Assembly: GCA_963695195.1 (NCBI GenBank) | Contig: CAVOGE010000007.1 | Span: 767,756-831,755 of the forward strand | Direction: 5' to 3' | Length of the DNA stretch: 64,000 bases | DNA from: an uncultured Chloroflexia bacterium | GTDB lineage: Bacteria > Chloroflexota > Limnocylindria > QHBO01 | Part shown: in pieces, positions 1-64,000 of the stretch | How the letters are laid out: each line of letters opens with the position of its first letter | Position numbering within the stretch: the first letter of the stretch is position 1 | Translations under genes and position numbers: made by a program | The notes under the pieces: generated by a model | Databases searched by the model: none | What the model saw: the letters and a program-made list of their open reading frames with translations, nothing else | Told to the model about the DNA's origin: nothing

Positions 1-447
1 ATCGGGATCGTCTTCCAGGACTTCCGTCTCCTGCCGGCCAAGACCGTCTTCGAGAATGTCGCGTTCGCGCTCGAGGTGACCGGGGCGACACGTCAGGAGA
101 TACGGCGGCGGGTTCCGCAGCTCCTCAACCTGGTGGGACTGCACGAGCACGACGACCACCTGCCGACGCAGCTCTCCGGCGGTGAGCTGCAGCGCGTCGC
201 GATCGCGCGCGCGCTGGTCCACGATCCCGCCATGCTGATCGCCGACGAACCGACCGGCAACCTCGATCCGGTCACCAGCTGGGAGATCATCCAGTTGTTG
301 ATCCAGATCAACACGATGGGCACCACCGTCCTGATGGCGACCCACAATCAGGAGATCGTCAACGCCATGCGCCGCCGCGTGCTGGCGCTCGAACACGGCG
401 CGCTGGTCCGCGATGAGGCCGGAGCCGCCTACGAGCGGGAGTACTGA
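1..447 (+). CDS. ftsE: Cell-division ABC ATPase FtsE (5'-partial, runs in from upstream of the window)
   Basis: Frame 1 is open from nt 1. ABC signature [15 protein letters not shown] and Walker [12 protein letters not shown] are present. Stop at 445-447, and ftsX starts 4 nt later. Confidence 0.9.
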
Positions 448-450
448 CCG

Positions 451-1344
451 ATGCGCTTCATCCGCTTCGTGGCCTTCTCGATCGTGCGGGCATGGCAGGG
501 TTTCTGGCGCAACGCGATGATGAGCCTCGCCGCCACGGCGACGGTGGTGCTGATGCTCGTCCTCCTGTCGGGCCTGTTCATCGTGCTCGGCGGGCTGAAC
601 AGCGGCCTGGAGTTCATCGAGAGCAAGGTTGGCGTCACCGCCAGGCTGCGCGACCAGCTGCCGGACGCAGAGCTCCAGCCGCTCATCGCCGATGTGCGGA
701 CGCTGGACGGCGTCGCCGGGGTCGATTACATCAGTCCCGAGGTGGCGATGGACCGACTCCGCGACGCCTATCGGGAGCAGGGCCAGGTGCTCGACCTGGG
801 AGGGGCCGAGATCACGCTCTATGCGAGCCTGGAGATATCGCTGGATGAACCGAGCTTCGCCGAAGGGGTCGGCACCGCGCTCACCGGACGGCCCGAGATC
901 GAGCGCATCACGACCAGGCAGGTCGACTACGAGAAGCTGCTCGGCATCATCGGCGTCATTCGCACGGCCGGGATCGCCGCGCTCGGCCTGGTCGGGCTCA
1001 CCGTCCTGTTCATGATCGTGAACATGATCCGCATCGCGGTCTACAGCCGGTCGAGCGAGATCGAGATCATGCGCCTCGTCGGCGCCAGCGACTCGTTCAT
1101 CCGCTGGCCGTTCATCTTCGAAGGGATCCTGTGCGGGCTGCTTGGGGCGGTGATCACGATCCTTCTCGTCGCCGTGGCGTGGGACCCGATCCAGCCGATC
1201 ATGGTGCGCGTCTTCCAGATGCCAACTGCGGTGAGCAGCCAGTTCCTGGCGGTTCTATCTGCCGTCATCCTGGGCGTCGGGCTGGGGGTGGGGGCGATCG
1301 GCAGCTGGATCAGCGTTCGCTCCAACCTCTCGGCCGCCGGCTGA
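451..1344 (+). CDS. ftsX: Cell-division permease FtsX
   Basis: 297 aa with N-terminal TM, a periplasmic domain and three C-terminal TMs, typical FtsX topology. Immediately follows ftsE. Confidence 0.88.
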   Translation: MRFIRFVAFSIVRAWQGFWRNAMMSLAATATVVLMLVLLSGLFIVLGGLNSGLEFIESKVGVTARLRDQLPDAELQPLIADVRTLDGVAGVDYISPEVAMDRLRDAYREQGQVLDLGGAEITLYASLEISLDEPSFAEGVGTALTGRPEIERITTRQVDYEKLLGIIGVIRTAGIAALGLVGLTVLFMIVNMIRIAVYSRSSEIEIMRLVGASDSFIRWPFIFEGILCGLLGAVITILLVAVAWDPIQPIMVRVFQMPTAVSSQFLAVLSAVILGVGLGVGAIGSWISVRSNLSAAG

Positions 1345-1440
1345 GCGGCTCCGGACGCCGTCACGGCCCGGACCGGTAAGCGAAACGTAATGAGGCGATA
1401 ACCGGGCCACCGTGAGGCCAGTGCTACACTCCGGCCTCCC

Positions 1441-2838
1441 ATGTCCGAGCAGCCTGCGACGCACCCCGTCCCGGACCGGTCCGGTGACGCTCCCGCTGCG
1501 CCAGATCCGGTCACCGCTGGCCTCGGGCCAGAGGCCGCGCGCCTCCTTCCGACTTCCCCTCCTTCGCGCGCGAACGACCGCGGTGACCGGGGCTCGCCGA
1601 TCGCCTGGGTCGTCTCGCTGGTGCTGGCCAGCATGGTCGGTGCGCTGCTGTTCGCGGGCGGATACCTGGCCGCCGGCGCCGGAGATCGCGGCAGCGGCTG
1701 CGCGGCGCCGACCGAGGCCTTTGCCGCGCTCTGCGAGGCGTACGAGAAGCTGCAGAACCAGTTCGTTGATCGGCTGGACGACAAGACGCTGGTCGAGGGC
1801 GCCCTCAAGGGGATGTTCGAATACGGCGTCAAGGATCCGTTCAGTGGCTACATGACGCCGGAGGAGTACCAGCGCGCGCTCGGCTCGCTCTCCGGAAAGT
1901 TCAGCGGGATCGGCGCCGAGATGTCGGTGAAGAACCTGGAGAATCCCGACGACCTGGCTGCCTGTAGCCAGCTGTCGGAAATCTGCGCCCTGGTGATCGT
2001 GGCTCCGCTCGCGGACTCACCCGCCGAGGCGGCCGGCGTCCAATCTGGCGACATTGTGATCGCGGTGGATGGTGAGAGCGTCAATGGCTCCACCATGCAG
2101 GACCAGGTCGGCAAGGTCCGCGGCGAGGTGGGGACCGACGTGACGCTCACCCTGCGCCGCGGAGACGTGACGCTCGACGTGACGATCACCCGCGCCGAGA
2201 TCGTCCAGCGCGAGGTCACCAGCCGCATGATCGAGAGCCGGATCGGCTATGTCGCGCTGCACGGCTTCAGTCCGGACAGCCCGGAGCAGTTCCGCGAGGC
2301 GCTCCAGGGGCTCCTCGATGGGGGGGCGACGAGCTTCATCTTCGACCTGCGCGACAACCCGGGGGGATACATCGACGCGGCCAACGAGATCGCGTCGGAG
2401 TTCATCGGGTCCGGATTGATCTTCACCCAGGAGTCGTCAGGCGACCAGGTCAAGCGCTGGGAGGCGACGGGGAACGGCCTGCTGATCGACCAATCGATCG
2501 AGGTCGTGGTGCTCGTGAACAACGGCAGCGCCTCGGCATCCGAGATCGTGTCGGCGGCGCTCCAGGACCGCGGCCGCGCCATGGTCATCGGCCAGCCGAC
2601 ATATGGCAAGAACACCGTCCAGGTGTGGGCGCCGCTCGAGAACGACGGTGGCGTGCGGATCACCATCTCGCGCTGGTTCACCCCCGATCACCGGTCCGTC
2701 GCGCCCGACGGAGTGCAGCCGGACATCGCTGTGGAGATTCCCGACGGCACCCCGCCCGAGACCGACCTGATCCTCGACCGGGCTGTCCTGGAGCTGAGCG
2801 CCCCGACCGCGGGGCTGCTGGCCGAGATCGCCGCCTGA
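1441..2838 (+). CDS. S41 family C-terminal processing (tail-specific) protease with N-terminal TM and PDZ domain
   Basis: Motifs FDLRDNPGGY, VVLVNNGSASASEIVSAAL and GQPTYGKNTVQ are the catalytic Ser/Lys region of S41 peptidases. A PDZ-like segment sits at about aa 200-260. Confidence 0.85.
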   Translation: MSEQPATHPVPDRSGDAPAAPDPVTAGLGPEAARLLPTSPPSRANDRGDRGSPIAWVVSLVLASMVGALLFAGGYLAAGAGDRGSGCAAPTEAFAALCEAYEKLQNQFVDRLDDKTLVEGALKGMFEYGVKDPFSGYMTPEEYQRALGSLSGKFSGIGAEMSVKNLENPDDLAACSQLSEICALVIVAPLADSPAEAAGVQSGDIVIAVDGESVNGSTMQDQVGKVRGEVGTDVTLTLRRGDVTLDVTITRAEIVQREVTSRMIESRIGYVALHGFSPDSPEQFREALQGLLDGGATSFIFDLRDNPGGYIDAANEIASEFIGSGLIFTQESSGDQVKRWEATGNGLLIDQSIEVVVLVNNGSASASEIVSAALQDRGRAMVIGQPTYGKNTVQVWAPLENDGGVRITISRWFTPDHRSVAPDGVQPDIAVEIPDGTPPETDLILDRAVLELSAPTAGLLAEIAA

Positions 2839-2984
2839 GCCCATGTCCGCGCTTGGTCATTGCGCGGCCGCCTACCGGCTGGTAGCATCCCGCCCAACGA
2901 AAGGAGGTGGTGTGCAGTGAGCAGTTCCTGTCACGCCACCACCGAGGCGCTGCGCTAGCACGACCTCGCGTGGTTGCGACGGAG

Positions 2985-3016
2985 GAGCCGGCCGATACGG
3001 CCGGCTCTTTCCTTTC
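2985..3016 (+). terminator. Intrinsic terminator downstream of the S41 protease gene
   Basis: Perfect 9-bp GC stem GAGCCGGCC / GGCCGGCUC with a 5-nt loop, followed by UUUCCUUUCC. Confidence 0.55.
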
Positions 3017-3071
3017 CCCCCGAAGCCCCGACGCCACCGGCGTCCCACTAGGATTGACCCGAGCCAGACCG

Positions 3072-3530
3072 ATGCCCGACAAGACCGTCGCCGTCAACCG
3101 CCGCGCGCACTTCCAGTACGCCGTCGAGGAGACCCTCGAGGCGGGCATCGTGCTGACCGGGACCGAGATCAAATCGATACGTGCCGGTCGCGCCAACCTG
3201 GCCGAGGCGTACGCGCGGATCGATCACGGAGAGGCCTGGCTGATCGGCGCCCACATCGCCCCGTACGAACAGGGGAACCGGAACAACCATGAGCCGACGC
3301 GGGTCCGCAAGCTGTTGCTGCACCGCGACCAGATCGCCGAGCTGCTGGGGCGTACCAAGGCCAAGGGCTTCACCCTCGTCCCACTGAAGCTCTACATCAG
3401 GGGTGGGTTGGCGAAACTGGAGCTGGGGATCGCCAAGGGAAAGCAGACGCACGACAAGCGGCGAGTCATCGCCGAGCGGGACGCCCGCCGTAACCTGGAA
3501 CGCACGACCAAGGAGCGGATCAAGCTCTAG
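3072..3530 (+). CDS. smpB: SsrA-binding protein SmpB
   Basis: TGTEIKSIRAGRANL, VPLKLY and the basic C-terminal tail are diagnostic. The start ATG at 3072 is in frame with the longer six-frame ORF. Confidence 0.92.
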   Translation: MPDKTVAVNRRAHFQYAVEETLEAGIVLTGTEIKSIRAGRANLAEAYARIDHGEAWLIGAHIAPYEQGNRNNHEPTRVRKLLLHRDQIAELLGRTKAKGFTLVPLKLYIRGGLAKLELGIAKGKQTHDKRRVIAERDARRNLERTTKERIKL

Positions 3531-3584
3531 CGGCTCGAGGGGGCCTGGCGGGCGCGTGCTACCATTGGCCGGTTATCGGTCCGT

Positions 3585-3949
3585 GGGGATGTCAGGTTTC
3601 GACAGGGCTCAGGGACCGGGAACTGCAGGTCGAGGTCGCCCGCAGGTCCTCGTTAAACCGCGGGCAAGCCAGTAACTGGCACTAACAGTTACGCTCTCGC
3701 CGCCTAACTAGCGTCGAGCGTCAACACGGCCCTCTCTCGCCGGGCCGTGAAGGCGTCAAAAGGCGGGATGCGGCGTCGCCGACTCCGGTGAGCGACGTCA
3801 AAGGGGCCGCAAGGCCTGCCGGATAGCACGCGGAGCACCCCGCCGGTCGGGGGCCCGCAAGCGAAGCGCAAATTGGCCGGAAATACCTGTAGTACGTTCC
3901 CGGCGACTCGGTTCTGGACGGGGAGTTCGATTCTCCCCCATCTCCACCA
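3585..3949 (+). ncRNA. ssrA: tmRNA (ssrA), one-piece. Predicted tag reading frame ends ...GKPVTGTNSYALAA-stop (3663..3707).
   Basis: 5' end GGGGAUGUCAGGUUUCGACAGGG matches the tmRNA consensus. 3' end GGACGGGGAGUUCGAUUCUCCCCCAUCUCCACCA has a T-arm and CCA. The acceptor stem pairs 5' GGGGAUG with 3' CAUCUCC and includes the G3.U wobble needed for alanylation. An internal ORF ends YALAA-TAA. Located directly after smpB. Confidence 0.9.
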
Positions 3950-4053
3950 AACAGACGACCATGCGCCCGCGCTGTGGGTGGTGGGGCTTCCCCCCCATGC
4001 TACGGTTACCCTCGGCTCACGGCGGGGGAACCAGCGTGGAGGACGGAGGACCG

Positions 4054-4464
4054 ATGGACTTCTCGAAGCTAACCTCGTTCGACCGAACGGCGGCATTCGC
4101 CGGGATTGCGGTGGTCGTCTCGGGAATCGTCGCCAACATCATGAGCGACTGGGGCGACCTCTACTGGCTTGCCATCATTGCCGCGGCACTGACCGTGATC
4201 CTGGTCTTCCTGCCGCAGATCGCTCCGAACACGAAGGCTCCAGGCTCGAAAGGGAGCCTCCTGCTGCTGCTCGGCGGCATCGCCGGCGCCGCAGCGGTGC
4301 TCTACGCCCTCCAGTGGATGGGCTACATCACCAAGTACATCGCCGACGTTGACACCATCCTGTTCCTTGTCGGTCTCGTCGGGTCGGTAATGCTTGCCCT
4401 GAACGGATGGCGGGCGTTCCAGGCCGAGGGTGGCAAGTTCCAGCTCGGCGGCGGCAAGCAATGA
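4054..4464 (+). CDS. Small polytopic membrane protein, paralog 1 (unknown family)
   Basis: GGAGGA sits 5 nt upstream of ATG. N-terminus MDFSKL, conserved LPQxxPxTKxPGSKGSL and C-terminal FQAEGGKF are shared with the downstream paralog. Confidence 0.6.
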   Translation: MDFSKLTSFDRTAAFAGIAVVVSGIVANIMSDWGDLYWLAIIAAALTVILVFLPQIAPNTKAPGSKGSLLLLLGGIAGAAAVLYALQWMGYITKYIADVDTILFLVGLVGSVMLALNGWRAFQAEGGKFQLGGGKQ

Positions 4465-4654
4465 AGCCCGCCCGCAAGGGCTGACGCGGCTCCGGGGCTT
4501 CGGCGTCTCGGCATCGACAGTGCGCGGCCGACGGCCGATTGGTGTGGCCGTCTGCCTATGAAGCCGCCGCTCCCTGTGCTAAGGTGCCGGCCAAGCGGCA
4601 CGCCCATGGCGCTCCACGCATCGTCGCCGCGTTGAAATCGGAGGCAAGCCTTAC

Positions 4655-5173
4655 ATGGACTTCTCCAAGCTCGGCAAGAACGAGAAGCTGGCGAGCATCG
4701 GGGCGGTTGTCGCCATCGTCGGCGGGTTGGTCGGCGGTATTGGGGGTGGTGGGCTCGGTTTGCTGACCGCGATCCTCATGCTCGTGATCGTCTTCCTGCC
4801 GCAGTTCTCGCCACAAACGAAGCTCCCCGGATCAAAGGGGAGCCTGATGCTGCTGGTTGGCGGTGGCGCCGGCATCGGTGCGCTGCTAGCGCTCCTCGCC
4901 TGGCTCCCGTACCTCTCCATTCTCGGCTCGTACTTCTTCGGATACCTGGCGAGCATCGTCGGCGGACTGCTGATGGGCTGGGCCGGCTGGAGCGAGTTCC
5001 AGGCTGAGGGCGGCAAGTTCAACATCGGGATGGCGAGCACGCCTCCCGCCGCTCCCCCGGCACCGATGGCACCTCCCGCCGCTCCCCCGGCACCGATGGC
5101 TCAGCCGATGGCTCAGCCGATGGCCGATCCAATGGCGGACGATGGCGGTTCCGATGAGGAACCGGCGAGCTAG
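4655..5173 (+). CDS. Small polytopic membrane protein, paralog 2, with a repeat-encoded Pro/Ala/Met-rich acidic C-terminal tail
   Basis: GGAGG sits 9 nt upstream. Same MDFSKL...PGSKGSL...FQAEGGKF framework as 4054..4464. The tail is encoded by perfect 30-nt and 12-nt tandem repeats. Confidence 0.6.
   Translation: MDFSKLGKNEKLASIGAVVAIVGGLVGGIGGGGLGLLTAILMLVIVFLPQFSPQTKLPGSKGSLMLLVGGGAGIGALLALLAWLPYLSILGSYFFGYLASIVGGLLMGWAGWSEFQAEGGKFNIGMASTPPAAPPAPMAPPAAPPAPMAQPMAQPMADPMADDGGSDEEPAS
5042..5125 (+). repeat. In-frame tandem repeats inside the paralog-2 gene: 2 x 30 nt, then 2 x 12 nt plus degenerate copies
   Basis: cctcccgccgctcccccggcaccgatggca occurs twice back to back, then cagccgatggct twice. 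These encode PPAAPPAPMA x2 and QPMA x2. Confidence 0.8.
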
Positions 5174-5186
5174 CTTCCGCGCCGGC

Positions 5187-5663
5187 TCACCCGGCACCTG
5201 AGCCGGGCGTCACCAGGGCCTGGTACGCACCCAGGAGCAGGTCGACCGGGTCGGCCTGCTCCTTTGCTTCCGGCCGCACGCTGCCGGCGTAGGCGTTCAG
5301 CAGGTTCACCACCGCATCGCTCGCAAGACCGTCATCGATGGCATCCACCGCCTCGTGCGCGCGCTCGACCACCCGCGGTTCCGTCTCGGTCGCGGCGAGC
5401 CAGCCGAGCAGCCCCGCCAGGTCGGCCTGGGTCGCCTCCAGCAAGACAGGCGGATCCAGGAGCAGGTCCGCGAAGTGAGCCGCGGCCGCAGCGATCAGCA
5501 GCACGCGCCCGGTAGCGCTCGCGGTGGCCGGCCATGTGCGAACCGTTCCGTCCGCGTCGCCGAAGACGAGCTCCCAACCGGACGCGCCGCGGCGTGCCCC
5601 CACCCAGGGGCCTTCGGACGACAGCCGTCCGAAGGCGCTGACCGAATGGGCCGAGTCGGCCAT
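5187..5663 (-). CDS. Hypothetical protein (158 aa) immediately downstream of jag
   Basis: ORF only. Starts 8 nt after the jag stop with no clear SD and no recognisable motifs. Confidence 0.4.
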   Translation of the reverse strand: MADSAHSVSAFGRLSSEGPWVGARRGASGWELVFGDADGTVRTWPATASATGRVLLIAAAAAHFADLLLDPPVLLEATQADLAGLLGWLAATETEPRVVERAHEAVDAIDDGLASDAVVNLLNAYAGSVRPEAKEQADPVDLLLGAYQALVTPGSGAG

Positions 5664-5671
5664 GGGGGGAG

Positions 5672-6685
5672 CTAGGACTCCACCTTTCCGGCGGGCAGGA
5701 TGACGATCCGGCGTCCCGGCTCAACGCCGACGCTCTGGGTGCGCACCTTCGGGTTCTCGACGAGCGCCATGTGCACGATGCGGCGCTCGATCGCCGGCAT
5801 TGCCTCGAGTTGAATGATCTTGCCGGTCTGGATCACTCGCTTGGCGGCCCGCTCGGCCACGTCGCGAAGCTGCTCCTCGCGGCGCGTGCGGTACCCCTCG
5901 ACATCCACGGCGATGCGGTTGTACTCGCCCTCGCGCTTGGCCACGATCAGGTTGACGATGTGCTGCAGGCTGGCCAGCTTCTCGCCGCGGCGACCGATCA
6001 GGACACCCAGGTCGGAGCCCCGCACGTTCAGCCGGGCGGTCTCGCCGCCGGTCGCGATCTCGACGTCGCCAGGGACATCCATCAGGCGCAGAAGCTCTTC
6101 GAGGACCGTCTTCGCCTGTTCGACCGCGCTTCGCTCCTTGTCCGTCAACTCCTCCAGGGGCTTCCCGGGGATGAACGGGGCCGGTTCACGCTGTGGGCGG
6201 TCGCCCTGGTCGGGGCGTGGTTCGCGTGGCGGACGATCGCCGCGATCACGATGGGGGCGCTCGGAGCGGCCGCTGCGCGCGGGACGATCGCCCCGCCCGG
6301 ACCCGCCACGACCGCCGCGAGCATATCCATCGTCGCTCCGCGCAGAATCGGGGGGCGGTGGCACGTCGCTGGGCGCATCGCTCGGCGTCGCCGGGGCAAC
6401 GGCGACCGCCTCCTCGACGACCTCAGCGGGTGTGGCGGGGGCGCTCGCCTCGCTGCGCGGTTCGGCTGCCTGCGGAGCTTCAGGGGCACGCACCGTCTTT
6501 GCTGCGGCCACGGCCGACTTGGGGGCCGCCAGGATGCGCGCCTCCTCGCCGCCGACGCCCAGGATGCCACGGCTGCCCTGCGCCAGGATCTCGATGTCGA
6601 GGTCGCTCAGGTCCGCGCTGAACTCCTTCATCGCGGAACGGATCGCCTCCTCGACGTTCTTGCCGTTGAATTCGCGGAATGTCAT
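5672..6685 (-). CDS. jag: Jag/KhpB RNA-binding protein (Jag_N, KH and R3H domains)
   Basis: N-terminus MTFREFNGKNVEEAI is a Jag_N domain. A long low-complexity Arg/Pro/Asp linker follows. The C-terminal KH and R3H region is recognisable (VIGRRGEKLASLQHIV...). The start overlaps the yidC stop by 4 nt. Confidence 0.85.
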   Translation of the reverse strand: MTFREFNGKNVEEAIRSAMKEFSADLSDLDIEILAQGSRGILGVGGEEARILAAPKSAVAAAKTVRAPEAPQAAEPRSEASAPATPAEVVEEAVAVAPATPSDAPSDVPPPPDSARSDDGYARGGRGGSGRGDRPARSGRSERPHRDRGDRPPREPRPDQGDRPQREPAPFIPGKPLEELTDKERSAVEQAKTVLEELLRLMDVPGDVEIATGGETARLNVRGSDLGVLIGRRGEKLASLQHIVNLIVAKREGEYNRIAVDVEGYRTRREEQLRDVAERAAKRVIQTGKIIQLEAMPAIERRIVHMALVENPKVRTQSVGVEPGRRIVILPAGKVES

Positions 6686-7815
6686 CGCTTTCGGCCTCGT
6701 CGCTTCTTCTTGCCGCCGGGGCGCTGGCCGGGCCGCGTGGCGCCGGGTGCCCCAGGGCGGGGGGTGGAGGGCTGCCGGGTCTCGTTCTTCGCGTCGCCGC
6801 CTTCCGCACCCTCGCGGCGCGGGGGCGCCGCCAGTAGCGTGCCTTCCGGCACGGGCGCGAAGCGCGGGTGCCATCCGAAGAGCGGGAAGAGGTTGCCGAA
6901 GCCCATGATCGTGTACTGCTGGACGATGAGATAGGCGGTGTAGACGACCCAGTAGAGGATCAGTCCGCTCGGGAAGAGGCCGCCCCACCAGATCGTCAAC
7001 AGCGGGAAGAGATAGGTCATCGTGTTCGTCGTGGACGACGTTGGGTCGCCCTCGATCGGCTTGGGGCTGGTCATGCGCACCTGCACGAACTGCAGGATCG
7101 CCGCGGCGACGGCCAGCCCGGAGAGGGCGAAGCCGCCCAGGCTCACGGAGAAGACGTGATCGATCTGGGCGAGGTCCAGTCCGAACAGCCACGTCACCGA
7201 GGTCTGCACCGGCTCGGAGAGCTTCAGCGGGTCGATCAGCTGGCAGTTGAGGGGCAGGAAGTGGCTGAACTCGCCGTTGAAGGCAGGGAGGTCACACACG
7301 CCGGCGATCGGGGCCCGGAACTGTGTCGTCGAGCCGGCAAGCGCCGTGATGCCCGGCACAGCGTCCTGCAGCTTGCTGAAGGCGTCGGATGCCGCCTGTT
7401 CGGCAGTGATGGTCACCACGTTTGAGGCACGGATGAGGGCCTGGTAGAGGGCGAACAGGAGGGGCAGCTGGATCAGGAGCGGGAGGCACCCGGCCGCCGG
7501 GTTGACGCCGTGCTCCCGATAGAGAACCTGCGTCTCCTCGGCGATCTTGGTGCGGTTGCCCTTGTGCTTGCGCTGCACCTCACGGATGAGCGGCGCCATC
7601 CGCTGCGCCTCACGCTGCGACCGGATCTGCCGCACGAAGAGCGGCGCGAGGATGGTGCGGATGACGATGGTGAAGACGATGATCGCCAGCGCGAAATCGC
7701 TGAAGATCAGGTGGTAGAAGCCGATCAGCAGGTTGAAGAGGGGGAGGAAGAAGAGATCCCATGGCGGCGTGAAGTGCTCGACCCCCAGGAAGCCGGCGCC
7801 GATGATTGGGCTCAA
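6682..7815 (-). CDS. yidC: Membrane protein insertase YidC (short Gram-positive type)
   Basis: Conserved YidC/Oxa1 core LAPLFVRQIRSQREAQRMAPL and GCLPLLIQLPLLFALYQAL. Basic C-terminal tail GKKKRRGRKR. Confidence 0.9.
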   Translation of the reverse strand: MSPIIGAGFLGVEHFTPPWDLFFLPLFNLLIGFYHLIFSDFALAIIVFTIVIRTILAPLFVRQIRSQREAQRMAPLIREVQRKHKGNRTKIAEETQVLYREHGVNPAAGCLPLLIQLPLLFALYQALIRASNVVTITAEQAASDAFSKLQDAVPGITALAGSTTQFRAPIAGVCDLPAFNGEFSHFLPLNCQLIDPLKLSEPVQTSVTWLFGLDLAQIDHVFSVSLGGFALSGLAVAAAILQFVQVRMTSPKPIEGDPTSSTTNTMTYLFPLLTIWWGGLFPSGLILYWVVYTAYLIVQQYTIMGFGNLFPLFGWHPRFAPVPEGTLLAAPPRREGAEGGDAKNETRQPSTPRPGAPGATRPGQRPGGKKKRRGRKR

Positions 7816-7830
7816 GGTGTGCGGATCTCC

Positions 7831-8037
7831 CTAGCGAACCGGATCATGGCCGCCAGGATGGAGCGGATGGCAGCGCCCGATGCGCTTGGCGCCCATCCAG
7901 CTCCCCTTCAGCAGCCCATAGCGCTCGATGGCGGTGTAGGTGTACTGCGAGCAGCTCGGCGTGTAGCGGCATGACGGCGGCATCCACGCGAAGAGCCGCT
8001 GGTATGCCCTGATCAATCCCAGGCCGATCATTCTCAT
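7831..8037 (-). CDS. yidD: Membrane protein insertion efficiency factor YidD
   Basis: 68 aa with the motif [19 protein letters not shown]. Confidence 0.85.
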
Positions 8038-8369
8038 CCACGAATCCCCGATCGCTCCACGAGCGACCGAACTGCCTCCCTGAGCTCGTCATGGCTCACC
8101 CTTGCGGCCTCCGGTCGGGCGACCACGAGGAGGTCCCAGCCCGATCCGAGGGTGCCGATCTGCTCCCGTAGCACCTGCCGCAGCCGGCGCCTCACCAGAT
8201 TGCGCTGAACTGCGCCGCCGAGAGATCGCGGGGTGCTGAGCCCGACCCTTGTCGCCGAGCCGCCGGTCCGCAGCGAGCGGAGGACCAGCAGCCGGTTCGA
8301 GCGGGCAGTGCCCTGGCGACTGAGGGCGTCGAAATCCGCCTTGCGCCGCAGCATGACAAGGGGCGGCAC
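8034..8369 (-). CDS. rnpA: RNase P protein component
   Basis: 111 aa basic protein. Sits between rpmH and yidD and overlaps yidD by 4 nt. Confidence 0.85.
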
Positions 8370-8386
8370 GGCGGGTCTCGTCGCCG

Positions 8387-8521
8387 TCAGACGCTCAGCT
8401 TCTCGCGCCCCTTGGCTCGGCGCCGGGCCAACACGCGACGACCGCCCTTCGAAGACATGCGAGCGCGGAAGCCATGTTCGCGCTTCCGGGCGCGCTTCTT
8501 GGGCTGATAGGTCCTCTTCAT
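8387..8521 (-). CDS. rpmH: 50S ribosomal protein L34
   Basis: [44 protein letters not shown] is essentially the L34 consensus. Confidence 0.93.
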
Positions 8522-8839
8522 CGTCGGTGCGTGCTTCCCTCGTTCAGCGGCGGCGAAACAGGTCCGATAACACACGAACGGCTGGCACGCTCGCCAGCCT
8601 CACGCGATCTCCCCCTCGCGGGTACCCGTCTCACTCTGCGAGCGGATTCTACCGATGGCGCCGTAGGAGTGTCAAACCTCAACGGACTTCTCGGAGAATC
8701 CATTGCCGGCTCGGAATGGCTGCTGCTACACTACCGCGACCCCTGAGCAACGGCCCCCAAGAGCCGGGTCTCGTGCGCCCCGGGGGAAGTTCGAATGCCC
8801 CGGGAGCCCTGGCAGAGATCGGTTGGGAGACGGCTATTG

Positions 8840-10180
8840 ATGGATGCGAAGCAGGTGTGGCGTGCCGTCCTCGGTGAGCTGCAGGTCAGCCTCTCGCCGG
8901 CCAATTTCGAGACCTGGCTGAAGGACACGTCCCTCGTCGACCTCGACGAGAACCGCTATCGCATCGCAGCGCCAAACGGCTTCGCGCGCGACTGGCTCGA
9001 CAACCGCTATCGGACCCTCGTCAGCCAGACCCTGGCGCGCGTGGTCGGCGGATCGGTCCAGGTCGAGTTCGTGGTCGCAGACGCGCCGGGTCCGGTCCCC
9101 GCGCAGGCCGACGATGACACGCTCCCCCTGCCCCCGGCATCCGCGGGCGGCAACACGGTCAACCTCAGCGGCCGCTACGCCTTCAGCAACTTCATCGTCG
9201 GGAGCGCCAATCGCCTGGCGCATGCCGCCGCCCTCTCAGTCGCCGAGCGGCCCGGGCACGCCTACAACCCGCTCTTCCTCTACGGCGGAGTAGGGCTGGG
9301 CAAGACCCACCTGATGCACGCAATCGGCAACGCGGTCGCGGCGAAGTTCCCACGCAAGCGGATCCTGTACGCGACCAGCGAGAAGTTCACCAACGACTTC
9401 ATCAACTCCATCCGCGAGCAGAAGATGGAGGACTTCCGGAACCGGTACCGCCGCATCGACGTGCTGCTGATCGACGACATCCAGTTCATCGCCGATCGCG
9501 AACGGACCCAGGAGGAGTTCTTCCACACCTTCAACACGATCCACGAGGCCGGCAAGCAGATCGTGCTCTCCAGTGACCGGCCACCCAAGGCGATCACCAC
9601 CCTGGAGGAGCGGCTTCGCTCCCGGTTCGAGTGGGGCCTGATCGCCGACCTGACGCCGCCGGACCTGGAGACCCGCATCGCCATCCTGCGGAGCAAGGCC
9701 GAGGACCAGGTGAACCTGATCCCGGGCGAGGTGATCGAGTTCATCGCCCGCAAGGTGGTGAGCAACGTCCGTGAGCTCGAAGGTGCGCTCAACCGGGTCG
9801 TCGCGTACGCCAGCATGTCCGGCATGCCGATCAACAACGAGCTGGCGAGCGCGGTGCTCAGCAACGTCATGTACAACCCCAAGAAGCGCTCGATCACTCC
9901 GCAACGGATCGTGCGCGCGGTTGCCGACTACTACGGCGTGAACCTGGACCAGCTGCGCTCCAGCAAGCGTGATCGCGCGATCGTGGTCCCGCGACAGATC
10001 GCCATGTACCTGATCCGCGAGGAGACCGACATCTCGCTGCTGCGGATCGGCGCCGAGCTGGGCGGTCGAGACCATTCCACGGTGCTGCACGCCTACGACA
10101 AGATTGCCCGAGAGTTGCTCGACAACGACGAGATGCGCCGCGAGGTGAGCGCGGTGCGCGAGATGATCTACTCCGATTGA
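8840..10180 (+). CDS. dnaA: Chromosomal replication initiator DnaA
   Basis: Walker [14 protein letters not shown]+ sensor motifs, and the C-terminal DnaA-box binding helix VLHAYDKI. Confidence 0.95.
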
Positions 10181-10473
10181 CTCGGTGCGGTCACGGTGTG
10201 GACAAGCGGCTCACATCCGCGGTTCGCGCCCCGGCGGGCCGGGCGGTAATCCACACGGGGCCGACGCGGATCCCCGGTCTGTGCACTTCCCAGGCGAGGG
10301 GACCAACAGGAGCGGGCCGGTTATCCGCAGCGCACGGGAGCGCGGCGGAGCACAACAACCCACACCGTCCACAGCACTACGAGAGACGGTGACGTACAGG
10401 TATCCTTGACGAGTATCAGAGTGGTGTTGAGCCTGGTGGTGGACAAGCCGCCCCAGATGAGGTTGAGGACTCG
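10181..10473. promoter_or_regulatory. Probable oriC: DnaA-box cluster and AT-rich unwinding element between dnaA and dnaN
   Basis: 9-mers within 1-2 mismatches of TTATCCACA or its complement: TGTGGACAA (10197), TAATCCACA (10247), TTATCCGCA (10321), CCGTCCACA (10364), GGTGGACAA (about 10437). The locally AT-rich segment ggtatccttgacgagtatcagagtggtgttgag lies at 10399-10431. Confidence 0.7.
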
Positions 10474-11601
10474 ATGAACGTAACCGTGATGCAGGCAAAC
10501 CTGGCGCGCGGACTGGGCGTCGCAGGGCGCGCTGTCAGCAGTCGCGCCACCCTCCCGGTGCTGGCCAATGTGCTGCTGAAGACCGACAATGCCGGGCTGA
10601 AGCTCACGGCCACCAACCTCGAGATCGGCATCAACTGCTGGATCCCCGGCAAGGTGACCGACGAGGGAGAGATCACCGTGCCCGCCAAGCTGCTGGCCGA
10701 CCTGGTGACCTCGCTCTCACCCACGGACCCCGTCCACCTCCAGTTCTCCGCCAAGGACCGCACCCTCAAGGTCGCCTGCGGAGGAAGCCGATCGTCGATC
10801 AAGGGCATCGAGGCGGACGAGTTCCCGGTCGTCGCGGCCATCGGCGATTCACCTGCCACCACGGTCGACTCGCGAGCCCTCCGCGAGGCGCTCGGCGAGG
10901 TCGTCTTCGCGGCGGCCACCGACGAGAGCCGGCCGATCCTCACCGGGGTCCTCACCCGTTTCGCCGGAGGCGTCATGACGCTGGCGGCAGCCGATAACTA
11001 CCGGATCGCTGTCCGGACGGTTGGCCTGGCCAAGCCAGTCGCGCAGGAGATGACGATCGTCGTGCCGGCACGCTCGTATGCCGAGCTGATGCGCATCCTC
11101 CCCGACGCGGAGGAGATGATCGAGATCACCGTGACGCCGAACAAGAGCCAGATCCTCTTTCACGTGGACCAGATCGACCTCGTAAGCCGCCTTATCGAGG
11201 GGCAGTTCCCGAACTACGAGCCGGTCATTCCGACATCGCACACCAGTCGCGCCGTGCTCGACCGCGAGGCCTTTCTTGCTGGCGCCAGGCGCGCCAGCAT
11301 CTTCGCCCGCGACAGCGCGAACATCATCAAGGTCGAGTTGGGAGGCGAGGCCGGCGATGGGGTCTCTATCACGGCCCACGCAGCCGATATCGGCGACGCC
11401 TCGGACGCCGTCGAGGCTGCGGTCGAGGGCCAGGCGACCACGATCGCCTTCAACGCGCGCTACTTGATCGATGTCCTCGCCAATGTGGGGACCGAAGAGG
11501 TCGCCCTCGAGCTGTCGGGGCCGCTGGCCCCGGGCGTCGTCCGCGGGATCGGCAAGGACGAATACGTCCACGTGATCATGCCGGTCCGCACTGCGTCGTA
11601 A
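10474..11601 (+). CDS. dnaN: DNA polymerase III beta sliding clamp
   Basis: 375 aa. N-terminus MNVTVMQANLARGL, LTATNLEI and other beta-clamp hallmarks. Confidence 0.95.
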   Translation: MNVTVMQANLARGLGVAGRAVSSRATLPVLANVLLKTDNAGLKLTATNLEIGINCWIPGKVTDEGEITVPAKLLADLVTSLSPTDPVHLQFSAKDRTLKVACGGSRSSIKGIEADEFPVVAAIGDSPATTVDSRALREALGEVVFAAATDESRPILTGVLTRFAGGVMTLAAADNYRIAVRTVGLAKPVAQEMTIVVPARSYAELMRILPDAEEMIEITVTPNKSQILFHVDQIDLVSRLIEGQFPNYEPVIPTSHTSRAVLDREAFLAGARRASIFARDSANIIKVELGGEAGDGVSITAHAADIGDASDAVEAAVEGQATTIAFNARYLIDVLANVGTEEVALELSGPLAPGVVRGIGKDEYVHVIMPVRTAS

Positions 11602-11634
11602 GGGCGCGACCCGGCCGGCGCCGCGGCGGCACCG

Positions 11635-12798
11635 ATGCGCCTGACCCGCCTCCTGCTCGAGGATTTCCGCAGCTACGCGAGCGCGGAGCTGCATCCGGAG
11701 GCAGGGCTGACCATCGTCGCAGGCCCGAACGGCGCGGGAAAGACGAATCTCCTCGAGGCGATCTACGTGGCGGTCGCGGGCCGCTCGCATCGCGCCGGGC
11801 CCGACTCCGAGATGGTGCGCCACGGGCGTCCATTCAGCCGCGTCCGCCTCGACCTTGCCGACCCCGCGGGCAGCGCCACCGCGCGCGTGGAGTTGATCCT
11901 GCCCGGCGCAGAGGCACCCCCCGAGATCCGGAAGCGACTGACCGTCAACGGTGCAGCCCGGCGCGTCACGTCGGTGCACGACACCGCGCGCGTCGTCCTC
12001 TTCCGGCCCGAGGAGATGCTCCTCCTGGTCGGGGCGCCCGGCGAGCGCCGTCGATTCCTCGATGCGATCCTGGCGCAGCGCGATCGTCGAGCGGCTCGCG
12101 ACCTGGTCGAGCTGGCTCGGGTCCTCGCCCAGCGGAACGCACTCCTCCGCTCGATCCGGCGCGAGGAGACCACCGCCGACGGGCTCGACTTCTGGGACGA
12201 GGCGCTCGCCACGGTGGGAGGCAGGGTGACAGCAGCGCGCCTGGAATTGGTGCGGGAGCTCGACGACCGGATCCCCGCGCTGCATGACGCCGTGGCACCG
12301 ACCGACGAGGCCGGCGATCGCGTCCGGCTCGTCTACGTCGACACGCTGAAGGACGCGTGGGCGGACCGAACGGTGCAACCATCTGTCGAGGAACTGGTGG
12401 TCGCCTACCGGCGCCGTTTGGCGGACGTGCGGCAGAAGGAGCTGTGGAACGGCGTCTCCCTGGTCGGACCGCAGCGAGACGACCTTCGGGTCGAGCTCAC
12501 CGGGCGCGAGGTGGCGACGCACGCCAGCCGCGGTCAACAGCGCACCATCATCCTCGCCCTCAAACTGGCCGAGCGAGATCTCCTCTCCGAGGGCGGGCCG
12601 ACGCCGATCGTCCTCCTCGACGACGTGTTCAGCGAACTCGACCCGGACCGGTCCGAGCGGCTCCTGGCGATTCTCCTCGAGCGCGGGCAGGTGCTCGTCA
12701 CCATGGCCGACCTCTCGGCGCTGCCGGCGGGACGCCGCGGCCTGGCGCTCTGGCAGGTCGGGGAGGGGCGCCTCTCGCTGACGCCGCGCGTGGCGTGA
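11635..12798 (+). CDS. recF: DNA replication and repair protein RecF
   Basis: Walker A GPNGAGKTNLLEA and SMC-like signature LSGGQQRT-type region (SRGQQRTIILALKLA). Confidence 0.93.
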   Translation: MRLTRLLLEDFRSYASAELHPEAGLTIVAGPNGAGKTNLLEAIYVAVAGRSHRAGPDSEMVRHGRPFSRVRLDLADPAGSATARVELILPGAEAPPEIRKRLTVNGAARRVTSVHDTARVVLFRPEEMLLLVGAPGERRRFLDAILAQRDRRAARDLVELARVLAQRNALLRSIRREETTADGLDFWDEALATVGGRVTAARLELVRELDDRIPALHDAVAPTDEAGDRVRLVYVDTLKDAWADRTVQPSVEELVVAYRRRLADVRQKELWNGVSLVGPQRDDLRVELTGREVATHASRGQQRTIILALKLAERDLLSEGGPTPIVLLDDVFSELDPDRSERLLAILLERGQVLVTMADLSALPAGRRGLALWQVGEGRLSLTPRVA

Positions 12799-13145
12799 GT
12801 CGCGCCGAGGAGGCTGCTACGGCTGTCCAGCGCGCCCTGCTGAGCTGCGTGGGCCCGGGCGCCGCCGAGCAGATCGCGCAGGCCCAGGCGCGGTTGGCGT
12901 GGGCAGAGGCGGTGGCCGCTGCCGGCCTGGAGCGCGCCGGCATGGAGTCGCGCCTGGTCCGGGTTCGGAACGGGATCGCTGATGTCGTGGCCTCGGATCC
13001 GATTCTCGCGCAGGAGCTGACGCTTCGCGCCGACGCCCTCGTGCACGGCGTCAACGCTCGCATGGCCGGACGCCCGGGCGCGACGATCGTCCTGGTCCGA
13101 CTCGCCGTAACGGTGGGTCGTGCAGGCACCGGTCGCTCCCTATAA
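12795..13145 (+). CDS. DUF721-type small protein that follows recF
   Basis: GTG start overlaps the recF stop (GTGA). Conserved position after recF. Only the 3' 351 nt of six-frame ORF 12357..13145 is used. Confidence 0.65.
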   Translation: MSRAEEAATAVQRALLSCVGPGAAEQIAQAQARLAWAEAVAAAGLERAGMESRLVRVRNGIADVVASDPILAQELTLRADALVHGVNARMAGRPGATIVLVRLAVTVGRAGTGRSL

Positions 13146-13191
13146 TCGACCACATCCCGCCGTCTCCCGGCCACCGCTCGAGCGCAGCCCC

Positions 13192-15414
13192 ATGAGCAAT
13201 CGCCTCTCCACCCGCATCGGTCTACCGGCGGCCGACGAGCGCGGAGCCGGAGCGCTGGACATCGTTCGCTTCCGCGAGCCTGCCACGGGAGCCGAGGCGC
13301 GCACAAAGGGCTCCCTGTTCGTCGTGGCGCAACTGACGGGCGGCGGCGCCCCGCTGGCCCGGGCGGTCGGCGAGGCGCTCGAGGTGCTCGAGCGCGATTT
13401 CTACTACGACATGTCGGTCGGCGCCCTGGGCGCCCTCTCGAAGGCACTGGCGGGGGCGAATCGCCGCCTCTTCCATCAGCGCGCGCGGCTCGGGATCCCC
13501 CGGCGCGGGTCGGTGAGCGTCGTTGCCCTGGTGGTCCGCGGTCGCGAGGGGCACGTGGCGAAACTGGGACCGGCCGCGGCCGTCATCGTCCGCGGGGGCC
13601 GGATGTACGAGCTGCCACCTCCGCCGGCGGCAGCCGAGGAGGATCCCCGGATCCGGACCCGCCTTGTCGCCGAGACGCTGGGCGAAGCGCTCGAGGTTCA
13701 GCCCTTCACCTGGCAGGGAGAGCTGACACCCGACGACCGGATCGCCCTGCTCTCGCGCAACCTGGCCGACCTGGTCGGGACCGATGAACTGCAGCAGGCG
13801 ATCTCCACGCTTCGGCCGGCGGCTGCGGTGGAGCACCTCCAACAGCTCTTCCGAATCCGCGGCGGGGTCGGCTCCGACGCCGTGCTGGCACTCGAGGTGA
13901 TCGAGTTGGCGGCCACGGCCACAACCCGGCAACTCGAGGCGGTGCGCCCGGCAGAACCGCTGGCTGGCCTGCCCGACCACAGCCCGGTCCCCCTGGCCGA
14001 TGCGATCGGCTCCGGGCTCCACCGTGCCGGGGATGCGATCGACGGGGCGCAGGCTCTCATCGCCAAGGGGATCCTGTACGGGGTCAACATCCTGCTCGCT
14101 TTCGTGCCGCGCCGACGGCCGGCCTACCCCACATCGATCCCGCGAACGGCGCTTCGCGAGGAGGGCCGCCGGCGTCGTCTGGGGTTGCTGGGGATGGCGG
14201 GCGTGGCGGGGCTGATGGCGGTGGGGGCGACCGTCGCGAGTCTCCCCAATCCCGACCCGACCGACGCCATCCTGCGCGCCAGCATTGCGCGGACCGCCGT
14301 GCTCGAGGCGCAGGACCTGATCGCCACGGTCAACGAGCGCGTCGGCGGTCGCGACCTGGTCGATCGCGAACCCGAGACGGCGACCGAGCTCCTGAACGCT
14401 GCGGCAGCGGCACTCCGACGAGCCACCGACGCGGGAGTCTCCTCGGTCGACCTTGCCCCCCTCGAGCGTCGGGTGGGACGCGGGCTGGACGCCGTGTACG
14501 CGGTGACCCGGATCTCCGAGACGACCACGGTCGCGGACCTGGGCGCGGCGTTCGATGACTTCGATCCGCTCGACATGGCACTCGCCGGCGATGGCTCGCT
14601 GTGGGTGATCGAGCTGGCGCGCGGTCGGGTGGTGCGGGTCGATCCGGCGACCGGGGACTCGGTGGTGGTCTATCGGTCCGGACAGGAGCTCGTCGGGGGT
14701 ATCGCGGGGGCCCCGTGGATGCTGGCCACCGCGGCTACCGACATGGTGCTGGTCGACCGCCAGCGGCAGGCGTGGCGCTTCGACCTGGTCGAGCAGGTCG
14801 CGCATCCACTCGCCATGCGCGGCCTCGACGCCGTCTCCGCCGGCAGCCACCTCCTGGCAGCGCTGCAGCACCGACCGCCGCTTGAGATCTTCAACCTCTA
14901 CCTGGTCGACGCCGCGGCCGATGAGGTTCGCAAGTGGTCGGCCGGAAGCGTCGTCCCCGTGACGTATCCGGGCGACCCCGAGCAGTTCCTCTCGGAGGCG
15001 CCCGATCTGCCCGCCGGCGCAGCGCGCGACCTGTTGGTCGACGCCAACCTGTGGCTGCTGCATTCGGACACCGTGACGCGAGTCAACTTCGGTACACCGC
15101 TCATCCAGGAGGACTACTCGCTCGACCCACCACCCGACGCGGCCGTTCGGCGGTCGCTCGGGTACACGCTGCTGGACGCCGCAACGATCGGGGAGCGGGA
15201 GCTGTTCTACGCGTACGACGCGGCCAATGCGCGGATCATCGCCTTCCAGCGAGCCGACGGCGCCTTTGTCCGGCAGTGGCTGGCGCCCCGCGACGGCGCC
15301 GAATCCGGCCTCCTCGACACGGTCCTGGCGATGACCGTCTCCTCGGTCGCCGATGGACCTCCGGCCGCCTATCTCCTGACACCGGACCGCATCGTCCGCA
15401 TCGTCCTCGAATAG
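13192..15414 (+). CDS. Membrane protein: N-terminal PP2C-like domain with catalytic Asp residues replaced, one TM helix, about 400-aa C-terminal extracytoplasmic domain
   Basis: PP2C blocks are recognisable but degenerate. LFVVAQLTGGGAPLA stands for the usual DGMGGH block. GSVSVVALVVRG...KLGPAAAVIVRGGRMYEL stands for the GDSR block. DDRIALLSRNLADLV stands for the CSDGL block. TM is LGLLGMAGVAGLMAVGATVASL. Alternative start at 13120. Confidence 0.6.
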   Translation: MSNRLSTRIGLPAADERGAGALDIVRFREPATGAEARTKGSLFVVAQLTGGGAPLARAVGEALEVLERDFYYDMSVGALGALSKALAGANRRLFHQRARLGIPRRGSVSVVALVVRGREGHVAKLGPAAAVIVRGGRMYELPPPPAAAEEDPRIRTRLVAETLGEALEVQPFTWQGELTPDDRIALLSRNLADLVGTDELQQAISTLRPAAAVEHLQQLFRIRGGVGSDAVLALEVIELAATATTRQLEAVRPAEPLAGLPDHSPVPLADAIGSGLHRAGDAIDGAQALIAKGILYGVNILLAFVPRRRPAYPTSIPRTALREEGRRRRLGLLGMAGVAGLMAVGATVASLPNPDPTDAILRASIARTAVLEAQDLIATVNERVGGRDLVDREPETATELLNAAAAALRRATDAGVSSVDLAPLERRVGRGLDAVYAVTRISETTTVADLGAAFDDFDPLDMALAGDGSLWVIELARGRVVRVDPATGDSVVVYRSGQELVGGIAGAPWMLATAATDMVLVDRQRQAWRFDLVEQVAHPLAMRGLDAVSAGSHLLAALQHRPPLEIFNLYLVDAAADEVRKWSAGSVVPVTYPGDPEQFLSEAPDLPAGAARDLLVDANLWLLHSDTVTRVNFGTPLIQEDYSLDPPPDAAVRRSLGYTLLDAATIGERELFYAYDAANARIIAFQRADGAFVRQWLAPRDGAESGLLDTVLAMTVSSVADGPPAAYLLTPDRIVRIVLE

Positions 15415-15433
15415 CCTCATCTAGAATCCGACG

Positions 15434-15964
15434 GTGAGGCTCATCGAGATGGTCGTGGAGAGCGTGCGCGTCCACATGCTCTCCAGCCAGCACGTTGTCA
15501 TCCTGAAGGAGTCGGACAGGGACCGATACCTGCCGATCTGGATCGGTCCCTCCGAGGCGAACGCCATCGCGATGCGCCTGCAGGGGCTCAACGCGGAGCG
15601 CCCGCTCACCCACGACCTGCTGGTCAGCATCGTCGGGACGCTCAACGCATCGGTGAGCCGGGTGGTGGTCACCAGCGTGACCGAGGGTACGTTCCACGCA
15701 CGCCTGTACGTGGAAGCTGCCGACGGCAGCGAGGCCGAGATCGACTCACGCACGAGCGACGCAATCGCTGTGGCAGTGCGCACCGGGTCGACCATCTACG
15801 TGGACGAGCGCGTCCTCGACGAGGCGGGGGTCACCCCAGACCGGGCGGAGGCGGGCGACGACCCCGACGAGAAGCTGGCGGTCTTCCGCGAGTTCATCAA
15901 CTCGCTCGACGTCGACCTAGGCGGTGGCGAGAAGGGGCCGCCCCGCGAGGAGTCCGGCGGCTAG
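15434..15964 (+). CDS. Bifunctional nuclease family (BFN/DUF151) protein
   Basis: VVILKESDRDRYLPIWIGPSEANAIAMRLQG...RPLTHDL matches the BFN domain core. GTG start. Confidence 0.7.
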   Translation: MRLIEMVVESVRVHMLSSQHVVILKESDRDRYLPIWIGPSEANAIAMRLQGLNAERPLTHDLLVSIVGTLNASVSRVVVTSVTEGTFHARLYVEAADGSEAEIDSRTSDAIAVAVRTGSTIYVDERVLDEAGVTPDRAEAGDDPDEKLAVFREFINSLDVDLGGGEKGPPREESGG

Positions 15965-16755
15965 GCCGTCTCCCGGCGCGTCCCCAGCACCTGCGTTCTC
16001 CGGGTCCACAGCGCCCAGCGCAGGGCCGCCAGGTCACGGAAGGTCCGCAGGATCTTGCCGATGCTGGCACCGGTGTTGGTGCCAGCCGCCCGCGGGTAGT
16101 GGTTGACGCCCACCTGGGCGGAACGCACGCCGCGGGCACGCAGCTTGATGAGCAACTCGGCCGACAGGAACGGCCCGTCGGCGTCCAGACGCAGGCCGTC
16201 GAAGACCTCGCGGCGGAAGAGCTTCATGGCGCAGTCGATGTCGCGCACGCGCAGGCCGAAGGCGACCGAGACGATGGCGTTGTAGGTCTTGGCGATGAAG
16301 ATCCGGTGGAACGGATCGCGCCGCTTGATGCGGTAGCCGATCACCGCGTCGACCGGCTTTCGGTCATCGGCCAATCGGTCGAGCAGGCGGCTCATCTCGC
16401 GCAGGTCGAACTGCAGATCACCGTCCGAGAAGCAGATCAGCTCGCCGCGCGCCTGCTCGAACCCCGCCTTCAGGGCGCCGCCGTAGCCTCGATTGACCTG
16501 GTGGTGGACGCGCACCCTCGGATCGGCGGCGGCCAGGGCATCGGCCATCGCCGGCGTGCTGTCGGTTGAGCCGTCATCGATGGCCAGGACCTCGATTGAG
16601 CTGACGAGGGGGCCGATCTCGGCCAGCGCCCGCTCGACGGTCCGCTCGATGTTCTCCTGCTCGTTGTAGGCGGGGAAGAAGAAGGTGAGCGCCGGCCGGG
16701 CGTCGTCGGACGGCGCCGAGGATGGAGCGGGGGACGGGTTCGGGTCGTGGGTCAC
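15961..16755 (-). CDS. GT2 family polyprenol-phosphate glycosyltransferase (Ppm1/DPM1-like)
   Basis: GTG start 4 nt after a perfect AAGGAGG. LAIDDGSTDST and the DxD region FSDGDLQFD are GT-A motifs. The upstream part of six-frame ORF 15961..18432 is not coding. Confidence 0.85.
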   Translation of the reverse strand: MTHDPNPSPAPSSAPSDDARPALTFFFPAYNEQENIERTVERALAEIGPLVSSIEVLAIDDGSTDSTPAMADALAAADPRVRVHHQVNRGYGGALKAGFEQARGELICFSDGDLQFDLREMSRLLDRLADDRKPVDAVIGYRIKRRDPFHRIFIAKTYNAIVSVAFGLRVRDIDCAMKLFRREVFDGLRLDADGPFLSAELLIKLRARGVRSAQVGVNHYPRAAGTNTGASIGKILRTFRDLAALRWALWTRRTQVLGTRRETA

Positions 16756-16887
16756 GCGACCTCCTTGCAGCGGGTCCGCCGTACCGTAGCGCAACCGCTC
16801 GGGGAGCGGGGCCGTCAAAGGGTCGATGTATACTCCGGCCCACCTTGGCCCACGACCGCAGGCGCCCCTGACCGGGTGCCCCCACCG

Positions 16888-19800
16888 ATGACCCGCGACT
16901 CCGTGAGGGAGCGGGGCGCGAGGCCATTCGACCGCGGCCTGCCGCTCGATCCCGCCACGTTGGTGATCCTCCTGATCGCACTGGGGGTGCTTCTTCGCGC
17001 CTTCATCGGCGGGGTCTTCGTGCCACTCTCCGGCTTCCGGATCGACGTCGGCGACTTCTCGGCCTGGGCCCAGCGGCTGGCCGCTGGCGGACCGGGCGAG
17101 TTCTACCAGGCCGACTACTTCAGTGACTACCCGCCCGGCTACATGTACGTGCTGTGGCTGCTCGGCTCGATCGGGGAGTGGCTGCGCCCGGTCTTCGGCC
17201 TGTCGATCACCCCTGGGCTGGTGAAGGTGCCCGGCATCCTGGCCGACGCGGGCGTCGCCTGGGTCCTGTTCATCTACGCCCGACGGTTCGGAGACCGATG
17301 GCTCGGCGGCTGGGGTGGCGAACGGATCGGCGTGGTCGCGGCGACGATCTACCTCTTCAACCCCGGCACCATCTTCAACGCATCGGTCTGGGGCCAGGTC
17401 GACTCGGTGGGGACGCTCGCCATCCTCGCAACGCTCTACCTTCTCGCTCGCGGCTGGACCGAGGCTGCCGCGGTGGGCGCCGTCGTGGCGCTGCTGGTGA
17501 AGTTCCAGTTCGCCTTCCTGATCCCGATCGTCGCCATCGTCGGCATCAAGCGACACCTCTTCGGCGGCTCGTCGGACCCGGAGCAGGACGGCCGCGGCGA
17601 CCCGCTTCGCGTGCTCACCTCGCTCGCGGCGGGTCTCGGAACGCTGGTCGTGCTGATCCTGCCGTTCGGGCTGGCTGTCTGGGCTCCAGCGGATCGCGCT
17701 CACTCGCTGATCGGGAAGTTCCTTGACGCGGCCGACACGTACAAGGGCCTCTCGATCAACGGGTTCAACCTGTGGCGTAACCCGTGGAGCGGACTGGGCG
17801 ACTCGTTGCAGTGGGGATGCGACGTCGCCCCGCCGACATGCCCCGACGGGCAAGGCATTGCTGTCGTGCTCGGCTCGTTTCCCGTCACCTGGCAGCTGGT
17901 GGGCACCGTCCTGTTCGCGCTCGCCGCCCTCATCGCGCTCTGGCAGATCGCGCGCCGCGACGACGCGACGGGCCTTCTCGTCGGTGCGCTGGTGCTGGCG
18001 GTGGCCTTCTACGCGCTCCCCACCCGCGTTCACGAGCGATACCTCTTCCCGGCGCTGGCGCTGGCTGCCCCGCTGGTGCTGCTGGGGCGGCGATGGATGG
18101 TCCTGTACGCGGCCCTGACCGTCGCGTTCTTTGCCAACGTCTACTGGGTCTACACGGCTGACTGGTCGTGGGCGGGAGGCAGCGTCATGAACCCGGGGCT
18201 GAACGGGGCTCCCATGCCACGCGACCCGCTGCTGGCCCAGTTCCTGTTCAACGATACCGGGATCTATCTGCTGTCGGCCGGGATCGTCGTCGTCCTCGTC
18301 TGGCTGCTCGTGCAGTCGGCGGGGATGGCGGTTCGCGCGAGCGATCTGGTCCTGGCCCCCATGCGTTCGAGCCCGCCGCCTGCCCCGGCCAGCCCGTTGC
18401 CCGAGCCGCAACTGCCGCAGCCTGCCACGCATGCGCCGATCCCTCGCAACCGACCACCCTTCCGTTCACAGGTGCGCCACCTGCTCCGCCGTGACCCGAC
18501 CGACCCGTACGCTTCGGAGCCGTCGCGGCGACTCGACCGACGTGATGCCCTGCTGCTCCTTGGACTCGTGCTCTTCGCCCTCGTCTTCCGCCTGTGGCGG
18601 CTTGACTTCCCGCGCCACTTCCACTTCGACGAGGTGTACCACGCGCGCACCGCGACCGAGATGCTCTCCGACTGGCAGGAGGGCTGGACCCGAGACACGT
18701 ACGAGTGGACGCACCCGCAACTGGCGAAGTACCTGATCGCGGCCGGGATCGCGGCGGTCGACCCCAACAAGGTGCTCGGCAGGACCGAGCTGGACGCGCC
18801 GGCCACGTCGCTGGCGGTCGCGCCCCAGCGCAGCGCCGAGGGGCGCCCCGCGTCGATCGTCTTCGCGTCCGCCGGAGACGAGACGATCACGGCCCGAGAG
18901 GTCACGTCGGGGACGGTGGTGTCGAGCTGGACGCTGAGCAGCCCGGTTGCCAGTCTCGCGTACGACGAAGACGCCAACCGGTTGCTCGTCGGGTTGGCCG
19001 ACACCGGGACCGTATCGGTGTTTGATCTGACCGCATTCCTGGGCCAGCTTGGTGAGCGGGGGCCGCCGCCGGGCGTGGCGCAGATCGAGACCGGGTTGGC
19101 CGGTATCCCCGAGATCGTCATGCCGCAGGGCCAGCCGATCATCCTCTTCCGCGGCAGCGACGGGATCGCCGAGGTGGAGCGCGAGACGGGCGCCCAGATC
19201 GCGTTCTCCAGCCTGGTCGCGAGTGGCATCGGCTACGTGCCGGCCGGCTCCGGCGAGGACGGCGCGCCGGCGCGCGTCGTCGCCATCGACCTGTCGAGCG
19301 GAAGCCTGGTGGCGCTCGACGCCGGCTCGCTCCAGCTTGATACCGGGGTGATCGGCAGCGACGGACGACTGTTCCTGCGCGCCCCTCCGACGGGACCGAT
19401 CATGGTCCAGGCGCGGGGCAAGGACACGCAGGTCTGGGTTCCGATCGGACCACTCCCCGCTGACGACGAGCACGGCCCCGTTGCCGGGGGCCTGACCGTT
19501 TTCGACGAGAAGCTGTCCGAGATCGACACGGTCCCGCTACCCGGCACCCCGCGACTGATCGGCTGGCAGTTCGTGGCCAACATCGTCTACGTCGCGGGGA
19601 CCGATCCGGCCACCGGCGAGGGCGAGGCATGGGCGGTGATGCCGCACGGCAACGGCGGCTCGCAGAGTGTTGGGTTCGCCGCATTCGACACGAGTCCGCT
19701 GCTGGGGGAGCCGCTGGCACTTGGGTTCGACATCTCCGACCACGCGGAGGGCGACGATCACGGTCGGCTGCTCGTCTCAACGAACGCATCGGCGGGCGCG

Positions 19801-21576
19801 CAGTTGGAGACGATCGATGCGGGCAGCAACGCGTTCGCCTGGCGCATCGCGGGGATCGTCTTCGGTTCGATCCTGGTCGGACTCATCTACCTGCTCACGG
19901 CGACCCTCTTCCGACGTCGACGGATCGCGGTCCTTGCAGCCGCCTTCGTGGCGATCGACGGGATGAGCTACGTCATGAGCCGGATTGCGATGAACGACAT
20001 CTTCGTGGCCACCTTCATCGTGGCCGCCTACCTGGTCTTCTGGCAGGTCTGGTCGGGGCGCTGGGTACGCAGCGCCTGGTGGGCCATGCCGCTGGTCGGC
20101 GTCCTGATCGGCCTGGCAGCCGCCAGCAAGTGGGTCGGCTGGTACGCGCTCTTCGGCCTGTGGGTCCTCGTCCTGGCGCGTTCCGGCCTCGGCCGCTTCC
20201 TGCTGGTCGCCGGTGTGGCATTCATCACCGTGGTGGGCGGCATCGGGGCCCCATGGCCGTTCCTGGTCGTCTGCCTGCTGGCACTCGGACTCGCGCTCGT
20301 CCTCGTCTGGGAGCGCCCGGTGCGCCTCACGGGCCGCGACCTGGCGGCGCTGCCGGCCATCGGCGTCGTGGCGGGCGGCATCGGCCTGGCCTTCACGATG
20401 GCCTACGGCACCGTGGAGGGGCGTGATCCGCGGAGCGCCGTGGAACTCCTCTTCGCGATCCTCGCGCGCGGCGCGCAGGCGGCGTGGCCAACCTGGCTGA
20501 TGCTGGGCGTCGCGGCCGTGCTCCTCCTGCTCCGCGCCTGGCGGTCACTGCGCGACCCCGCCAGCGACCGGCGCTGGTACCTCCCCGGCGAGCTCGGCGG
20601 CTTCGCCTGGCCGTGGGTTGGGGCGAGCCTGCTGGTCATCCCGCTGCTGGTCTACTTCGTGAGCTACGTCCCGTACCTGCAGCTCGGCCACGGCATCGCC
20701 ACGGTCGGGCAGGGGCCTGGCTACGGCTGGTCGCTCGATGAGCTGCACTCGCAGATGTTCGGCTACCACTTCGGTCTGCAGGCAGGCCACGCCGCTTCGT
20801 CGCCATGGTGGAGCTGGCCGCTCGACCTGAAGCCGGTCTGGTTCTACAGCCACTCCTTCGATGACCGGCAGATGGCGGTCATCTACAACGGCGGCAACCC
20901 GATCCTCTTCTGGGCGGGCGTCCCGGCCGTGCTCTGGGCCGCCGTCATGGCCTGGCGTCGTCGATCGCTTGCCCTCGCCGTGGTCGCCGCAGCATTCGCT
21001 TTCCAGTACCTGCCCTGGATCCGGATCGAGCGCGCCACCTTCCAGTACCACTACCTGACCGCCGTCCTCTTCTCGATGGTCGCCGTGGCCTACTTCGTCG
21101 ACGAGGGTCTTCGCTCGTGGGGATATCGGTCCCTGGCGATCGCCTTCCTGGTGGCCGTCGGGGTCGCGGGGGTGCTCGTCTTCCCACTCGGAGCCGCGCT
21201 GGTCATGCCGGACTGGTACATCAACGCAGCCCGCGCCCTGGCCCCATGGAACTACGCGTTCCAGTTCCCGTCGCCGCCGCAGGGAGAGCGTGCGCAGCTG
21301 ATCACGGCCGACAGCCTGAAGCTCGCGATCGGCACGGTCGTCTCGGTGGGCGCGGCCGCCTTCGCCCTGATGGGGCGGGACCTGCTCGGCTCCCGCGCCG
21401 CGCCGCCGCCGTCAGCCTCGACGACGGAAGGCGACCACCATGAGGAGCATGCCCACGACGACGAGCCCGAGTGGCCAGAGCCGATCGATGTCGATCTCCG
21501 GCAGGTACTCGCGGGCGAGGAAGTAGATCCCGAGCCCGATCAGGATCAGCCCGAAGACCCACGACCCGCCACCTGA
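16888..21576 (+). CDS. Giant (about 1563 aa) double-module GT-C glycosyltransferase: N-terminal polytopic GT-C module, then a PMT/ArnT-like module with a large extracytoplasmic insert
   Basis: Module 1 (about aa 1-500) is multi-TM with GT-C-like loops. A Pro-rich linker follows. Module 2 carries RLDFPRHFHFDEVYHARTA (the first-loop motif of the PMT family) and a PMT-type C-terminal 4-TM region (HSQMFGYHFGLQ...SPWWSWPLDLKPVWFY). A 350-400 aa beta-rich segment sits between TM1 and TM2 of module 2. A possible extended -10 promoter TGTATACT lies at 16822-16829. Confidence 0.8.
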   Translation: MTRDSVRERGARPFDRGLPLDPATLVILLIALGVLLRAFIGGVFVPLSGFRIDVGDFSAWAQRLAAGGPGEFYQADYFSDYPPGYMYVLWLLGSIGEWLRPVFGLSITPGLVKVPGILADAGVAWVLFIYARRFGDRWLGGWGGERIGVVAATIYLFNPGTIFNASVWGQVDSVGTLAILATLYLLARGWTEAAAVGAVVALLVKFQFAFLIPIVAIVGIKRHLFGGSSDPEQDGRGDPLRVLTSLAAGLGTLVVLILPFGLAVWAPADRAHSLIGKFLDAADTYKGLSINGFNLWRNPWSGLGDSLQWGCDVAPPTCPDGQGIAVVLGSFPVTWQLVGTVLFALAALIALWQIARRDDATGLLVGALVLAVAFYALPTRVHERYLFPALALAAPLVLLGRRWMVLYAALTVAFFANVYWVYTADWSWAGGSVMNPGLNGAPMPRDPLLAQFLFNDTGIYLLSAGIVVVLVWLLVQSAGMAVRASDLVLAPMRSSPPPAPASPLPEPQLPQPATHAPIPRNRPPFRSQVRHLLRRDPTDPYASEPSRRLDRRDALLLLGLVLFALVFRLWRLDFPRHFHFDEVYHARTATEMLSDWQEGWTRDTYEWTHPQLAKYLIAAGIAAVDPNKVLGRTELDAPATSLAVAPQRSAEGRPASIVFASAGDETITAREVTSGTVVSSWTLSSPVASLAYDEDANRLLVGLADTGTVSVFDLTAFLGQLGERGPPPGVAQIETGLAGIPEIVMPQGQPIILFRGSDGIAEVERETGAQIAFSSLVASGIGYVPAGSGEDGAPARVVAIDLSSGSLVALDAGSLQLDTGVIGSDGRLFLRAPPTGPIMVQARGKDTQVWVPIGPLPADDEHGPVAGGLTVFDEKLSEIDTVPLPGTPRLIGWQFVANIVYVAGTDPATGEGEAWAVMPHGNGGSQSVGFAAFDTSPLLGEPLALGFDISDHAEGDDHGRLLVSTNASAGAQLETIDAGSNAFAWRIAGIVFGSILVGLIYLLTATLFRRRRIAVLAAAFVAIDGMSYVMSRIAMNDIFVATFIVAAYLVFWQVWSGRWVRSAWWAMPLVGVLIGLAAASKWVGWYALFGLWVLVLARSGLGRFLLVAGVAFITVVGGIGAPWPFLVVCLLALGLALVLVWERPVRLTGRDLAALPAIGVVAGGIGLAFTMAYGTVEGRDPRSAVELLFAILARGAQAAWPTWLMLGVAAVLLLLRAWRSLRDPASDRRWYLPGELGGFAWPWVGASLLVIPLLVYFVSYVPYLQLGHGIATVGQGPGYGWSLDELHSQMFGYHFGLQAGHAASSPWWSWPLDLKPVWFYSHSFDDRQMAVIYNGGNPILFWAGVPAVLWAAVMAWRRRSLALAVVAAAFAFQYLPWIRIERATFQYHYLTAVLFSMVAVAYFVDEGLRSWGYRSLAIAFLVAVGVAGVLVFPLGAALVMPDWYINAARALAPWNYAFQFPSPPQGERAQLITADSLKLAIGTVVSVGAAAFALMGRDLLGSRAAPPPSASTTEGDHHEEHAHDDEPEWPEPIDVDLRQVLAGEEVDPEPDQDQPEDPRPAT

Positions 21577-21879
21577 GTGTCGGCGTGCCGGACGCCCGGA
21601 CTGCGCAGCTCGGCCGGCTGGCGCCACCCAGCCCGATGACGGCGCGGCGCCTCCCGGGTCCGGGTCGGCGGCGTCCGACGACCCCGCGCCTTCCGGAGCC
21701 TGTGGCACCACGATCCACATCACGATGTAGACGATGATGAAGATGCCCCCGGTGATGAGCCCCAGCACGGCCCACACCACGCGCACGATCGACGGGTCGA
21801 GGTCCAGGTACTCGGCGACGCCGCCCGCGACGCCGCTGATCATCTCCTCGCGACGCGACCGATAGAGCCGGCGATTCAT
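21412..21879 (-). CDS. PspC-domain membrane protein
   Basis: AGGAGG sits 7 nt upstream of ATG. N-terminal PspC domain RLYRSRREEMISGVAGGVAEYLDLDPSIVRVVWAVL, then TM segments. Its start overlaps the upstream gene stop (ATGA). Confidence 0.75.
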   Translation of the reverse strand: MNRRLYRSRREEMISGVAGGVAEYLDLDPSIVRVVWAVLGLITGGIFIIVYIVMWIVVPQAPEGAGSSDAADPDPGGAAPSSGWVAPAGRAAQSGRPARRHSGGGSWVFGLILIGLGIYFLAREYLPEIDIDRLWPLGLVVVGMLLMVVAFRRRG

Positions 21880-22838
21880 TCGCAGCCTCCTTCAGGGTTC
21901 AAGGTAAAGCTCCCGGCGTTGCCGCTGATCTCGAGTTGGATCTGCTGGGCCGCCCCCGCGTAGCCCGAGGTAGACCAGGTGTCGCCGACACGCGTCAGTC
22001 CGGAGTCATCCAGGTTGTGCGAGAAGGTGATGTTCGAGTCGACGGTGAACTCGACGGCCACCCCGTCGAGCGTGCAGACCTCAATCGACCCGGCATTGAC
22101 GCTCAGGCTGCCCCGGCTCTCCATCGCCGTCCCGATCGTGACCGATGCCGAACCGGCATTCAACGACAGGTCGAGGCGGTCGACATCTGCATCGGTCAGG
22201 TCGAGCGTCAACGAGCCGGCATTCGGACTCAGCGAGATGCTCGTGAAGTGACCCCCGCCGAGGTCGATGGTCGTGTCGGCCGCGTTGGGTGACGCGCTCA
22301 GCGCGTACACCGAATCGATCGGCAGGCTGACCTCCCAGCGCTGACGCCCGCCATCCCACCAGCGCCCGCTGTCCGGCGAGCGGACCTCGAGGCGATCGCC
22401 GCTCGCGGTGATCCGGGCCGGATCCCCGCCCCGCTGGCCGCTGGCGACCGTCCACGCCGATTCATCGGTCATGGCGACGCTCAAGGTGCCGCAGTTGAAG
22501 TCGAGCGCCACCCCGGCGCTGCCCCCGAAGTCGCCGCTGCGGGTGGAGAGGCTTGTCGGGTCGCCTCCGCCGCAGGCGAGCGACATCGTCGGTCCGACGG
22601 CGATCAACGCCCCACCGGCGGTGCCGACCACCAGGGCTGCCGCAACCGTCCCGATGACCGCGAACGGCGTGCTCGACACGACCACCGACACACCGATCAC
22701 GATCAGGATGACCGGCCAGAGGCGCCAGAGGTCGCGGAGGGCATCCTTGTCGAGATACCCCTGCTGGGCGGCCAGGGCGACTGCGCCGGCGGTGATGAGC
22801 GCCAGGCCCCAGAAGAGGAGCCCACGGTTGAGCGTCAT
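21876..22838 (-). CDS. DUF4097 (toast-rack, LiaF/YvlB-like) membrane protein paired with pspC
   Basis: N-terminal TMs, then a repetitive beta-rich domain (ISLSPNAGSLTLDLTDADVDRLDLSLNAGSASVTIG...SLSVNAGSIEV) typical of DUF4097. Start at Met66 of the six-frame ORF. Confidence 0.65.
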   Translation of the reverse strand: MTLNRGLLFWGLALITAGAVALAAQQGYLDKDALRDLWRLWPVILIVIGVSVVVSSTPFAVIGTVAAALVVGTAGGALIAVGPTMSLACGGGDPTSLSTRSGDFGGSAGVALDFNCGTLSVAMTDESAWTVASGQRGGDPARITASGDRLEVRSPDSGRWWDGGRQRWEVSLPIDSVYALSASPNAADTTIDLGGGHFTSISLSPNAGSLTLDLTDADVDRLDLSLNAGSASVTIGTAMESRGSLSVNAGSIEVCTLDGVAVEFTVDSNITFSHNLDDSGLTRVGDTWSTSGYAGAAQQIQLEISGNAGSFTLNPEGGCE

Positions 22839-22953
22839 GGCAGATTGGTCCTCAGAGTTGGTTCCACGCGAACGCGGAGACGGTACCACCGCGGCCTGGC
22901 CGCGAGTGGAGTGCCGATTGGCCCGTTGCCTGCCGGCCATCTGAACCTTTGGC

Positions 22954-22983
22954 TTGACAGGCCGCCGGGGACCGCCGTAGACT
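22954..22983 (+). promoter_or_regulatory. Sigma70-like promoter for the ABC exporter leader
   Basis: TTGACA (22954-22959), an 18-nt spacer, then TAGACT (22978-22983). Confidence 0.5.
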
Positions 22984-23065
22984 CCCGCGGCGGCCACTCC
23001 GGACAGTCGTGTCCTGCGTGCCCGTCCGGCCACTCAACCACCCCCGCGAGGACCGATGTAAGGCA

Positions 23066-23158
23066 ATGGATCTTCACCGGAGCACCCCCAACGCGTGCCC
23101 CACGGTGACGCCTATCAACGGCGACGCCGACGGGAGATCTGCGCCCGCCTCGAGCTGA
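23066..23158 (+). CDS. Candidate 30-aa leader peptide ORF (MDLHRSTPNACPTVTPINGDADGRSAPASS)
   Basis: GAGGA sits about 11 nt upstream. An ATG-TAA start-stop pair lies at 23056-23061. The ORF stops 38 nt before the terminator stem. Confidence 0.3.
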   Translation: MDLHRSTPNACPTVTPINGDADGRSAPASS

Positions 23159-23195
23159 CGAGACGGCGGCAAGGCCGCCAAACGAACGCCACGAG

Positions 23196-23226
23196 CCGTG
23201 GGCCAGATCGGGTCCACGGTTTTTTG
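23196..23226 (+). terminator. Intrinsic terminator inside the 5' leader of the ABC exporter operon (attenuator)
   Basis: 9-bp stem CCGUGGGCC / GGUCCACGG with one G.U, a 6-nt loop, then UUUUUUG. An alternative GCCACG-AGC-CGUGG(G)C hairpin overlaps the 5' arm. Confidence 0.6.
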
Positions 23227-23301
23227 TTGCTCGACCGACGAGCACAGGAGCCGCGGACCGACTGGGACCCGCGGCTCTCTTCTTTCCCGACAAGGCAACC
23301 G

Positions 23302-24252
23302 ATGGACGAGCGAGTGATGCCCGACCAAGACGAGGAACCCGAGATGACCAGCGTGCTGGAACAACCAAAGACCGATACGGCCACGGCCGCGCCCGTCGCA
23401 TCGCCGGCGCCGTCGCGGACCCGTCGCACGCTGCCGGAGGACGGCGTGCCGGCCCTGCTCGTCGAGCACGTCACCAAGCAGTTTCTGGTCGGCCGCAAGC
23501 GCAAGCCGGTGACCGCCGTGAAGGACATCTCGCTGCGCATCCGGCGGGGCGAGATCTACGGCGTGCTTGGAGCGAACGGCAGCGGCAAGTCCACCTTCAT
23601 TCGGCTGGTCAGCACCTTGCTGACCCTCGATACCGGCAAGGTGGAGGTGTTCGGCCACGACATCGAGCGCGACGAGATGGCGGTCAAGCGACTCATCAAC
23701 CGGGTGAGCGTGGACGCCGCCTTCTTCAAGAAGCTGAGCCCGTTCGAGAACCTGGCCTACGCAGCGCGCCTGTACGGCATGGACCCGAAGTCCGCGCGGC
23801 AGGAGGCGATCGCCATCCTGGCGCGGCTGGGGATCAGCGAGAAGCGGCTCGGCCGTCCGCTGGAGCAGATGAGCCGGGGGATGCAGCAGAAGGTCGCCAT
23901 CGCGCGGGCGCTGCTGACCAGCCCGACCCTGCTGTTGCTCGACGAGCCGACCACCGGTCTCGACCCGCGGTCGAAGCTGGACGTGCAGAGCTTCATCGAG
24001 GAGCTGCGCGATGGGCATGACGCCACAATCGTGCTCACCACGCACGACCTGGCGGAGGCCGACCGGCTCTGCGACCGGATCGCGATCATCAACGACGGGC
24101 GGATCGTGGTCGAGGACACACCCGAGGCGCTCAAGGTGCTCGTGGCAGAGCGCCACGGACAGGAGCCGACCATGGAGAGCGTCTTCATGACCTTCACGGG
24201 GCGCTCCCTTGACGACGATATCGACAACCAGGACGAAGAGAACGAAGACTGA
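23302..24252 (+). CDS. ABC-2 type exporter ATP-binding subunit
   Basis: Walker A GANGSGKST, signature MSRGMQQKVAIARAL, Walker B LLLDEPTTGLD, and an acidic C-terminal tail. Confidence 0.85.
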   Translation: MDERVMPDQDEEPEMTSVLEQPKTDTATAAPVASPAPSRTRRTLPEDGVPALLVEHVTKQFLVGRKRKPVTAVKDISLRIRRGEIYGVLGANGSGKSTFIRLVSTLLTLDTGKVEVFGHDIERDEMAVKRLINRVSVDAAFFKKLSPFENLAYAARLYGMDPKSARQEAIAILARLGISEKRLGRPLEQMSRGMQQKVAIARALLTSPTLLLLDEPTTGLDPRSKLDVQSFIEELRDGHDATIVLTTHDLAEADRLCDRIAIINDGRIVVEDTPEALKVLVAERHGQEPTMESVFMTFTGRSLDDDIDNQDEENED

Positions 24253-24268
24253 ATGAGAGGAGGTGATG

Positions 24269-24466
24269 AAGATGCTGTACCTGCATGACCAGGTAGCGAT
24301 CCGGTCGGTGCATGCCGATCGGGCACGGCACCTGCGCGGCGAGTTGCATGCAGCTCGTCGGCTGTCGCGCCGCCCCGTGCGGCGCTGGGTCGGTCGCCAA
24401 CTCGTGCGCGTCGGAGCGCACCTGGCGGCGGACCCCTCGCTGCGGCGTTCGGCTCGGTCACGGTGA
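24269..24466 (+). CDS. Small Arg-rich ORF (about 65 aa) between the ABC ATPase and permease
   Basis: AGGAGG sits 8 nt upstream of ATG 24269. Highly basic composition and no homology features. Confidence 0.25.
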   Translation, partial: KMLYLHDQVAIRSVHADRARHLRGELHAARRLSRRPVRRWVGRQLVRVGAHLAADPSLRRSARSR

Positions 24467-24504
24467 CCGGGCCGGCGCCGACCCTCATCGGTAGGAGTGG
24501 ACCA

Positions 24505-25305
24505 ATGGCACTTATGACCCGCGAACTGAAGGCGTCCTTCGCCTTCGTGGAGCGGAACTTCAACCTGACAAAGCGCTACTGGGGCTGGGAGGTCGCCTTC
24601 CTGGTCTATGCCGTGGCGGGCGCACTCGCGGTGTCGCTCATCGGTGCAGGGCAGAACGACACCCGGCTCCTGCTCACGCTGGTCATCGGTGCCGTCTTCT
24701 GGAACTACCTGTCGGTCGTCTTCAGCTTCATCGCCGAGACGGTCAGCTGGGAGCGCTGGGAGGGGACGCTGGAGTACACCTTCATGGCGCCGGTGCGGCG
24801 CTATGCCCAGATGCTCGGCTCAACGCTCTACGCGGTCATCTTTGGTTTCGTGCACACCGTGGTGGTGCTGGTCGTGCTCGCGCTCTTCTTCGAGCTCGAC
24901 CTGAGCCAGGCGAACTTCGGCACCGCCGCGGTCTTCATGGTTCTCGGCTCGGTCTCGTTCATCGGGATCGGGATCATGACCGCCATCCTGCCGCTCATGT
25001 ATGTCGAGCGCGGTGCGCAGATGACCTTCGTGCTGCAGTCGGTGCTGCTGCTGATCAGCGGCGTCTACTACAGCATCGACGTGCTGCCCGGCTGGATGCA
25101 GGTGGCTTCGAACTTCTCACCCGCGACCTATGTCCTCGACGGTGTTCGTGCCGGACTGATCGACGGGGTGGGCATCAGTGAGCTGCTCCGGGACGTGTGG
25201 CCGCTCGCCCTGATGGGGATCATCTTCATCCCCTTGGGCCTGTGGGCGTTCGGTCGCGCGGAGCGCTACGCCAAGCGGACCGGCAAGCTCAAGCGAGTAG
25301 GCTGA
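24505..25305 (+). CDS. ABC-2 type exporter permease
   Basis: Six predicted TM helices. AGGAG sits 8 nt upstream of ATG 24505 (Met15 of the six-frame ORF). Confidence 0.8.
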   Translation: MALMTRELKASFAFVERNFNLTKRYWGWEVAFLVYAVAGALAVSLIGAGQNDTRLLLTLVIGAVFWNYLSVVFSFIAETVSWERWEGTLEYTFMAPVRRYAQMLGSTLYAVIFGFVHTVVVLVVLALFFELDLSQANFGTAAVFMVLGSVSFIGIGIMTAILPLMYVERGAQMTFVLQSVLLLISGVYYSIDVLPGWMQVASNFSPATYVLDGVRAGLIDGVGISELLRDVWPLALMGIIFIPLGLWAFGRAERYAKRTGKLKRVG

Positions 25306-25309
25306 ACCG

Positions 25310-26302
25310 ATGCGCACGCCACCGCCTGGCTTCGTCCTGCGCCCCTATGCCGACCTCCCGGATGTGCCGGAGATGCTCCGCGTCTTCACCGCCTCCAACG
25401 AGGCAGACGAGATCGACGAGCGGATGTCGGCCGCCGGGCTCACCACCTGGCTGAGCCATCCGAGCGAGCACTTCGATCCTGCCAACGACCTGGTGCTGGC
25501 CGAAGTGGATGGCGAGGTGGTGGGCTACGGCTGGGCCTTCTGGGTCGACACCACCGACGGCCTGCGCGAGTACCTCACGCGCGGCCACGTGCATCCCGCG
25601 TGGAGGAGACGAGGTGTCGGCAGCGCCATCATGGCGCGCAATGAGGCGCACCTGCGCGGCCTGGCCGCCAGGCACGAATCAGACCGTGAGCGGGTGATGG
25701 GAACATTCGCCGACGAGCGACGGCCCGGCGCAGTGGCGCTGGTGCTGGCGAACGGCTACCAGCCGGTCCGCTACTTCTTCGAGATGCTGCGGCCGACCCT
25801 TACCGATATCGACGTCCCGCCGATGCCGGATGGACTCGAGCTGCGGCCGGTTGGGGACCGCGACGGCTATCGGCGGATCTTCGACGCCGATGCCGAGGCC
25901 TTCATGGACCACTGGGGCGGCTTCGATGCCAGCGACGCGAGCTTCGAGGAATGGCTGGACCAGCCCGACTTCGACCCGTCGCTCTTCGTCGTGGCCTTCG
26001 ACGGTGACGAGATCGCGGGCGTCGTGATCAACGAGATCGACGCGCACGAGAACGAGGCGTTGCAGCGCAAGCGCGGGCTGCTGGCCAGCGTCTTCGTGCG
26101 GCGTCCATGGCGGCGCAGGGGCCTCGCCGCAGCGCTCGTCGCCCGCAGCCTGCTCCTCCTCCGGGAGCGCGGCATGACCAGCGCGTGGCTCGGCGTCGAT
26201 GGTGAGAATCCGACCGGGGCGCTGGGCGTCTACGAACGGGCCGGGTTCGCGGTCCATTCGCGCGGGATGCAGTACCGGAAGCCGATGGAGACAGACCGAT
26301 GA
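25310..26302 (+). CDS. Tandem double-GNAT N-acetyltransferase (MshD-like architecture), copy 1
   Basis: Two GNAT cores with RRRGVGSAIM and RRRGLAAALV acetyl-CoA binding motifs. About 330 aa. Confidence 0.75.
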   Translation: MRTPPPGFVLRPYADLPDVPEMLRVFTASNEADEIDERMSAAGLTTWLSHPSEHFDPANDLVLAEVDGEVVGYGWAFWVDTTDGLREYLTRGHVHPAWRRRGVGSAIMARNEAHLRGLAARHESDRERVMGTFADERRPGAVALVLANGYQPVRYFFEMLRPTLTDIDVPPMPDGLELRPVGDRDGYRRIFDADAEAFMDHWGGFDASDASFEEWLDQPDFDPSLFVVAFDGDEIAGVVINEIDAHENEALQRKRGLLASVFVRRPWRRRGLAAALVARSLLLLRERGMTSAWLGVDGENPTGALGVYERAGFAVHSRGMQYRKPMETDR

Positions 26303-27315
26303 GCCAAGCACCTGCAACCTCCGAGGCGCTGCGCCCGACGATCGACGGTCTCGTGGTGCGACCGTACCGGCCGGGCGACGGCCCTGCGGTCGCCGACCTG
26401 CTCAACGCCGATAACGAGGCCGACGGGCTTCCGTGGCGCGTGTCGGCCGAGGAGATCGAGAACTGGATGGCCCACCCGACCGCCGGGTTTACCGCCGAGC
26501 GTGATGCATCGGTCCTGGAGCTCGACGGTCGGATCGTGGGGCAGACCGAGGTGGAGTGGGTCGACACGACCGATGGCCTCCGCGAGTTCCGCCTTGGCTG
26601 CGCGCTGCACCCCGACGTTCGCCGGCGCGGGATCGGGCGCTGGCTGCTGCGCCTTGGCGAGGAACGCGCCGCCGAGCGCCTGGCGGAGCAGCCGACCGAG
26701 CGCCCCGTGGTGCTCGGCACCTGGTGTCCCGACCGGCGCGTCGGCAAGGTGGCGCTCATCGAGCAGGAGGGCTACCAACGTGCCCGCTACTTCTTCGACA
26801 TGGAGCGCCCCAGCCTCGACGGGATCGTCCTGCCGCCGATGCCGACCGGGATCGAGGTCCGCCCGATGCGTGAGGACCGGCTTCGGCAGCTGTGGGACGC
26901 AGATGTCGAGGCCTTCGCCGACCACTGGGGCGGCTTCGATGGTTCGGAAGCGCGGTTCAACCAGTGGCGGAACGATCCGAGATTCGATCTCGATCTGCTG
27001 GTCGTGGCCTGGGATGGTGACGAGATCGCGGGCGGTGTCGTCAACTCGATCAACGAGGCGGAGAATGCCGCCCTGGGGCGGCAGCGCGGCTGGCTCGATA
27101 GCGTCTTCGTGCGCAGACAGTGGCGCCGGCGGGGACTCGCCCGTGCCGTTGTCATGCGCTCCCTCGCACTCCTGCGCGAACGGGGAATGACGTGCGCCGG
27201 CCTCGGTGTCGACGCGGACAACGCCAACGAGGCGCTGCGCCTCTACACGGAGTGCGGATTCGTCACGGACCTGCGGTCAGCGGCGTATCGCAAGCCGATG
27301 GAGCTGGATCGATGA
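26299..27315 (+). CDS. Tandem double-GNAT N-acetyltransferase, copy 2
   Basis: Paralog of copy 1 with the same YFFEM/DHWGGFDGSE framework. The start overlaps the previous stop (ATGA). Confidence 0.75.
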   Translation: MSQAPATSEALRPTIDGLVVRPYRPGDGPAVADLLNADNEADGLPWRVSAEEIENWMAHPTAGFTAERDASVLELDGRIVGQTEVEWVDTTDGLREFRLGCALHPDVRRRGIGRWLLRLGEERAAERLAEQPTERPVVLGTWCPDRRVGKVALIEQEGYQRARYFFDMERPSLDGIVLPPMPTGIEVRPMREDRLRQLWDADVEAFADHWGGFDGSEARFNQWRNDPRFDLDLLVVAWDGDEIAGGVVNSINEAENAALGRQRGWLDSVFVRRQWRRRGLARAVVMRSLALLRERGMTCAGLGVDADNANEALRLYTECGFVTDLRSAAYRKPMELDR

Positions 27316-28322
27316 CGGTCGAGCTGCCGTACGCGCCGCCGATCCAGGGGCTGCGCTTCCGGCGCCTTGAGCGGCCCGCCGACGACGCCGCCTTGGCCGA
27401 TCTGGACAATGCGGGCTTCCGGGCCGACGGCATCGAATTCCGCCTCTCGGCGGCGCAGGTGGGCACCTGGCTCGATCACCCCTCTCGGATGGACCTGACC
27501 GAAGACCTGCTGCTCGCAGAAATCGATGGCACGCTCGTGGCGCATGCCGAGGCCGGCTGGGAGCTCGACAACGACGGGGGCCGCAATTACAACGTCTGGG
27601 GTCAGGTGCATCCGACCTGGCGCCGGCGTGGCCTCGGTAGGACGCTCCTTCGATGGAACGAGGAGCGCCAGCGCCAGGTAGGCGCGGGCCACCCCACAGG
27701 CGGCGAGCGCCGGCTACAGAGCTGGGCCGACGAAGGGGAGGTCGGCCGGCTCGCTCTGCTGGAGGCCAGCGGGTACCAGGTCGCCCGCTACGCGTTCGAA
27801 ATGACCCGGGCCACGCTGGAGGGTATCCCCGATTTCGCGCTGCCCAACGGAGTCGAGGTCCGCCCGGCGAGCGGGGCCGACATGCGCGCCATCTGGGAAC
27901 TCGAGGTCGAGGCCTTCAGCGACCATTGGGGCGCAATCGACGGCACTGAGGAGTCATTCGCACGGTTTGTCGCCGACCCGACCCACGACCGGTCGCTGTG
28001 GGTCATCGCGTGGCACCGCGACGAGATTGTTGGCCAAGTGCTCAACCGCATTAACGCAGAGGCCAATGCGGAGCTCGGAATGCTGCGCGGGCGGGTCAAC
28101 TCGGTCGGCGTGCGGAAGGCGTGGCGGCGGCAGGGGGTGGGACAGGCGCTGGTGCTGGCCAGCCTGAGGGTCTTGCGCCAAGCTGGCATGACCAGCGCGT
28201 CGCTCGGCGTCGATGCCGAGAACCCGCACGGCGCCCTGGGGATCTACGAGCGGGCCGGCTTCCAAGTCGTGCGCCGAGAACGGGTCTACCGCAAGGCGCT
28301 CGAGCAGTCGCAGCCGGGCTAG
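27312..28322 (+). CDS. Tandem double-GNAT N-acetyltransferase, copy 3
   Basis: Paralog with an ATGA overlap. RRRGLGRTLL and RRQGVGQALV motifs. Start at internal Met of six-frame ORF 27120..28322. Confidence 0.75.
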   Translation: MTVELPYAPPIQGLRFRRLERPADDAALADLDNAGFRADGIEFRLSAAQVGTWLDHPSRMDLTEDLLLAEIDGTLVAHAEAGWELDNDGGRNYNVWGQVHPTWRRRGLGRTLLRWNEERQRQVGAGHPTGGERRLQSWADEGEVGRLALLEASGYQVARYAFEMTRATLEGIPDFALPNGVEVRPASGADMRAIWELEVEAFSDHWGAIDGTEESFARFVADPTHDRSLWVIAWHRDEIVGQVLNRINAEANAELGMLRGRVNSVGVRKAWRRQGVGQALVLASLRVLRQAGMTSASLGVDAENPHGALGIYERAGFQVVRRERVYRKALEQSQPG

Positions 28323-29470
28323 CGGGACTCGACCAGTCCCGCCGCGAGGGCGCGCTCGCGCGACGTGCGATAGAACTCGACGATCTGCTCGGTCACCCGG
28401 TCCCACGAGTATTCCGGAGCCTTCTCACGGCCAGCCTCGCCCATCCGGTGACGGCGATCCGCATCATTGGCAAGTCCGTACAGCGCGGCCGCGAGTGCCC
28501 GGTGGTTGCGCGGCTCGACCAGGAGGCCCTGCACGCCCCGCTGCACCACGTTCTTGTAGCCGTGGATGTCCGACGCCACGATCGGGACTCCTGCAGCCAT
28601 CGCCTCCAGCAGCACGATGCCAAAGCTCTCCTGCCCGGTCGCCGGCGCGCAGAAGATGTCGGCACTCGCGAAGTAGCGTGCCTTGGCCTCGTCGGGGACG
28701 CGGCCCAGGAACTCGACGTCACGGATCTGGCGCAGCCCGACATAGCGGCGATACTCGCGCGCCTTCGGCCCGTTGCCGATGATCAGCAACCGGGCATCGA
28801 CGTGGCGCTTGCGGAGCCGGTGGTAGGCCTTGAGCAGGTGAATCAGGCCCTTCCGCTCCTCGAAGCGCCCGACGAACAGGATGTTGACGGTGCCGTCGCG
28901 CAGCTCTTCGAATGGTTGGGCATGGGCGAATCGGTCCAGGTCGACGCCGTTGGGGATGATCTGGTAGTCGCCGGGGAAGTAGCGGCTGGAGAAGTGCCGC
29001 GCCGCGCCGCTCACCGCGATGCGGCCGTGGAGCTTGGCGGCAAGGTGGCCGGCAAAGCGTTTCCCGACCCAGTACGACGGGGAGAAGCCACCGAACGCGT
29101 GGAAGGTGGCGACGTTCACCGTGTTCGACTGGTCGAGAACGGTCGGTGACAGGAAGGGAACGAACGGCTCGTGGAAGTGGAGCACGTCGAACCGATGCTC
29201 GGCGAGCAGGTCCCGCGCACGCTCCTTGAAGCGCCAGCTCAGGGTGACGCGGCCCATGCTGCCGTTGGCGGGGAATGCGTAGCCGGTCCCCAGCCGAATG
29301 ACATGCCCTTCGTCGGCCCGCTGCTTGCCGTACTTGCTGGTGATGATCCACACGTCGTGTCCCATCCGCAGCATGGCGTCGTAGGTGTGGCGAACGTGCT
29401 CGTTCACCCCTCCGGGGTGTGGGTAACCGTACGGGCTGACGATCCCGATCTTCAGCGGCGTCACCGCCAT
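28319..29470 (-). CDS. pimA: GT4 glycosyltransferase, PimA-like phosphatidylinositol mannosyltransferase
   Basis: IGIVSPYGYPHPGGVNEHV and GQESFGIVLLEAMAAGVPIVASD are close matches to mycobacterial PimA blocks. Last gene of the pgsA operon. Confidence 0.8.
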   Translation of the reverse strand: MAVTPLKIGIVSPYGYPHPGGVNEHVRHTYDAMLRMGHDVWIITSKYGKQRADEGHVIRLGTGYAFPANGSMGRVTLSWRFKERARDLLAEHRFDVLHFHEPFVPFLSPTVLDQSNTVNVATFHAFGGFSPSYWVGKRFAGHLAAKLHGRIAVSGAARHFSSRYFPGDYQIIPNGVDLDRFAHAQPFEELRDGTVNILFVGRFEERKGLIHLLKAYHRLRKRHVDARLLIIGNGPKAREYRRYVGLRQIRDVEFLGRVPDEAKARYFASADIFCAPATGQESFGIVLLEAMAAGVPIVASDIHGYKNVVQRGVQGLLVEPRNHRALAAALYGLANDADRRHRMGEAGREKAPEYSWDRVTEQIVEFYRTSRERALAAGLVESR

Positions 29471-30225
29471 TCCCCCGAGGGGCGCAGCGAGTGGCCGACG
29501 TGACGCGCCTTCGCGATCAGCTGGCGGCCGTAGACCGTCACGTTGTGCCAGTGCGTCCAGTACCTGCCATCCGGCTCGGTCGACTTTCCGGCGATGGCGG
29601 CGCGGTAGTCGTCGGCGGTGACGCCGGGGAACCAGGTCCAGCCGCTGCCGATCCCCTCGAGGACGTGTGCGTCGGAGTTCCCGAGCGGCGCCAGCTCGAG
29701 TAGCTCCTCGTTGGCCCGTCGTCGGCGCCCACGGCGAATCCGGCCGGCGGCGCTCGGATTCATCAACTCGATGGCGTCGAGGTGATGGTCCGGGTCTGGA
29801 TCGTGATGCAGCCTCACTAGGCTGCGGTGGCCGAGACTGGGGGTGAGGGGCGCCATGGGGTGCGCGGCAACGGCGATCCCGCCCTGGGCGTGAATCCGCT
29901 CGATCGTCTCCTCGAGCGGGCGGAGCGCCGGAATGCGTGCGGTCAGGAAGAGCCCCAGGAGGTGGCCGCGGCGCGTGGTGATCTCCTCCCCGACCACCAC
30001 GTCGAAGTGGTAGTCACCGGCATCGACGATCTCTCGGGCCCGCAGCGCCCCGTCGATGCGCTCGTGATCGGTGATCGCCACCAGGTCGAGGGTGGTGTTC
30101 CGCTCGACATGGTCGAGGAGCTCCCCGACGCCCATCGTGCCATCAGAGTAGAGCGTGTGCAGGTGCATGTCCGCGCGCCCGCGTGGATCGCCGCCGCGCG
30201 GCCGGCGCACCGCTCCGAGGTTCAT
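29461..30225 (-). CDS. PHP-domain metal-dependent phosphoesterase
   Basis: MHLHTLYSDG and the later HD, H and DAH metal-ligand motifs are typical of the PHP family. The ATG at 30225 overlaps the upstream stop (ATGA). Alternative start at 30168. Confidence 0.75.
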   Translation of the reverse strand: MNLGAVRRPRGGDPRGRADMHLHTLYSDGTMGVGELLDHVERNTTLDLVAITDHERIDGALRAREIVDAGDYHFDVVVGEEITTRRGHLLGLFLTARIPALRPLEETIERIHAQGGIAVAAHPMAPLTPSLGHRSLVRLHHDPDPDHHLDAIELMNPSAAGRIRRGRRRRANEELLELAPLGNSDAHVLEGIGSGWTWFPGVTADDYRAAIAGKSTEPDGRYWTHWHNVTVYGRQLIAKARHVGHSLRPSGEWR

Positions 30226-31121
30226 TGCGCCTCCCCGTCAGCAAGATCGGGCCAGAGCGGCTGAAAGGTCGCCCACCACTGCTCGGGCATGGGCGCGATC
30301 AGCTCTTCGAAGCGCCGCGCCATGGCGTCGGTGAGGGCGGCGACATCATGCTGTCGATCGCCGGTGAGCGGAGCCTCGACCGGGTAGGCCCGCCCCCGGA
30401 AGCGCTCCTGCCCGACGCGCCAGCAGGCGGCCGCCACGAGTGGCCGACCGGTGAGCAGCGAGAGCGCAGCGGGGCCGGACGGCAGGGTCGTCGGGTGGCC
30501 GAAGAGCGTGGCCGGCAGCCCGTTCCCGGCGAGATCGCGGTCACCGGCGAGTGCCACCATGGTGCCGGCTCGCAGCGCGGCGATCATCGGCCGGCGGGCC
30601 TTCGCGAGTGGGATCAGGGTGACTCCGCGTCCCGTCCCGCGCCGAGCCGTCATGAAGTCGTGGATCTCGCGAGGCTTCAGCACCTCCATCGGTGCGACCG
30701 CATGGATCCCGTTCGACGCCAGAAAGGTCCCGTACGGCTCGAAGTTTCCGAAATGGATGGTGGCCACCACGGCCCCTTCGCGCAGGATCGGTCCCCAGTG
30801 GTCCCAGTCGTCGGCGACCACCATGCGGCCGATCCGCTCGACCGAGTAGTGCGGGATGCGCAGCACCTCGAGGTAGTAGCGGGCGTGGGCCACGAAGGCA
30901 TCGCGCACCAGCCGCCGGAATGCCGGCCCACGGCTCGGCCGGCCGGTCGCCGCGGAGACCCGCGCGAGCTGGTCGGTCACCAGCGCCCGGCGCTCATCGG
31001 CGAGTCGATGCCATACCCGCCCGACCAGATCAGCCAGCGCGTACGCGAGCGGGCGAGGCAACGAGATCGCGACGATATCGGCGGCACGCAGGCCGAGCCG
31101 AAGCAGGGCACCGCGCATCAC
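30222..31121 (-). CDS. Lysophospholipid/lipid A-type acyltransferase (HtrB/PatA-like), copy 1
   Basis: LPLAT superfamily fold. HtrB-like blocks HFGNFE and PSGPAALS. Confidence 0.75.
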   Translation of the reverse strand: MMRGALLRLGLRAADIVAISLPRPLAYALADLVGRVWHRLADERRALVTDQLARVSAATGRPSRGPAFRRLVRDAFVAHARYYLEVLRIPHYSVERIGRMVVADDWDHWGPILREGAVVATIHFGNFEPYGTFLASNGIHAVAPMEVLKPREIHDFMTARRGTGRGVTLIPLAKARRPMIAALRAGTMVALAGDRDLAGNGLPATLFGHPTTLPSGPAALSLLTGRPLVAAACWRVGQERFRGRAYPVEAPLTGDRQHDVAALTDAMARRFEELIAPMPEQWWATFQPLWPDLADGEAQ

Positions 31122-32170
31122 GATGGCCGCTTCGTCCAGTCTTCGCCACGACGCGCCATCTCCAGGGCGTCACGCGCGCTGGCTCGATCGGCGTCGGTCA
31201 CCGGCCAGATCGGTCGGAACATGTACCACTGGCCGGGGTCTGCCGCGATCACCCCGCCCAGCGCGTCCGCCAGGGCCTGGGTGGCGCGATAGATCTCGGC
31301 CGGCTCATCGCTGGTGGCGCGGATCAGTGGCAGGCCGCGTGTGCGAAACGACTCATCGGCCTGGCGGGAGCATGCGACGGGAAGCATCGGCGCCCCCGAC
31401 CGTGCCGAGAGCGCGGCCGGCCCGGAGGGGAAGGTGGTGGCCTCGCCGAGGAATTCGACCGGGACGTCTCCTGCCCGGTATCCGCCGTCGCAGAAGAGGA
31501 CCAGGTTCTCGCCGCTCCGCAGCGCGCGGATCAGGCCGCGCAGCTTGCGCCAGCCGATCAGCGTCAGGCCGTGTCGTGCCCGGATCTTGACGAGGTGGTC
31601 GTAGAGACGGCCATAGGTCGTGTCATCGGCGACAACGTGGAGCCCATAGCCGTGGCGGTGCAGCGCCGGGGCGATGAGGTCCATGCCGCCCACGTGGACG
31701 GTGCACAACAGGACGCCGCGGTCATCGGCGCGGGCCTCGACCAGCAGTTCCAGGTTGTCGATCTGGACCAGCTGCTCGACATCCTCCTCCCGAAGATCGG
31801 CCAGCCGCATCATGTCGACGAGGTACTTGGCGTAGTTGCGGAACGCTCGTCTCGCGGCACGACGAACGGTGCGGTGATCCGCCGGCAGGCCGGCGGCGCG
31901 GGCGAGGTTCTCACCGACCACGACGCGCTTTGCCGCAGACAAGTCGTAGGCGGCGTTCCCCGCGGCCGAGGCGATGCGCAGCACGATCGACCGCGGCAGG
32001 AGGTTGATGAGCCGTTCCGCCACCCGGTAGGCGGCGTAGGTCAGCAACTCGCGCCTGCGCTCCGAGCTGGAGGCGGACGATCCGCGGGACGAGGTCTGCG
32101 GCGGCGAGCCTGCCGGTTGGTCGACCACGGAGGACGAGGCTGTCACGGTCTCGATGGGAACCGGGTTCAA
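31118..32170 (-). CDS. Lysophospholipid/lipid A-type acyltransferase (HtrB/PatA-like), copy 2
   Basis: Paralog of 30222..31121 with HVGGMD and PSGPAALS blocks. 4-nt overlaps with both neighbours. Confidence 0.75.
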
Positions 32171-33375
32171 CCGGCGCCGGTCGCGGCCTTCGACCTGCTC
32201 ACCGGCGCCTTGCGCAGGGTGACCTTCGGTGGCGTCTCCGTCCCGTCCAGCGTCTCGTTGTCCTCCCCGCGGATGAAGGCCTCGACACGCTCGCGGGCGA
32301 CGTCGTCATGGATCTGTCGCGGTGGGCTCTTCATGAAGTAGGACGATGGCGCGACCAGCGTCCCAGCCAGCCCGCGATCGAGGCCGAGCCGCAGGCAGCG
32401 AATCGCATCGGTGATCACGCCCGCACTGTTCGGCGAGTCCCAGACCTCGAGCTTGAGCTCCAGGTTGAGCGGAACATCGCCGTACGTGGTCCCCTCCATG
32501 CGGATGTGGCACCACTTGCGGTCCTGAAGCCATGGCACGTAATCCGACGGGCCCACGTGCACGTTGTCCTCGCCGATCTCGTAGTCGAGCATCGAGGTGA
32601 CCGCGTTGGTCTTGCTGATCTTCTTGGACTCCAGCCGCTCCCGCTCCAGCATGTTCAGGAAGTCGGTGTTTCCTCCGAAGTTCAGCTGGTAGGTCCGATC
32701 GATGCGCACGCCACGATCCATGAAGAGACGGGTCAGAACCCGGTGGGTGATCGTCGCGCCGACCTGGCTCTTGATGTCGTCGCCGATGACCGGCAGGCCG
32801 CGCTCGGCGAAGCGCCGTTGCCAGTACGGCTCGCGACCGATGAAGACCGGGATCGCGTTGATGAAGCCGACACCGGCCTGGAGCGCCTGCTCCACGTACC
32901 ACTTGGTCGCCTCCTCGCTGCCAACCGGCAGGTAGGAGACCATCACGTCAACCTTGCGCTCCTTCAGGATGCCGACGACGTCGGCCGTCGGGCCGGGCGC
33001 CTTCTCGATCACCTGCGACAGGTACTTGCCGAGCCCGTCATGGGTCATCCCGCGATCGACGGTCACCCCGGTATGCGGCACGTCGGAGAACTTGATGGTG
33101 TTGTTCTGCCCGGCGAAGATCGCCTCGGACAGGTCCCTGCCGACTTTGGTCTTGTCCACGTCGAACGCGGCGACGAACTCGATATCGCGGATGTGATACC
33201 CGCCCAGGTCCACGTGCATCAGCCCCGGGATGAGGTCGCCCGGCTTGGCGTTCTCGTAGTACTGCCGCCCCTGGACGAGAGACGAGGCGCAGTTCCCGAC
33301 GCCGACGATGGCGACCCGGATCTTGCCGTCTGCGGGTCGATGTCCGTTGGTCGATCCCTTGCCGTTGGTAGCCAC
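32167..33375 (-). CDS. ino1: myo-Inositol-1-phosphate synthase
   Basis: [16 protein letters not shown] is the NAD-binding motif of bacterial and archaeal MIPS. About 400 aa. Confidence 0.9.
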
Positions 33376-33381
33376 GCTGTC

Positions 33382-34074
33382 TTACTTCTCCCTTGTCGTG
33401 TCGCCGTCGCCGGCCGCGAGCGTCTGCTCGTCGAACTGGCGCCAGACATGCCAGATGCGTTGAACCGTGGTCGCCGCCGAGAGGACGGCGATGATACCGA
33501 TCGCCACGATGAGACCGATGCCCAGGCCGAGGCCCGCGAGGGCGATGCCCGCGACGATCAGTACCAGCCGCTCGGTTCGTGGGGCGAGGCCCACCGATGC
33601 GGTCAGCCCGATCCCCTCCGCCTTGGCCCGCGTATAGCTGACCATGAAGGATCCCGCGAGGGCGGCCAGCGTCAACAGGACGGGGCCGACCGGGTCGGCC
33701 GTGGCGCGAAGGTAGTATGCGACGATCCCGCCGTAGAGGGTGGCCTCGGCGGCCCGGTCGAGCGTCGAGTCGAGGAAGCTGCCGAAGGCATTCGCGCCCC
33801 CGGTCGCGCGGGCGAGGGCACCGTCGACCGCGTCGAGCAGTGAGCCGACCACCAGGACCGCGGCCCCGGCCAACAGAAATCCCGCCGCAACGAGCACCGC
33901 GGCGACGACGACCAGGAGGAATCCGGTCACCGTCACGGTGTTCGGCGTGATTCCGAGCCGGACCGCCAACCGAACGACCGGGGCCAGCACCGCTCGGCCG
34001 ACCTCCTTGACGCGATCGGAGAGCAGTGAATCGCCTCGCCGGAGGTCTCGGGTCTGCGGATGGCTAGCCGACAT
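33382..34074 (-). CDS. pgsA: CDP-alcohol phosphatidyltransferase, phosphatidylinositol-phosphate synthase-like
   Basis: DAVDGALARATGGANAFGSFLDSTLDRAAE is the D-x2-DG-x2-AR...G-x3-D-x3-D motif. About 230 aa with 6 TMs. Start at Met75 of the six-frame ORF. Confidence 0.85.
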   Translation of the reverse strand: MSASHPQTRDLRRGDSLLSDRVKEVGRAVLAPVVRLAVRLGITPNTVTVTGFLLVVVAAVLVAAGFLLAGAAVLVVGSLLDAVDGALARATGGANAFGSFLDSTLDRAAEATLYGGIVAYYLRATADPVGPVLLTLAALAGSFMVSYTRAKAEGIGLTASVGLAPRTERLVLIVAGIALAGLGLGIGLIVAIGIIAVLSAATTVQRIWHVWRQFDEQTLAAGDGDTTREK

Positions 34075-34426
34075 CGTGCACCTCGGCTGTCGTCGAGCCG
34101 CGTGCGACACCGATGCCGGACGTGCCGCCGACAAGGCGCGCCTCGATCTCGTGGAGCTCCTCGAACGCCGCGGCCTGCAGCCGGCAGATCCTCTCGCGCC
34201 CCTGGCGTCGCGTCTCGACCAGTCCGGCCAGGCGCAGGATGCGCAGGTGCCAGCTGATGAGCGGCTGCGACAGGACAACGCGCGCGGACAGCTCATTGAC
34301 CGGCATCGGCCCGAACTCGGCGAGCAGACTGATCACACGGAGCCGAGTTTCGTCGCCCAGGGCGCGATAGAGCGTGCGCAGGCGGCGCAGGTCGCGCTCG
34401 GCATTGGTCTCAAGGGTGAGCGTCAT
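34064..34426 (-). CDS. ArsR/SmtB-family HTH transcriptional regulator heading the pgsA operon
   Basis: wHTH region ALGDETRLRVISLLAEFGPMPVNELSARVVLSQPLISWHLRILRLAGLV. No metal-site Cys. The 3' end overlaps the pgsA start. The six-frame ORF starts at TTG 34447, but ATG 34426 is more likely. Confidence 0.8.
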   Translation of the reverse strand: MTLTLETNAERDLRRLRTLYRALGDETRLRVISLLAEFGPMPVNELSARVVLSQPLISWHLRILRLAGLVETRRQGRERICRLQAAAFEELHEIEARLVGGTSGIGVARGSTTAEVHDVG

Positions 34427-34441
34427 CTCGTAGTGCTTCTT

Positions 34442-34475
34442 TATCAAATGCAGATTGATATAAGCGGATGCTTAT
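34442..34475. promoter_or_regulatory. Two adjacent palindromes in the AT-rich divergent promoter region (candidate ArsR operators)
   Basis: TATCAA-N7-TTGATA (34442-34460) and ATAAGC-GGAT-GCTTAT (34460-34475). This is the only strongly AT-rich 60 nt in the region. Confidence 0.45.
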
Positions 34476-34493
34476 GATAGGAACAGGACACCG

Positions 34494-35366
34494 GTGCCGT
34501 CAAGGGGGGTGATAGACTGGCCGCCCAGTCGGCCCTTGCGGCGACCGAGGAGGTGCCACCTGACGAGCTCCACGCCTGACGCGCTGTGGGCCTCGCGGTC
34601 GGTCCGGGTGCTCCGCCCGGCGGCGGTTCTGGCCTCGGGGATCACCCGATCCGTGCGTGGCGTGCGCCTGCTCGACGATCTCGAGCTGTCGGTCGGAGTC
34701 GGGGCACGATTGCTCCTCGTCTCTCGGCCCGAGGGATCCGCCTCGCTCCTGCTCCGGATCCTGGCCGGTCTTGCGCACGCCGACCGCGGCAGTGTCCGGC
34801 TGGCCGGCGTGTCGCGTGCCGATGACTCGGCCGGCGGCTGGGCGCGGCGCATCGGGTACGTGGGCGCCGCCGCGGGGATCTACGCCTGGATGACACCGGC
34901 GGAGGTGCTCGAGCTCGCGGGTCGGCTGGCCGGCTACGACCGAGCCGAGCGGCGCCGCAAATCGGATGCGGCGACGGAGCGATACCGCCTGGGGGCGAAC
35001 AGGGACGCCCCGATCCGCCGCGGAGGGCCCGCCCTGGCGCAGCGGACCGCCCTGGCGGCGGCCATGCTGACGGATCCGGAGGTGCTCCTCCTGGACGATC
35101 CGCTGCGGTCAGTGGAGGTGGAGGAGCGGAGCCGGCTGCTGGCCATCCCGGGCAAGCGGCGCACCGTGGTGCTGGCCAGTGCGTTTCCTGCGGCCGAGGC
35201 AGGCCTGGTGAACCAGGTCGCGCTGGTTCGGGACGGGAAGCTGGCGCTGCACGTCCAGGTGCGCGAGCTCGACGCGCGGGGCCTCACCCTCTCGCTGCGC
35301 GGTATCGAAGCGCTGGCCGGCCTCAGCGAACCGCCCGCGGCGCCAGCGAGGGTGGCCGCGCGATGA
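34494..35366 (+). CDS. Degenerate ABC ATPase-like protein (Walker A and signature motifs not conserved)
   Basis: ABC fold is recognisable. The Walker A position reads SRPEGSAS, the signature position reads RRGGPALAQRTA, and Walker B LLLDDP is retained. Start is uncertain: GTG 34494, or CTG 34560 which lies 6 nt after GAGGAGG. Confidence 0.6.
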   Translation: MPSRGVIDWPPSRPLRRPRRCHLTSSTPDALWASRSVRVLRPAAVLASGITRSVRGVRLLDDLELSVGVGARLLLVSRPEGSASLLLRILAGLAHADRGSVRLAGVSRADDSAGGWARRIGYVGAAAGIYAWMTPAEVLELAGRLAGYDRAERRRKSDAATERYRLGANRDAPIRRGGPALAQRTALAAAMLTDPEVLLLDDPLRSVEVEERSRLLAIPGKRRTVVLASAFPAAEAGLVNQVALVRDGKLALHVQVRELDARGLTLSLRGIEALAGLSEPPAAPARVAAR

Positions 35367-36082
35367 GCCGCCTCCTCGCGTTGGTCGGCCTGGCCGTGCA
35401 CGAGCTCTGGATCAGCTATCGGCTCCTCCTCCTGCTCACGCTGCCGCTGCTCGGTGGCCTGGCGGTGGGAGCCATCCCGGCGGAGCTGGCCGGGCTTCGT
35501 GCCGTCGACGGGGCGGCGCGTTGGTATGCGATCTCTCTCTGCGCATCGGTCGGCATCGGGGCAGCCGTCGTGTCCGGAACGCTGGCCGCCGAGCGACGCC
35601 GCGGGACGATCGCCTGGCTGGCGGTGCGTGCCGTGCCGCGGTCGAGCGTCCAGCTGGCCTGGTTCATCGTCATGGGTGGGGTGATGGTGCTGGGCATCAC
35701 GCTCGGCGCCGCGGCCGCATGGTTCACCGCTACCGAGCGGCTGGCTGAGGTATCCGACGCCGCGCCCATGGTGGCGGCGACCACCGCTTCGGCTGCGGCC
35801 GCGCTGATGGTGCTTGCCGCAGCGATGGTCGTCGGAGCGCTGCCACTGGCTCCCGCGCCGGCGAGCGCACTGTCGCTCCTTCTTGGCGTGGGGACGCTCG
35901 CCGCAACGGTCGTGGTGCCGCTGACCGCGCCGCTGCCGACGGGAGGATTCGGACTGCTGGCTGACCTGTCCCGATCGAGTCGTCCGATCGCCGACGCGCT
36001 CCAGTCGACCGGGACGGCGCTGGTCGGCGTCGCCACCCTCCTCGTGCTGGCCGTGCTCACCCTCGATCGCGCCGACCTCTGA
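35363..36082 (+). CDS. ABC-2-like permease (6 TM) coupled to the degenerate ATPase
   Basis: Hydrophobic polytopic protein. 4-nt overlap with the upstream gene. Confidence 0.6.
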   Translation: MSRLLALVGLAVHELWISYRLLLLLTLPLLGGLAVGAIPAELAGLRAVDGAARWYAISLCASVGIGAAVVSGTLAAERRRGTIAWLAVRAVPRSSVQLAWFIVMGGVMVLGITLGAAAAWFTATERLAEVSDAAPMVAATTASAAAALMVLAAAMVVGALPLAPAPASALSLLLGVGTLAATVVVPLTAPLPTGGFGLLADLSRSSRPIADALQSTGTALVGVATLLVLAVLTLDRADL

Positions 36083-36090
36083 CGTCAACA

Positions 36091-37686
36091 ATGAGCGAGC
36101 CGACCGCTCCAATCCTGCGGCCCGTGGCCGCCTGGACCGTCCTGGTGATCGCCTCGCTGGGTGTCTTCCTGGGCGGCGCGGAACTGATGGTGGTGGCGAT
36201 CGCGCTGCCTTCGATCGTGGTCGACTTTGGGGGCTGGGCGGACCTGGCGCGGACCAGCTGGATCGTGAACGGCTACCTGGTCGCTTACGTGGTCGCGATG
36301 CCGCTCGCTGGCCGTGCCGCGGACCTGTGGGGCGCACGGCGGCTGTACGTCGTGGCGCTCCTCCTGTTCTCCGCCGGCAGCCTGGGCGCTGCCCTGTCGC
36401 GCTTCGCCGGTCCCGAGGCGGGGATCGGCTGGCTGATCGGTGCCCGCGTCGTGCAGGGCCTCGGCGGTGGGGCGCTCGTGCCGCTCTCGATGACGCTGGC
36501 CAGCCACCTGTTCGCCGGCCGCGCGCGCGCCACGGCGCTGGGAATCGAGGGGGCCGCCGCATTCGTCGGCATGGCCGTCGGTCCAGCCTACGGCGCCTGG
36601 GTGCTGCTGAATGTGTCCCTGCCGGTTCCGGGGCTCGACCTGGCCGGCTGGCAGTGGATCTTCTTCCTGAACGTGCCGGCCGGCCTGATCACCCTGGTCC
36701 TGCTCTACGTTGTGGCGGGCGGGGTCGAGACACCGCGGGCCCGAGGGCGCCTGGACCTGGTCGGCGGGCTGCTCGTCTCGGTCACCCTGCTCCTGGGGGT
36801 GGGCGCCCTGTCGCTTGCCGGGCAGCGGGGCTGGGGAGATCCACTCATCGCGGGCGGACTGGCGGCGTCGGCGATCACGCTGGTCGCCTTCGTGGCCCTG
36901 GAGCTCGGCCGTCGCTGGCCGCTGGTCGACCCGCGCCTCTTTCGCTCCGTCGAGTTCTCGGCCGCGAACGCGGTCAGCCTGCTGACCGGGTACACCCTGG
37001 CGACCATGATCATCGGCGGCCCGGTCTTCGTGAACCGCGTGCTGAACACGGGGCCCGACCAGGCAGCCGCGGCCCTCACTGCGCTCAGCCTCGCGATCGC
37101 GGGCGGGGCCCTGGTGGGCGGCGTCGCCTCGGGACGGATCGGAGAGCGGCTGCCCACCTTCGCCGGCGTGGCCGTCAGCGCGGTCGGCCTGTGGCTTGCA
37201 CTCGGCTGGGAGGTCGGGACCGAGCTGTCTCGCCTCCAGCGCGACCTGGCGCTGTTCGGCGTCGGCTTCGGGCTGACCGTCTCGCCGCGCGCCACCGCGG
37301 CGGTCGAGGCCGCGGGCGCATCGGCCTACGGGGTCGCCAGCGCCATGATGCAGATCACACGGACGATCGGGATGAGCGTCGGCCTTGCGCTGTTGACCAG
37401 CATCGGTCAGAACCGGATCGACGAGCTGAACGCGTTGATCAACGATCCGACGCGACGCGACGCGCTGGTGGTGACCCTGGGGCACCCGGAATTCGTGGGG
37501 ATCGATCCACGGGGAAGCCTGGCGCTGATCGACCTGCTCGAGTCCTGGTCGCGCGGCGAGGCTGCGGACGTGCTGCGGCTGGTATTCAGCCTCGCCCTGG
37601 GCGTGGCGGTGGCCACGCTCCCGGTGGCGCTGGGCGTGTCAGCTCGGAATCGGAGCCGACCGAACGGCCGACAGGCGGAGTCCTAG
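36091..37686 (+). CDS. MFS transporter, 14-TMS DHA2-like
   Basis: 531 aa. MFS motif A-like GRAADLWGARR. 14 predicted TM segments. Confidence 0.85.
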   Translation: MSEPTAPILRPVAAWTVLVIASLGVFLGGAELMVVAIALPSIVVDFGGWADLARTSWIVNGYLVAYVVAMPLAGRAADLWGARRLYVVALLLFSAGSLGAALSRFAGPEAGIGWLIGARVVQGLGGGALVPLSMTLASHLFAGRARATALGIEGAAAFVGMAVGPAYGAWVLLNVSLPVPGLDLAGWQWIFFLNVPAGLITLVLLYVVAGGVETPRARGRLDLVGGLLVSVTLLLGVGALSLAGQRGWGDPLIAGGLAASAITLVAFVALELGRRWPLVDPRLFRSVEFSAANAVSLLTGYTLATMIIGGPVFVNRVLNTGPDQAAAALTALSLAIAGGALVGGVASGRIGERLPTFAGVAVSAVGLWLALGWEVGTELSRLQRDLALFGVGFGLTVSPRATAAVEAAGASAYGVASAMMQITRTIGMSVGLALLTSIGQNRIDELNALINDPTRRDALVVTLGHPEFVGIDPRGSLALIDLLESWSRGEAADVLRLVFSLALGVAVATLPVALGVSARNRSRPNGRQAES

Positions 37687-38369
37687 AGGATCGGCTCGGC
37701 CACCACGACCAGCTCGCCCCAGTTGCGGTTGTAGCCCTGGCTCGTCTGCAGGGTGAGCCGCTCGTGGTCGACCGGCTTGGTCCACCACACGCCGGCGCAG
37801 CCGGGAGGTGCGTACAGCATCGCGGGGGGCAGCTTCCACGCGGCCTCGGCGCGGTCGTCGGGGCAGCTCACGTTGGGGTGGATCTCCGTGACCCGGTAGC
37901 GCAGCACCTGGTCGTCGGACATGAGGATCTTGACCTCGGCGCCCAGGAGGACATTCCAGAGTGGCTTGAACAGGTTCAACTGGGCATGCGCGAAGAGATA
38001 GCTGGTGGTGCCGCGTCCCGGCTGTGAGCTCTCGCGCAGGATGTAGGCACCGTCGTGGGGAGGGAAGTCGTCGTGACCGGGGAGCACGGCCTGCATGACC
38101 GGGATGTTGATGCCGACCGACTCGATCTGGATCTGCGCCGCAACCCAGTCTGCCGGGATCGGCGTCGGTGAGGGAGTCGGGGCGTCGGTGGGCGCCGAGC
38201 CGGTCGGACTCGGACTCACCACGGCGACCTGGCTGCTCGGGTCGGGGATGTCGGGCAGGCTCGGGCTGGGGCGCGCGTCGAGGTCCAGCTGGCCGACCAG
38301 GATCAGCCCCACGCCCGCGACGGCAAGCAGCAGCGGCAGCGCGATGGTCGGAGCGGAGAGGCGCCTCAT
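37683..38369 (-). CDS. Sortase-fold membrane-anchored protein with Ser in place of the catalytic Cys
   Basis: N-terminal TM and a Pro/Ser/Thr linker. LFAHAQ aligns to the sortase His block. LTLQTS aligns to TLxTC (the Ser codon AGC was verified). NRNWGELVVVA aligns to the Arg block. Confidence 0.55.
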   Translation of the reverse strand: MRRLSAPTIALPLLLAVAGVGLILVGQLDLDARPSPSLPDIPDPSSQVAVVSPSPTGSAPTDAPTPSPTPIPADWVAAQIQIESVGINIPVMQAVLPGHDDFPPHDGAYILRESSQPGRGTTSYLFAHAQLNLFKPLWNVLLGAEVKILMSDDQVLRYRVTEIHPNVSCPDDRAEAAWKLPPAMLYAPPGCAGVWWTKPVDHERLTLQTSQGYNRNWGELVVVAEPIL

Positions 38370-38391
38370 GCGCCGGAGTCTAGCAAGCGCG

Positions 38392-39846
38392 CTAGAAGAG
38401 GCTCGCGACCGAGGCCTGGAGGAAGGTGAGCACCGGCTCCGGGAAGAGCCCCAGGGCCAGGACGGCGACCACCGAGATCGCCAGCGCAGCGACGCCGAGC
38501 GGCGAACGATCGATCGGTGCCGGCTCGGCCTCGGGGTCGCGCATGTACATGTAGACGATCACGCGCAGGTAGTAGAACGCGGCCAGCGCGGCATTCAGGG
38601 CGATCGCCACCGCGAGCCATGCGACGCCGGCATCGACGGTCGCGATCAGCACGTACAGCTTGGCGAAGAAGCCGACCGTCGGCGGGATGCCTGTCAGCGA
38701 CAGGAGCAGGATCGCCATCCCGGCGGCCAGCCACGGCGCGCGTGCGGCCAGGCCCGCGAAGCCGCCCAACCCGCCGAAGCGGCGCGGGTCGCGCTGCAGC
38801 ATGCCGACGACCGCGAAGGCAGCCAGGTTCATGACGCCATAGCCGAGCACGTAGAAGAGGACCGACTCGATCCCCTGCGCGCGGATGTCGGGGTTCGTCG
38901 CGTGGGCGAACGCGGCCAGGCCGGCCAGGATGTAGCCGGTGTGAGCAATGCTCGAGTAGGCGAGCATGCGCTTCACGTTGGTCTGGGTGAGCGCCACGAT
39001 GTTGCCGCCGGTCATGGTCACCACCGCCAGGATCGCCATCACACCGAACCAGTCCGCGCTCATCGGGCCGAGCCCCTCGGCGAAGAGGCGCACCAGCAGG
39101 GCAAAGGCACCGAGCTTTGGCCCAACTGAGAGAAAGCCGGTGATCGGCGTTGGCGCGCCCTGGTACGCGTCGGGGGTCCAGAAGTGGAACGGCACGGCGG
39201 CCGCCTTGAAGGTGGCGCCCACGGTCAGCAGCCCGATCGCCAGGATCCCGGCCGGGCCTGCCGCGTTCGCCAGGTCGCTCATCCCATCGATCCGCGTTGT
39301 CCCGGTCAGCCCGTACGTCCAGCTGATCCCGAAGAGCAGGATGGCGCTGGCGAACGATCCGAGCAGGAAGTACTTGAGACCGCCCTCGTTGCTGTACCGA
39401 TCGGTCTTGTGGAAGGCGGTCATCAGGTAGGCGGGCATGACCATCAGCTCGAGGCCGATGAAGAGTGTGATCAGGTCAGCGCTCGAGGCCAGCACGAACA
39501 TGCCGATCAGGCTGAAGACGAGGATCGCGTTGAACTCGCCGAGCGGCAGCCGGCGCTGCGCCAGGTAGGAGGGGGCGAAGAGCGCCGCCAGGATGCCGAT
39601 GACCACGGTCGCGGCCTTGAAGAAGACCGACAGGTCGTCGACCACGTAGAAGCCCTCGAAGATGCGGTCGTTGACGCCCCAGACCGGGATGCAGGCGGCG
39701 CCGACCAGGACAAGGCCGGCCACGGTGATGGGCGTCAGGATCCACTTGCCGCTCGGTGGCAGGAACAGGTCCACGGTGATGATCGCCAGCACCAGGAGGA
39801 CCAGGATCAGCTCGGGGAGGAGCGGGGCGAGGTCGATCAGCTGCAT
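38392..39846 (-). CDS. nuoN: NADH-quinone oxidoreductase subunit N
   Basis: 484 aa antiporter-like subunit. Last gene of the nuo operon. Confidence 0.9.
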   Translation of the reverse strand: MQLIDLAPLLPELILVLLVLAIITVDLFLPPSGKWILTPITVAGLVLVGAACIPVWGVNDRIFEGFYVVDDLSVFFKAATVVIGILAALFAPSYLAQRRLPLGEFNAILVFSLIGMFVLASSADLITLFIGLELMVMPAYLMTAFHKTDRYSNEGGLKYFLLGSFASAILLFGISWTYGLTGTTRIDGMSDLANAAGPAGILAIGLLTVGATFKAAAVPFHFWTPDAYQGAPTPITGFLSVGPKLGAFALLVRLFAEGLGPMSADWFGVMAILAVVTMTGGNIVALTQTNVKRMLAYSSIAHTGYILAGLAAFAHATNPDIRAQGIESVLFYVLGYGVMNLAAFAVVGMLQRDPRRFGGLGGFAGLAARAPWLAAGMAILLLSLTGIPPTVGFFAKLYVLIATVDAGVAWLAVAIALNAALAAFYYLRVIVYMYMRDPEAEPAPIDRSPLGVAALAISVVAVLALGLFPEPVLTFLQASVASLF

Positions 39847-39856
39847 CGGTCCGTCC

Positions 39857-41380
39857 TCACCACGGCAGGCTGAACGAGGTCAGCCCCTGCGAGGATTCGA
39901 TCGCCTCGATGATGCGATCGACCGGCCCGCTGATCGCATCGAGCACTGGTCCCGGGAAGACGCCCAGCGCGACGACCAGCACGATCAGCGGCGCCAGCGC
40001 CAGCCACTCGTTGCGGTTCATGTCCCTGAGCGACGGCCACCAGCGGCGCATCCAGTCCGAGGGAACCGCGAAGAAGACGCGCTGGAACATCCAGAGCATG
40101 TATACCGCGCTCATGATCACCACGAGCATCGTGGCGGCGGCCACCCAGCCGGAGTACTGGAACGCGCCCAGCAGGACCAGGAACTCGCCGATGAAGCCCG
40201 ACAGGCCGGGCAGGCCGATGCTGGCGAAGGTGAAGAGGCCGAAGATCGCGGCGTACTGCGGCATCCGCGCATTGAGGCCGCCCATGTGCGCGATCGCCCG
40301 GTCGTGGGTGCGCTCGTAGATCACCCCGACCAGCAGGAAGAGGGCGCCGGTGGTGATGCCGTGGCTGATCATCTGGAAGATGGCGCCCTGGAGCCCCTGG
40401 ACGTTGAAGACGAAGGCGCCCAGCGTGACGAAGCCCATGTGGCTGACCGATGAATACGCGATCAGCTTCTTCAGGTCGGGCTGCACCATGCTCACCATGG
40501 CGCCGTACAGGACCGCGATCACGGCCAGGGCGATCACGAACGGCGCAAAGCTGACCGCAGCATCGGGAAGCAGCGGCAGGGAGTAGCGCAGGAAGCCGTA
40601 GCCGCCCAGCTTCAGCAGGACGCCGGCCAGGATGATGCTGCCGGCGGTGGGCGCCTCGACGTGGGCATCGGGCAGCCAGGTGTGGAACGGCCACATCGGG
40701 ACCTTGATGGCGAACGCGAGGAAGAACGCAACGAACGCCAGCGCCTGGAGTCCGTCGGCGTAGCCGAAGCCGCGCAGCGTCTCGTAGCTGAAGGTGAACG
40801 GGTGCCCGGCCCCCGCATGCGCGATCGCCACCGCCAGGATGGCGACCAGCATCAACAGCGAGCCGACCAGGGTGTAGATCACGAACTTGACGGTGGCGTA
40901 GATTCGCCGCGGTCCGCCCCAGATGCCGATGATCAGGTACATCGGAATCAGGCTGATCTCCCAGAAGACGTAGAACAGGAAGAGGTCGAGCGAGACGAAG
41001 ACGCCGAGCATGCCGACCATCAGCAGCAGCATCGCCGCGTAGTACTCCTTGACGCGGACCCGGATCGGATCCCAGGAGTAGAAGATGCTGACCACGCTCA
41101 GGACCGTGGTGAGCAGCACCAGGACGACCGAAAGCCCGTCCACGCCGAGCGTGTAGCGCATCCCGAAGGCGGGGATCCAGGAGAGATCCTCGCGGTACTG
41201 GAACTCCGCTCCGGCGGTGCTGTAGCCGAGCAGCGCCAGGCTGAACCCGAAGCTGGCGAGCGATGCCAGCAGCGCGATCCAGCGCACGGCACGGTGGTTA
41301 TCGCCGGGGACGAGGAGCAGGACCACGACGCCGATAAGCGGCGAGAAGACGATGAGAGAGAGGATCGGCAGATCGCTCAT
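39857..41380 (-). CDS. nuoM: NADH-quinone oxidoreductase subunit M
   Basis: Start at Met58 of the six-frame ORF (MSDLPILSLIV), overlapping the nuoL stop. Typical NuoM blocks. Confidence 0.9.
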   Translation of the reverse strand: MSDLPILSLIVFSPLIGVVVLLLVPGDNHRAVRWIALLASLASFGFSLALLGYSTAGAEFQYREDLSWIPAFGMRYTLGVDGLSVVLVLLTTVLSVVSIFYSWDPIRVRVKEYYAAMLLLMVGMLGVFVSLDLFLFYVFWEISLIPMYLIIGIWGGPRRIYATVKFVIYTLVGSLLMLVAILAVAIAHAGAGHPFTFSYETLRGFGYADGLQALAFVAFFLAFAIKVPMWPFHTWLPDAHVEAPTAGSIILAGVLLKLGGYGFLRYSLPLLPDAAVSFAPFVIALAVIAVLYGAMVSMVQPDLKKLIAYSSVSHMGFVTLGAFVFNVQGLQGAIFQMISHGITTGALFLLVGVIYERTHDRAIAHMGGLNARMPQYAAIFGLFTFASIGLPGLSGFIGEFLVLLGAFQYSGWVAAATMLVVIMSAVYMLWMFQRVFFAVPSDWMRRWWPSLRDMNRNEWLALAPLIVLVVALGVFPGPVLDAISGPVDRIIEAIESSQGLTSFSLPW

Positions 41381-43608
41381 GGCCGCAGCACCAGGTAGGC
41401 GACCAGCACCAGCGCCAGGCCGGCGGCCATCCCCAGTCCGTAGTTCTCGACGCGGCCGGTCTGTGCTCGCCGCAGCAGCCCGCCGAACCGTTGGGCGATC
41501 CACCCGGCGCCGTTGACCGCGCCGTCGATCACCTTGGCGTCGAACCACCACAGGGCGTTGCCGACCAGCACGCCGCCGCGCGCCCAGACGAGGCCGTACA
41601 GGTCATCCACGTAGTACTTGTTCAGGCTGGCCGCGTACATCCCCGGTCCGAGGCCGAACGGGATGCGGACGACGAAGCGCCGCGGCGCCTCCGGATCACC
41701 GACGTACCAGCGATGCGCCAGCCAGATCCCGGCCACCCCCACCGACGCGCCGATAAGCAGCAGCAGTCCCCCGATCCCGAACAGCTCGAAGCCGTGGTGC
41801 TCGCCGGCGGCGATCGAGCCAGAAAGGATGCCGGCGCCAGCCTCCTCCGCGCCGTGGAAGACTTCCTCCAGCCAGGTGTGGATGAAGCCGCCCTCCGGAG
41901 GAAGTCCCAGGACCAGGCCGATCAGCGCGGTCGGGACGGCCAGGATGATGAGCGGCCAGACCATGGTCGGCGCCGACTCGTGAACGTGGTGCCAGGCGTC
42001 GCGCGGTCCGCGCCACGCCCCGTGGAAGGTCATGAAGATCATGCGGAAGGTGTAGAAGGCGGTCATGAAGGCGACGATCACGCCGACCGCGTAGAACAAG
42101 TAGTAGCCGCGGTTGAACGACTCGGCCAGGATCTCGTCCTTACTGAAGAATCCCGCAAAGAGCGGGATCCCGGCGAGCGCCAGCGCCCCGACCACCATCG
42201 TTCGGTAGGTCCACCTCATGCGTTCACGCAACCCGCCCATGAAGCGCATGTCCTGCTCGCCGGACGCCCCGTGGATGACCGAGCCGGAGCCCATGAAGAG
42301 GAGCCCCTTGAAGAAGCCGTGGCTGACCAGGTGGAAGATGGCCGCCACCCAGGCACCGATCCCCAGCGCGAAGAACATGTAGGCCAGCTGGCTCACCGTC
42401 GAGTAGGCGAGCACCTTCTTGATGTCGTTCTGGGTCAGCGCGATCGCGGCGGCAAAGATGGCGGTGAAGACGCCGATGCCGGCCACCACCCACATGGCGA
42501 CCGGGCTCTCCACGAAGATCGGGTTGGCGCGGGCGACCATGTAGACCCCGGCGTTGACCATCGTCGCGGCATGGATCAGCGCGCTGACCGGGGTGGGACC
42601 CTCCATCGCGTCCGGCAGCCAGACGTGCAGCGGGAACTGGGCGCTCTTGCCGACCGCGCCGGCGAAGAGGAGCAGCGCGATGACCGTCACGGCGGTCGGG
42701 TCGAGGCCGCCGATGCCGGCGAAGACCTCCTCGAAGTTGAGGGTTCCCAGCATCGTCCAGATCATCATGATCCCGAGGCCGAAGCCGAAGTCGCCGACCC
42801 GGTTGACCACGAACGCCTTCTTGGCAGCACCGGCCGCCGAGGGCTTCTTGTACCAGAAGCCGATGAGCGCGTAGCTGCACAGGCCGACCGCCTCCCAGCC
42901 GACGTACAGCATCAGGAAGTTGTCGCCCAGGATCAGCAGCAGCATGCTGAACATGAACAGGTTCAGGTAGGCGAAGAAGCGCCACAGCCCGCGGTCGCCG
43001 TCCATGTAGCCGATGCTGTAGACGTGGACCAGCAGGCCGACCGTGCTCACCACCAGGAGCAGCGCGGCGGTCAGGCCGTCAACCAAGAACGCGATCTCGA
43101 TCTGGAAGTCGCCCGACACGATCCATTCGTAGACCGAGACGTGGTACACGTTGCCGCCGAAGACCACGTTGGCGAAGACGATCATGGAAAAGGCCCAGGC
43201 GATCCCGACCAGTGCGGTCGGCACCCACCAGGACCGATAGCTCGGGCGCGGGCCGCCCTCGACCACATGCCCGGCCTGTCCAAGCCCGTCGTTCATGTCG
43301 TCAGGGATCACCCCGTCGGCTCCGCTGCTGTTGGCCAGGTCGTCCGCGTGGCCGGCGTGCGGCGAGCTGAGCGCCTGCTCCTCCTCGGACGGGATGGCGC
43401 GGAACGCGGAGTCGTCGACCTCGCCGGAATCGTGCCCATCACCGCCGTGGCCTGCGTGCCCGCCATGGTCATCGGCGTGCGCGTCGTCGCCGTGCTCATC
43501 GTGGCCATGCGACGGAACGCGATCCAGCCGCGAACCTGCGAGCACGGCGAACAGGAAGCCGGCCAGCGGCAGCGCCGGGATGAGGGCGATCAACAGCTCG
43601 GTCGACAT
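41377..43608 (-). CDS. nuoL: NADH-quinone oxidoreductase subunit L with an about 110-aa His/Asp-rich insertion after TM1
   Basis: 743 aa against about 630 typical. Conserved NuoL core and a long C-terminal helix region. The insert is RVPSHGHDEHGDDAHADDHGGHAGHGGDGHDSG... Confidence 0.9.
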   Translation of the reverse strand: MSTELLIALIPALPLAGFLFAVLAGSRLDRVPSHGHDEHGDDAHADDHGGHAGHGGDGHDSGEVDDSAFRAIPSEEEQALSSPHAGHADDLANSSGADGVIPDDMNDGLGQAGHVVEGGPRPSYRSWWVPTALVGIAWAFSMIVFANVVFGGNVYHVSVYEWIVSGDFQIEIAFLVDGLTAALLLVVSTVGLLVHVYSIGYMDGDRGLWRFFAYLNLFMFSMLLLILGDNFLMLYVGWEAVGLCSYALIGFWYKKPSAAGAAKKAFVVNRVGDFGFGLGIMMIWTMLGTLNFEEVFAGIGGLDPTAVTVIALLLFAGAVGKSAQFPLHVWLPDAMEGPTPVSALIHAATMVNAGVYMVARANPIFVESPVAMWVVAGIGVFTAIFAAAIALTQNDIKKVLAYSTVSQLAYMFFALGIGAWVAAIFHLVSHGFFKGLLFMGSGSVIHGASGEQDMRFMGGLRERMRWTYRTMVVGALALAGIPLFAGFFSKDEILAESFNRGYYLFYAVGVIVAFMTAFYTFRMIFMTFHGAWRGPRDAWHHVHESAPTMVWPLIILAVPTALIGLVLGLPPEGGFIHTWLEEVFHGAEEAGAGILSGSIAAGEHHGFELFGIGGLLLLIGASVGVAGIWLAHRWYVGDPEAPRRFVVRIPFGLGPGMYAASLNKYYVDDLYGLVWARGGVLVGNALWWFDAKVIDGAVNGAGWIAQRFGGLLRRAQTGRVENYGLGMAAGLALVLVAYLVLRP

Positions 43609-43612
43609 CGGT

Positions 43613-43918
43613 CTATTCCTTCAGGTCCGCGTACTGGTCAACCTCGGCCGTCTTGCGCGTGCGGATGATGGCGATCACCAGCGCAAGCCCGACCGTGGCC
43701 TCGGCAGCGGCCACCGCCATGACCAGCAGGGCGAAGATGGCGCCCGCAGGTGAGCCGTCGGGCGCGTAGGCGTTGAATGCGACCAGCGACAGGTTGACCG
43801 CGTTGAGCATCAGCTCGATCGAGATCAGCATCAGGATCGCGTTCCGACGCGCCATGAAGCCAAAGGCGCCGATCCCGAACAGGATCGCGGAGACGAGGAG
43901 GTAGCCCTGCAGCCCCAT
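43613..43918 (-). CDS. nuoK: NADH-quinone oxidoreductase subunit K
   Basis: 101 aa: MGLQGYLLVSAILFGIGAFGFMARRNAILMLISIELMLNAVNL... Confidence 0.9.
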   Translation of the reverse strand: MGLQGYLLVSAILFGIGAFGFMARRNAILMLISIELMLNAVNLSLVAFNAYAPDGSPAGAIFALLVMAVAAAEATVGLALVIAIIRTRKTAEVDQYADLKE

Positions 43919-44427
43919 CAGTTGGCCCCCTCGTCGTCTTCGGGGCGGCGGGCGATGTAGATGGCACCGATGATCGCCACCAGCAGCAGCAGGCTGAGGA
44001 TCTCGAAGGGCAGTGCATAGTCGGTGAAGAGCGCGGTGGCGATCGTCTCGACGCTCACCGCGGTGACCTCCAGGGCGCCGTGCCAATCGGTCTGGGTGAC
44101 GGTGTAGCCGATCAACCCCACGATGATCAGCGCCACCAGCCCCGCGACCCAGACCTGCGGATGGAACGGGCGCGGCAGGTTCGCGTCGCCCGCCTGGGTG
44201 AGCATGATCGCGAACAGGATCAGGACGCTGATGGCGCCGAGGTAGATGAGCACCTGGGCGGCAGCCACGATGGGGGCGCCCAGCAGCGCATACATCCCCG
44301 CCAGCGAGCCGAAGCAGACCATCATCGCCACGGCGCTGTGGATGATGTTGCGCAGCGTGACGACCAGCAGTCCGGCACCGATGACGCCGACGGCGAGCAG
44401 GATGAAGAGGACGCCGGAGAGGTCCAG
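43918..44427 (-). CDS. nuoJ: NADH-quinone oxidoreductase subunit J (probable CTG start)
   Basis: The conserved N-terminus LFILLAVGVIGAGLLVVTLRNIIHSA lies upstream of the first ATG, GTG or TTG. The only in-frame candidate after the stop is CTG 44425-44427, 8 nt after AGGAG. Confidence 0.7.
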   Translation of the reverse strand: MDLSGVLFILLAVGVIGAGLLVVTLRNIIHSAVAMMVCFGSLAGMYALLGAPIVAAAQVLIYLGAISVLILFAIMLTQAGDANLPRPFHPQVWVAGLVALIIVGLIGYTVTQTDWHGALEVTAVSVETIATALFTDYALPFEILSLLLLVAIIGAIYIARRPEDDEGAN

Positions 44428-44753
44428 GGCTGCGGCTCCTGCTGGGTGATTGAGCGCTCAAACGGCCTCGCCGATCAGAGATCCGAGGCCGTATCCGATT
44501 CTAGCGCAGCCCGAGTTCGGCTTACGCCGTTGCCAGGGGGCCTCGCGGCAGGCTCCGGGCGAAATGCTCAGCATCTGAGCATATGGACAGGGATATGCCT
44601 CAAATGCCCTCGATTCGTCGCCGTTCCGCTCAGCTGCCGAGCATTCGGCCGGCATTCCACACCATCTCGGCTCTTGTGCTCAGATGCTGAGCAGCCATCC
44701 CTTCAGAGGCGAGCATCACCAGCCGAGGAAATGGTTGCCCACCTCATCAACTC

Positions 44754-47142
44754 CTACCTGGTGGGACGCTCCCGGTCGGACATCTCGAGGATGTCGAGCA
44801 TGGGCAGATCGCGCTGGTATTCGCTGAACTCGAACTCCGGTCCGCAGCGCAGGGCGTCGTACGGGCAGGCATCGGCGCAGATGCCACAGAAGATGCAGCG
44901 GCTCATGTCGAGCTGGTAGGTCTCGAGGGTGCGCGGCCGCGGCATCAGGGCGCCGACCGGGCAGGTCTCCGCGCAGCGGCCGCACGACACGCACGGCGTC
45001 TCGTTGAGGGAGACGAAGTCCGCGGTGGTGACGAGTGAGTCGAAGCCCTTGCCGATGAAGTCGTAGCAGCCCGCACCCACGACCTCCTTGCAGACCTGCG
45101 CGCAGCGACCGCAGTCGATGCAGCGGGAGTAGTCGCGCAGGATGAAGGAGTGGGTCTCGTCGCGGCCGTAGCCGTGGTTGACGCCGACGTACGGGTTGTC
45201 CTGGATCGAGCGCTCGTCGATCGCCATGTTGAGCGTCGTCTCGTACTCGATCGCCGCCTCGCGCAGGTCGCAATGGCCGATCGCCTCGCAGGTGCACTGC
45301 AGGCAGCGCCCCGCCTCGGCCATCGCCTGGTCGCCGGTGTAGCCGTGCTCGTACTCGCCGAAGCCACCCTTGCGCTCGTCGGCGCCGAGCTTGCCCATCA
45401 CCGCGCGCGGCTCCTTCACGTCGTCGGTGAACGGCACGATCGTCAGGAAGGAGGGCTGCGGCTCGGACACGATGCGGCGCACCTGCGGGTCGTCGAGGTC
45501 GTGGCCGCGCAGCCAGTAGTCGATCGCGTAGCTGGCGCGCCTCCCCTCGCCGATCGCCTCGACCACGGTCTGGGCGCCGTTGCGCACGTCGCCGGAAGCG
45601 AAGACACGCGGGACGCCGGTGCGGAAGATGTCGTCCTCGGCGACCAGGGTGCCGCGCCGGCTCACCTCCAGCTGCGAGCGGATCTCGTCCGGCTCGCTGT
45701 CGACCCAGGAGAGCTCAGGGCCCTGGCCGATGGCGCCGAGCACGGTGTCGCACGCCACGACGAACTCGGTGCCGGGCATCGGCTCCGGGCGGCGGCGACC
45801 CTTCTCGTCGGGCGCGCCGAGGCGCATCCGCTGGAACTCGACACCGGTCACCTTGTTGGCCGCATCGGTCACGACGCGGACCGGCGCCGCCTGGAAGATG
45901 ACCCGCGCCCCCTCCTCGATCGCCTCGTGCACCTCGTCGGCGGCAGGCATGTCCTTGAGGTCGCGCCGGTAGACGAGCGTCACCTCCGCGGCGGACTGGC
46001 GGATGCTGGTGCGCGTGCAGTCGATGGCGGTGAATCCTCCGCCGATCACGACCACCCGCGCCCCCTTCAACGCCGGGATCGGCACGCCGCGAGAGCTGTT
46101 GTAGAGGTTCTCGAGGGCATTGACCACGCCGTCGGCGTCCTCGCCGGGGATCCCCATCTCGTTGGATTTGTAGCAACCGATGCCGACGTAGACCGCGTCA
46201 TAGCCCTGCTCCAGGAGGTCGGCCACGTGGAAGTCCTTGCCGAGCCGCATGTTCGGGACGGAAGGTGGCGCCCAGCTCCCAGACGTGGTTCAGCTCGCGA
46301 TCCATCCAGGCCTTCGGCAGGCGGTACTCCGGGATCCCGTAGCGGAGCATGCCGCCCTGCTCCGGATCGGCCTCGTACACGTCGCAGTGATGACCGCGCA
46401 ACTGGAGGTAGTAGGCGGCGGACATCCCTGCCGGACCTGACCCGATGACGGCCACGCGCCGGCCGGAATCGGTCTCCTTCGGCCACGGCGTCGGTGCGGG
46501 GGCGTCCACCTCCAGCACCCGGTCGGCGCAGTAGCGGTGGCTGTCGCGGATGGCGATGGCGGTGTCCACCTCCTCGCGACGGCAGTGCGTCTCGCACGGG
46601 GCGGGGCAGACGCGACCCAGGATCGCCGGGAAGGGGAGCGAGCGCTTGAGGATGCGCGTCGCCTCCTCCCAGTTGCCGAGCGTGTTCTGCTTGAGATAGC
46701 CGGGGATGTCGACCCGGGTCGGGCACTTGAACTGGCACGGCGGCAGGCAGTACGCGTCGTGGTCGGAGAAGATCAACTCCAGGACCATCCGCCGGTTCTC
46801 GACCAAGCGCTCGGAGTGGGTGGTGATGACCATCCCCGGCTCGACGAAGGTGCCGCAGGAGATTGGCGTGCTCTCCTGGCCCTCGACCTCGACGACACAG
46901 ATTCGGCAGGCGCCGAAGGCGGCCAGTTTCGGCTCGTAGCAGAGGGTCGGGACGTCGATGCCCAGGACACGGCAGGCCTGCAGGATGGTCTGGCCTTCCT
47001 CGGCCTCGACCTGCTCGCCGTTGATGGTGACGCTCACCTTGGCCGAGCCGGGCACCATTGGCCAGAGGGGAGCGTAGTCCTCCGCGCGGAGGGCCACGCC
47101 CTTCCCGTTCCCCTTCCCGTTGCCGTTGGTGACGAAGCTCAT
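44754..47142 (-). pseudogene. Frameshifted mosaic FeS-flavoprotein gene: NuoG-type 2Fe-2S domain + GltD/NfnB-like FAD-NAD(P)H oxidoreductase + NuoG-type 4Fe-4S domain + NuoI (TYKY) C-terminal half. Six-frame ORFs 46198..47142 and 44754..46250.
   Basis: N-terminus VSVTINGEQVEAEEGQTILQACRVLGIDVPTLCYEPKLAAFGACRIC is a NuoG-like 2Fe-2S. GltD cluster motifs CLPPCQFKCPTRVDIPGYL and ILGRVCPAPCETHC, then VAVIGSGPAGMSAAYYL. After a +1 shift near 46250 come RVVVIGGGFTAIDC and ASGD. Then HSFILRDY...CIDCGRCAQVC...CVSCGRCAETCPVGAL (NuoG-type 4Fe-4S). Then SRCIFCGICADACPYDALRCGPEFEFSEYQRDL (NuoI C-terminal block). Confidence 0.6.
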
Positions 47143-47158
47143 GGCCGGTGCATCCTAC

Positions 47159-48523
47159 CTATGAGGCCGCCGGCCCGACGCCGGAGAGCGGCGCGAGGAG
47201 CGGTGCGACGTCGATGCCGCGGCACGAGCCGGCCGGGCACTCGCCGCGCTCGGCGTGGGCGCGGTACTCGTCCTCGAAGCGGTCGAGCGTGGTGAGCATC
47301 GGTCCGGGCGCACGCGATTCGAGGTGGCAGAGCGCGGTATCGGTCATCTTGCGCGACAGGTCGCGGAGCAGCAGCAGATCGTTCGGCCGGGGAGTCGCGG
47401 CAAGGATCCGGTCCAGCGTCTCGACCAGGCGCCTGGTGCCGATCCGGCACGGAACCGCCTTGCCGCAGGCCTCACGCGCCGAGTAGTCGAGGAAGAAGCG
47501 CGCGGTATCGACCATGCAGGTGTCGCTGTCGGTCACGAGGACCTGGCCGAGACCGATGCCCGCTCCCGCCTTTCGGAGTGGTTCGAAGTCATAGGGCGTG
47601 TCCAGCTCGCCGGCGCTGAGTGCGCCGCCGCCCGGCCCGCCGACGAAGACCGCCTTGGTCGTCCCGGAGCCGCCACCGGCGATCTTCAGCAGCGCGGAGA
47701 GCGGTGAACCGAGCGGCACCTCGGCCAGCCCGGGGTTGGCCACGCGGCCGTAGATGCTGACCAGTTTGGTGCCGGGGCTTGCCGCCGACCCGACAGCGCG
47801 GAACTCGTCGTTGCCGTGCCGCAGGATCCAGGCGGCGTGTGCCAGGGTCTCGGCGTTCTGGACGGTGGTCGGTGCGCCGCCGAGCCCGCGCTCGGTCGGG
47901 TACGGCGGCCGGATGACCGGCATGCCCCGATCACCCGCGAGCGCTGCCAGGAGTGCCGTCTCCTCGCCAGCGACCAGGGCAGCCGCACCCTCCCAGACGC
48001 TCACCGTGCAGGAGAAGTCGGTGCCCAGTACCAGGTAGCCGGCAAGGCGCGCCGCATCCGCCTCGGCCACGGCCGCGCGCAGTCGCTCGGTGGCCAGCGT
48101 CCAGTCGCGGCGCACTGCGATGATCGCCTCGGACGCGCCGGTCGCAAATGCGGCGATCATCAGCCCCTCGAGGACCAGGTGCGGGTTGCCCTCGGCCAGC
48201 GCGCGATCCCCGAGTGCCGTCGGGTCGGCGCCGATCAGGTTGGCGACCACCACCTTTCGGCCGCCGGCTGCGTCGCGCGCGGCTCGCCACTTCGCCGCCG
48301 TCGGGTACCCGCCGCCGCCGCGCCCGCGAAGCCCCGCCGCCTCGATCTGCGCCAGGGTCATCTCCGGGCCGAGCGTCTCGACTGCTCGCGTCAGTCCCTC
48401 GTAGGCGTGTTGCTTTCTCGCCCCGTCCAGGGTGACGCGGGACCCGTCGCCGACGCCCTTCAGCAGCCGGTGCTCGCCGCCAGGGAGGATGCGGATCTGT
48501 CCTGAGAGCGCCTGTCCGGTCAC
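47159..48523 (-). CDS. nuoF: NADH dehydrogenase flavoprotein subunit NuoF-like
   Basis: GLRGRGGGGYPTAAKW is the FMN/NADH site. The C-terminal 4Fe-4S Cys cluster ACGKAVPCRIG...LCHLESRAPGP is present. Confidence 0.85.
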   Translation of the reverse strand: MTGQALSGQIRILPGGEHRLLKGVGDGSRVTLDGARKQHAYEGLTRAVETLGPEMTLAQIEAAGLRGRGGGGYPTAAKWRAARDAAGGRKVVVANLIGADPTALGDRALAEGNPHLVLEGLMIAAFATGASEAIIAVRRDWTLATERLRAAVAEADAARLAGYLVLGTDFSCTVSVWEGAAALVAGEETALLAALAGDRGMPVIRPPYPTERGLGGAPTTVQNAETLAHAAWILRHGNDEFRAVGSAASPGTKLVSIYGRVANPGLAEVPLGSPLSALLKIAGGGSGTTKAVFVGGPGGGALSAGELDTPYDFEPLRKAGAGIGLGQVLVTDSDTCMVDTARFFLDYSAREACGKAVPCRIGTRRLVETLDRILAATPRPNDLLLLRDLSRKMTDTALCHLESRAPGPMLTTLDRFEDEYRAHAERGECPAGSCRGIDVAPLLAPLSGVGPAAS

Positions 48524-49353
48524 GCCGGGCGCCCCGCTGTGGTCGCCGCCCGACGTCGCTCGCCGACCAGGTGGCGCGCCTGATCCGCGGTGAGCGGGCC
48601 GTAGACCAGCGTGTCGATCCGAATCGCCGGCGCGAGCGTCCCCGCGGCGACCGAATCGCTCGTCTCCAGGCTGAAGGCGCCGTCGTCGGTCGATTCGCCG
48701 GGGGCGATCCCCAACTCCTCGGAGAGTGCCGCGAGCAGCGCCTCGCCGCCGGCGAAACGACAGGCAGTGCAGTTGCAGACGGTGATCACGTGCCCTTCGC
48801 CGGGGAGCAGCCGGAAGCCGCCCAGCCCGGCGGCGCCGAAGACCTGCGCCCAGTGGATCGACATGCTGTCACTCACCTGGCGCAGGGCACGCTCAGGGAG
48901 ATAGCCGTAGCGCTCCTGGACCGCGGAAAAGATCGCCACGAGCGACTCGGGGCGCCCGCCGAAGCCGTCGATGACGCCACGCATCCAGCCGGCGTCGATC
49001 TCCTCGTCCCAGCGCGCCACGTTGCGCATCGGGGCCGCGGCCAGGCCCGCGCGCCGGTAGGCGTTGGGATCCTTGCGCTCGTCGTAGATCTCCGGCATGC
49101 CGTAGCGGATCCGGTTCCCCTCCGAGTCGAAGCCGCTCATGTCGATCGCCTCGACCGGGCAGACCTGGGCGCACTGGAAGCAGACCTCGCACTTGTGCTC
49201 GCCGAACGGATCGTAGATCAGGTCGAGGCGGCCACGCCATCGGTCGGGCATGGTCGGGCGCTCTTCGGGGTACTGGCTGGTGACCTTGGGCGCCCAGTAG
49301 TTGCGCATGGTCACGCGCATCCCCTTCAGGATGCCGGCTCCCGGGATCCGCAT
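48520..49353 (-). CDS. Fusion protein: NuoI (TYKY) N-terminal half with one 4Fe-4S motif, joined to a NuoE-like 2Fe-2S thioredoxin-fold domain
   Basis: N-terminus KVTSQYPEERPTMPDRWRGRLDLIYDPFGEHKCEVCFQCAQVCPVEAI matches the first half of TYKY, and the second CxxCxxCxxxCP is absent. C-terminus VAIFSAVQERYGYLPERALRQVS...ITVCNCTACRFAGGEAL...LETSDSVAAGTLAPA matches NuoE. Confidence 0.75.
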   Translation of the reverse strand: MRIPGAGILKGMRVTMRNYWAPKVTSQYPEERPTMPDRWRGRLDLIYDPFGEHKCEVCFQCAQVCPVEAIDMSGFDSEGNRIRYGMPEIYDERKDPNAYRRAGLAAAPMRNVARWDEEIDAGWMRGVIDGFGGRPESLVAIFSAVQERYGYLPERALRQVSDSMSIHWAQVFGAAGLGGFRLLPGEGHVITVCNCTACRFAGGEALLAALSEELGIAPGESTDDGAFSLETSDSVAAGTLAPAIRIDTLVYGPLTADQARHLVGERRRAATTAGRPA

Positions 49354-49368
49354 CGGTCTGCCGCCCTC

Positions 49369-50379
49369 CTACAGGTTCAGCCAGACGACCACGCCGGCCG
49401 TCACGATCAGGTTGAGCATTGCCAGTGGCAAGAGCACCTTCCAGGCCATCCCCATCAGCTGGTCGACGCGAACGCGCGGGAGGGTGGCGCGCAGCCAGAC
49501 CGCCACGAACACGAAGAGGTAGCTCTTCAGGAAGAACCAGAAGATGCCGTACAGGGTGCCGCCGAATCCTTCGAACTGAGCGGGGAATGGCCAGGGGGCC
49601 AGCCAGCCGCCGAAGAAGAGGGCGACCATGATCCCGCTCATGATGAAGAGCGCCACATATTCGGCGAAGAAGAAGAAGCCGAAGCGCATCCCGGAGTATT
49701 CCGTGAAGGGTCCGGCGACCAGCTCGCTGTCGGCCTCGATCATGTCAAACGGGGTGCGGTTGATCTCGGCGAGCGACGCGATGTAGAAGATCCCCCAGCC
49801 GACCGGCTGCCAGAGGAGCATCCAGCCGTGGGCGAGCTGCCATTCGATCACTTCGCGGAAGTTGAGCGTGCCACCCAGGACCACCACGCCCACCACCGAG
49901 AGGGTCAGCGGGATCTCGTAGCTGACCATCTGGGCCGCACTTCGCAGGCCACCCAGCAGCGAGTACTTGTTGTAGCTGGCCCAACCAGCAATCAGCATGC
50001 CCACGACCGAGAGGCCGATGATGGCGAAGAAGTAGACGATCCCGATGCTGAAGTCGGCCGCGATGGCTCCCGGCGCCCACGGGATGACGAGCATGCTCAT
50101 GGCCGCCGCCATGTAGACCATCCACGGTGCCATGGTGAAGGTCGTCCGATCCGCCTGGTCGGGCATGTGGTCTTCCTTGGCAAGGAACTTGAAGCCGTGG
50201 ATCGTGCTCTGGAACATGCCCCACGGCCCGATCCGGTTCGGGCCGTAGCGCAGCTGCATCTGGGCGATCACCTTGAGCTCCATCTGGATCACCACGAAGG
50301 CGGTCGGCACGGTAAGCAGCAGCAACAGGGTCGTGGCCAGCAGGAAGCGGCCGACACCCAGCAGCAGGTCCAGATCCAT
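49369..50379 (-). CDS. nuoH: NADH-quinone oxidoreductase subunit H
   Basis: 336 aa with 8 TMs. Conserved blocks QMQLRYGPNRIGPWG and EYSGMRFGFFFFAEY. Confidence 0.92.
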   Translation of the reverse strand: MDLDLLLGVGRFLLATTLLLLLTVPTAFVVIQMELKVIAQMQLRYGPNRIGPWGMFQSTIHGFKFLAKEDHMPDQADRTTFTMAPWMVYMAAAMSMLVIPWAPGAIAADFSIGIVYFFAIIGLSVVGMLIAGWASYNKYSLLGGLRSAAQMVSYEIPLTLSVVGVVVLGGTLNFREVIEWQLAHGWMLLWQPVGWGIFYIASLAEINRTPFDMIEADSELVAGPFTEYSGMRFGFFFFAEYVALFIMSGIMVALFFGGWLAPWPFPAQFEGFGGTLYGIFWFFLKSYLFVFVAVWLRATLPRVRVDQLMGMAWKVLLPLAMLNLIVTAGVVVWLNL

Positions 50380-51654
50380 CTACTTGTCCACCCCGCCCAT
50401 CACCGGATCGAAGCTGGCCATCACCGCCATCGTGTCGGCGATCAGGCGGCCCGGCATCAGCTTGGGGATCGCCTGCAGGCTGATGAAACTGGGGTCGCGC
50501 ATGCGGAACCGATACGGGTTCGGTCCGCCGTCGCTGATGGCGTAGACGCTGTACAGGCCGCGCGGCGATTCGACCGCAGCGTAGGCGCGTCCGGGCTTGG
50601 GGCGAATGATGCCGGGCACCTGCGCCTGGACCGGGCCGTGGGGCATCTTGTCCACGATCTGATCGATCAGGTGGATGCTCTGCTTGAGCTCCGCGACGCG
50701 CTGGAGGTAACGCGAGTAGACGTCGCCTCCCGACTGCGTGATCACGTCGAACTCGAGCTCGGGGTAGATCGAGTACGGATGTGCCTTGCGGACGTCGAAC
50801 GGCACGCCTGAGGCGCGCAGGCTTGGCCCCGTGACGCCCAGGGCGATCGCCTCGGCGCCTGACAGGACGCCCATCCCGATGGTGCGACCGCGGAAGATCT
50901 CGTTGTCGGTCATGATCCGCTCGTTCATCTCAATCGTTTTCAGGACACCGGCCCGCCAGGTTCCAAGGCGCGAGAAGAACTCGTCGTTGGCGTCGAAGTT
51001 CACGCCGCCGACGCGGAAGAAGTTGAACAGCATCCGCTGGCCGCTGATGGCCGACAGCAGGTCGACCACCTCGTCGCGATTGATGAACCCGTACAGGATC
51101 GGGGTCAGGCCGCCCATGTCGAGCGCCTGGAAGCCCATCATCAGCCCATGGCTGAAGACGCGGTTCAGCTCCACGACCAACGCGCGGATGTACTCGGCGC
51201 GCCTGGGCGCCTTGATGCCGTAGAGCTTCTCGAAGGCGATCGCCGGCGCGTGCTCGTTGTGCATCGCCGACAGGTAGTCCATCGGGTCGACGTAGGTCAT
51301 CACCGTTGTGTACGTGGCGTTCTCGCACAGCTTCTCGATGCCACGGTGCAGGTACCCCAGCACCGGGTCGATATCGACCACCACCTCGCCCCGGACCTTG
51401 ACCACCAGGCGCATGACGCCGTGGGTGGAGGGGTGCTGGGGACCCATGTTGACGAGCATCTCGCCGTCGCCAAGGGTGTAGACCTCGCGCTCGCGCTCGG
51501 TCTGCGGCGGCCGCTCCGGCAGGCCGACCGACTCGAACCCGGCGTATTCCCCTCCGCTCGCGGGTGGCCGCGCGAGGCCCGCTGCGGCCCGCAGGCGCGT
51601 CTCCTCGGCGCGCTCGAGGTCGAGAGGATCGGGGATGCGCACCTCGGAGGTCAC
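50380..51654 (-). CDS. nuoD: NADH-quinone oxidoreductase subunit D
   Basis: GTG start overlaps the nuoC stop (GTGA). MGPQHPSTHGVMRLVV and the C-terminal RMRDPSF region are present. Confidence 0.92.
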   Translation of the reverse strand: MTSEVRIPDPLDLERAEETRLRAAAGLARPPASGGEYAGFESVGLPERPPQTEREREVYTLGDGEMLVNMGPQHPSTHGVMRLVVKVRGEVVVDIDPVLGYLHRGIEKLCENATYTTVMTYVDPMDYLSAMHNEHAPAIAFEKLYGIKAPRRAEYIRALVVELNRVFSHGLMMGFQALDMGGLTPILYGFINRDEVVDLLSAISGQRMLFNFFRVGGVNFDANDEFFSRLGTWRAGVLKTIEMNERIMTDNEIFRGRTIGMGVLSGAEAIALGVTGPSLRASGVPFDVRKAHPYSIYPELEFDVITQSGGDVYSRYLQRVAELKQSIHLIDQIVDKMPHGPVQAQVPGIIRPKPGRAYAAVESPRGLYSVYAISDGGPNPYRFRMRDPSFISLQAIPKLMPGRLIADTMAVMASFDPVMGGVDK

Positions 51655-52214
51655 GATTCCGCCTCGGACGAGGTCGCGGCCTCCACGAAGTTGGACAGAT
51701 CCCAGGTCTCGGGACGCTCCAGCGGGACGACGCCGGCGGCGGACGAGTCGGCCGCGTCGTCGGGCAGCAGGAAGTCCTTGCGCTGCGGGAAGCTGCGGTA
51801 GTCGGGCGACATGTAGATCCGCCGCAGGTCGCGGCTGCCGTCGAAGACGATGCCCATCATGTCGTACATCTCGCGCTCGTGAAAGCCGGCCCCCTCCCAC
51901 AGGCCGGTGATGGTGGGGAGGTGCGGCTCTGTGCGATCGACGCGCGCCCGCACGCGGAGCCACGACGGATGCAGATCGGAATACAGGTGATAGACCACCT
52001 CGAAGTGCTCGGTCGGCCCGTAGTCCACTGCCGCCGCATCGGCGAGCATGGAGAAGTTGAGCTCCGGGTCGTCGCGGAGCCGCTCGAGCACCTCCACGTT
52101 GCGCGCTCCGTCGATGCGCACCTCGACCGTGTCCTCATCGGTCCAGACGGTCGGGGCGAGGTCTGCGAATCGGTCGAGGAGCAGGCGCACCAGCGCGCCG
52201 GCCGGCGCGCTCAG
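51651..52214 (-). CDS. nuoC: NADH-quinone oxidoreductase subunit C (start uncertain)
   Basis: [22 protein letters not shown] and [24 protein letters not shown] blocks. CTG 52212-52214 lies 6 nt after GGAAGGAGA. An alternative GTG 52188-52190 has no SD. Confidence 0.8.
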
Positions 52215-52825
52215 GTCACGTCTCCTTCCCAGTTGCTTCGCTGCGGGCCGCGGTCGACATACGTCGGCCACTCGCCGCGTCGCTGCAGGACCAGCTCGCG
52301 GAGCCGCAGCATCCCATAGATCAGCCCCTCCGGGCGTGGCGGGCAGCCGGGCACGTACACGTCGACCGGCATCAGCCGATCGACGCCCTGCACCACGCTG
52401 TAGCTGCGCTTGAAGCGGCCGCCCGAGGTCGTGCAGGTGCCCATCGCCACGCACCACTTGGGCTCGGGCATCTGCTCCCAGAGACGTACCAGCGGGCCCG
52501 CCATCTTGGTGGTCAGCGTGCCAGCCACGATCAGCACATCCGCCTGGCGGGGGCTGGCGCGCATCGGGAACATGCCGAAGCGATCGATGTCGTTCTTGCT
52601 GGTGGCGGTGCTCATCATCTCGATGGCGCAACAGGAGAGTCCCGACAGGAGCGGCCAGAGCGAGTTGGCGCGGATCAGGTCGAGCACGATGTCCGCCCGG
52701 GTGGGGATCACCTCGAGCAGGCCGTGGAAGCCGCCGCGCGGGTGCTCGGCCATCCCGAATTCGCGGAAGTCGTCGTCCCCCGCGAGGTCGGGGATGACGA
52801 TGGGGCCGTTGGTCTCTAGCGCCAT
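52211..52825 (-). CDS. nuoB: NADH-quinone oxidoreductase subunit B
   Basis: N2-cluster Cys motifs [23 protein letters not shown] and VPGCPPRPE are present. Confidence 0.92.
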
Positions 52826-53175
52826 GTCAGGTCACCCTTGCGCCAGGCGTACAGCTCGCCGAAGAGGAGGATCACCAGGAAGACGCCGATCAGCACGATC
52901 CCCTGGACGGCCATCGCTCGCACGGTGATCGCCCACAGGTAGACGAACACGATCTCCACGTCGAAGGCCACAAAGAGGAGCGCGTACAGGTAGAAGGCGA
53001 GCCCGAAGCGCGACCAGGTGTCGCCGATGGTGTCGATCCCGCACTCGTACGGCAGGCCCTTCTGCGGACGACGACGTCGATGGGTGATCAGCCACGAGAA
53101 CAGGATCGTGGCGAACACGAAGACCGATGTCGCAATGCCGAACCCGATGACGTAGAGCAGTCCGGTCTGATCCAT
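52816..53175 (-). CDS. nuoA: NADH-quinone oxidoreductase subunit A
   Basis: 119 aa, 3 TMs, PYECGID motif. Confidence 0.88.
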
Positions 53176-53323
53176 GCCAGCTCCGTGGGTGCTCGGTGCG
53201 CAGGACCGATGCGTCCCACGCGATTGATGCTCGTCTCAGGCCGCCCTCGCAGACGCGCGAGCCGCCTCGGAAAACAGTCTAGCAGCCGATCCGGGGAGGC
53301 GGCAGACGCTGCGAGGCGAGGCG

Positions 53324-54487
53324 CTAACGGCCCAGCCACGCTGCGTCGACCAGGATGCGCAGCCCGTCGCTGACCAGGGCGTGTCCACCCAGCAGAACCG
53401 GGACCCCTGCGGCGGCCGCGGCCGCGGTGAGCGCCTTGAGCCACGGCGTGCCGATCGAGGTGGCGTCGCCGAAATCCGACGCGAAGCGCTCCTCATCCGG
53501 CGGCCAGGTGGCCGCGTCCGATGATCCGGCCAGGGCGGCCATCAGGACGCGGCTGTCCAGGATGACCGCGTCGCCGAGCGTCGTGAGCTCAGCGACCAGA
53601 TCGGCGGGTCCGAGGCGCGTTACCCAGTCGGCAAGCAGCGAGCGTGGGGCATGGTCGGGCGCCGCGCGCATCCCGCGCTCCTCGATGAAGCACCGGACAC
53701 GGCAGGCACTCTCCGTCTCGAGGTACGCCCAGGCGCTCGACGGGATCCTGCCCGCGACAACCACCTGGGCCTCGCGATCGCGGAGCACGTCGCCAAGCTC
53801 GGCGAGGTGGGGGATCTCCAGGCTGCGGCCGCCGGGTAGTGTCGCCATCTCCAGGAAGGCAGCCACCACACCTTCCGGACGCCGTGACGTGGGGAGGCGG
53901 TTCGCGAGGCGCAGCAGGGCCAGGTCGAGCGGCGTATCCACGTCAAAGCGCGACCAGGGGTTCGATGCGAGGTCCCGTGCGGTGAAGCCGGCCTCTTCGA
54001 GGCAGCGAACGGCCAGGTTGTCGCTCGGGCAGCGCTCGAGTGCCGCGATCGCCGCATCAAGGTCGCCGGCCACCAGGAAGGCGTCGGCGGAGTAGCGGTT
54101 GTTGCCCACCACCTCTCCCCGGACCGGAGTGCTCAGCGCCTCAAGCAGCGTGTCGTCGGCCAGGGCAAGCGACCCGGCGCCGGCGTAGCCCAGCGCATCC
54201 ACCGGACGTCGCTCGCGGTCAGCGGCCGCCAGCGCCGCGCGGGCGCCGGCCCCGAACCAGCGTCCCCAGTGGAACCGGTCGCCGAGCGGTGGGTCGGTCG
54301 GGGCGAGCGGGGCCACCGCGCAGCCGAGCGCACCGAACCGCCGGGACAGCTCCGCGGCCAGCAGCCGCTGTCCGGTGTGGGCCACCGCCGCGTACGACCC
54401 GAAGGGCAGGTCGCCTCCGCCCCCCGGATCGACGACCAGCATCAGCGGTGCCGGCCGCTCAGCCGGCGGCATCCGCGCCTCTGGCAC
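53324..54487 (-). CDS. Hypothetical protein (387 aa) upstream of nuoA
   Basis: ORF only. No confident motifs. Confidence 0.4.
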   Translation of the reverse strand: MPEARMPPAERPAPLMLVVDPGGGGDLPFGSYAAVAHTGQRLLAAELSRRFGALGCAVAPLAPTDPPLGDRFHWGRWFGAGARAALAAADRERRPVDALGYAGAGSLALADDTLLEALSTPVRGEVVGNNRYSADAFLVAGDLDAAIAALERCPSDNLAVRCLEEAGFTARDLASNPWSRFDVDTPLDLALLRLANRLPTSRRPEGVVAAFLEMATLPGGRSLEIPHLAELGDVLRDREAQVVVAGRIPSSAWAYLETESACRVRCFIEERGMRAAPDHAPRSLLADWVTRLGPADLVAELTTLGDAVILDSRVLMAALAGSSDAATWPPDEERFASDFGDATSIGTPWLKALTAAAAAAGVPVLLGGHALVSDGLRILVDAAWLGR

Positions 54488-55052
54488 GGAGTCGATGGAG
54501 TTGCTGCACGTGCATCAGGTCGTGCACACCCGCCCAGAGGAGCCACTCCCCGCAGCGAAGCTTCCCGACGAGCGGATGCTCGAGCGGGCATGAGTCGGAC
54601 TCGTGGCCGGCGATGGCGGCCGCCGACTCCGCCATCGATCGGCGGCTCTTGGCGAGCAGCGTCTGCAGCGTGGCGCGGTCCGCGTCGGGGGCGCCGGGCA
54701 CGCCGGGGACGACCGCCGGAGCGTGGGACGGCCAGGCGCCGGATGCCGCCCAGGCGGCCGCTCGCGCGAGCCAGCGGCGGGCCCCGGTGGTGTGGGCGAA
54801 CGTCTGGGCCACGTTCCAGTCTGCCTCACCGCCGGGCTCGCGCAGCATCCCGTCGGGGACCCCATCCAGGGCCGAGGCGAGCGCATCGGCGACCGCCTCC
54901 TGCTGGGCCAGCACCCGCTGCGCGGATCCAGGGCCGGCACGGCGGCGCAGCTCGCGGCGCGCTGCGCGGAAGTCGGTGTCGATCAGGCGCCAGACCGCGA
55001 CCACATCGGGAGCGGCCGGCTCAACAGCGGCAAGCCAGTCCGGCGCCGCCAT
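54459..55052 (-). CDS. DinB_2/MDMPI_N-like (DinB-YfiT superfamily) metal-dependent protein
   Basis: WNVAQTFAHTT and HDLMHVQQL resemble the two His blocks of the DinB_2 fold. Confidence 0.5.
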   Translation of the reverse strand: MAAPDWLAAVEPAAPDVVAVWRLIDTDFRAARRELRRRAGPGSAQRVLAQQEAVADALASALDGVPDGMLREPGGEADWNVAQTFAHTTGARRWLARAAAWAASGAWPSHAPAVVPGVPGAPDADRATLQTLLAKSRRSMAESAAAIAGHESDSCPLEHPLVGKLRCGEWLLWAGVHDLMHVQQLHRLRARGADAAG

Positions 55053-55073
55053 CGGTATCGGCCGGCGCGTGCG

Positions 55074-55403
55074 CTACAGGCGCTCGAAGCGCTCGACCGG
55101 GAGGACGAAGACGGTGGCTCCGCCGACCTCGACCTCGACCGGGTACGGCATGTAGAACTCGCCCGGCTCCATGATCGGCGGCATCGGGTTGACGAACTGG
55201 CGGCGGGAGTGGCAGTTGGCGCTGACGATCGCCAGGACGGCGTCCACCTGGTCGTCCTCGACGCCCACCAGGATGGTGGCGTTCCCCTGCTTGAGGAAGC
55301 CACCGGACGACTGCAGCCGGGTTGCCCGGAATTCCTTCTCCAGCAGGGCGTCGACGAGGGTGCCGGCGTCCTCGCTGTGCACGATGGCGGTCACGAGCTT
55401 CAT
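55074..55403 (-). CDS. darA: PII-like cyclic-di-AMP receptor DarA (PstA/YaaQ family)
   Basis: MKLVTAIV...GFRATRLQSSGGFLKQGNATILVGVED...PYPVEVEVGGATVFVLPVERF is near-identical in key blocks to B. subtilis DarA. Adjacent to tmk, as in Firmicutes. Confidence 0.85.
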   Translation of the reverse strand: MKLVTAIVHSEDAGTLVDALLEKEFRATRLQSSGGFLKQGNATILVGVEDDQVDAVLAIVSANCHSRRQFVNPMPPIMEPGEFYMPYPVEVEVGGATVFVLPVERFERL

Positions 55404-55466
55404 GGTGCGGGGCTCCTCACGTCTGCATGGACGGTCGAGTGGTGGGCGCGGATCCGTCCGGGGCGA

Positions 55467-56126
55467 TTATGCCGCAGGCGAGCCCCCGAAGACCAGCGGC
55501 TCGACCACACCGCGGATCGCGGCATCGGTGGCTGCCACGCTGCCCGAGCCGTCCACCACGCGATAGCGCTGCGGCTCGGCGGCGGCGAGGTCCAGGTAGG
55601 CGGAGCGAACCGTCTCGAAGAAGCGCACCCCCTCGGTGTCCTCGAACCGGTTCCATGCCCCGCGCCGCTTGCGTCCCAGCCCGACCTCGACCGGGACGTC
55701 GACCAGGATGGTCAGGTCGGGCAGCGTGTCGTACGTGGCAAAGCGCTGCAGGGCGCGGATCTCGGTCGGATCGATCCCGTAGGCCGCGCCCTGGTACGCG
55801 AGCGACGAGTCGAGATATCGCGCGCAGACGACGTGCTCGCCTCGCTCGAGCGCGGGGAGGATCAGCCGGGCGGTGTGCTGGGCGCGCGCGGCGGCGAAGA
55901 GGAGCGCGTCGGCCCGCGGGTCGAGGTCATCGGACACGTCCCGGAGGTGGAGCAGCAGGCGCCGCACCTCCTCCCCGACCGGGGTGCCACCCGGCTCACC
56001 GGTCAGCACCACGGTCTCGCCGCGCGTGCGCAGCCATTCCGCCAGGTGCCGGGCGGCGGTCGTCTTGCCGCTGCCGTCGGGGCCCTCGAGCGTGATGAAC
56101 CGCCCCCGCCCCGGCGCGCCGCTCAC
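55467..56126 (-). CDS. tmk: Thymidylate kinase
   Basis: P-loop GRFITLEGPDGSGKTT and a LID region. GTG start. An alternative GTG at 56144 overlaps the upstream gene. Confidence 0.82.
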   Translation of the reverse strand: MSGAPGRGRFITLEGPDGSGKTTAARHLAEWLRTRGETVVLTGEPGGTPVGEEVRRLLLHLRDVSDDLDPRADALLFAAARAQHTARLILPALERGEHVVCARYLDSSLAYQGAAYGIDPTEIRALQRFATYDTLPDLTILVDVPVEVGLGRKRRGAWNRFEDTEGVRFFETVRSAYLDLAAAEPQRYRVVDGSGSVAATDAAIRGVVEPLVFGGSPAA

Positions 56127-56130
56127 CGGC

Positions 56131-57972
56131 TCAGCGCCACGCACGCCCCTCCTCGGGGAGCAGCTCGACGCGTCGGTTCGGCTCCGACCCACGCGACCGC
56201 GACATGAGGCTGTTGCGCTCCGCCATCTGGTGCTGGAGGCGCCGGATGTACGCGTTCTGCGGGGCGAGCTCCATCGGCGTGCCGCTCGACTGCACCAGCC
56301 CGATCGCCTCGGCGGTCTCGCGCAGCGCCGCATCCGAGGGGTCGGCCTCCAGGTCGAAGAGGCTGGCCAGCAAGTTCTCCATCTGCACCGCGGTATTCGT
56401 CTTCAGGACGTAGATCGGGATCCCGCCGGCCTCGGCCTCGCGCAGCGCGCTCGGCTTGCGGCGGTAGTAGTTGCGCAGCGTGACCACCGCATCGGCCTCG
56501 TCCAGCTCGCGTCCGACCGTGACCGGCACGCCCAGCTCGCGGACCGCCTGCTCCAGCCGCTTGCGGCTGACCCCGAAACCGAGCAGGTTGAGCGGCCGAT
56601 GCGAGCCGCCGCGCCCCTTCCGAGGCCCGTCGCGGCGAGGTGCCGGCTCGTGGGCACGCATCGAATCGCGGAGGCTCTGCTCCAGCCCGCGGCGGGGATC
56701 CGATGCCTCCGATGCTTCGAAGCGCTCCCCGGTAGGATCCGGCTGCTCGCTCGCGAACCGCTCGCCCGGGAGAACGTGTCCGCCGCGTCCGGGCTCGCGT
56801 GCGGCTCCGCGGCCGGGCAGCGGCCGCAGGCCCAGCGCCCCGCCGCTCCTGCCTGCCCCGCGTCCGCGGCCGAATGCGCCGAAGCTGCCGGTCGGCTCGA
56901 GGGGAGCGAAGGCCGGGTTGCCGGCCGAGGTCTCGCTCAGTGCGTAGTCGTACTTCGTGGCGGCCCGGACTGCTCCGTCCTCGCGCCAGCGGGACTCCGG
57001 CGGGACCATGTGGCCGCGCAGGATGGCGTCGATCGTCTCCGCCACGTTGCGGTGCACGATCACGCTGTCGCGATCGACGATCTCGACCACGACGTCGAAG
57101 GTGGGGGGCGCCTTGCGCTCGAGCACCGTCTTCTGGGTGCCACGTCGGCGGGCCTCCTCGTCGCCCAGGGTGACCGAGTGGATCCCGCCGATCAGGTCGG
57201 ACAGGGTCGGGTTGAGCATCAGGTTGTCGAGCGTGTTGCCGTGGGCGGTACCGACCAGCTGGACACCGCGCTCGGCGATGGTGCGCGCCGCGACGGCCTC
57301 CAGCTCGGTCCCGATCTCGTCGATCACGATCACCTCGGGCATGTGGTTCTCCACGCCCTCGATCATCACCGCGTGCTGCTCGGTGGGCGTGCGCACCTGC
57401 ATCCGCCGCGCGTCCCCGATGCCGGGGTGCGGGATGTCGCCGTCGCCGGCGATCTCGTTGCTGGTGTCCACCACGATCACGCGCTTGCCCAGATCGTCGG
57501 CCAGGACGCGGGCCACTTCGCGCAGCATGGTCGTCTTCCCGACGCCCGGTCGCCCCAGCAGCAGGACGCTCTGCCCGTCCTCGACGATGTCGCGGATGAT
57601 GTCGATGGTGCCGAACACGGCTCGTCCGATGCGGCAGGTGAGACCGACCACCTTGCCCGCACGGTTGCGGATGGCACTGATCCGGTGCAGCGTGCGCTCG
57701 ATTCCGGCGCGGTTGTCGTCACCGAATGCACCGATATGGTCGATCACGTGGGCGATGTCGGCATCCACGATCTCACGGTCGAGGAGCACCTCCTCACCGT
57801 GGGTGAAGCGCGCCTCCGGACGGCGCCCGAGGTCGAGCACCACCTCGAGCAGGTCCGCGCGGTTGGCGAATGCGCGCAGGCGCGCCACGATCTCCGGCGG
57901 CAGCGCCGCCAGGAGGGCGTCGAGATCGTCGGTCGCCGCTTGTCGGGTCACGCTGGTTGACTTCCTTCTCAT
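56131..57972 (-). CDS. SpoIIIAA/Ycf45-like AAA ATPase with C-terminal R3H domain
   Basis: Walker [15 protein letters not shown] and Walker [11 protein letters not shown] long disordered Gly/Arg linker, then a C-terminal R3H-like region. Confidence 0.7.
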
Positions 57973-57980
57973 CCTGGCTG

Positions 57981-59033
57981 TCAGATCGCCGGCACCATGG
58001 CCGGTTGCCGGACCGCGGATCGGACCTCGCGGACGAGCATCGTCACTTCGCCGATCGGCTCGAACCCCGCCGATTCGGCAGCCGCCAGGCCTGCCGCCTC
58101 GTATGTTCGCACCGGAGCGATGATCCCCGCAGCCGCCGCGTCACCGCCGAGGGCGGAGAGCACGGCCTGCAGGAAGCGGCCCCCGTCGGTGCCGTCGCGG
58201 ATGAGGAAACGCAGATAGTGCGGTCCCTCCCGGCTCGCTCCGTGCTGCGCAAAGGCGGCGAGCCGCTGTCCCTCGGGGGCGCCCCAGGCGTTCACCGCGC
58301 TGAAGTGGAGGAGCGGGTTGAGGCTGCTGCGTGGGACGACCCCTTCATGTCCCACCGGCTCCCAGTCGGCCGCGCCGTAGTCCTCGGTGCGGGCGACCGC
58401 CGGTGGCGTGGCGTGCGTCCACAGGTCGAAGAGGTGCCACGCATCGGCGGGACCGATCGACTCGAGCGATGGCCGCCCCGCATCCGCCGACGCGCTGCCG
58501 GGAGCGTCCCCGGGCAGGATGGTCCGCAGCCACGAACGTGCGCCACGCTCCCCATCCGGAGGGCGGTAGAAGATCTCCTCGGCCGCGTACGCCGCAAACC
58601 CGATCTGGCGAAACAGCGTCAGGTTCTCCGGAGCGTCGGAGCAGGCGGCATGGAACCGCGCGACGTTGTGCTTGGCGCCCTCCTCGACCACGGCCCGCAG
58701 GAGGGCGAAGCGCACCTCGGCAGCCATCGGGGCGTCTGCCGCGTCGAGCTCGGTGATCACCCAGTCGTCGCGATGCGGCTCCTCGATCGCGCGACACGAG
58801 CCGACAAGCTCGCCGTCTGCCTCCGCCACCAGGTGGACGGAGGGTGACCGCAGTGGCAACCACGACCGAACAAGGTCGGCCAGGCTGATGCGCGTCAGCG
58901 TGTCGGGCGGCGCGGGGACGCCGAGCGACCGCCGATGCGACTCCTCCGACAGGTGCACGCGCCGGGCTAGTGCCGCGAGGGCCTGGCGGTCCGCCAGGCG
59001 GGCCGGACGGATCAGGCCGGTGTCAGGGGTCAT
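57981..59033 (-). CDS. GNAT-like N-acetyltransferase (two-lobed)
   Basis: GNAT-like fold blocks (LVGSCRAI..., [11 protein letters not shown]). Weak. Confidence 0.5.
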
Positions 59034-59656
59034 GCGCCGATCATCTCCAGCAGCAGACGGTGGACGCGCCGGTCCGGGGTCAGCTCCGGGTGAAAGGCGG
59101 TGGCCAGGATCCGGCCCTGCCGCACGGCGATCGGTCGCTCGTCGGCATCCCGGGCAAGCACCTCCACGCCGTCCCCCAGTTCGCTCACCACCGGTGCGCG
59201 GATGAATACCCCGTGCAGCGGCTCAGTTCCGAGCGCCGGCATCGACAGGTCAGCCTCGAACGAGTCGAGTTGCCGCCCGTAGGCGTTGCGCTGGACCGTC
59301 ACGTCCAGGAGGCCCAGGACCGGCTCGTCGCCGTCGGCGATGCGTGCGGCCAGCAGGATCATGCCCGCGCAGGTGCCGAAGATCGGTGCCCCGCCGCGGG
59401 CGAACGCCCGGATCGGTTCGCGCAGGCCGTACCGGTCGATCAGGTTACGCATGGTGGTCGACTCGCCGCCGGGCAGGATGAGGGCGTCGAGGCCCACCAG
59501 GTCGCGCGGCAATCGCACCCCGACCGGTTCGGCCCCGATCTCGCGGATCGCATCCGCGTGCTCGCGCACGTCGCCCTGCAGGGCAAGGATGCCGACCCGT
59601 CGGCGGGGCAAGGCATCGACTACCGAGGGGGTCGCCATCGGCGCCAGCTGCGCCAT
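59030..59656 (-). CDS. pdxT: PLP synthase glutaminase subunit PdxT
   Basis: VGILALQGDVREH, catalytic GTCAGMILL, and His/Glu near the C-terminus (AFHPELT). Confidence 0.9.
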   Translation of the reverse strand: MAQLAPMATPSVVDALPRRRVGILALQGDVREHADAIREIGAEPVGVRLPRDLVGLDALILPGGESTTMRNLIDRYGLREPIRAFARGGAPIFGTCAGMILLAARIADGDEPVLGLLDVTVQRNAYGRQLDSFEADLSMPALGTEPLHGVFIRAPVVSELGDGVEVLARDADERPIAVRQGRILATAFHPELTPDRRVHRLLLEMIGA

Positions 59657-59673
59657 CGGTCCTGTCGCCTCGC

Positions 59674-60633
59674 CTACCAGCCGCGCAGGGCCAGGCGTTC
59701 CTCCGCCGGGATCTCGGAGAGCTCCAGCCCATGCATCGGCTCACCCAGGCCGGTGCTCACCTCGGCCAGGATCTCGGCGTTGTCCCAGTGCGTGGTGGCC
59801 ATCACGATCGCCCGGGCAACGCGCTCCGGATGCTCGCTCTTGAAGATGCCACTGCCCACGAAGACCGACTGGGCACCGAGCTGCCGCATCAGGCTCGCAT
59901 CGGCCGGCGTGGCCACCCCACCGGCGGAGAAGTTCGGGACCGGTAGCTCACCCAGGGTGGCCGTCTGGCGCACGATGTCGAGCGGGGCGCGCAGCTCCTT
60001 GGCCGCGGCGTACAGCTCGTCCTCGCGCATGCCGGCCAATTCGCGGATCCCGCGCTGCACGGCGCGCATGTGGCGGACCGCCTCGACGACGTTGCCGGTT
60101 CCCGCCTCGCCCTTGGTCCGGATCATGGCCGCCCCCTCGCCGATCCGCCGCAGGGCCTCGCCCAGGTCGCGACAGCCGCACACGAACGGCACGCGGAACT
60201 CGTGCTTGTCGATGTGGTGCTCCTCGTCGGCCGGCGTCAGGACCTCTGACTCGTCGATGAAGTCGACCTCCAGCTGCTGGAGGATCTGCGCCTCGGCGAT
60301 ATGGCCGATGCGGCACTTGGCCATCACGGGGATGCTGACGGCGGCCTTGATCTCCTCGATCAGCTTCGGGTCGCTCATGCGGGCGACGCCGCCGAACTTG
60401 CGGATGTCGGATGGGACGCGCTCGAGCGCCATGACGGCGACCGCGCCCGCCTCCTGGGCCAGCTTCGCCTGGTCGGCGGTCACCACATCCATGATCACGC
60501 CGCCCGACAGCATGCGGGCGAGCCCGACCTTTGTCGTCCATGTGCTCGTCTCGATGGTGGCCAATGCAGCCTCTGTGATGCGAATTCGTGCGCGGAGCGG
60601 CGTCGACTCGGTGAGCCGCATCCGGCCATCCAT
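59674..60633 (-). CDS. pdxS: PLP synthase subunit PdxS
   Basis: [19 protein letters not shown] and [17 protein letters not shown]. Start at MDGRM. Confidence 0.92.
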
Positions 60634-60714
60634 TGTACTCGCGGCCTCGCACCGACCCGCACGTGGGAGCAGGTGGCCGGCCGTTGCTATCATTCGCCAC
60701 CACGGAGGCGCGGA

Positions 60715-61248
60715 TTGCTCAACGCTGCGGTACTAGTCCTCAACCAGAATTACGAGCCGCTCAACGTCTGCGACATCAGGCGCGCTTTCAACCTGCTCGG
60801 CGCGGACAAGGCCGAGCTGATCGCCCGCAATCACCAGGTGATCCACACGCCCACGCTCGCGATACCGGCACCATCGGTGATCCGCCTCGTCTACCTGGTG
60901 CGGCGTCCCCGCCCGAAGGTCAAGCTGAGCCGGCGGGAGGTCTTTGCCCGGGACGGACACGTCTGCCAGTACTGCGGAACGCACAGTCGCGACCTGACGA
61001 TCGACCACGTCATGCCGCGCCACCGCGGCGGGCGCCACGAGTGGGAGAACCTGGTCGCCGCGTGCCGCGCCTGCAATCACCGCAAGGGGAGCAAGACGCT
61101 CGCCGAATCACGCATGTCGCTCCTCCGCGCGCCACGGGCCCCGCGGGCGGACGCGCGCTACCTGTACGGCACCTACCTCGCCGACGAGCGGAACGACGCC
61201 TGGCGCACCTTCCTCTTCATGGACGACGCCCCGCCGCAGCGCGCATAG
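60715..61248 (+). CDS. HNH-family endonuclease-like protein (probable TTG start)
   Basis: HNH motif CQYCGT...[11 protein letters not shown]...[19 protein letters not shown] sits 9 nt upstream of TTG 60715. The upstream part of six-frame ORF 60301..61248 is antisense to pdxS. Confidence 0.7.
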
Positions 61249-61271
61249 CGCCGCCGGCGCGAGCAGCACCG

Positions 61272-62750
61272 ATGCGCGACGGAGACTCCCTGGCGATCGC
61301 ACTGCCGCCCGCTGTGTCGGCCGTCCTCGGCGGCCTGATCGCCGGCGGCGACGAGGCGGCGCTGGTCGGAGGCTGCGTGCGTGACCTGCTCCGGGGAGAG
61401 CGGCCGCTCGACTGGGACGTCGCGACGTCGGCACCCCCCGAGGTCGTCGCGGCGCGCTTCCCGGGCGCCACGTGGGACAACCGCTTCGGCACGGTGACCG
61501 TGCGGTCGACCGATGCCGGTACGAGGCTGGGCGATGGGGACGCGGGGATCGAGGTCACCACCTATCGGGTCGAGGGTGGGTACCGCGATCATCGGCGACC
61601 CGACGAGGTGCGCTGGGGACGCTCGCTGACCGACGACCTTGCGCGTCGCGACTTCACGATCAACGCCATCGCCTGGCTGCCCGACGGTCCTGCTCACAAC
61701 ACCGGTCGGCTGGTGGATCCGTTCGGCGGCGCCGCAGACCTGGAGGCGGGTCTCCTGCGCGCGGTCGGGGATGCCGACGCTCGCTTTGCGGAGGACGCGC
61801 TGCGACTGGTCCGTGCGGTGCGCTTCGCCGCGAGATTCAACCTGGCGGTCGACCCGGCGACGGAGGCTGCCATCCGGCTCGGAGCGCCGCTGGCGGCGAA
61901 CCTCTCGGGCGAGCGGGTGCGAGACGAGTTGCTGCGGATCCTGGGCGGGGCAGATCCACCGTCGCTTGCTCTGCTGATGATGGAGCGGCTCGGCCTGCTG
62001 GCGGTTCTCCTCCCCGAACTCGCCGACCTCCGAGGCGTGCCCCAGAGCAAGGCGCTGGCGGGCGATGCGCTCGACCACTCGCTGCGAGCCGCCGATGCCC
62101 TACCTGCCAGTGATCCGGTGCTGCGCCTCGGCGGCCTGCTGCATGACCTGGGGAAGGCGACCACCCTCGCCGACGGCCACTTCATCGGTCATGAGCTGGC
62201 CGGCGCCGATTTCGCGGAGGCGGTGCTGCGGCGGCTTCGGGCCTCCCGCGCCGACCTCGTGCGTGTGACTCGCCTGGTACGGCAGCACATGTTCGCCTAC
62301 TCCGCCGAATGGTCCGACGCCGCGGTCCGCCGCTTCGTGCGGCGCGTCGGCATCGATCTGCTCGACGACCTGTTCGCCCTGCGTGCGGCGGACAATGCGG
62401 CGTCGGGCGTCAGCGAGCCGAGGCGCGGCGGAACCGCCGAACTGCGGGCGCGCTGCCGGGCTGCGATCGCCGGCGACCCGCTGGAGGCGCGCCACCTCGC
62501 GGTCAGCGGCCACGACCTGGTCACCGAACTCGGCGTGCCGCCGGGGCGCCTGATCGGGCGCCTCATCGAGCGCCTCGTCGACGCGGTCCTGGAGGATCCG
62601 TCCGAGAACCGTCGCGAACGCCTGCTGACCCTGGCACGCGGCTGGGCGGCCGAGCCGACCGACAATCCTGGCGGGGTCAGGGGTGGCGGGGTCGAAGGTG
62701 GTGCGGCGGTGCACCACAAGGGCGATCACGGGGTGGCGGACCCGTTCTGA
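61272..62750 (+). CDS. cca: CCA-adding tRNA nucleotidyltransferase with C-terminal HD domain
   Basis: [20 protein letters not shown] and RDFTINAI are polymerase-beta head motifs. The HD region is LHDLGK...H. Confidence 0.8.
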
Positions 62751-62824
62751 CGCGCTGCTACAATCGGCGATCCGAAGTGCGTGCCCACGCCTCGACGTCC
62801 TGGAGCGGAGGATCCCTGCCCGCG

Positions 62825-63535
62825 ATGACCGCCCACGCGCGACATGCCGCGCGGCTTGAACATCGACTCACCCATCCGACCGCTTCTCGTGCCGACCTCG
62901 AGGCGGCGGTGGCGCTCGTTCTTGAGCACGGCCTGGATGCGCTGACCGTCAGCCCCTGGCTGCTCAAGCACGCGCGGCGGATGCTCGCGCGATCCTCGGT
63001 GCGGCTCGGATCGGTGATCGGCTATCCCGGCGGTGGACAACTCCCCGCCGTGAAGGCATTCGAGGCCTCCCGGGCCCTCGAACACGGGGCGACACAGCTT
63101 GACTTCGTTCTGAACGCCGGCGCGCTGATCTCCGGGGAGGACGAGACGGTCGTCGGCGACATGCTGGCGGTGGTGGAGATGGCCCATGCGGCTCTCGCCA
63201 CGGCGGGGGTCATCCTCGAGCCGGAACCGCTCACCGACCAACAGCTGCGGCGCGCCTGCAGACTCGCGGAGCGCGCCGGCGCCGACCACGTGGTCACCTC
63301 GCCCGGCGGTGCGGACGCCGCATCGACGATCGCGCGGGTCGGCCTGGTGCATGACCTGCTGGGAACGCACCTTGCCGTCAAGGCGGCCGGGAGGTTCGCG
63401 GCCATCGACGAGCTCGTCGCGGCGCGGTCGGCGGGAGCATCGGTCATCTCCACCGAGTTCGACCGCCGACTTGCGATCGAGGCTGTCGCCACCGTCGGCG
63501 TACCCCCGCACCCGCTGCGCGCAGCGGCCGGCTGA
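62825..63535 (+). CDS. deoC: Deoxyribose-phosphate aldolase
   Basis: DeoC fold with the Schiff-base Lys block LAVKAAGRF and conserved VIGYPGG and GADHVVTS. Confidence 0.78.
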   Translation: MTAHARHAARLEHRLTHPTASRADLEAAVALVLEHGLDALTVSPWLLKHARRMLARSSVRLGSVIGYPGGGQLPAVKAFEASRALEHGATQLDFVLNAGALISGEDETVVGDMLAVVEMAHAALATAGVILEPEPLTDQQLRRACRLAERAGADHVVTSPGGADAASTIARVGLVHDLLGTHLAVKAAGRFAAIDELVAARSAGASVISTEFDRRLAIEAVATVGVPPHPLRAAAG

Positions 63536-63554
63536 GCGAAGGCGAGGGCGGAAG

Positions 63555-64000
63555 ATGCGCATCCTGGTGGTCGGCGGCGCCGGCTTCATCGGTTCCACCA
63601 GCGTGGAAACCTTCATCGAAGCCGGGCACGACGTGACCGTGTACGACGATCTGTCGACCGGTCATGCATCCGCGGTGGTACGCCCCGCCCGGCTGGTGCG
63701 CGGCCAGATGGAGGATCGTGCGCACCTGACGCAGGTCCTGCGCGAGGATAGGATCGAGGCGGTCCTGCATTGCGCCGCCAAGTCGCTCGTCGGTCAGAGC
63801 CTTCTCGACCCCGGCCTCTACTACCGCAACAACGTCGGCGGCGGCGTCTCGCTGCTTGACGCGATGCACGCCGCCGGTGTCAACCGCCTCGTCTTCTCCT
63901 CAACCGCCGCCGTGTACGGTGAGCCGCGCCGCGTCCCGATCGCGGAGGCCGACCGAACCGAGCCGATCAACCCATACGGCGCCACCAAGCTCGCCTTCGA
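63555..64000 (+). CDS. galE: UDP-glucose 4-epimerase / NAD-dependent epimerase (3'-partial)
   Basis: MRILVVGGAGFIGS Rossmann motif and NPYGATK (YxxxK region). Runs off the end of the window. Confidence 0.8.
   Translation, partial: MRILVVGGAGFIGSTSVETFIEAGHDVTVYDDLSTGHASAVVRPARLVRGQMEDRAHLTQVLREDRIEAVLHCAAKSLVGQSLLDPGLYYRNNVGGGVSLLDAMHAAGVNRLVFSSTAAVYGEPRRVPIAEADRTEPINPYGATKLAF

Follow-up and report, generated by a model that had tools for sequence, protein, structure and literature searches.

Gene content of the locus

The window, i.e. the whole 64 kb stretch of DNA that was analysed, comes from the genome of a soil Chloroflexota bacterium (Ca. Limnocylindria) and carries a complex I operon on its minus strand. 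The genes are arranged in the order nuoA-B-C-D-H, a fusion of the N-terminal half of NuoI with a NuoE-like subunit, a NuoF-like gene, a mosaic gene in which 2Fe-2S, GltD and HydA/NuoG-type FeS domains are joined to the C-terminal half of NuoI, a spacer, and nuoJ-K-L-M-N (Table 1). An earlier note on this DNA had described the same gene order and domain content, and the Pfam and NCBIfam profile matches bear it out. All ten subunits of the Q- and P-modules (A, B, C, D, H, J, K, L, M and N) are present and intact according to Pfam, the ligands of cluster N2 included, whose cysteines are seen in the translation of NuoB (SCCAIE, GTC, GCPP).

Table 1. Positions of the operon genes, domains and motifs in the window
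Feature	Position	Strand	Evidence
nuoA	52816..53175	-	Pfam Oxidored_q4, E=1e-30
nuoB	52211..52825	-	Pfam Oxidored_q6; translation
nuoC	51651..52190	-	Pfam Complex1_30kDa
nuoD	50380..51654	-	Pfam Complex1_49kDa, E=6e-82
nuoH	49369..50379	-	Pfam NADHdh, E=2e-109
NuoI N-half, conserved linker and NuoE-like fusion, 277 aa	48520..49353	-	TIGR01971, NuoE/HoxE models
NuoI N-terminal half, aa 1-95, one CxxCxxCxxxCP motif (49159-49191)	49069..49353	-	TIGR01971; PDB TYKY/NuoI
NuoE-like domain, aa 128-265	48559..48972	-	Pfam 2Fe-2S_thioredx, E=8e-25
NuoF/StnB-like subunit, 454 aa	47159..48523	-	Pfam Complex1_51K, NADH_4Fe-4S
Mosaic gene, 5' part, frame A: 2Fe-2S (Fer2_4), Fer4_20, start of GltD FAD domain	46251..47142	-	Pfam; NCBIfam PRK12814 positions 3-262
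CCC run with one extra base (frameshift)	46255..46257	-	blastn/tblastn against intact 793-aa L001 orthologue
Mosaic gene, 3' part, frame B: GltD FAD/NADPH, HydA/NuoG-type two-cluster domain, NuoI C-half	44754..46250	-	Pfam, NCBIfam, PDB matches
HydA/Nqo3-type ferredoxin domain, two CxxCxxCxxxC motifs (45090-45122, 44961-44993)	44961..45122	-	Pfam Fer4_Nqo3 370-435; NCBIfam FeFe_hydrog_A6/HoxU
NuoI C-terminal half, last 62 aa, CxxCxxCxxxCP motif (third of the mosaic, 44865-44897) and NuoI-specific PEFEFSEY tail	44754..44942	-	TIGR01971; PDB
Spacer	44428..44753	-	intergenic
nuoJ	43918..44427	-	Pfam Oxidored_q3
nuoK	43613..43918	-	Pfam Oxidored_q2
nuoL	41377..43608	-	Pfam Proton_antipo_N and Proton_antipo_M
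nuoM	39857..41380	-	Pfam Proton_antipo_M
nuoN	38392..39846	-	Pfam Proton_antipo_M

The mosaic gene was taken by the earlier note as a single gene spanning 44754-47142, which does not hold for the window: one extra C splits the frame, and the interval consists of two ORFs, 46198-47142 and 44754-46250, which overlap and lie in different frames. On either side of the frameshift the protein is 97% identical to the L001 orthologue, there is no other lesion, and the ORF of the relatives is intact with a length of 793-795 aa. In most short-read relatives one HSP covers residues 1-795, and several long-read contigs are fragmented too. Given these comparisons, the frameshift is probably a homopolymer sequencing error; if it were real, the enzyme of this strain would be inactive. 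Programmed frameshifting at 46255 was ruled out, as the extra base is absent from relatives.

The frameshift could also be read as a sign that the locus is an assembly chimera, or a pseudogene cluster decaying in this organism. We hold this to be extremely improbable, since the lesion is a lone 1-nt homopolymer indel between segments of such high identity, and similar breaks occur in long-read relatives with most short-read ones intact. Misassembly, which the earlier note had raised along with a comparison of synteny, is rejected: dozens of assemblies made independently in different projects, from short as well as long reads, have the same order. Across 80 GTDB species it is found at every locus with a contig of adequate length. 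The relatives detected number at least 516, and the arrangement is shared by hundreds of species.

The two parts of NuoI

The assignment of the two NuoI pieces is based on complementary profile matches. Residues 11-87 of the 277-aa fusion match positions 1-76 of the NuoI HMM TIGR01971 with 52.6 bits, and residues 8-82 match TYKY/NuoI chains of the PDB at E~1e-12. The last ~60 residues of the mosaic match HMM positions 71-112 with 59.3 bits, and PDB TYKY matches are found at E~1e-13 over residues 25-70 of the C-half query. Neither piece alone reaches the cutoff of the model (113 bits), which the two scores approach only when summed. The proposal of the earlier note that the halves of TYKY are fused to NuoE and to the C-terminus of the mosaic is thus supported by a profile check of the domain boundaries, and its reservation that the segments might fail to align to TYKY halves is answered by the TIGR01971 and PDB alignments of both.

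The cysteine motifs lead to the same picture. A search in all six frames found only four CxxCxxCxxxC motifs in the window, one in the first fusion protein and three in the mosaic, therefore the 64 kb contain no complete two-cluster NuoI, the presence of which elsewhere in the operon would have contradicted the split according to the earlier note. Nor was a complete NuoI found in any of the orthologous loci read (~20 kb around each). Two of the mosaic's motifs form the complete two-cluster set of the HydA/Nqo3-type domain by themselves, conserved in all clades, which leaves one orphan motif in each fusion protein, and the cysteine count works only if the two orphans pair. Counted across both proteins, all eight cluster-ligating cysteines of NuoI are present (CEVCFQCAQVCP plus CIFCGICADACP), together with the NuoI-specific flanks, i.e. 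YPEE...RWRGR on the N-terminal side and PEFEFSEY on the C-terminal side, and all of these are kept in every clade. As each cluster of a 2x[4Fe-4S] domain needs three cysteines of one motif and one of the other, the halves would have to re-associate in trans. Alternatively, motifs 2 and 3 of the mosaic may pair in cis, and motif 1 with the trans motif.

In comparison to canonical NuoI/TYKY/Nqo9 (TIGR01971; PDB 4hea chain 9, 7awt chain I), the shared features are the N-terminal amphipathic segment, YPEE...RGR, the two CxxCxxCxxxCP motifs and the ...FE..Y tail, as well as a place in the operon between nuoH and nuoJ, whereas here the domain is divided over two polypeptides, each of them fused to an input-module subunit. 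Structure prediction was carried out with AF2. A single-chain chimera of N-half and C-half, modelled with no alignment, had a pLDDT of 34.6. In the natural 277-aa fusion, modelled with a 10-sequence alignment, the NuoE-like part had pLDDT values of 56-94, and residues 1-115 were below 50, which an incomplete domain and a shallow alignment fit equally well.

The 277-aa fusion has full-length counterparts in more than 120 clusters, at 75-94% identity. The arrangement also recurs in four more divergent lineages at 29-40% identity, in one of which the domains are distributed differently but the two NuoI junctions are the same. The split was seen in L005/L086, L088, L089 and L004, and in rearranged form in L093, where the NuoI pieces are again complementary (TIGR01971 HMM positions 1-71 and 69-114). 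Searches with the 265-aa HoxU::NuoI-C protein of L093 returned only two such proteins, the NuoI tail being missing from all other matches. The contigs of the L004 clade all end inside the F-like gene, and the arrangement is seen there only upstream of the third gene. P0158/L087, considered as a further fusion case, was rejected as it belongs to a Por-Bfu cluster and not to complex I.

Both NuoI halves are under strong purifying selection. The N-half is nearly invariant between species, with 0.064 amino acid-changing versus 0.192 synonymous-only differences per codon. The corresponding values of the C-half are 0.030 and 0.215; it is 95-100% identical within Limnocylindria, and the distant clades have 45-61% identity. 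Conservation in the module is lowest in the E-like and F-like parts, which evolve much faster than the GltD, FeS and NuoI parts; the NuoE-like domain has 0.257 amino acid-changing differences per codon, i.e. relaxed constraint.

One might think that the fused halves are vestigial, or that they serve only a soluble Stn-like enzyme, and that a complete NuoI encoded elsewhere serves the membrane complex. Many Chloroflexota have more than one nuo cluster, and our inspection covered the window and, at the orthologous loci, some 20 kb of surrounding sequence. Nevertheless we find this explanation very unlikely: no complete NuoI is present in the regions read, the halves occupy the exact place of nuoI between nuoH and nuoJ, the eight cysteines and the NuoI-specific flanks persist even where overall identity has dropped to 29%, and in each half dN is much lower than dS.

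The inserted block and the proposed enzyme

The mosaic protein is composed of Fer2_4, Fer4_20/Pyr_redox_2 (GltD), HydA/NuoG-type FeS and NuoI C-half domains; as opposed to canonical NuoG, it contains a GltD unit inside and lacks the molybdopterin-like domain. The signature of the GltD/NfnB type is found in full, i.e. an FAD GxGxxG motif (VAVIGSGPAGMSAAYY), a second dinucleotide site (VVVIGGGFTAIDC...VYRRD) and the Fer4_20/Pyr_redox_2 matches, and the FAD motif GSGPAG and the NADPH motif GGGFTA...VYRR are intact in all clades. Residues 34-753 are colinear with residues 4-698 of the StnC-like chain 9bov_A (E=1e-163; 8oh5_C, E=2.5e-145), and the colinearity with the StnABC/NfnABC relatives stops where their FdhF-like domain begins. 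The order of 2Fe-2S, GltD FAD/NADPH domain and HydA-type clusters is that of a BfuA/StnC-type subunit.

Residues 124-267 of the 277-aa fusion match NuoE/HoxE models (128-263 the NuoE/2Fe-2S_thioredx family); according to alignments C193, C195 and C198 are kept and the second cysteine pair of the N1a [2Fe-2S] site is absent. The NuoF-like subunit scores 311 bits against TIGR01959 (cutoff 559) and has 9bov_B and 8oh5_B as best PDB matches, its residues 21-443 corresponding to residues 107-532 of the 584 in StnB, without the N- and C-terminal FeS domains of the latter. It keeps GRGGGG(Y/F)PT, GEETAL and three of the four N3 cysteines, with NLIG in place of NADE and CGKAxxC in place of the N3 motif CGKCxxC. 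The replacements of NADE by NL[IM]x and of CGKC by CGKA occur in every Limnocylindria locus in which the motif was read, and L004 and L093 retain the canonical NuoE and NuoF motifs. The block is thus not a canonical N-module, as the NuoE-like domain is two cysteines short, the NuoF-like subunit carries NLIG and CGKA, and the G-like protein has no molybdopterin-like domain. It is not a BfuBC core in the sense of Schut et al. 2022 either (there BfuB has FMN and an N3-type cluster, with a [2Fe-2S] domain at its N-terminus and a 2x[4Fe-4S] domain at its C-terminus, and BfuC has a [2Fe-2S] cluster), since both StnB terminal domains, one N3 cysteine and two BfuC cysteines are missing.

The block can be compared to several known systems. 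Firstly, the best relatives with solved structures are electron-bifurcating transhydrogenases of the Bfu type (StnABC, PDB 8oh5 and 9bov; NfnABC, PDB 9n5u; PMC7483475, PMC10482914). They have the same three-gene order and domain make-up, and the F-like subunit is most similar to StnB (E=2e-116). There are differences: StnC has an FdhF-like C-domain where the mosaic has the NuoI C-half, StnB has a [2Fe-2S] domain at the N-terminus and a 2x[4Fe-4S] domain at the C-terminus that the F-like subunit lacks, and here the [2Fe-2S] ligands of the StnA type are gone, as is one N3 ligand. Judging from these matches, the inserted block is closer to StnABC/NfnABC than to canonical NuoEFG. In StnABC, electrons of NADPH enter at the FAD of StnC and run along the cluster chain (PMC10482914); ferredoxin bifurcation is unlikely here, as the operon that holds the block is one for a membrane complex I.

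Secondly, the predicted Nuo-Bfu and Mbh-Bfu systems (Schut et al. 2022, PMC9304861) share the idea that NuoEFG is replaced as the input by a Bfu-type module placed centrally in a complex I or Mbh cluster. Nuo-Bfu has the normal A-N order, an intact NuoI and the full BfuBC core, whereas here an Nfn/Stn-type (GltD) module without the features of the bifurcating core lies inside nuoI; no split or fusion of NuoI is mentioned in PMC9304861. Thirdly, 11-subunit complex I-like enzymes (NDH-1, Fpo/Fqo, Desulfitobacterium type) have the same ABCDH(I)JKLMN backbone without canonical nuoEFG. Their electron donor is an open question, and they have been viewed as a docking platform for alternative donors (PMC3144371, PMC11238625), an idea that the present operon may illustrate; its donor module, unlike an FpoF-type add-on or a partner that is separate and soluble, is encoded in the operon and would be covalently joined via the split NuoI. 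Finally, the Mbx-like operons of Thermotoga and proteobacteria (Degli Esposti 2015, PMC4758237) also have a GltD-type NAD(P)H flavoprotein on a complex I-like membrane module. In these NuoI is said to be replaced by the gltD-related flavoprotein (PMC4758237), whereas here it is kept but split, and full nuo Q- and P-modules as well as NuoE/F-like subunits are present.

On the whole we consider it likely that the locus is a genuine, conserved complex I operon with an stnABC/nfnABC-like block inside nuoI, whose TYKY domain is re-formed in trans and whose probable donor is NADPH at the GltD flavin. The three-gene block (NuoE-like, NuoF-like and 2Fe2S-GltD-FeS protein) would have entered nuoI with the formation of two in-frame fusions, the NuoI N-half becoming joined to the N-terminus of the NuoE-like subunit and the C-half taking the place of the formate dehydrogenase-like C-domain in the StnC-like protein. 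The view of the earlier note that an 11-subunit-type operon received an E-F-G-like block inside nuoI gains support from the position of the halves, the N-half directly after nuoH and the C-half directly before nuoJ. The re-associated halves would rebuild clusters N6a and N6b beside NuoB and NuoH, and so tie the input module covalently to the Q-module. Electrons would then pass from NAD(P)H to the GltD FAD, the two [4Fe-4S] clusters of GltD, the two of the HydA type, N6a/N6b, N2 in NuoB and quinone.

The NuoE- and NuoF-like subunits of Limnocylindria have lost two ligands of N1a, one of N3 and the conserved Asp-Glu in the FMN pocket. They are probably mainly scaffold, and we infer that the main donor is NADPH at the GltD flavin rather than NADH at NuoF. 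The NADPH specificity of the mosaic is presumed from the resemblance of its motifs to those of GltD/NfnB. The term 'NADH-input module' of the earlier note is doubtful for a StnABC/NfnABC-like block with these cofactor residues missing. Could the enzyme with split NuoI still be an NADH dehydrogenase, in which NADH reacts at the NuoF-like FMN and GltD is an auxiliary entry or exit for NADP(H), dual-donor or transhydrogenase-linked? The glycine-rich FMN loop, GEETAL and the three remaining N3 cysteines would be consistent with this, as a three-cysteine site can still hold a cluster; L004 and L093 have fully canonical NuoE/NuoF motifs, and the StnAB homologues bind FMN and NAD+ (PMC10482914). We nevertheless regard it as unlikely, in view of the altered FMN pocket and N3 site throughout the Limnocylindria loci read, the missing N1a ligands and the fast evolution of the E- and F-like parts.

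Candidatus Limnocylindria is an abundant, uncultured class of soil and freshwater, and complex I is thought to have arisen by an 11-subunit core capturing soluble electron-input modules. The reading with NADPH as donor can be extended, tentatively and with somewhat less than even confidence, to a proton-pumping NADPH:quinone oxidoreductase in Ca. Limnocylindria and several other Chloroflexota lineages. Its GltD-type FAD module would come from an electron-bifurcating transhydrogenase and would be wired to the Q-module by a heterodimeric TYKY domain of the two fusion proteins, a split-domain adaptor that records the capture of a soluble module by an 11-subunit complex I. The gene structure would then preserve the capture event itself, a transhydrogenase-type module inside nuoI with in-frame fusions at both junctions, and these fusions have been kept very long, as they persist between lineages with as little as 29% identity. 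The literature search turned up no account of a split NuoI, in agreement with the earlier note, which knew of none. If true, this would be the first case found of a core FeS subunit of complex I split over two polypeptides, and a natural system to study the in-trans assembly of 2x[4Fe-4S] domains. It would also name a testable donor (NADPH via the GltD flavin) and alter the energy metabolism models of the class. As for annotation, the labels given in these genomes are 'NuoE' and 'glutamate synthase small subunit', and nuoI and nuoG would be called missing by pipelines.

The spacer and the start of nuoJ

Between the NuoI C-half and nuoJ, no ORF, Rfam match, consensus promoter or terminator was found in the spacer (44428-44753). 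It holds three 17-nt palindromes, TGCTCAG-N3-CTGAGCA, at 44565-44581, 44627-44643 and 44677-44693. The nuoJ gene most likely starts at a CTG codon at 44427: AGGAG is located 8 nt upstream of it, and positions 2-146 of the Oxidored_q3 HMM are covered only when translation begins there. The CTG and the SD-like sequence are present in 45 out of 45 Limnocylindria loci.

Operon layout and the two halves of NuoI

In the window, whose G+C content is about 69%, the stretch from nuoH to nuoJ contains three unusual genes. They encode a protein joining the N-terminal half of NuoI to a NuoE-like domain (the fusion), a NuoF/StnB-like subunit (F-like) and a mosaic protein ending in the C-terminal half of NuoI (the mosaic). 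The domain content and the NuoI halves at both junctions described in the earlier note are borne out, but the mosaic gene, taken there for a single ORF, is frameshifted.

Coordinates of the complex I operon and of a tmRNA gene in the window
Feature	Position	Strand	Basis
nuoA	52816-53175	-	Pfam
nuoB	52211-52825	-	Pfam
nuoC	51651-52190	-	Pfam
nuoD	50380-51654	-	Pfam
nuoH	49369-50379	-	Pfam
NuoI-N::NuoE-like fusion, 277 aa	48520-49353	-	TIGR01971, NuoE/HoxE models, Pfam 2Fe-2S_thioredx
NuoF-like, 454 aa	47159-48523	-	Complex1_51K + SLBB + NADH_4Fe-4S domains
mosaic gene	44754-47142	-	Fer2_4 (2Fe-2S), Fer4_20 + Pyr_redox_2 (GltD type), HydA/Nqo3-type ferredoxin, TIGR01971 tail
nuoJ	43918-44427	-	Pfam
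nuoK	43613-43918	-	Pfam
nuoL	41377-43608	-	Pfam
nuoM	39857-41380	-	Pfam
nuoN	38392-39846	-	Pfam
tmRNA gene	3585-3949	+	Rfam RF00023, 133 bits

Profile searches confirm both NuoI halves. Residues 11-87 of the fusion correspond to positions 1-76 of the NuoI model TIGR01971 (52.6 bits), residues ~124-267 match the NuoE/HoxE models and Pfam 2Fe-2S_thioredx, and the last ~60 residues of the mosaic correspond to TIGR01971 positions 71-112 (59.3 bits), i.e. the two NuoI matches overlap by at most 6 positions. In a search against solved structures the first 120 residues of the fusion matched TYKY/NDUFS8/NuoI chains (E~1e-12) over the N-terminal segment specific to NuoI together with the first cluster motif, and the mosaic tail matched TYKY chains (E~1e-13) via the second cluster motif plus the terminal ...PEFEFSEY... 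stretch. The sequences across the junctions of the two fusion proteins are ...GNRIRYGMPEIYDER... and ...MPRPRTLETYQLDMSR... A six-frame scan of the 64 kb found only four CxxCxxCxxxC motifs, one in the fusion and three in the mosaic, and therefore a complete two-cluster NuoI is present neither in the operon nor elsewhere in the window.

In 2x[4Fe-4S] ferredoxin folds, including Nqo9/TYKY (NuoI), a cluster is ligated by three cysteines of one CxxCxxCxxxCP motif together with one cysteine of its partner motif. Motif 1 of the mosaic (CIDCGRCAQVC) and motif 2 (CVSCGRCAETCPVGAL), 33 residues further on, correspond to the FS4B/FS4A domain found in [FeFe]-hydrogenase and HoxU (NCBIfam FeFe_hydrog_A6/HoxU, Pfam Fer4_Nqo3) and contain the full set of eight cysteines by themselves. 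As these two are complete as a pair, motif 3 (CIFCGICADACP) is left as an orphan; apart from it the operon has only one orphan, CEVCFQCAQVCP of the fusion, and the four motifs sum to sixteen cysteines for four clusters. By homology, the two orphan motifs would be the two halves of NuoI. It is conceivable that motifs 2 and 3 of the mosaic pair in cis and motif 1 pairs in trans, but such a cis pairing is at odds with the homology of each segment. We consider a complex I with a split NuoI that assembles in trans probable.

In the window the mosaic gene reads as two ORFs, 46198-47142 and 44754-46250, which overlap but lie in different frames; compared with the intact 793-aa orthologue of the related locus L001, the run at 46255-46257 has one extra C. 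On either side of the frameshift the protein is 97% identical to this orthologue, with no further lesion. Most short-read assemblies of related loci give an uninterrupted single match over residues 1-795, and in several long-read contigs the mosaic is broken up as in the window. A homopolymer error is the most likely explanation, and a very recent mutation a less likely one.

Conservation of the split arrangement

The split of nuoI is not a chimera. For the 277-aa fusion, more than 120 cluster representatives match over the full length (75-94% identity), with source names in Chloroflexota or Candidatus Limnocylindria. When one genome of each GTDB species was scanned, at least 516 relatives were confirmed, and the best 80 of these are all Limnocylindria-type MAGs, including a closed 2.09 Mb chromosome. 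Every one of the best 80 loci that lies on a long enough contig has the identical order, nuoH, fusion, F-like gene, mosaic with NuoI tail and nuoJ, and the NuoI tail is 95-100% identical to that of the window. The same split is found in more distant loci, namely L005 and L086 (fusion at 36-40% identity, operon contiguous), L088 (29% identity), L089 (a Chloroflexi MAG with a shortened NuoE part), and L004 and L090-92, whose contigs stop within the F-like gene. No clade has lost any of the mosaic's three C-terminal Cys motifs or the NuoI flanks and, judging from these sequences, the arrangement is old.

Codon differences from the window were counted per codon across Limnocylindria species. The values for amino acid-changing and synonymous-only differences are 0.064 and 0.192 in the NuoI N-half, 0.030 and 0.215 in the C-half, and 0.257 and 0.296 in the NuoE-like domain, i.e. 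both NuoI halves are under strong constraint and the NuoE-like domain far less so. Within the module the F-like subunit is the least conserved member (64-80% identity versus 81-93% for the mosaic). In one MAG, SMAG_U2040, the fusion gene and operon occur on two different contigs, each at ~76% identity to the window, which may reflect either two copies of the operon or a bin that mixes strains.

In L093, a low-GC relative (1321-6023), the domains are distributed differently: [NuoI-N::NuoE] is followed by [Trx-2Fe2S::NuoF::GltD, 1048 aa], [HoxU-like::NuoI-C, 265 aa] and nuoJKLMN. Despite this, the NuoI junctions are unchanged (HMM positions 1-71 and 69-114); a search of 5.8 billion sequences brought up just two 265-aa proteins of this kind. 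In L086 (10001-10726, 241 aa) and L089 (10001-10648, 215 aa) only the N-terminal helical region remains of the NuoE-like part. The loss of the thioredoxin-like [2Fe-2S] domain in these two lineages adds to the evidence that the NuoE part is not needed as a redox carrier. The locus L087 (7819-15933; proteins P0158 and P0294) is a Por-Bfu type cluster with pyruvate:ferredoxin oxidoreductase genes around BfuB/BfuC. Because its NuoE-like subunit also has a lone CxxCxxCxxxCP motif in the N-terminal part, fusions of the half-ferredoxin::NuoE type may be a recurring device of Chloroflexota Bfu-type complexes.

The inserted module and its probable electron donor

Among solved structures, the F-like subunit and the mosaic are closest not to complex I subunits but to the electron-bifurcating transhydrogenases StnABC (8oh5), 9bov and NfnABC (9n5u). 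Mosaic residues 34-753 are colinear with residues 4-698 of 9bov_A (E=1e-163), and F-like residues 21-443 align to residues 107-532 of the 584 of 9bov_B (E=2e-116). The proposal of an E-F-G-like block within nuoI, with TYKY split over two fusions, is supported, but its input module proves to be Stn/Nfn-like and is probably driven by NADPH. In StnABC the FAD of the GltD domain of StnC oxidises NADPH and a cluster chain then takes the electrons, the FdhF-like C-domain (aa 683-1172) carrying an off-pathway branch (PMC10482914; PMC7483475). The NuoI C-half stands in the mosaic exactly where StnC has this C-domain. Unlike StnB, the F-like subunit lacks the N-terminal [2Fe-2S] domain and the C-terminal 2x[4Fe-4S] domain, and therefore falls outside the bifurcating BfuBC core as defined by Schut et al. 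2022 (PMC9304861). In the predicted Nuo-Bfu and Mbh-Bfu complexes a Bfu module also replaces NuoEFG, but NuoI is intact and the gene order normal (PMC9304861). Mbx-like operons have a gltD-related flavoprotein in place of NuoI (Degli Esposti, PMC4758237), and the donor to 11-subunit complex I-like enzymes is an open question (PMC11238625). A full-text literature search found no description of a split NuoI or of a NuoI::NuoE or NuoG::NuoI fusion.

The FAD motif of the mosaic's GltD domain (VAVIGSGPAGM) and its second dinucleotide motif (VVVIGGGFTAIDC...VYRRD), which we take to be an NADPH-type signature as in GltD/NfnB, are intact in all clades. Of the two Cys pairs, only the first is retained by the NuoE-like domain. 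In the F-like subunit the canonical FMN-pocket motif NADE(G)DPG has become NL[IM]xxDP in all Limnocylindria loci where it is readable, NGFE stands at the NADE position in L005 (Asp to Phe, Glu kept) and N[GA]YG in L086, L088 and L089. The N3 motif CGKCxxCR reads CGKA[VI]PCR in 71 loci and CGKT in L005 and L086, and its third Cys is lost in L088. The NuoE and NuoF motifs are fully canonical in L004 and L093, as is the N5 motif in L093. We infer that the NADH/FMN branch is degenerate in Limnocylindria and that the GltD flavin would be the remaining working entry point. Residual NADH activity is possible because the F-like subunit still has the glycine-rich FMN loop and GEETAL.

Electrons would thus pass from NAD(P)H, probably NADPH, to the FAD of the GltD domain, through two GltD and two HydA-type [4Fe-4S] clusters to N6a/N6b of the trans-assembled TYKY domain, and via N2 (NuoB) to quinone at NuoD/H, with proton pumping by NuoH and NuoJ-N as in the usual complex I. 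With the trans motif added, the three consecutive mosaic motifs would make up a polyferredoxin-like wire that leads from the HydA-type clusters to N6a/N6b. In known structures the amphipathic N-terminus of NuoI packs on NuoH; the NuoI N-half of the fusion also carries it, and thus each fusion protein would anchor the input module to the Q-module. Most simply, the arrangement would have arisen when an stnABC/nfnABC-like operon inserted once into the nuoI loop between the motifs, in an ABCDHIJKLMN operon. We regard this explanation, donor included, as likely; for NADPH specifically, a motif-based assignment, we put the chance only a little above even.

The gap before nuoJ and further observations

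The gap between mosaic and nuoJ is a variable insertion site of ~80 nt to ~4.6 kb among species (e.g. 14732-16728 in L001/L002 and 14740-17423 in L003), in some of which it holds opposite-strand genes (an ECF sigma factor with a 486-aa neighbour; a VanZ-like gene). In many cases the operon is thereby divided into two transcription units, with the break exactly after the NuoI C-half. In the window this spacer (44428-44753) has no Rfam match, consensus promoter or terminator. It contains three copies of the 17-nt palindrome TGCTCAG-N3-CTGAGCA (at 44565, 44627 and 44677; 0.35 matches expected in the whole window), the outer two of which can fold as a long hairpin (fold z = -2.0). They may be an operator or an RNA structure preceding nuoJKLMN.

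The nuoJ gene (start region 44419-44440, minus strand; L001-L085) has no ATG, GTG or TTG ahead of the first transmembrane helix, and gene callers truncate the protein. Its similarity begins at a CTG codon in 45 of 45 Limnocylindria loci, all of which have GGAG or AGGAG at a distance of 7-10 nt upstream of it. Only translation from this CTG lets the protein match the Pfam NuoJ model from position 2. CTG looks like a class-wide conserved initiation codon of nuoJ.

NuoL has a His/Asp/Gly-rich insert near its N-terminus (residues ~33-62, HGHDEHGDDAHADDHGGHAGHGGDGHDSGE) that resembles a metal-binding or low-complexity loop. The tmRNA gene is the sole above-gathering Rfam match in the window.

Follow-up and report, generated by a model that had tools for sequence, protein, structure and literature searches.

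The closest described relatives of the protein considered here are NfnA of Caldicellulosiruptor saccharolyticus NfnABC (PDB 9BOV/9BP5) and StnC of Sporomusa ovata StnABC (PDB 8OH5/8OH9), the large subunits of Bfu-type NADPH-dependent transhydrogenases. In these proteins, the insertion of a GltD module is the normal layout, and the insertion itself is thus already known. A related association of parts is found in Mbx-like operons, where a GltD-related flavoprotein replaces NuoI in the hydrogenase-derived Mbx complex (Degli Esposti 2015, PMC4758237). The whole stretch of DNA analysed here (64,000 nucleotides, hereafter the window) carries a complex I operon that contains an NfnA/StnC-like gene interrupted by a frameshift. 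What makes this gene unusual is its C-terminus, since a segment recognizable as the second half of NuoI takes the place of the molybdopterin-like domain.

One gene read in two frames

The operon is laid out as follows.

38392 to 53235, minus strand: complex I operon, whole (Pfam and ORFs)
52816 to 53235, minus strand: nuoA
52211 to 52831, minus strand: nuoB
51651 to ~52205, minus strand: nuoC
50380 to ~51654, minus strand: nuoD
49369 to 50379, minus strand: nuoH
48520 to 49353, minus strand: fusion of the NuoI N-half and a NuoE-like domain, 277 aa (TIGR01971; NuoE/HoxE profiles; Pfam 2Fe-2S_thioredx)
47159 to 48523, minus strand: NuoF/NfnB-like (F-like) flavoprotein, 454 aa (Pfam Complex1_51K, SLBB, NADH_4Fe-4S)
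44754 to 47142, minus strand: mosaic gene
43918 to ~44457, minus strand: nuoJ
43613 to 43918, minus strand: nuoK
41377 to 43608, minus strand: nuoL
39857 to 41602, minus strand: nuoM
38392 to 39879, minus strand: nuoN

A fused nuoCD was considered and rejected, since the 584-aa open frame holds NuoD only, and nuoC overlaps it as a gene of its own in a different frame.

The mosaic gene appears as two minus-strand ORFs, one of 314 aa (46198 to 47142) and one of 498 aa (44754 to 46250), whose overlap is exactly the 53 nt given in the preliminary description, and which are pieces of a single gene. The frame of the downstream ORF is +1 relative to that of the upstream ORF. As had been noted, the motifs are divided between the frames, with the Rossmann motif VAVIGSGPAGMSAAYYL and MLRYGIPEYRLPK upstream, and LGKDFHVADLLEQGYDAVYVGIGC and RVVVIGGGFTAIDC downstream. 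When ...ELGATFR is joined to PNMRLGKDF..., a 795-aa protein results, and the earlier placement of the break at ATFR/LGKDF was right within 4 residues. The upstream ORF ends in 19 codons of out-of-frame read-through (PEHAARQGLPRGRPPGAGL, then the stop), which have no match in relatives. The claim that one continuous GltD-like domain extends over both ORFs held up: TIGR01318, the gltD-family profile, spans the junction in one stretch (residues 134-545, 331 bits), and the solved structures of NfnA and StnC align over it without a gap. A search for orthologs with an intact single ORF, which the preliminary description had suggested, found them in all relatives, and over 100 protein clusters (794-890 aa) consist of intact single ORFs. 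These results support the reading of one mosaic gene cut by a +1 frameshift. Its pieces, the frameshift site, and the domains of the repaired protein are given below.

46198 to 47142, minus strand: upstream ORF piece, 314 aa, true coding to ~46258
44754 to 46256, minus strand: downstream piece, residues 296-795 of the repaired protein plus the stop codon
46255 to 46258, minus strand: frameshift site, one surplus base in TTC CG[T] CCC GAA C (pairwise and 82-locus nucleotide alignments)
46813 to 47043, minus strand: N-terminal [2Fe-2S] domain of the NuoG/HydA type, residues 34-110 (Pfam Fer2_4, E 1.3e-21; aligns with NfnA residues 4-80)
45492 to 46794, minus strand: GltD/NfnL-like module containing the frameshift, residues ~117-550 (Pfam Fer4_20 and Pyr_redox_2; TIGR01318; alignment with 9bov_A and 8oh5_C)
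44937 to 45344, minus strand: NuoG-type Fe-S region, residues ~600-735 (structure alignment, 82-locus conservation)
44757 to 44933, minus strand: NuoI C-terminal half, residues 737-795, CIFCGICADACP plus an EFEFSEY tail (TIGR01971 positions 71-112, 57.2 bits; TYKY/NuoI structures)

The GltD/NfnL-like module carries the cluster motifs H-x3-C-x3-C-x3-CP and CPAPCETHC, the FAD motif GxGxxG, and the NADPH site GGGFTAID...YRR. The NuoG-type region that follows contains C-x2-C-x-C-x5-C, CIDCGRCAQVC and CVSCGRCAETCP, and its 12 cysteines, like the four of the NuoI C-half, are invariant in all 82 loci compared. The protein is neither a full-length NuoG with its molybdopterin-like domain, because the NuoG equivalog TIGR01973 matches only the N-terminal 95 residues (98.6 bits, cut-off 470), nor a stand-alone GltD of ~470 aa with a GltB partner, because the domain is embedded and its TIGR01318 score of 331 bits lies below the cut-off of 483; no gltB was found in the operon. 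An AlphaFold2 model of the intact orthologue P0001, based on a 36-sequence alignment, had a mean pLDDT of 52, with residues 559-794 below 50, and was too poor for fold comparison or for deciding if the NuoI half folds.

Origin of the surplus base

At the break the window reads TTC CGT CCC GAA C, and relatives read TTC CGC/CGG/AAG CCG AAC. The relatives compared were L001-L082, with protein identity down to 60%, and the nearest of them, L002, is 92% identical in nucleotides and 97% in amino acids. Exactly one base is surplus, at alignment column 884, and it is the T at 46258 or else one of the three Cs at 46255-46257; deleting any of these restores F-R-P-N-M-R-L-G-K-D-F. Each of the 82 related loci has one base fewer here and encodes F-(R/K)-P-N-M. 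Both pieces of the gene are under strong purifying selection, with dN/dS relative to L002 of 0.039 upstream of the break and 0.068 downstream. The break is the only within-gene frame change across the 21.7 kb of the window with ortholog coverage, and comparison with Pfam and orthologs found no other broken genes or split Pfam domains within the 64 kb. A promoter and terminator scan of 44300-47400 found neither element on the gene strand, nor an internal promoter that could serve the downstream piece. Two scans of JGI metagenomes found neither the extra-base allele nor the same strain.

Three causes had been offered for the break: a sequencing or assembly error, a programmed frameshift, or decay. 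The first fits best. The extra base, private to this assembly, is probably a long-read consensus indel, in which case the real organism would make an intact protein. One ground for inferring an error rather than a fresh mutation is that the break would cost the protein its NuoI C-terminal half and so disable an otherwise intact and preserved 14-kb operon. In the same genes, we counted 66 within-gene frame breaks in 389 kb from 24 loci of Microflora Danica genomes, whereas the other 58 loci had 1 in 649 kb; the Microflora Danica genomes were built from Nanopore reads only, with Flye as the assembler and a single round of Medaka polishing (PMC12313526). The window's proteins are recorded on a contig of 1,867,267 bp, a length that suggests a long-read assembly. 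No breaks occur in other long contigs among the relatives, and a long contig alone is no proof of an error-prone technology. Two further observations speak against an error. The homopolymer context, raised earlier as something to inspect, proved not to be that of a long homopolymer, the classic Nanopore error context, but three Cs, or a T flanked by G and CCC; and there is only one break in the 64-kb window.

The extra base could instead be a genuine, very recent inactivating insertion in the strain or population, so that the gene and complex I would be a fresh pseudogene, or the consensus would have taken a minority allele. We consider this less likely. In its favour, the base does stand in the deposited sequence, its context is atypical for a long-homopolymer error, and the lack of further frame errors in the window makes the assembly look accurate. 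Apart from the loss of the NuoI C-half described above, it is opposed by the absence of further decay: dN/dS is 0.04-0.07 on both sides with no extra stops, all 20 of the Fe-S cysteines downstream of the break are intact, and so are all remaining genes of the operon. Moreover, the allele occurs in none of the 82 relatives and in none of the metagenome scans. Given the dN/dS values and the intact state of the rest of the operon, long-term decay, the third cause offered, is also unsupported.

The proposed programmed +1 ribosomal frameshift, in which peptidyl-tRNA-Pro would slip from CCC to CCG with the rare GAA codon in the A site, giving ...FRPNMRLGKDF... and a full-length protein, is very improbable. 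Although the CCC-G slip reproduces the conserved peptide F-R-P-N-M exactly, and GAA is the minor Glu codon here (18, vs 118 GAG), programmed sites are conserved, and this shift site is present in 0 of the 82 relatives, which are plainly in frame. In addition, the A-site codon is not a stop, a Shine-Dalgarno-like stimulator is missing from the neighbouring 10 nt (a GGAG lies ~26 nt upstream), and the truncated 314-aa product would have no apparent benefit. Transcriptional slippage was rejected, as the site has no A or T run. Least probable of all is a naturally split subunit made as independent polypeptides of 314 and 498 aa, since, despite a well-placed in-frame ATG at 46250, an overlap of the kind sometimes seen in coupled genes, and a public record of the contig that calls the two pieces as separate proteins, the cut falls inside the FAD/NADPH-binding fold, after the first Rossmann unit, where the gltD-family profile and the structures run through, the ATG has no ribosome-binding site, the final 19 upstream codons are out of frame and unmatched, and every relative has a single ORF.

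An assembly error thus remains our preferred explanation, and it carries a caution: single-base frame breaks are frequent in long-read metagenome genomes of this clade, and they lead gene callers to split essential genes.

NuoI divided between two fusion proteins

Profile and structure matches indicate that the repaired protein is the large subunit in an NAD(P)H module of the Nfn/Stn type (Bfu family), with its C-terminus swapped for the second half of NuoI. The first half is located two genes upstream, in the 277-aa fusion protein, and a three-gene, E-F-G-like module of the Nfn/Stn kind is therefore nested inside nuoI, a split that the preliminary description did not mention. In the fusion protein, residues 8-87 (49093-49332; CEVCFQCAQVCP) match TIGR01971 positions 1-76 with 52.6 bits, and residues 116-265 (48559-49008) form a NuoE/NfnC-like thioredoxin-type domain; its best solved matches are 9bov_C and 8oh5_A, and the two parts are in one frame at 66 of 73 loci. 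Each NuoI half scores below the TIGR01971 cut-off of 113 bits, and an artificial join of the two reaches 108 bits, covers profile positions 1-112 of 121, and aligns to TYKY/NuoI structures over the whole core. Together, the halves have all eight cluster cysteines invariant. They also occupy the location expected of nuoI between nuoH and nuoJ, with the N-half directly after nuoH and the C-half ending before nuoJ.

The F-like protein between the two fusions scores 393 bits against 9bov_B (residues 107-532 of 584) and at most 257 bits against complex I NuoF. Its B1 motif reads C-G-K-A-V-P-C, and the Ala is found in 79 of 80 loci. At the E-like [2Fe-2S] site, C193, C195 and C198 are kept, and D/E, A and G stand for the second Cys pair, which is lost clade-wide. 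The canonical ligands of the Bfu [B1-FMN-C1] site (CxxCxxC...C in the F-like protein, Cx4C...CxxxC in the E-like domain) are accordingly incomplete. The same gene order is found in L001, L082 and L083, and the layout is conserved in Limnocylindria and Thermoleophilia. At the Thermoleophilia-type locus L083, a 638-aa F-like homologue keeps N-terminal thioredoxin-like and C-terminal 2x[4Fe-4S] domains.

These features suggest that the two fusion proteins together rebuild the two-cluster fold of NuoI, which would place both an NADPH/FAD site and a subunit of the NADH/FMN type on the NuoB/D/H quinone module in a complex I that pumps protons. Electrons would then pass from NADPH to FAD, along the Fe-S chain to the NuoI clusters, and on to N2 and quinone. 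A complex I with an NADPH/NADH-handling module inside nuoI is apparently undescribed; our search found no published description of the split-nuoI layout, and as most subscription journals were outside its scope, this is weak evidence.

We regard as evenly balanced the broader proposal that this complex I belongs to an undescribed class, widespread among soil members of the Chloroflexota (Limnocylindria) and Actinomycetota (Thermoleophilia). Under this proposal, an operon of the 11-subunit type would have gained its electron input independently of nuoEFG, by in-frame insertion of a three-gene NfnABC/StnABC (Bfu) cassette in nuoI, leaving the NuoI fold shared by two fusions. NADPH/FAD entry, beside or instead of NADH/FMN, would give a proton-pumping NADPH:quinone oxidoreductase, and the Thermoleophilia form, with a complete bifurcating core and a ferredoxin domain, would be a membrane-coupled bifurcating or confurcating enzyme. 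If so, the operon would represent a second and independent solution for joining an NAD(P)H-oxidising module to the core of complex I, with bearing on the old question of how the N-module was recruited, and a natural case of a two-cluster ferredoxin fold split across two polypeptides. It would also predict direct entry of NADPH into a proton-pumping respiratory complex of abundant soil bacteria, and the Thermoleophilia form would tie flavin-based bifurcation to a quinone-reducing, proton-pumping membrane arm.

Comparison with known systems

Residues 34-755/760 of the repaired protein are collinear with residues 2-700 of NfnA and StnC (9bov_A, E 5e-165; 8oh5_C, E 8e-146; also 9n5u_A). The order of domains is the same, with an N-terminal [2Fe-2S] domain, a GltD/NfnL-like FAD-NADPH module with two [4Fe-4S] clusters, and a NuoG-type [4Fe-4S] region, and the cluster motifs, GxGxxG and the YRR NADPH motif are all conserved. 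The preliminary description was therefore correct in placing the GltD module between the 2Fe-2S and 4Fe-4S domains, but not in supposing that the module replaces the molybdopterin-like C-terminus, because NfnA and StnC have the same insertion and keep the C-terminal domain. It is the end of the protein that differs: the match stops at ~residue 700 of the 1172-1178-aa structures, and the repaired protein has half a NuoI and no FdhF/molybdopterin-like domain (StnC residues 683-1172, needed for tetramer formation). In a representative search, NfnA/StnC-type proteins of 1000-1270 aa matched the query only to ~position 457-465.

The partner genes resemble Nfn/Stn in their order (E-like, F-like, large subunit) and in having their best solved matches in the same complexes. 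Unlike NfnB and StnB, the F-like protein of the window has neither the N-terminal thioredoxin-like domain nor the C-terminal, ferredoxin-reducing two-cluster domain, and it departs from Bfu enzymes in the Cys to Ala change of the B1/N3 motif, as does the E-like [2Fe-2S] site in its missing second Cys pair. The genes lie inside a complex I operon, in contrast to the soluble-enzyme operons of Nfn/Stn.

In its nuoH-nuoJ position and two-cluster core, the divided protein is like NuoI/Nqo9/TYKY, but its fold is separated at the loop between two CxxCxxCxxxCP motifs, with ~1,470 residues of other proteins in between. The module shares three folds, and the N-terminal NuoG-type clusters, with the NuoE-NuoF-NuoG N-module of 14-subunit complex I, and it probably serves likewise as an electron input on top of NuoI. 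Unlike nuoEFG, however, its genes are not located between nuoD and nuoH, its proteins are closer to the Bfu family, and it has an extra NADPH/FAD domain and no molybdopterin-like domain. Finally, the operon resembles the Mbx-like operons in that a GltD-type NAD(P)H flavoprotein accompanies a membrane module like that of complex I, but differs from them in that NuoI is kept, although split, and in that NuoE-, NuoF- and NuoG-like parts are present in a complete nuoA-N operon.

A mosaic gene read in two frames

The mosaic gene lies on the minus strand of the window, whose G+C content is 69%, and is divided between two ORFs that share 53 nt of overlap:

46198..47142, minus strand: upstream ORF, 314 aa
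44754..46250, minus strand: downstream ORF, 498 aa

The upstream frame proceeds through ...NHVWELGATFR and then into PEHAARQGLPRGRPPGAGL and a stop, the +1 frame at the break reads ...PNMRLGKDFHVADLLEQGYDAVYVGIGC..., and joining ELGATFR to PNMRLGKDF gives a protein of 795 aa. Residues 134-545 of this protein form a single uninterrupted match to the gltD-family profile, and the solved chains of NfnA and StnC, the large subunits of the NfnABC and StnABC transhydrogenases (Bfu family), align without gaps through the ORF junction. The ORFs, their overlap, the single profile match and the gapless junction bear out the preliminary description of one mosaic gene interrupted by a +1 frameshift. The N-terminus (47080-47142, minus strand) carries a short GNGKGNGKG repeat, in which close relatives differ by in-frame lengths of 3 or 6 nt; the 60%-identity subfamily of the protein has a C-terminal extension of 60-90 residues, GNG repeats included.

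Three solved proteins match residues 34-760 of the repaired protein collinearly over their first 700 residues: NfnA from the NfnABC enzyme of C. saccharolyticus (9BOV, E 5e-165; PMC11829005), StnC from the Stn transhydrogenase of S. ovata (8OH5, E 8e-146), and an archaeal NfnA (9N5U). In NfnA and StnC, a GltD/NfnL-like FAD-NADPH domain, which carries two [4Fe-4S] clusters, is inserted between a [2Fe-2S] domain and the NuoG-type clusters. Since this is exactly the domain order seen here, the GltD-in-NuoG mosaic is a known arrangement. Cluster motifs (H-x3-C-x3-C-x3-CP, CPAPCETHC, C-x2-C-x-C-x5-C, CIDCGRCAQVC and CVSCGRCAETCP) were kept, and the FAD GxGxxG and NADPH YRR motifs were conserved. 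The proteins part ways at the C-terminus, where NfnA and StnC go on into a 470-residue FdhF/molybdopterin-like domain, whereas the mosaic protein continues, after a 10-residue linker, into a NuoI-like end (...ETYQLDMSRCIFCGICADACPYDALRCGPEFEFSEY...) matching positions 71-112 of the NuoI profile (57 bits).

The surplus base

The frameshift itself is ordinary. When the gene was aligned with its closest relatives (locus L002, 92% nt identity; L001, L003, L004 and L005, 87-90%), the sole indel not a multiple of three was one surplus base, TTC CG[T] CCC GAA C, at 46255-46258. All 81 loci compared have TTC (AAG/CGC/CGG/AGG) CC(G/C) AAC ATG here, encoding F-(R/K)-P-N-M, and the only frame change in the mosaic gene among relatives was found elsewhere, near residue 689 in L081. 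An intact 849-aa protein is encoded in L082, intact proteins of 794-890 aa make up >100 clusters in the protein database, and the surplus-base allele was not found in scans of JGI metagenomes. Measured against L002, dN/dS was 0.039 on the upstream side of the break and 0.068 on the downstream side, with comparably low values for three further relatives; the Fe-S cysteines downstream of the break are all intact, as are all other genes of the operon, and the break is therefore either not real or very recent.

Sequencing error, programmed frameshifting and decay had each been offered as the cause. Over the 21.7 kb of the window with orthologue coverage, the surplus base was the sole frame change supported by relatives, and the Pfam domains in ∼45 other window ORFs were complete, each in a single frame. 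The window proteins are recorded on a contig of 1,867,267 bp, a size expected from long-read assembly. Comparing all related loci with the window proteins, we counted 66 within-gene frame breaks in 389 kb from the Microflora Danica loci (n = 24), which come from Nanopore-only genomes assembled with Flye and given one round of Medaka polishing (PMC12313526), vs. 1 in 649 kb from the remaining loci (n = 58). Two 50%-cluster representatives of the mosaic protein (P0196 and P0301) are also visibly frameshifted translations. The long-read genomes of this clade thus commonly contain single-base frame breaks as artefacts, and the other genomes are essentially free of them. The 66 breaks, in nuo-region genes, were located in L004, L018, L022, L026, L031, L038, L043, L057, L061, L066, L067, L076, L078 and L081, with the most in L057 (17 in 22 kb).

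We consider the surplus base to be probably an assembly error; that it is a genuine recent mutation seems unlikely, and all other causes together are highly improbable. One of these is a programmed frameshift: if tRNA-Pro slipped by +1 on CCC-G while GAA, a minor codon, occupied the A site, the correct peptide would result, but the shift site is present in none of the relatives and no stimulator lies near it. Independent expression of the downstream piece is contradicted by the lack of a ribosome-binding site or promoter for it, and by a cut that falls within a single fold.

Other features of the window were also recorded. A tmRNA gene (3585-3949, plus strand; tag GTNSYALAA) adjoins a chromosomal origin gene set at 6682-12798 (yidC on the minus strand, dnaA, dnaN, recF), and the window therefore adjoins the replication origin. 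A 1658-aa ORF (16600-21576, plus strand) has a C-terminal protein-O-mannosyltransferase (PMT) region as its sole recognisable part, its first ∼1000 residues having no family match, and three paralogous ORFs, each with a C-terminal GNAT acetyltransferase domain, follow one another at 25301-28322 (plus strand). The lipid gene cluster at 28319-34332 (minus strand) contains a GT4 glycosyltransferase, a PHP-associated-domain protein, two LpxL-type acyltransferases, a myo-inositol-1-phosphate synthase and a CDP-alcohol phosphatidyltransferase, and as a set is reminiscent of actinobacterial phosphatidylinositol-mannoside synthesis.

A three-gene module nested within nuoI

Two further genes complete the module:

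48520-49353, minus strand: fusion of the NuoI N-half and the E-like (NuoE/NfnC-like) part, 277 aa, directly after nuoH
47159-48523, minus strand: F-like (NuoF/NfnB-like) protein, 454 aa

The start of the 277-aa protein matches positions 1-76 of the NuoI profile (53 bits; ...QYPEERP...CEVCFQCAQVCPVEAI...), and the protein continues as a NuoE/NfnC-like thioredoxin-type domain. When the N-half and C-half of NuoI were artificially joined, the score was 108 bits for positions 1-112 of NuoI, and the alignment to TYKY/NuoI structures covered the whole core. The cut lies in the loop that separates the two CxxCxxCxxxCP motifs. In a NuoI-type fold, the ligands of each cluster are divided between the motifs, three Cys coming from one and the fourth from the other, so both clusters would need both polypeptides. 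The operon runs nuoA-B-C-D-H-[I(N)+E]-[F]-[G/GltD+I(C)]-J-K-L-M-N, and the three-gene module is nested within nuoI and in frame with it on either side. The strand found ahead of the second motif in a normal NuoI is present at both sides of the split (GNRIRYGMPEIY in the N-half, 49093-49130; RTLETYQLDMSRC in the C-half, 44900-44933; minus strand), and looks like a short duplication left behind by the insertion event. Downstream of the mosaic gene, the spacer before nuoJ (44458-44753, ∼300 nt) ranges from 174 to 7626 nt among relatives, and in L001 holds four unrelated opposite-strand genes (glyoxalase, VanZ, and others), indicating that the operon is often interrupted at exactly this point.

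The best solved matches of all three module proteins were to NfnABC/StnABC, not complex I: the F-like protein scored 393 bits to NfnB vs. ≤257 bits to the NuoF of any complex I, and the E-like part was nearest to NfnC/StnA. Unlike canonical complex I, no nuoEFG lies here between nuoD and nuoH, and the input module looks to have been recruited separately from the canonical N-module.

The same gene order was found in L001 (91% identity), in L082 (63%), and across GTDB species representatives labelled Candidatus Limnocylindria or Chloroflexota. The NuoI N-half and E-like part share one frame in 66 of 73 loci, 79 of 82 have a large protein that extends into the NuoI half, and all 8 NuoI and 12 NuoG-type cysteines are invariant. 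In a representative search covering 1.8 billion sequences, the next tier beyond this family comprised NfnA/StnC-type proteins of 1000-1270 aa and ∼40% identity, in which the match ends before the NuoI half. The exception was P0279 (816 aa, 41% identity), which has the same NuoI fusion, lies on contigs with the same nested operon, and has relatives in >100 clusters labelled Thermoleophilia or Actinobacteria. Genomes labelled Thermoleophilia carry the nested nuoI operon on JGI metagenome contigs (L083, 1466-12432, and L084).

Proposed electron path and known counterparts

In L083, the E-like part has the four canonical cysteines and the F-like protein is a complete BfuB type (638 aa), with a thioredoxin-like domain at its N-terminus, a canonical CGKCVPC motif and a two-cluster (2x[4Fe-4S]) domain at its C-terminus. 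The F-like protein of the window is without both terminal domains, its N3/B1 motif is C-G-K-A-V-P-C (second Cys to Ala in 79 of 80 loci), and the NADEGDPGAF loop has become NLMGADPTAL (clade variants NL(M/I)GADP(T/S)AL). At the E-like [2Fe-2S] site, C-x-C-x2-C is kept, with D/E, A and G replacing the second Cys pair, while every motif of the GltD part is retained. Non-canonical cofactor sites in the F-like (47159-48523) and E-like (48520-49353) subunits are clade-wide (L001-L082). The Limnocylindria form appears to be a reduced version, and the Thermoleophilia operon is possibly the less reduced, ancestral-like form.

We infer an electron path that would start with reduction of the GltD-like domain's FAD by NADPH; electrons would then pass via the two clusters of the GltD part to the NuoG-type chain, as they do in Stn and Nfn. 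In Stn, the branch to the FdhF-like domain is a dead end; here, the polypeptide continues at this point into the NuoI half, and the branch would go on via the two NuoI clusters to the NuoB cluster and quinone, as in complex I. An NADH/FMN site may still be present in the F-like subunit, in which case the complex would be a dual NAD(P)H:quinone oxidoreductase, linking both nucleotide pools by a built-in route. Alternatively, since its ligands are changed, this subunit may have a mainly structural role. For the window's form, classical Bfu bifurcation to ferredoxin is unlikely, because its ligands are non-canonical and a ferredoxin domain is lacking; for the Thermoleophilia form it is possible.

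A literature search of incomplete coverage returned no account of a half-NuoI replacing the FdhF-like domain, of a split NuoI, or of a module nested in a nuo operon. The nearest published arrangement is that of Mbx-like operons, in which, unlike here, a GltD-like protein replaces NuoI (Degli Esposti, 2015; PMC4758237).
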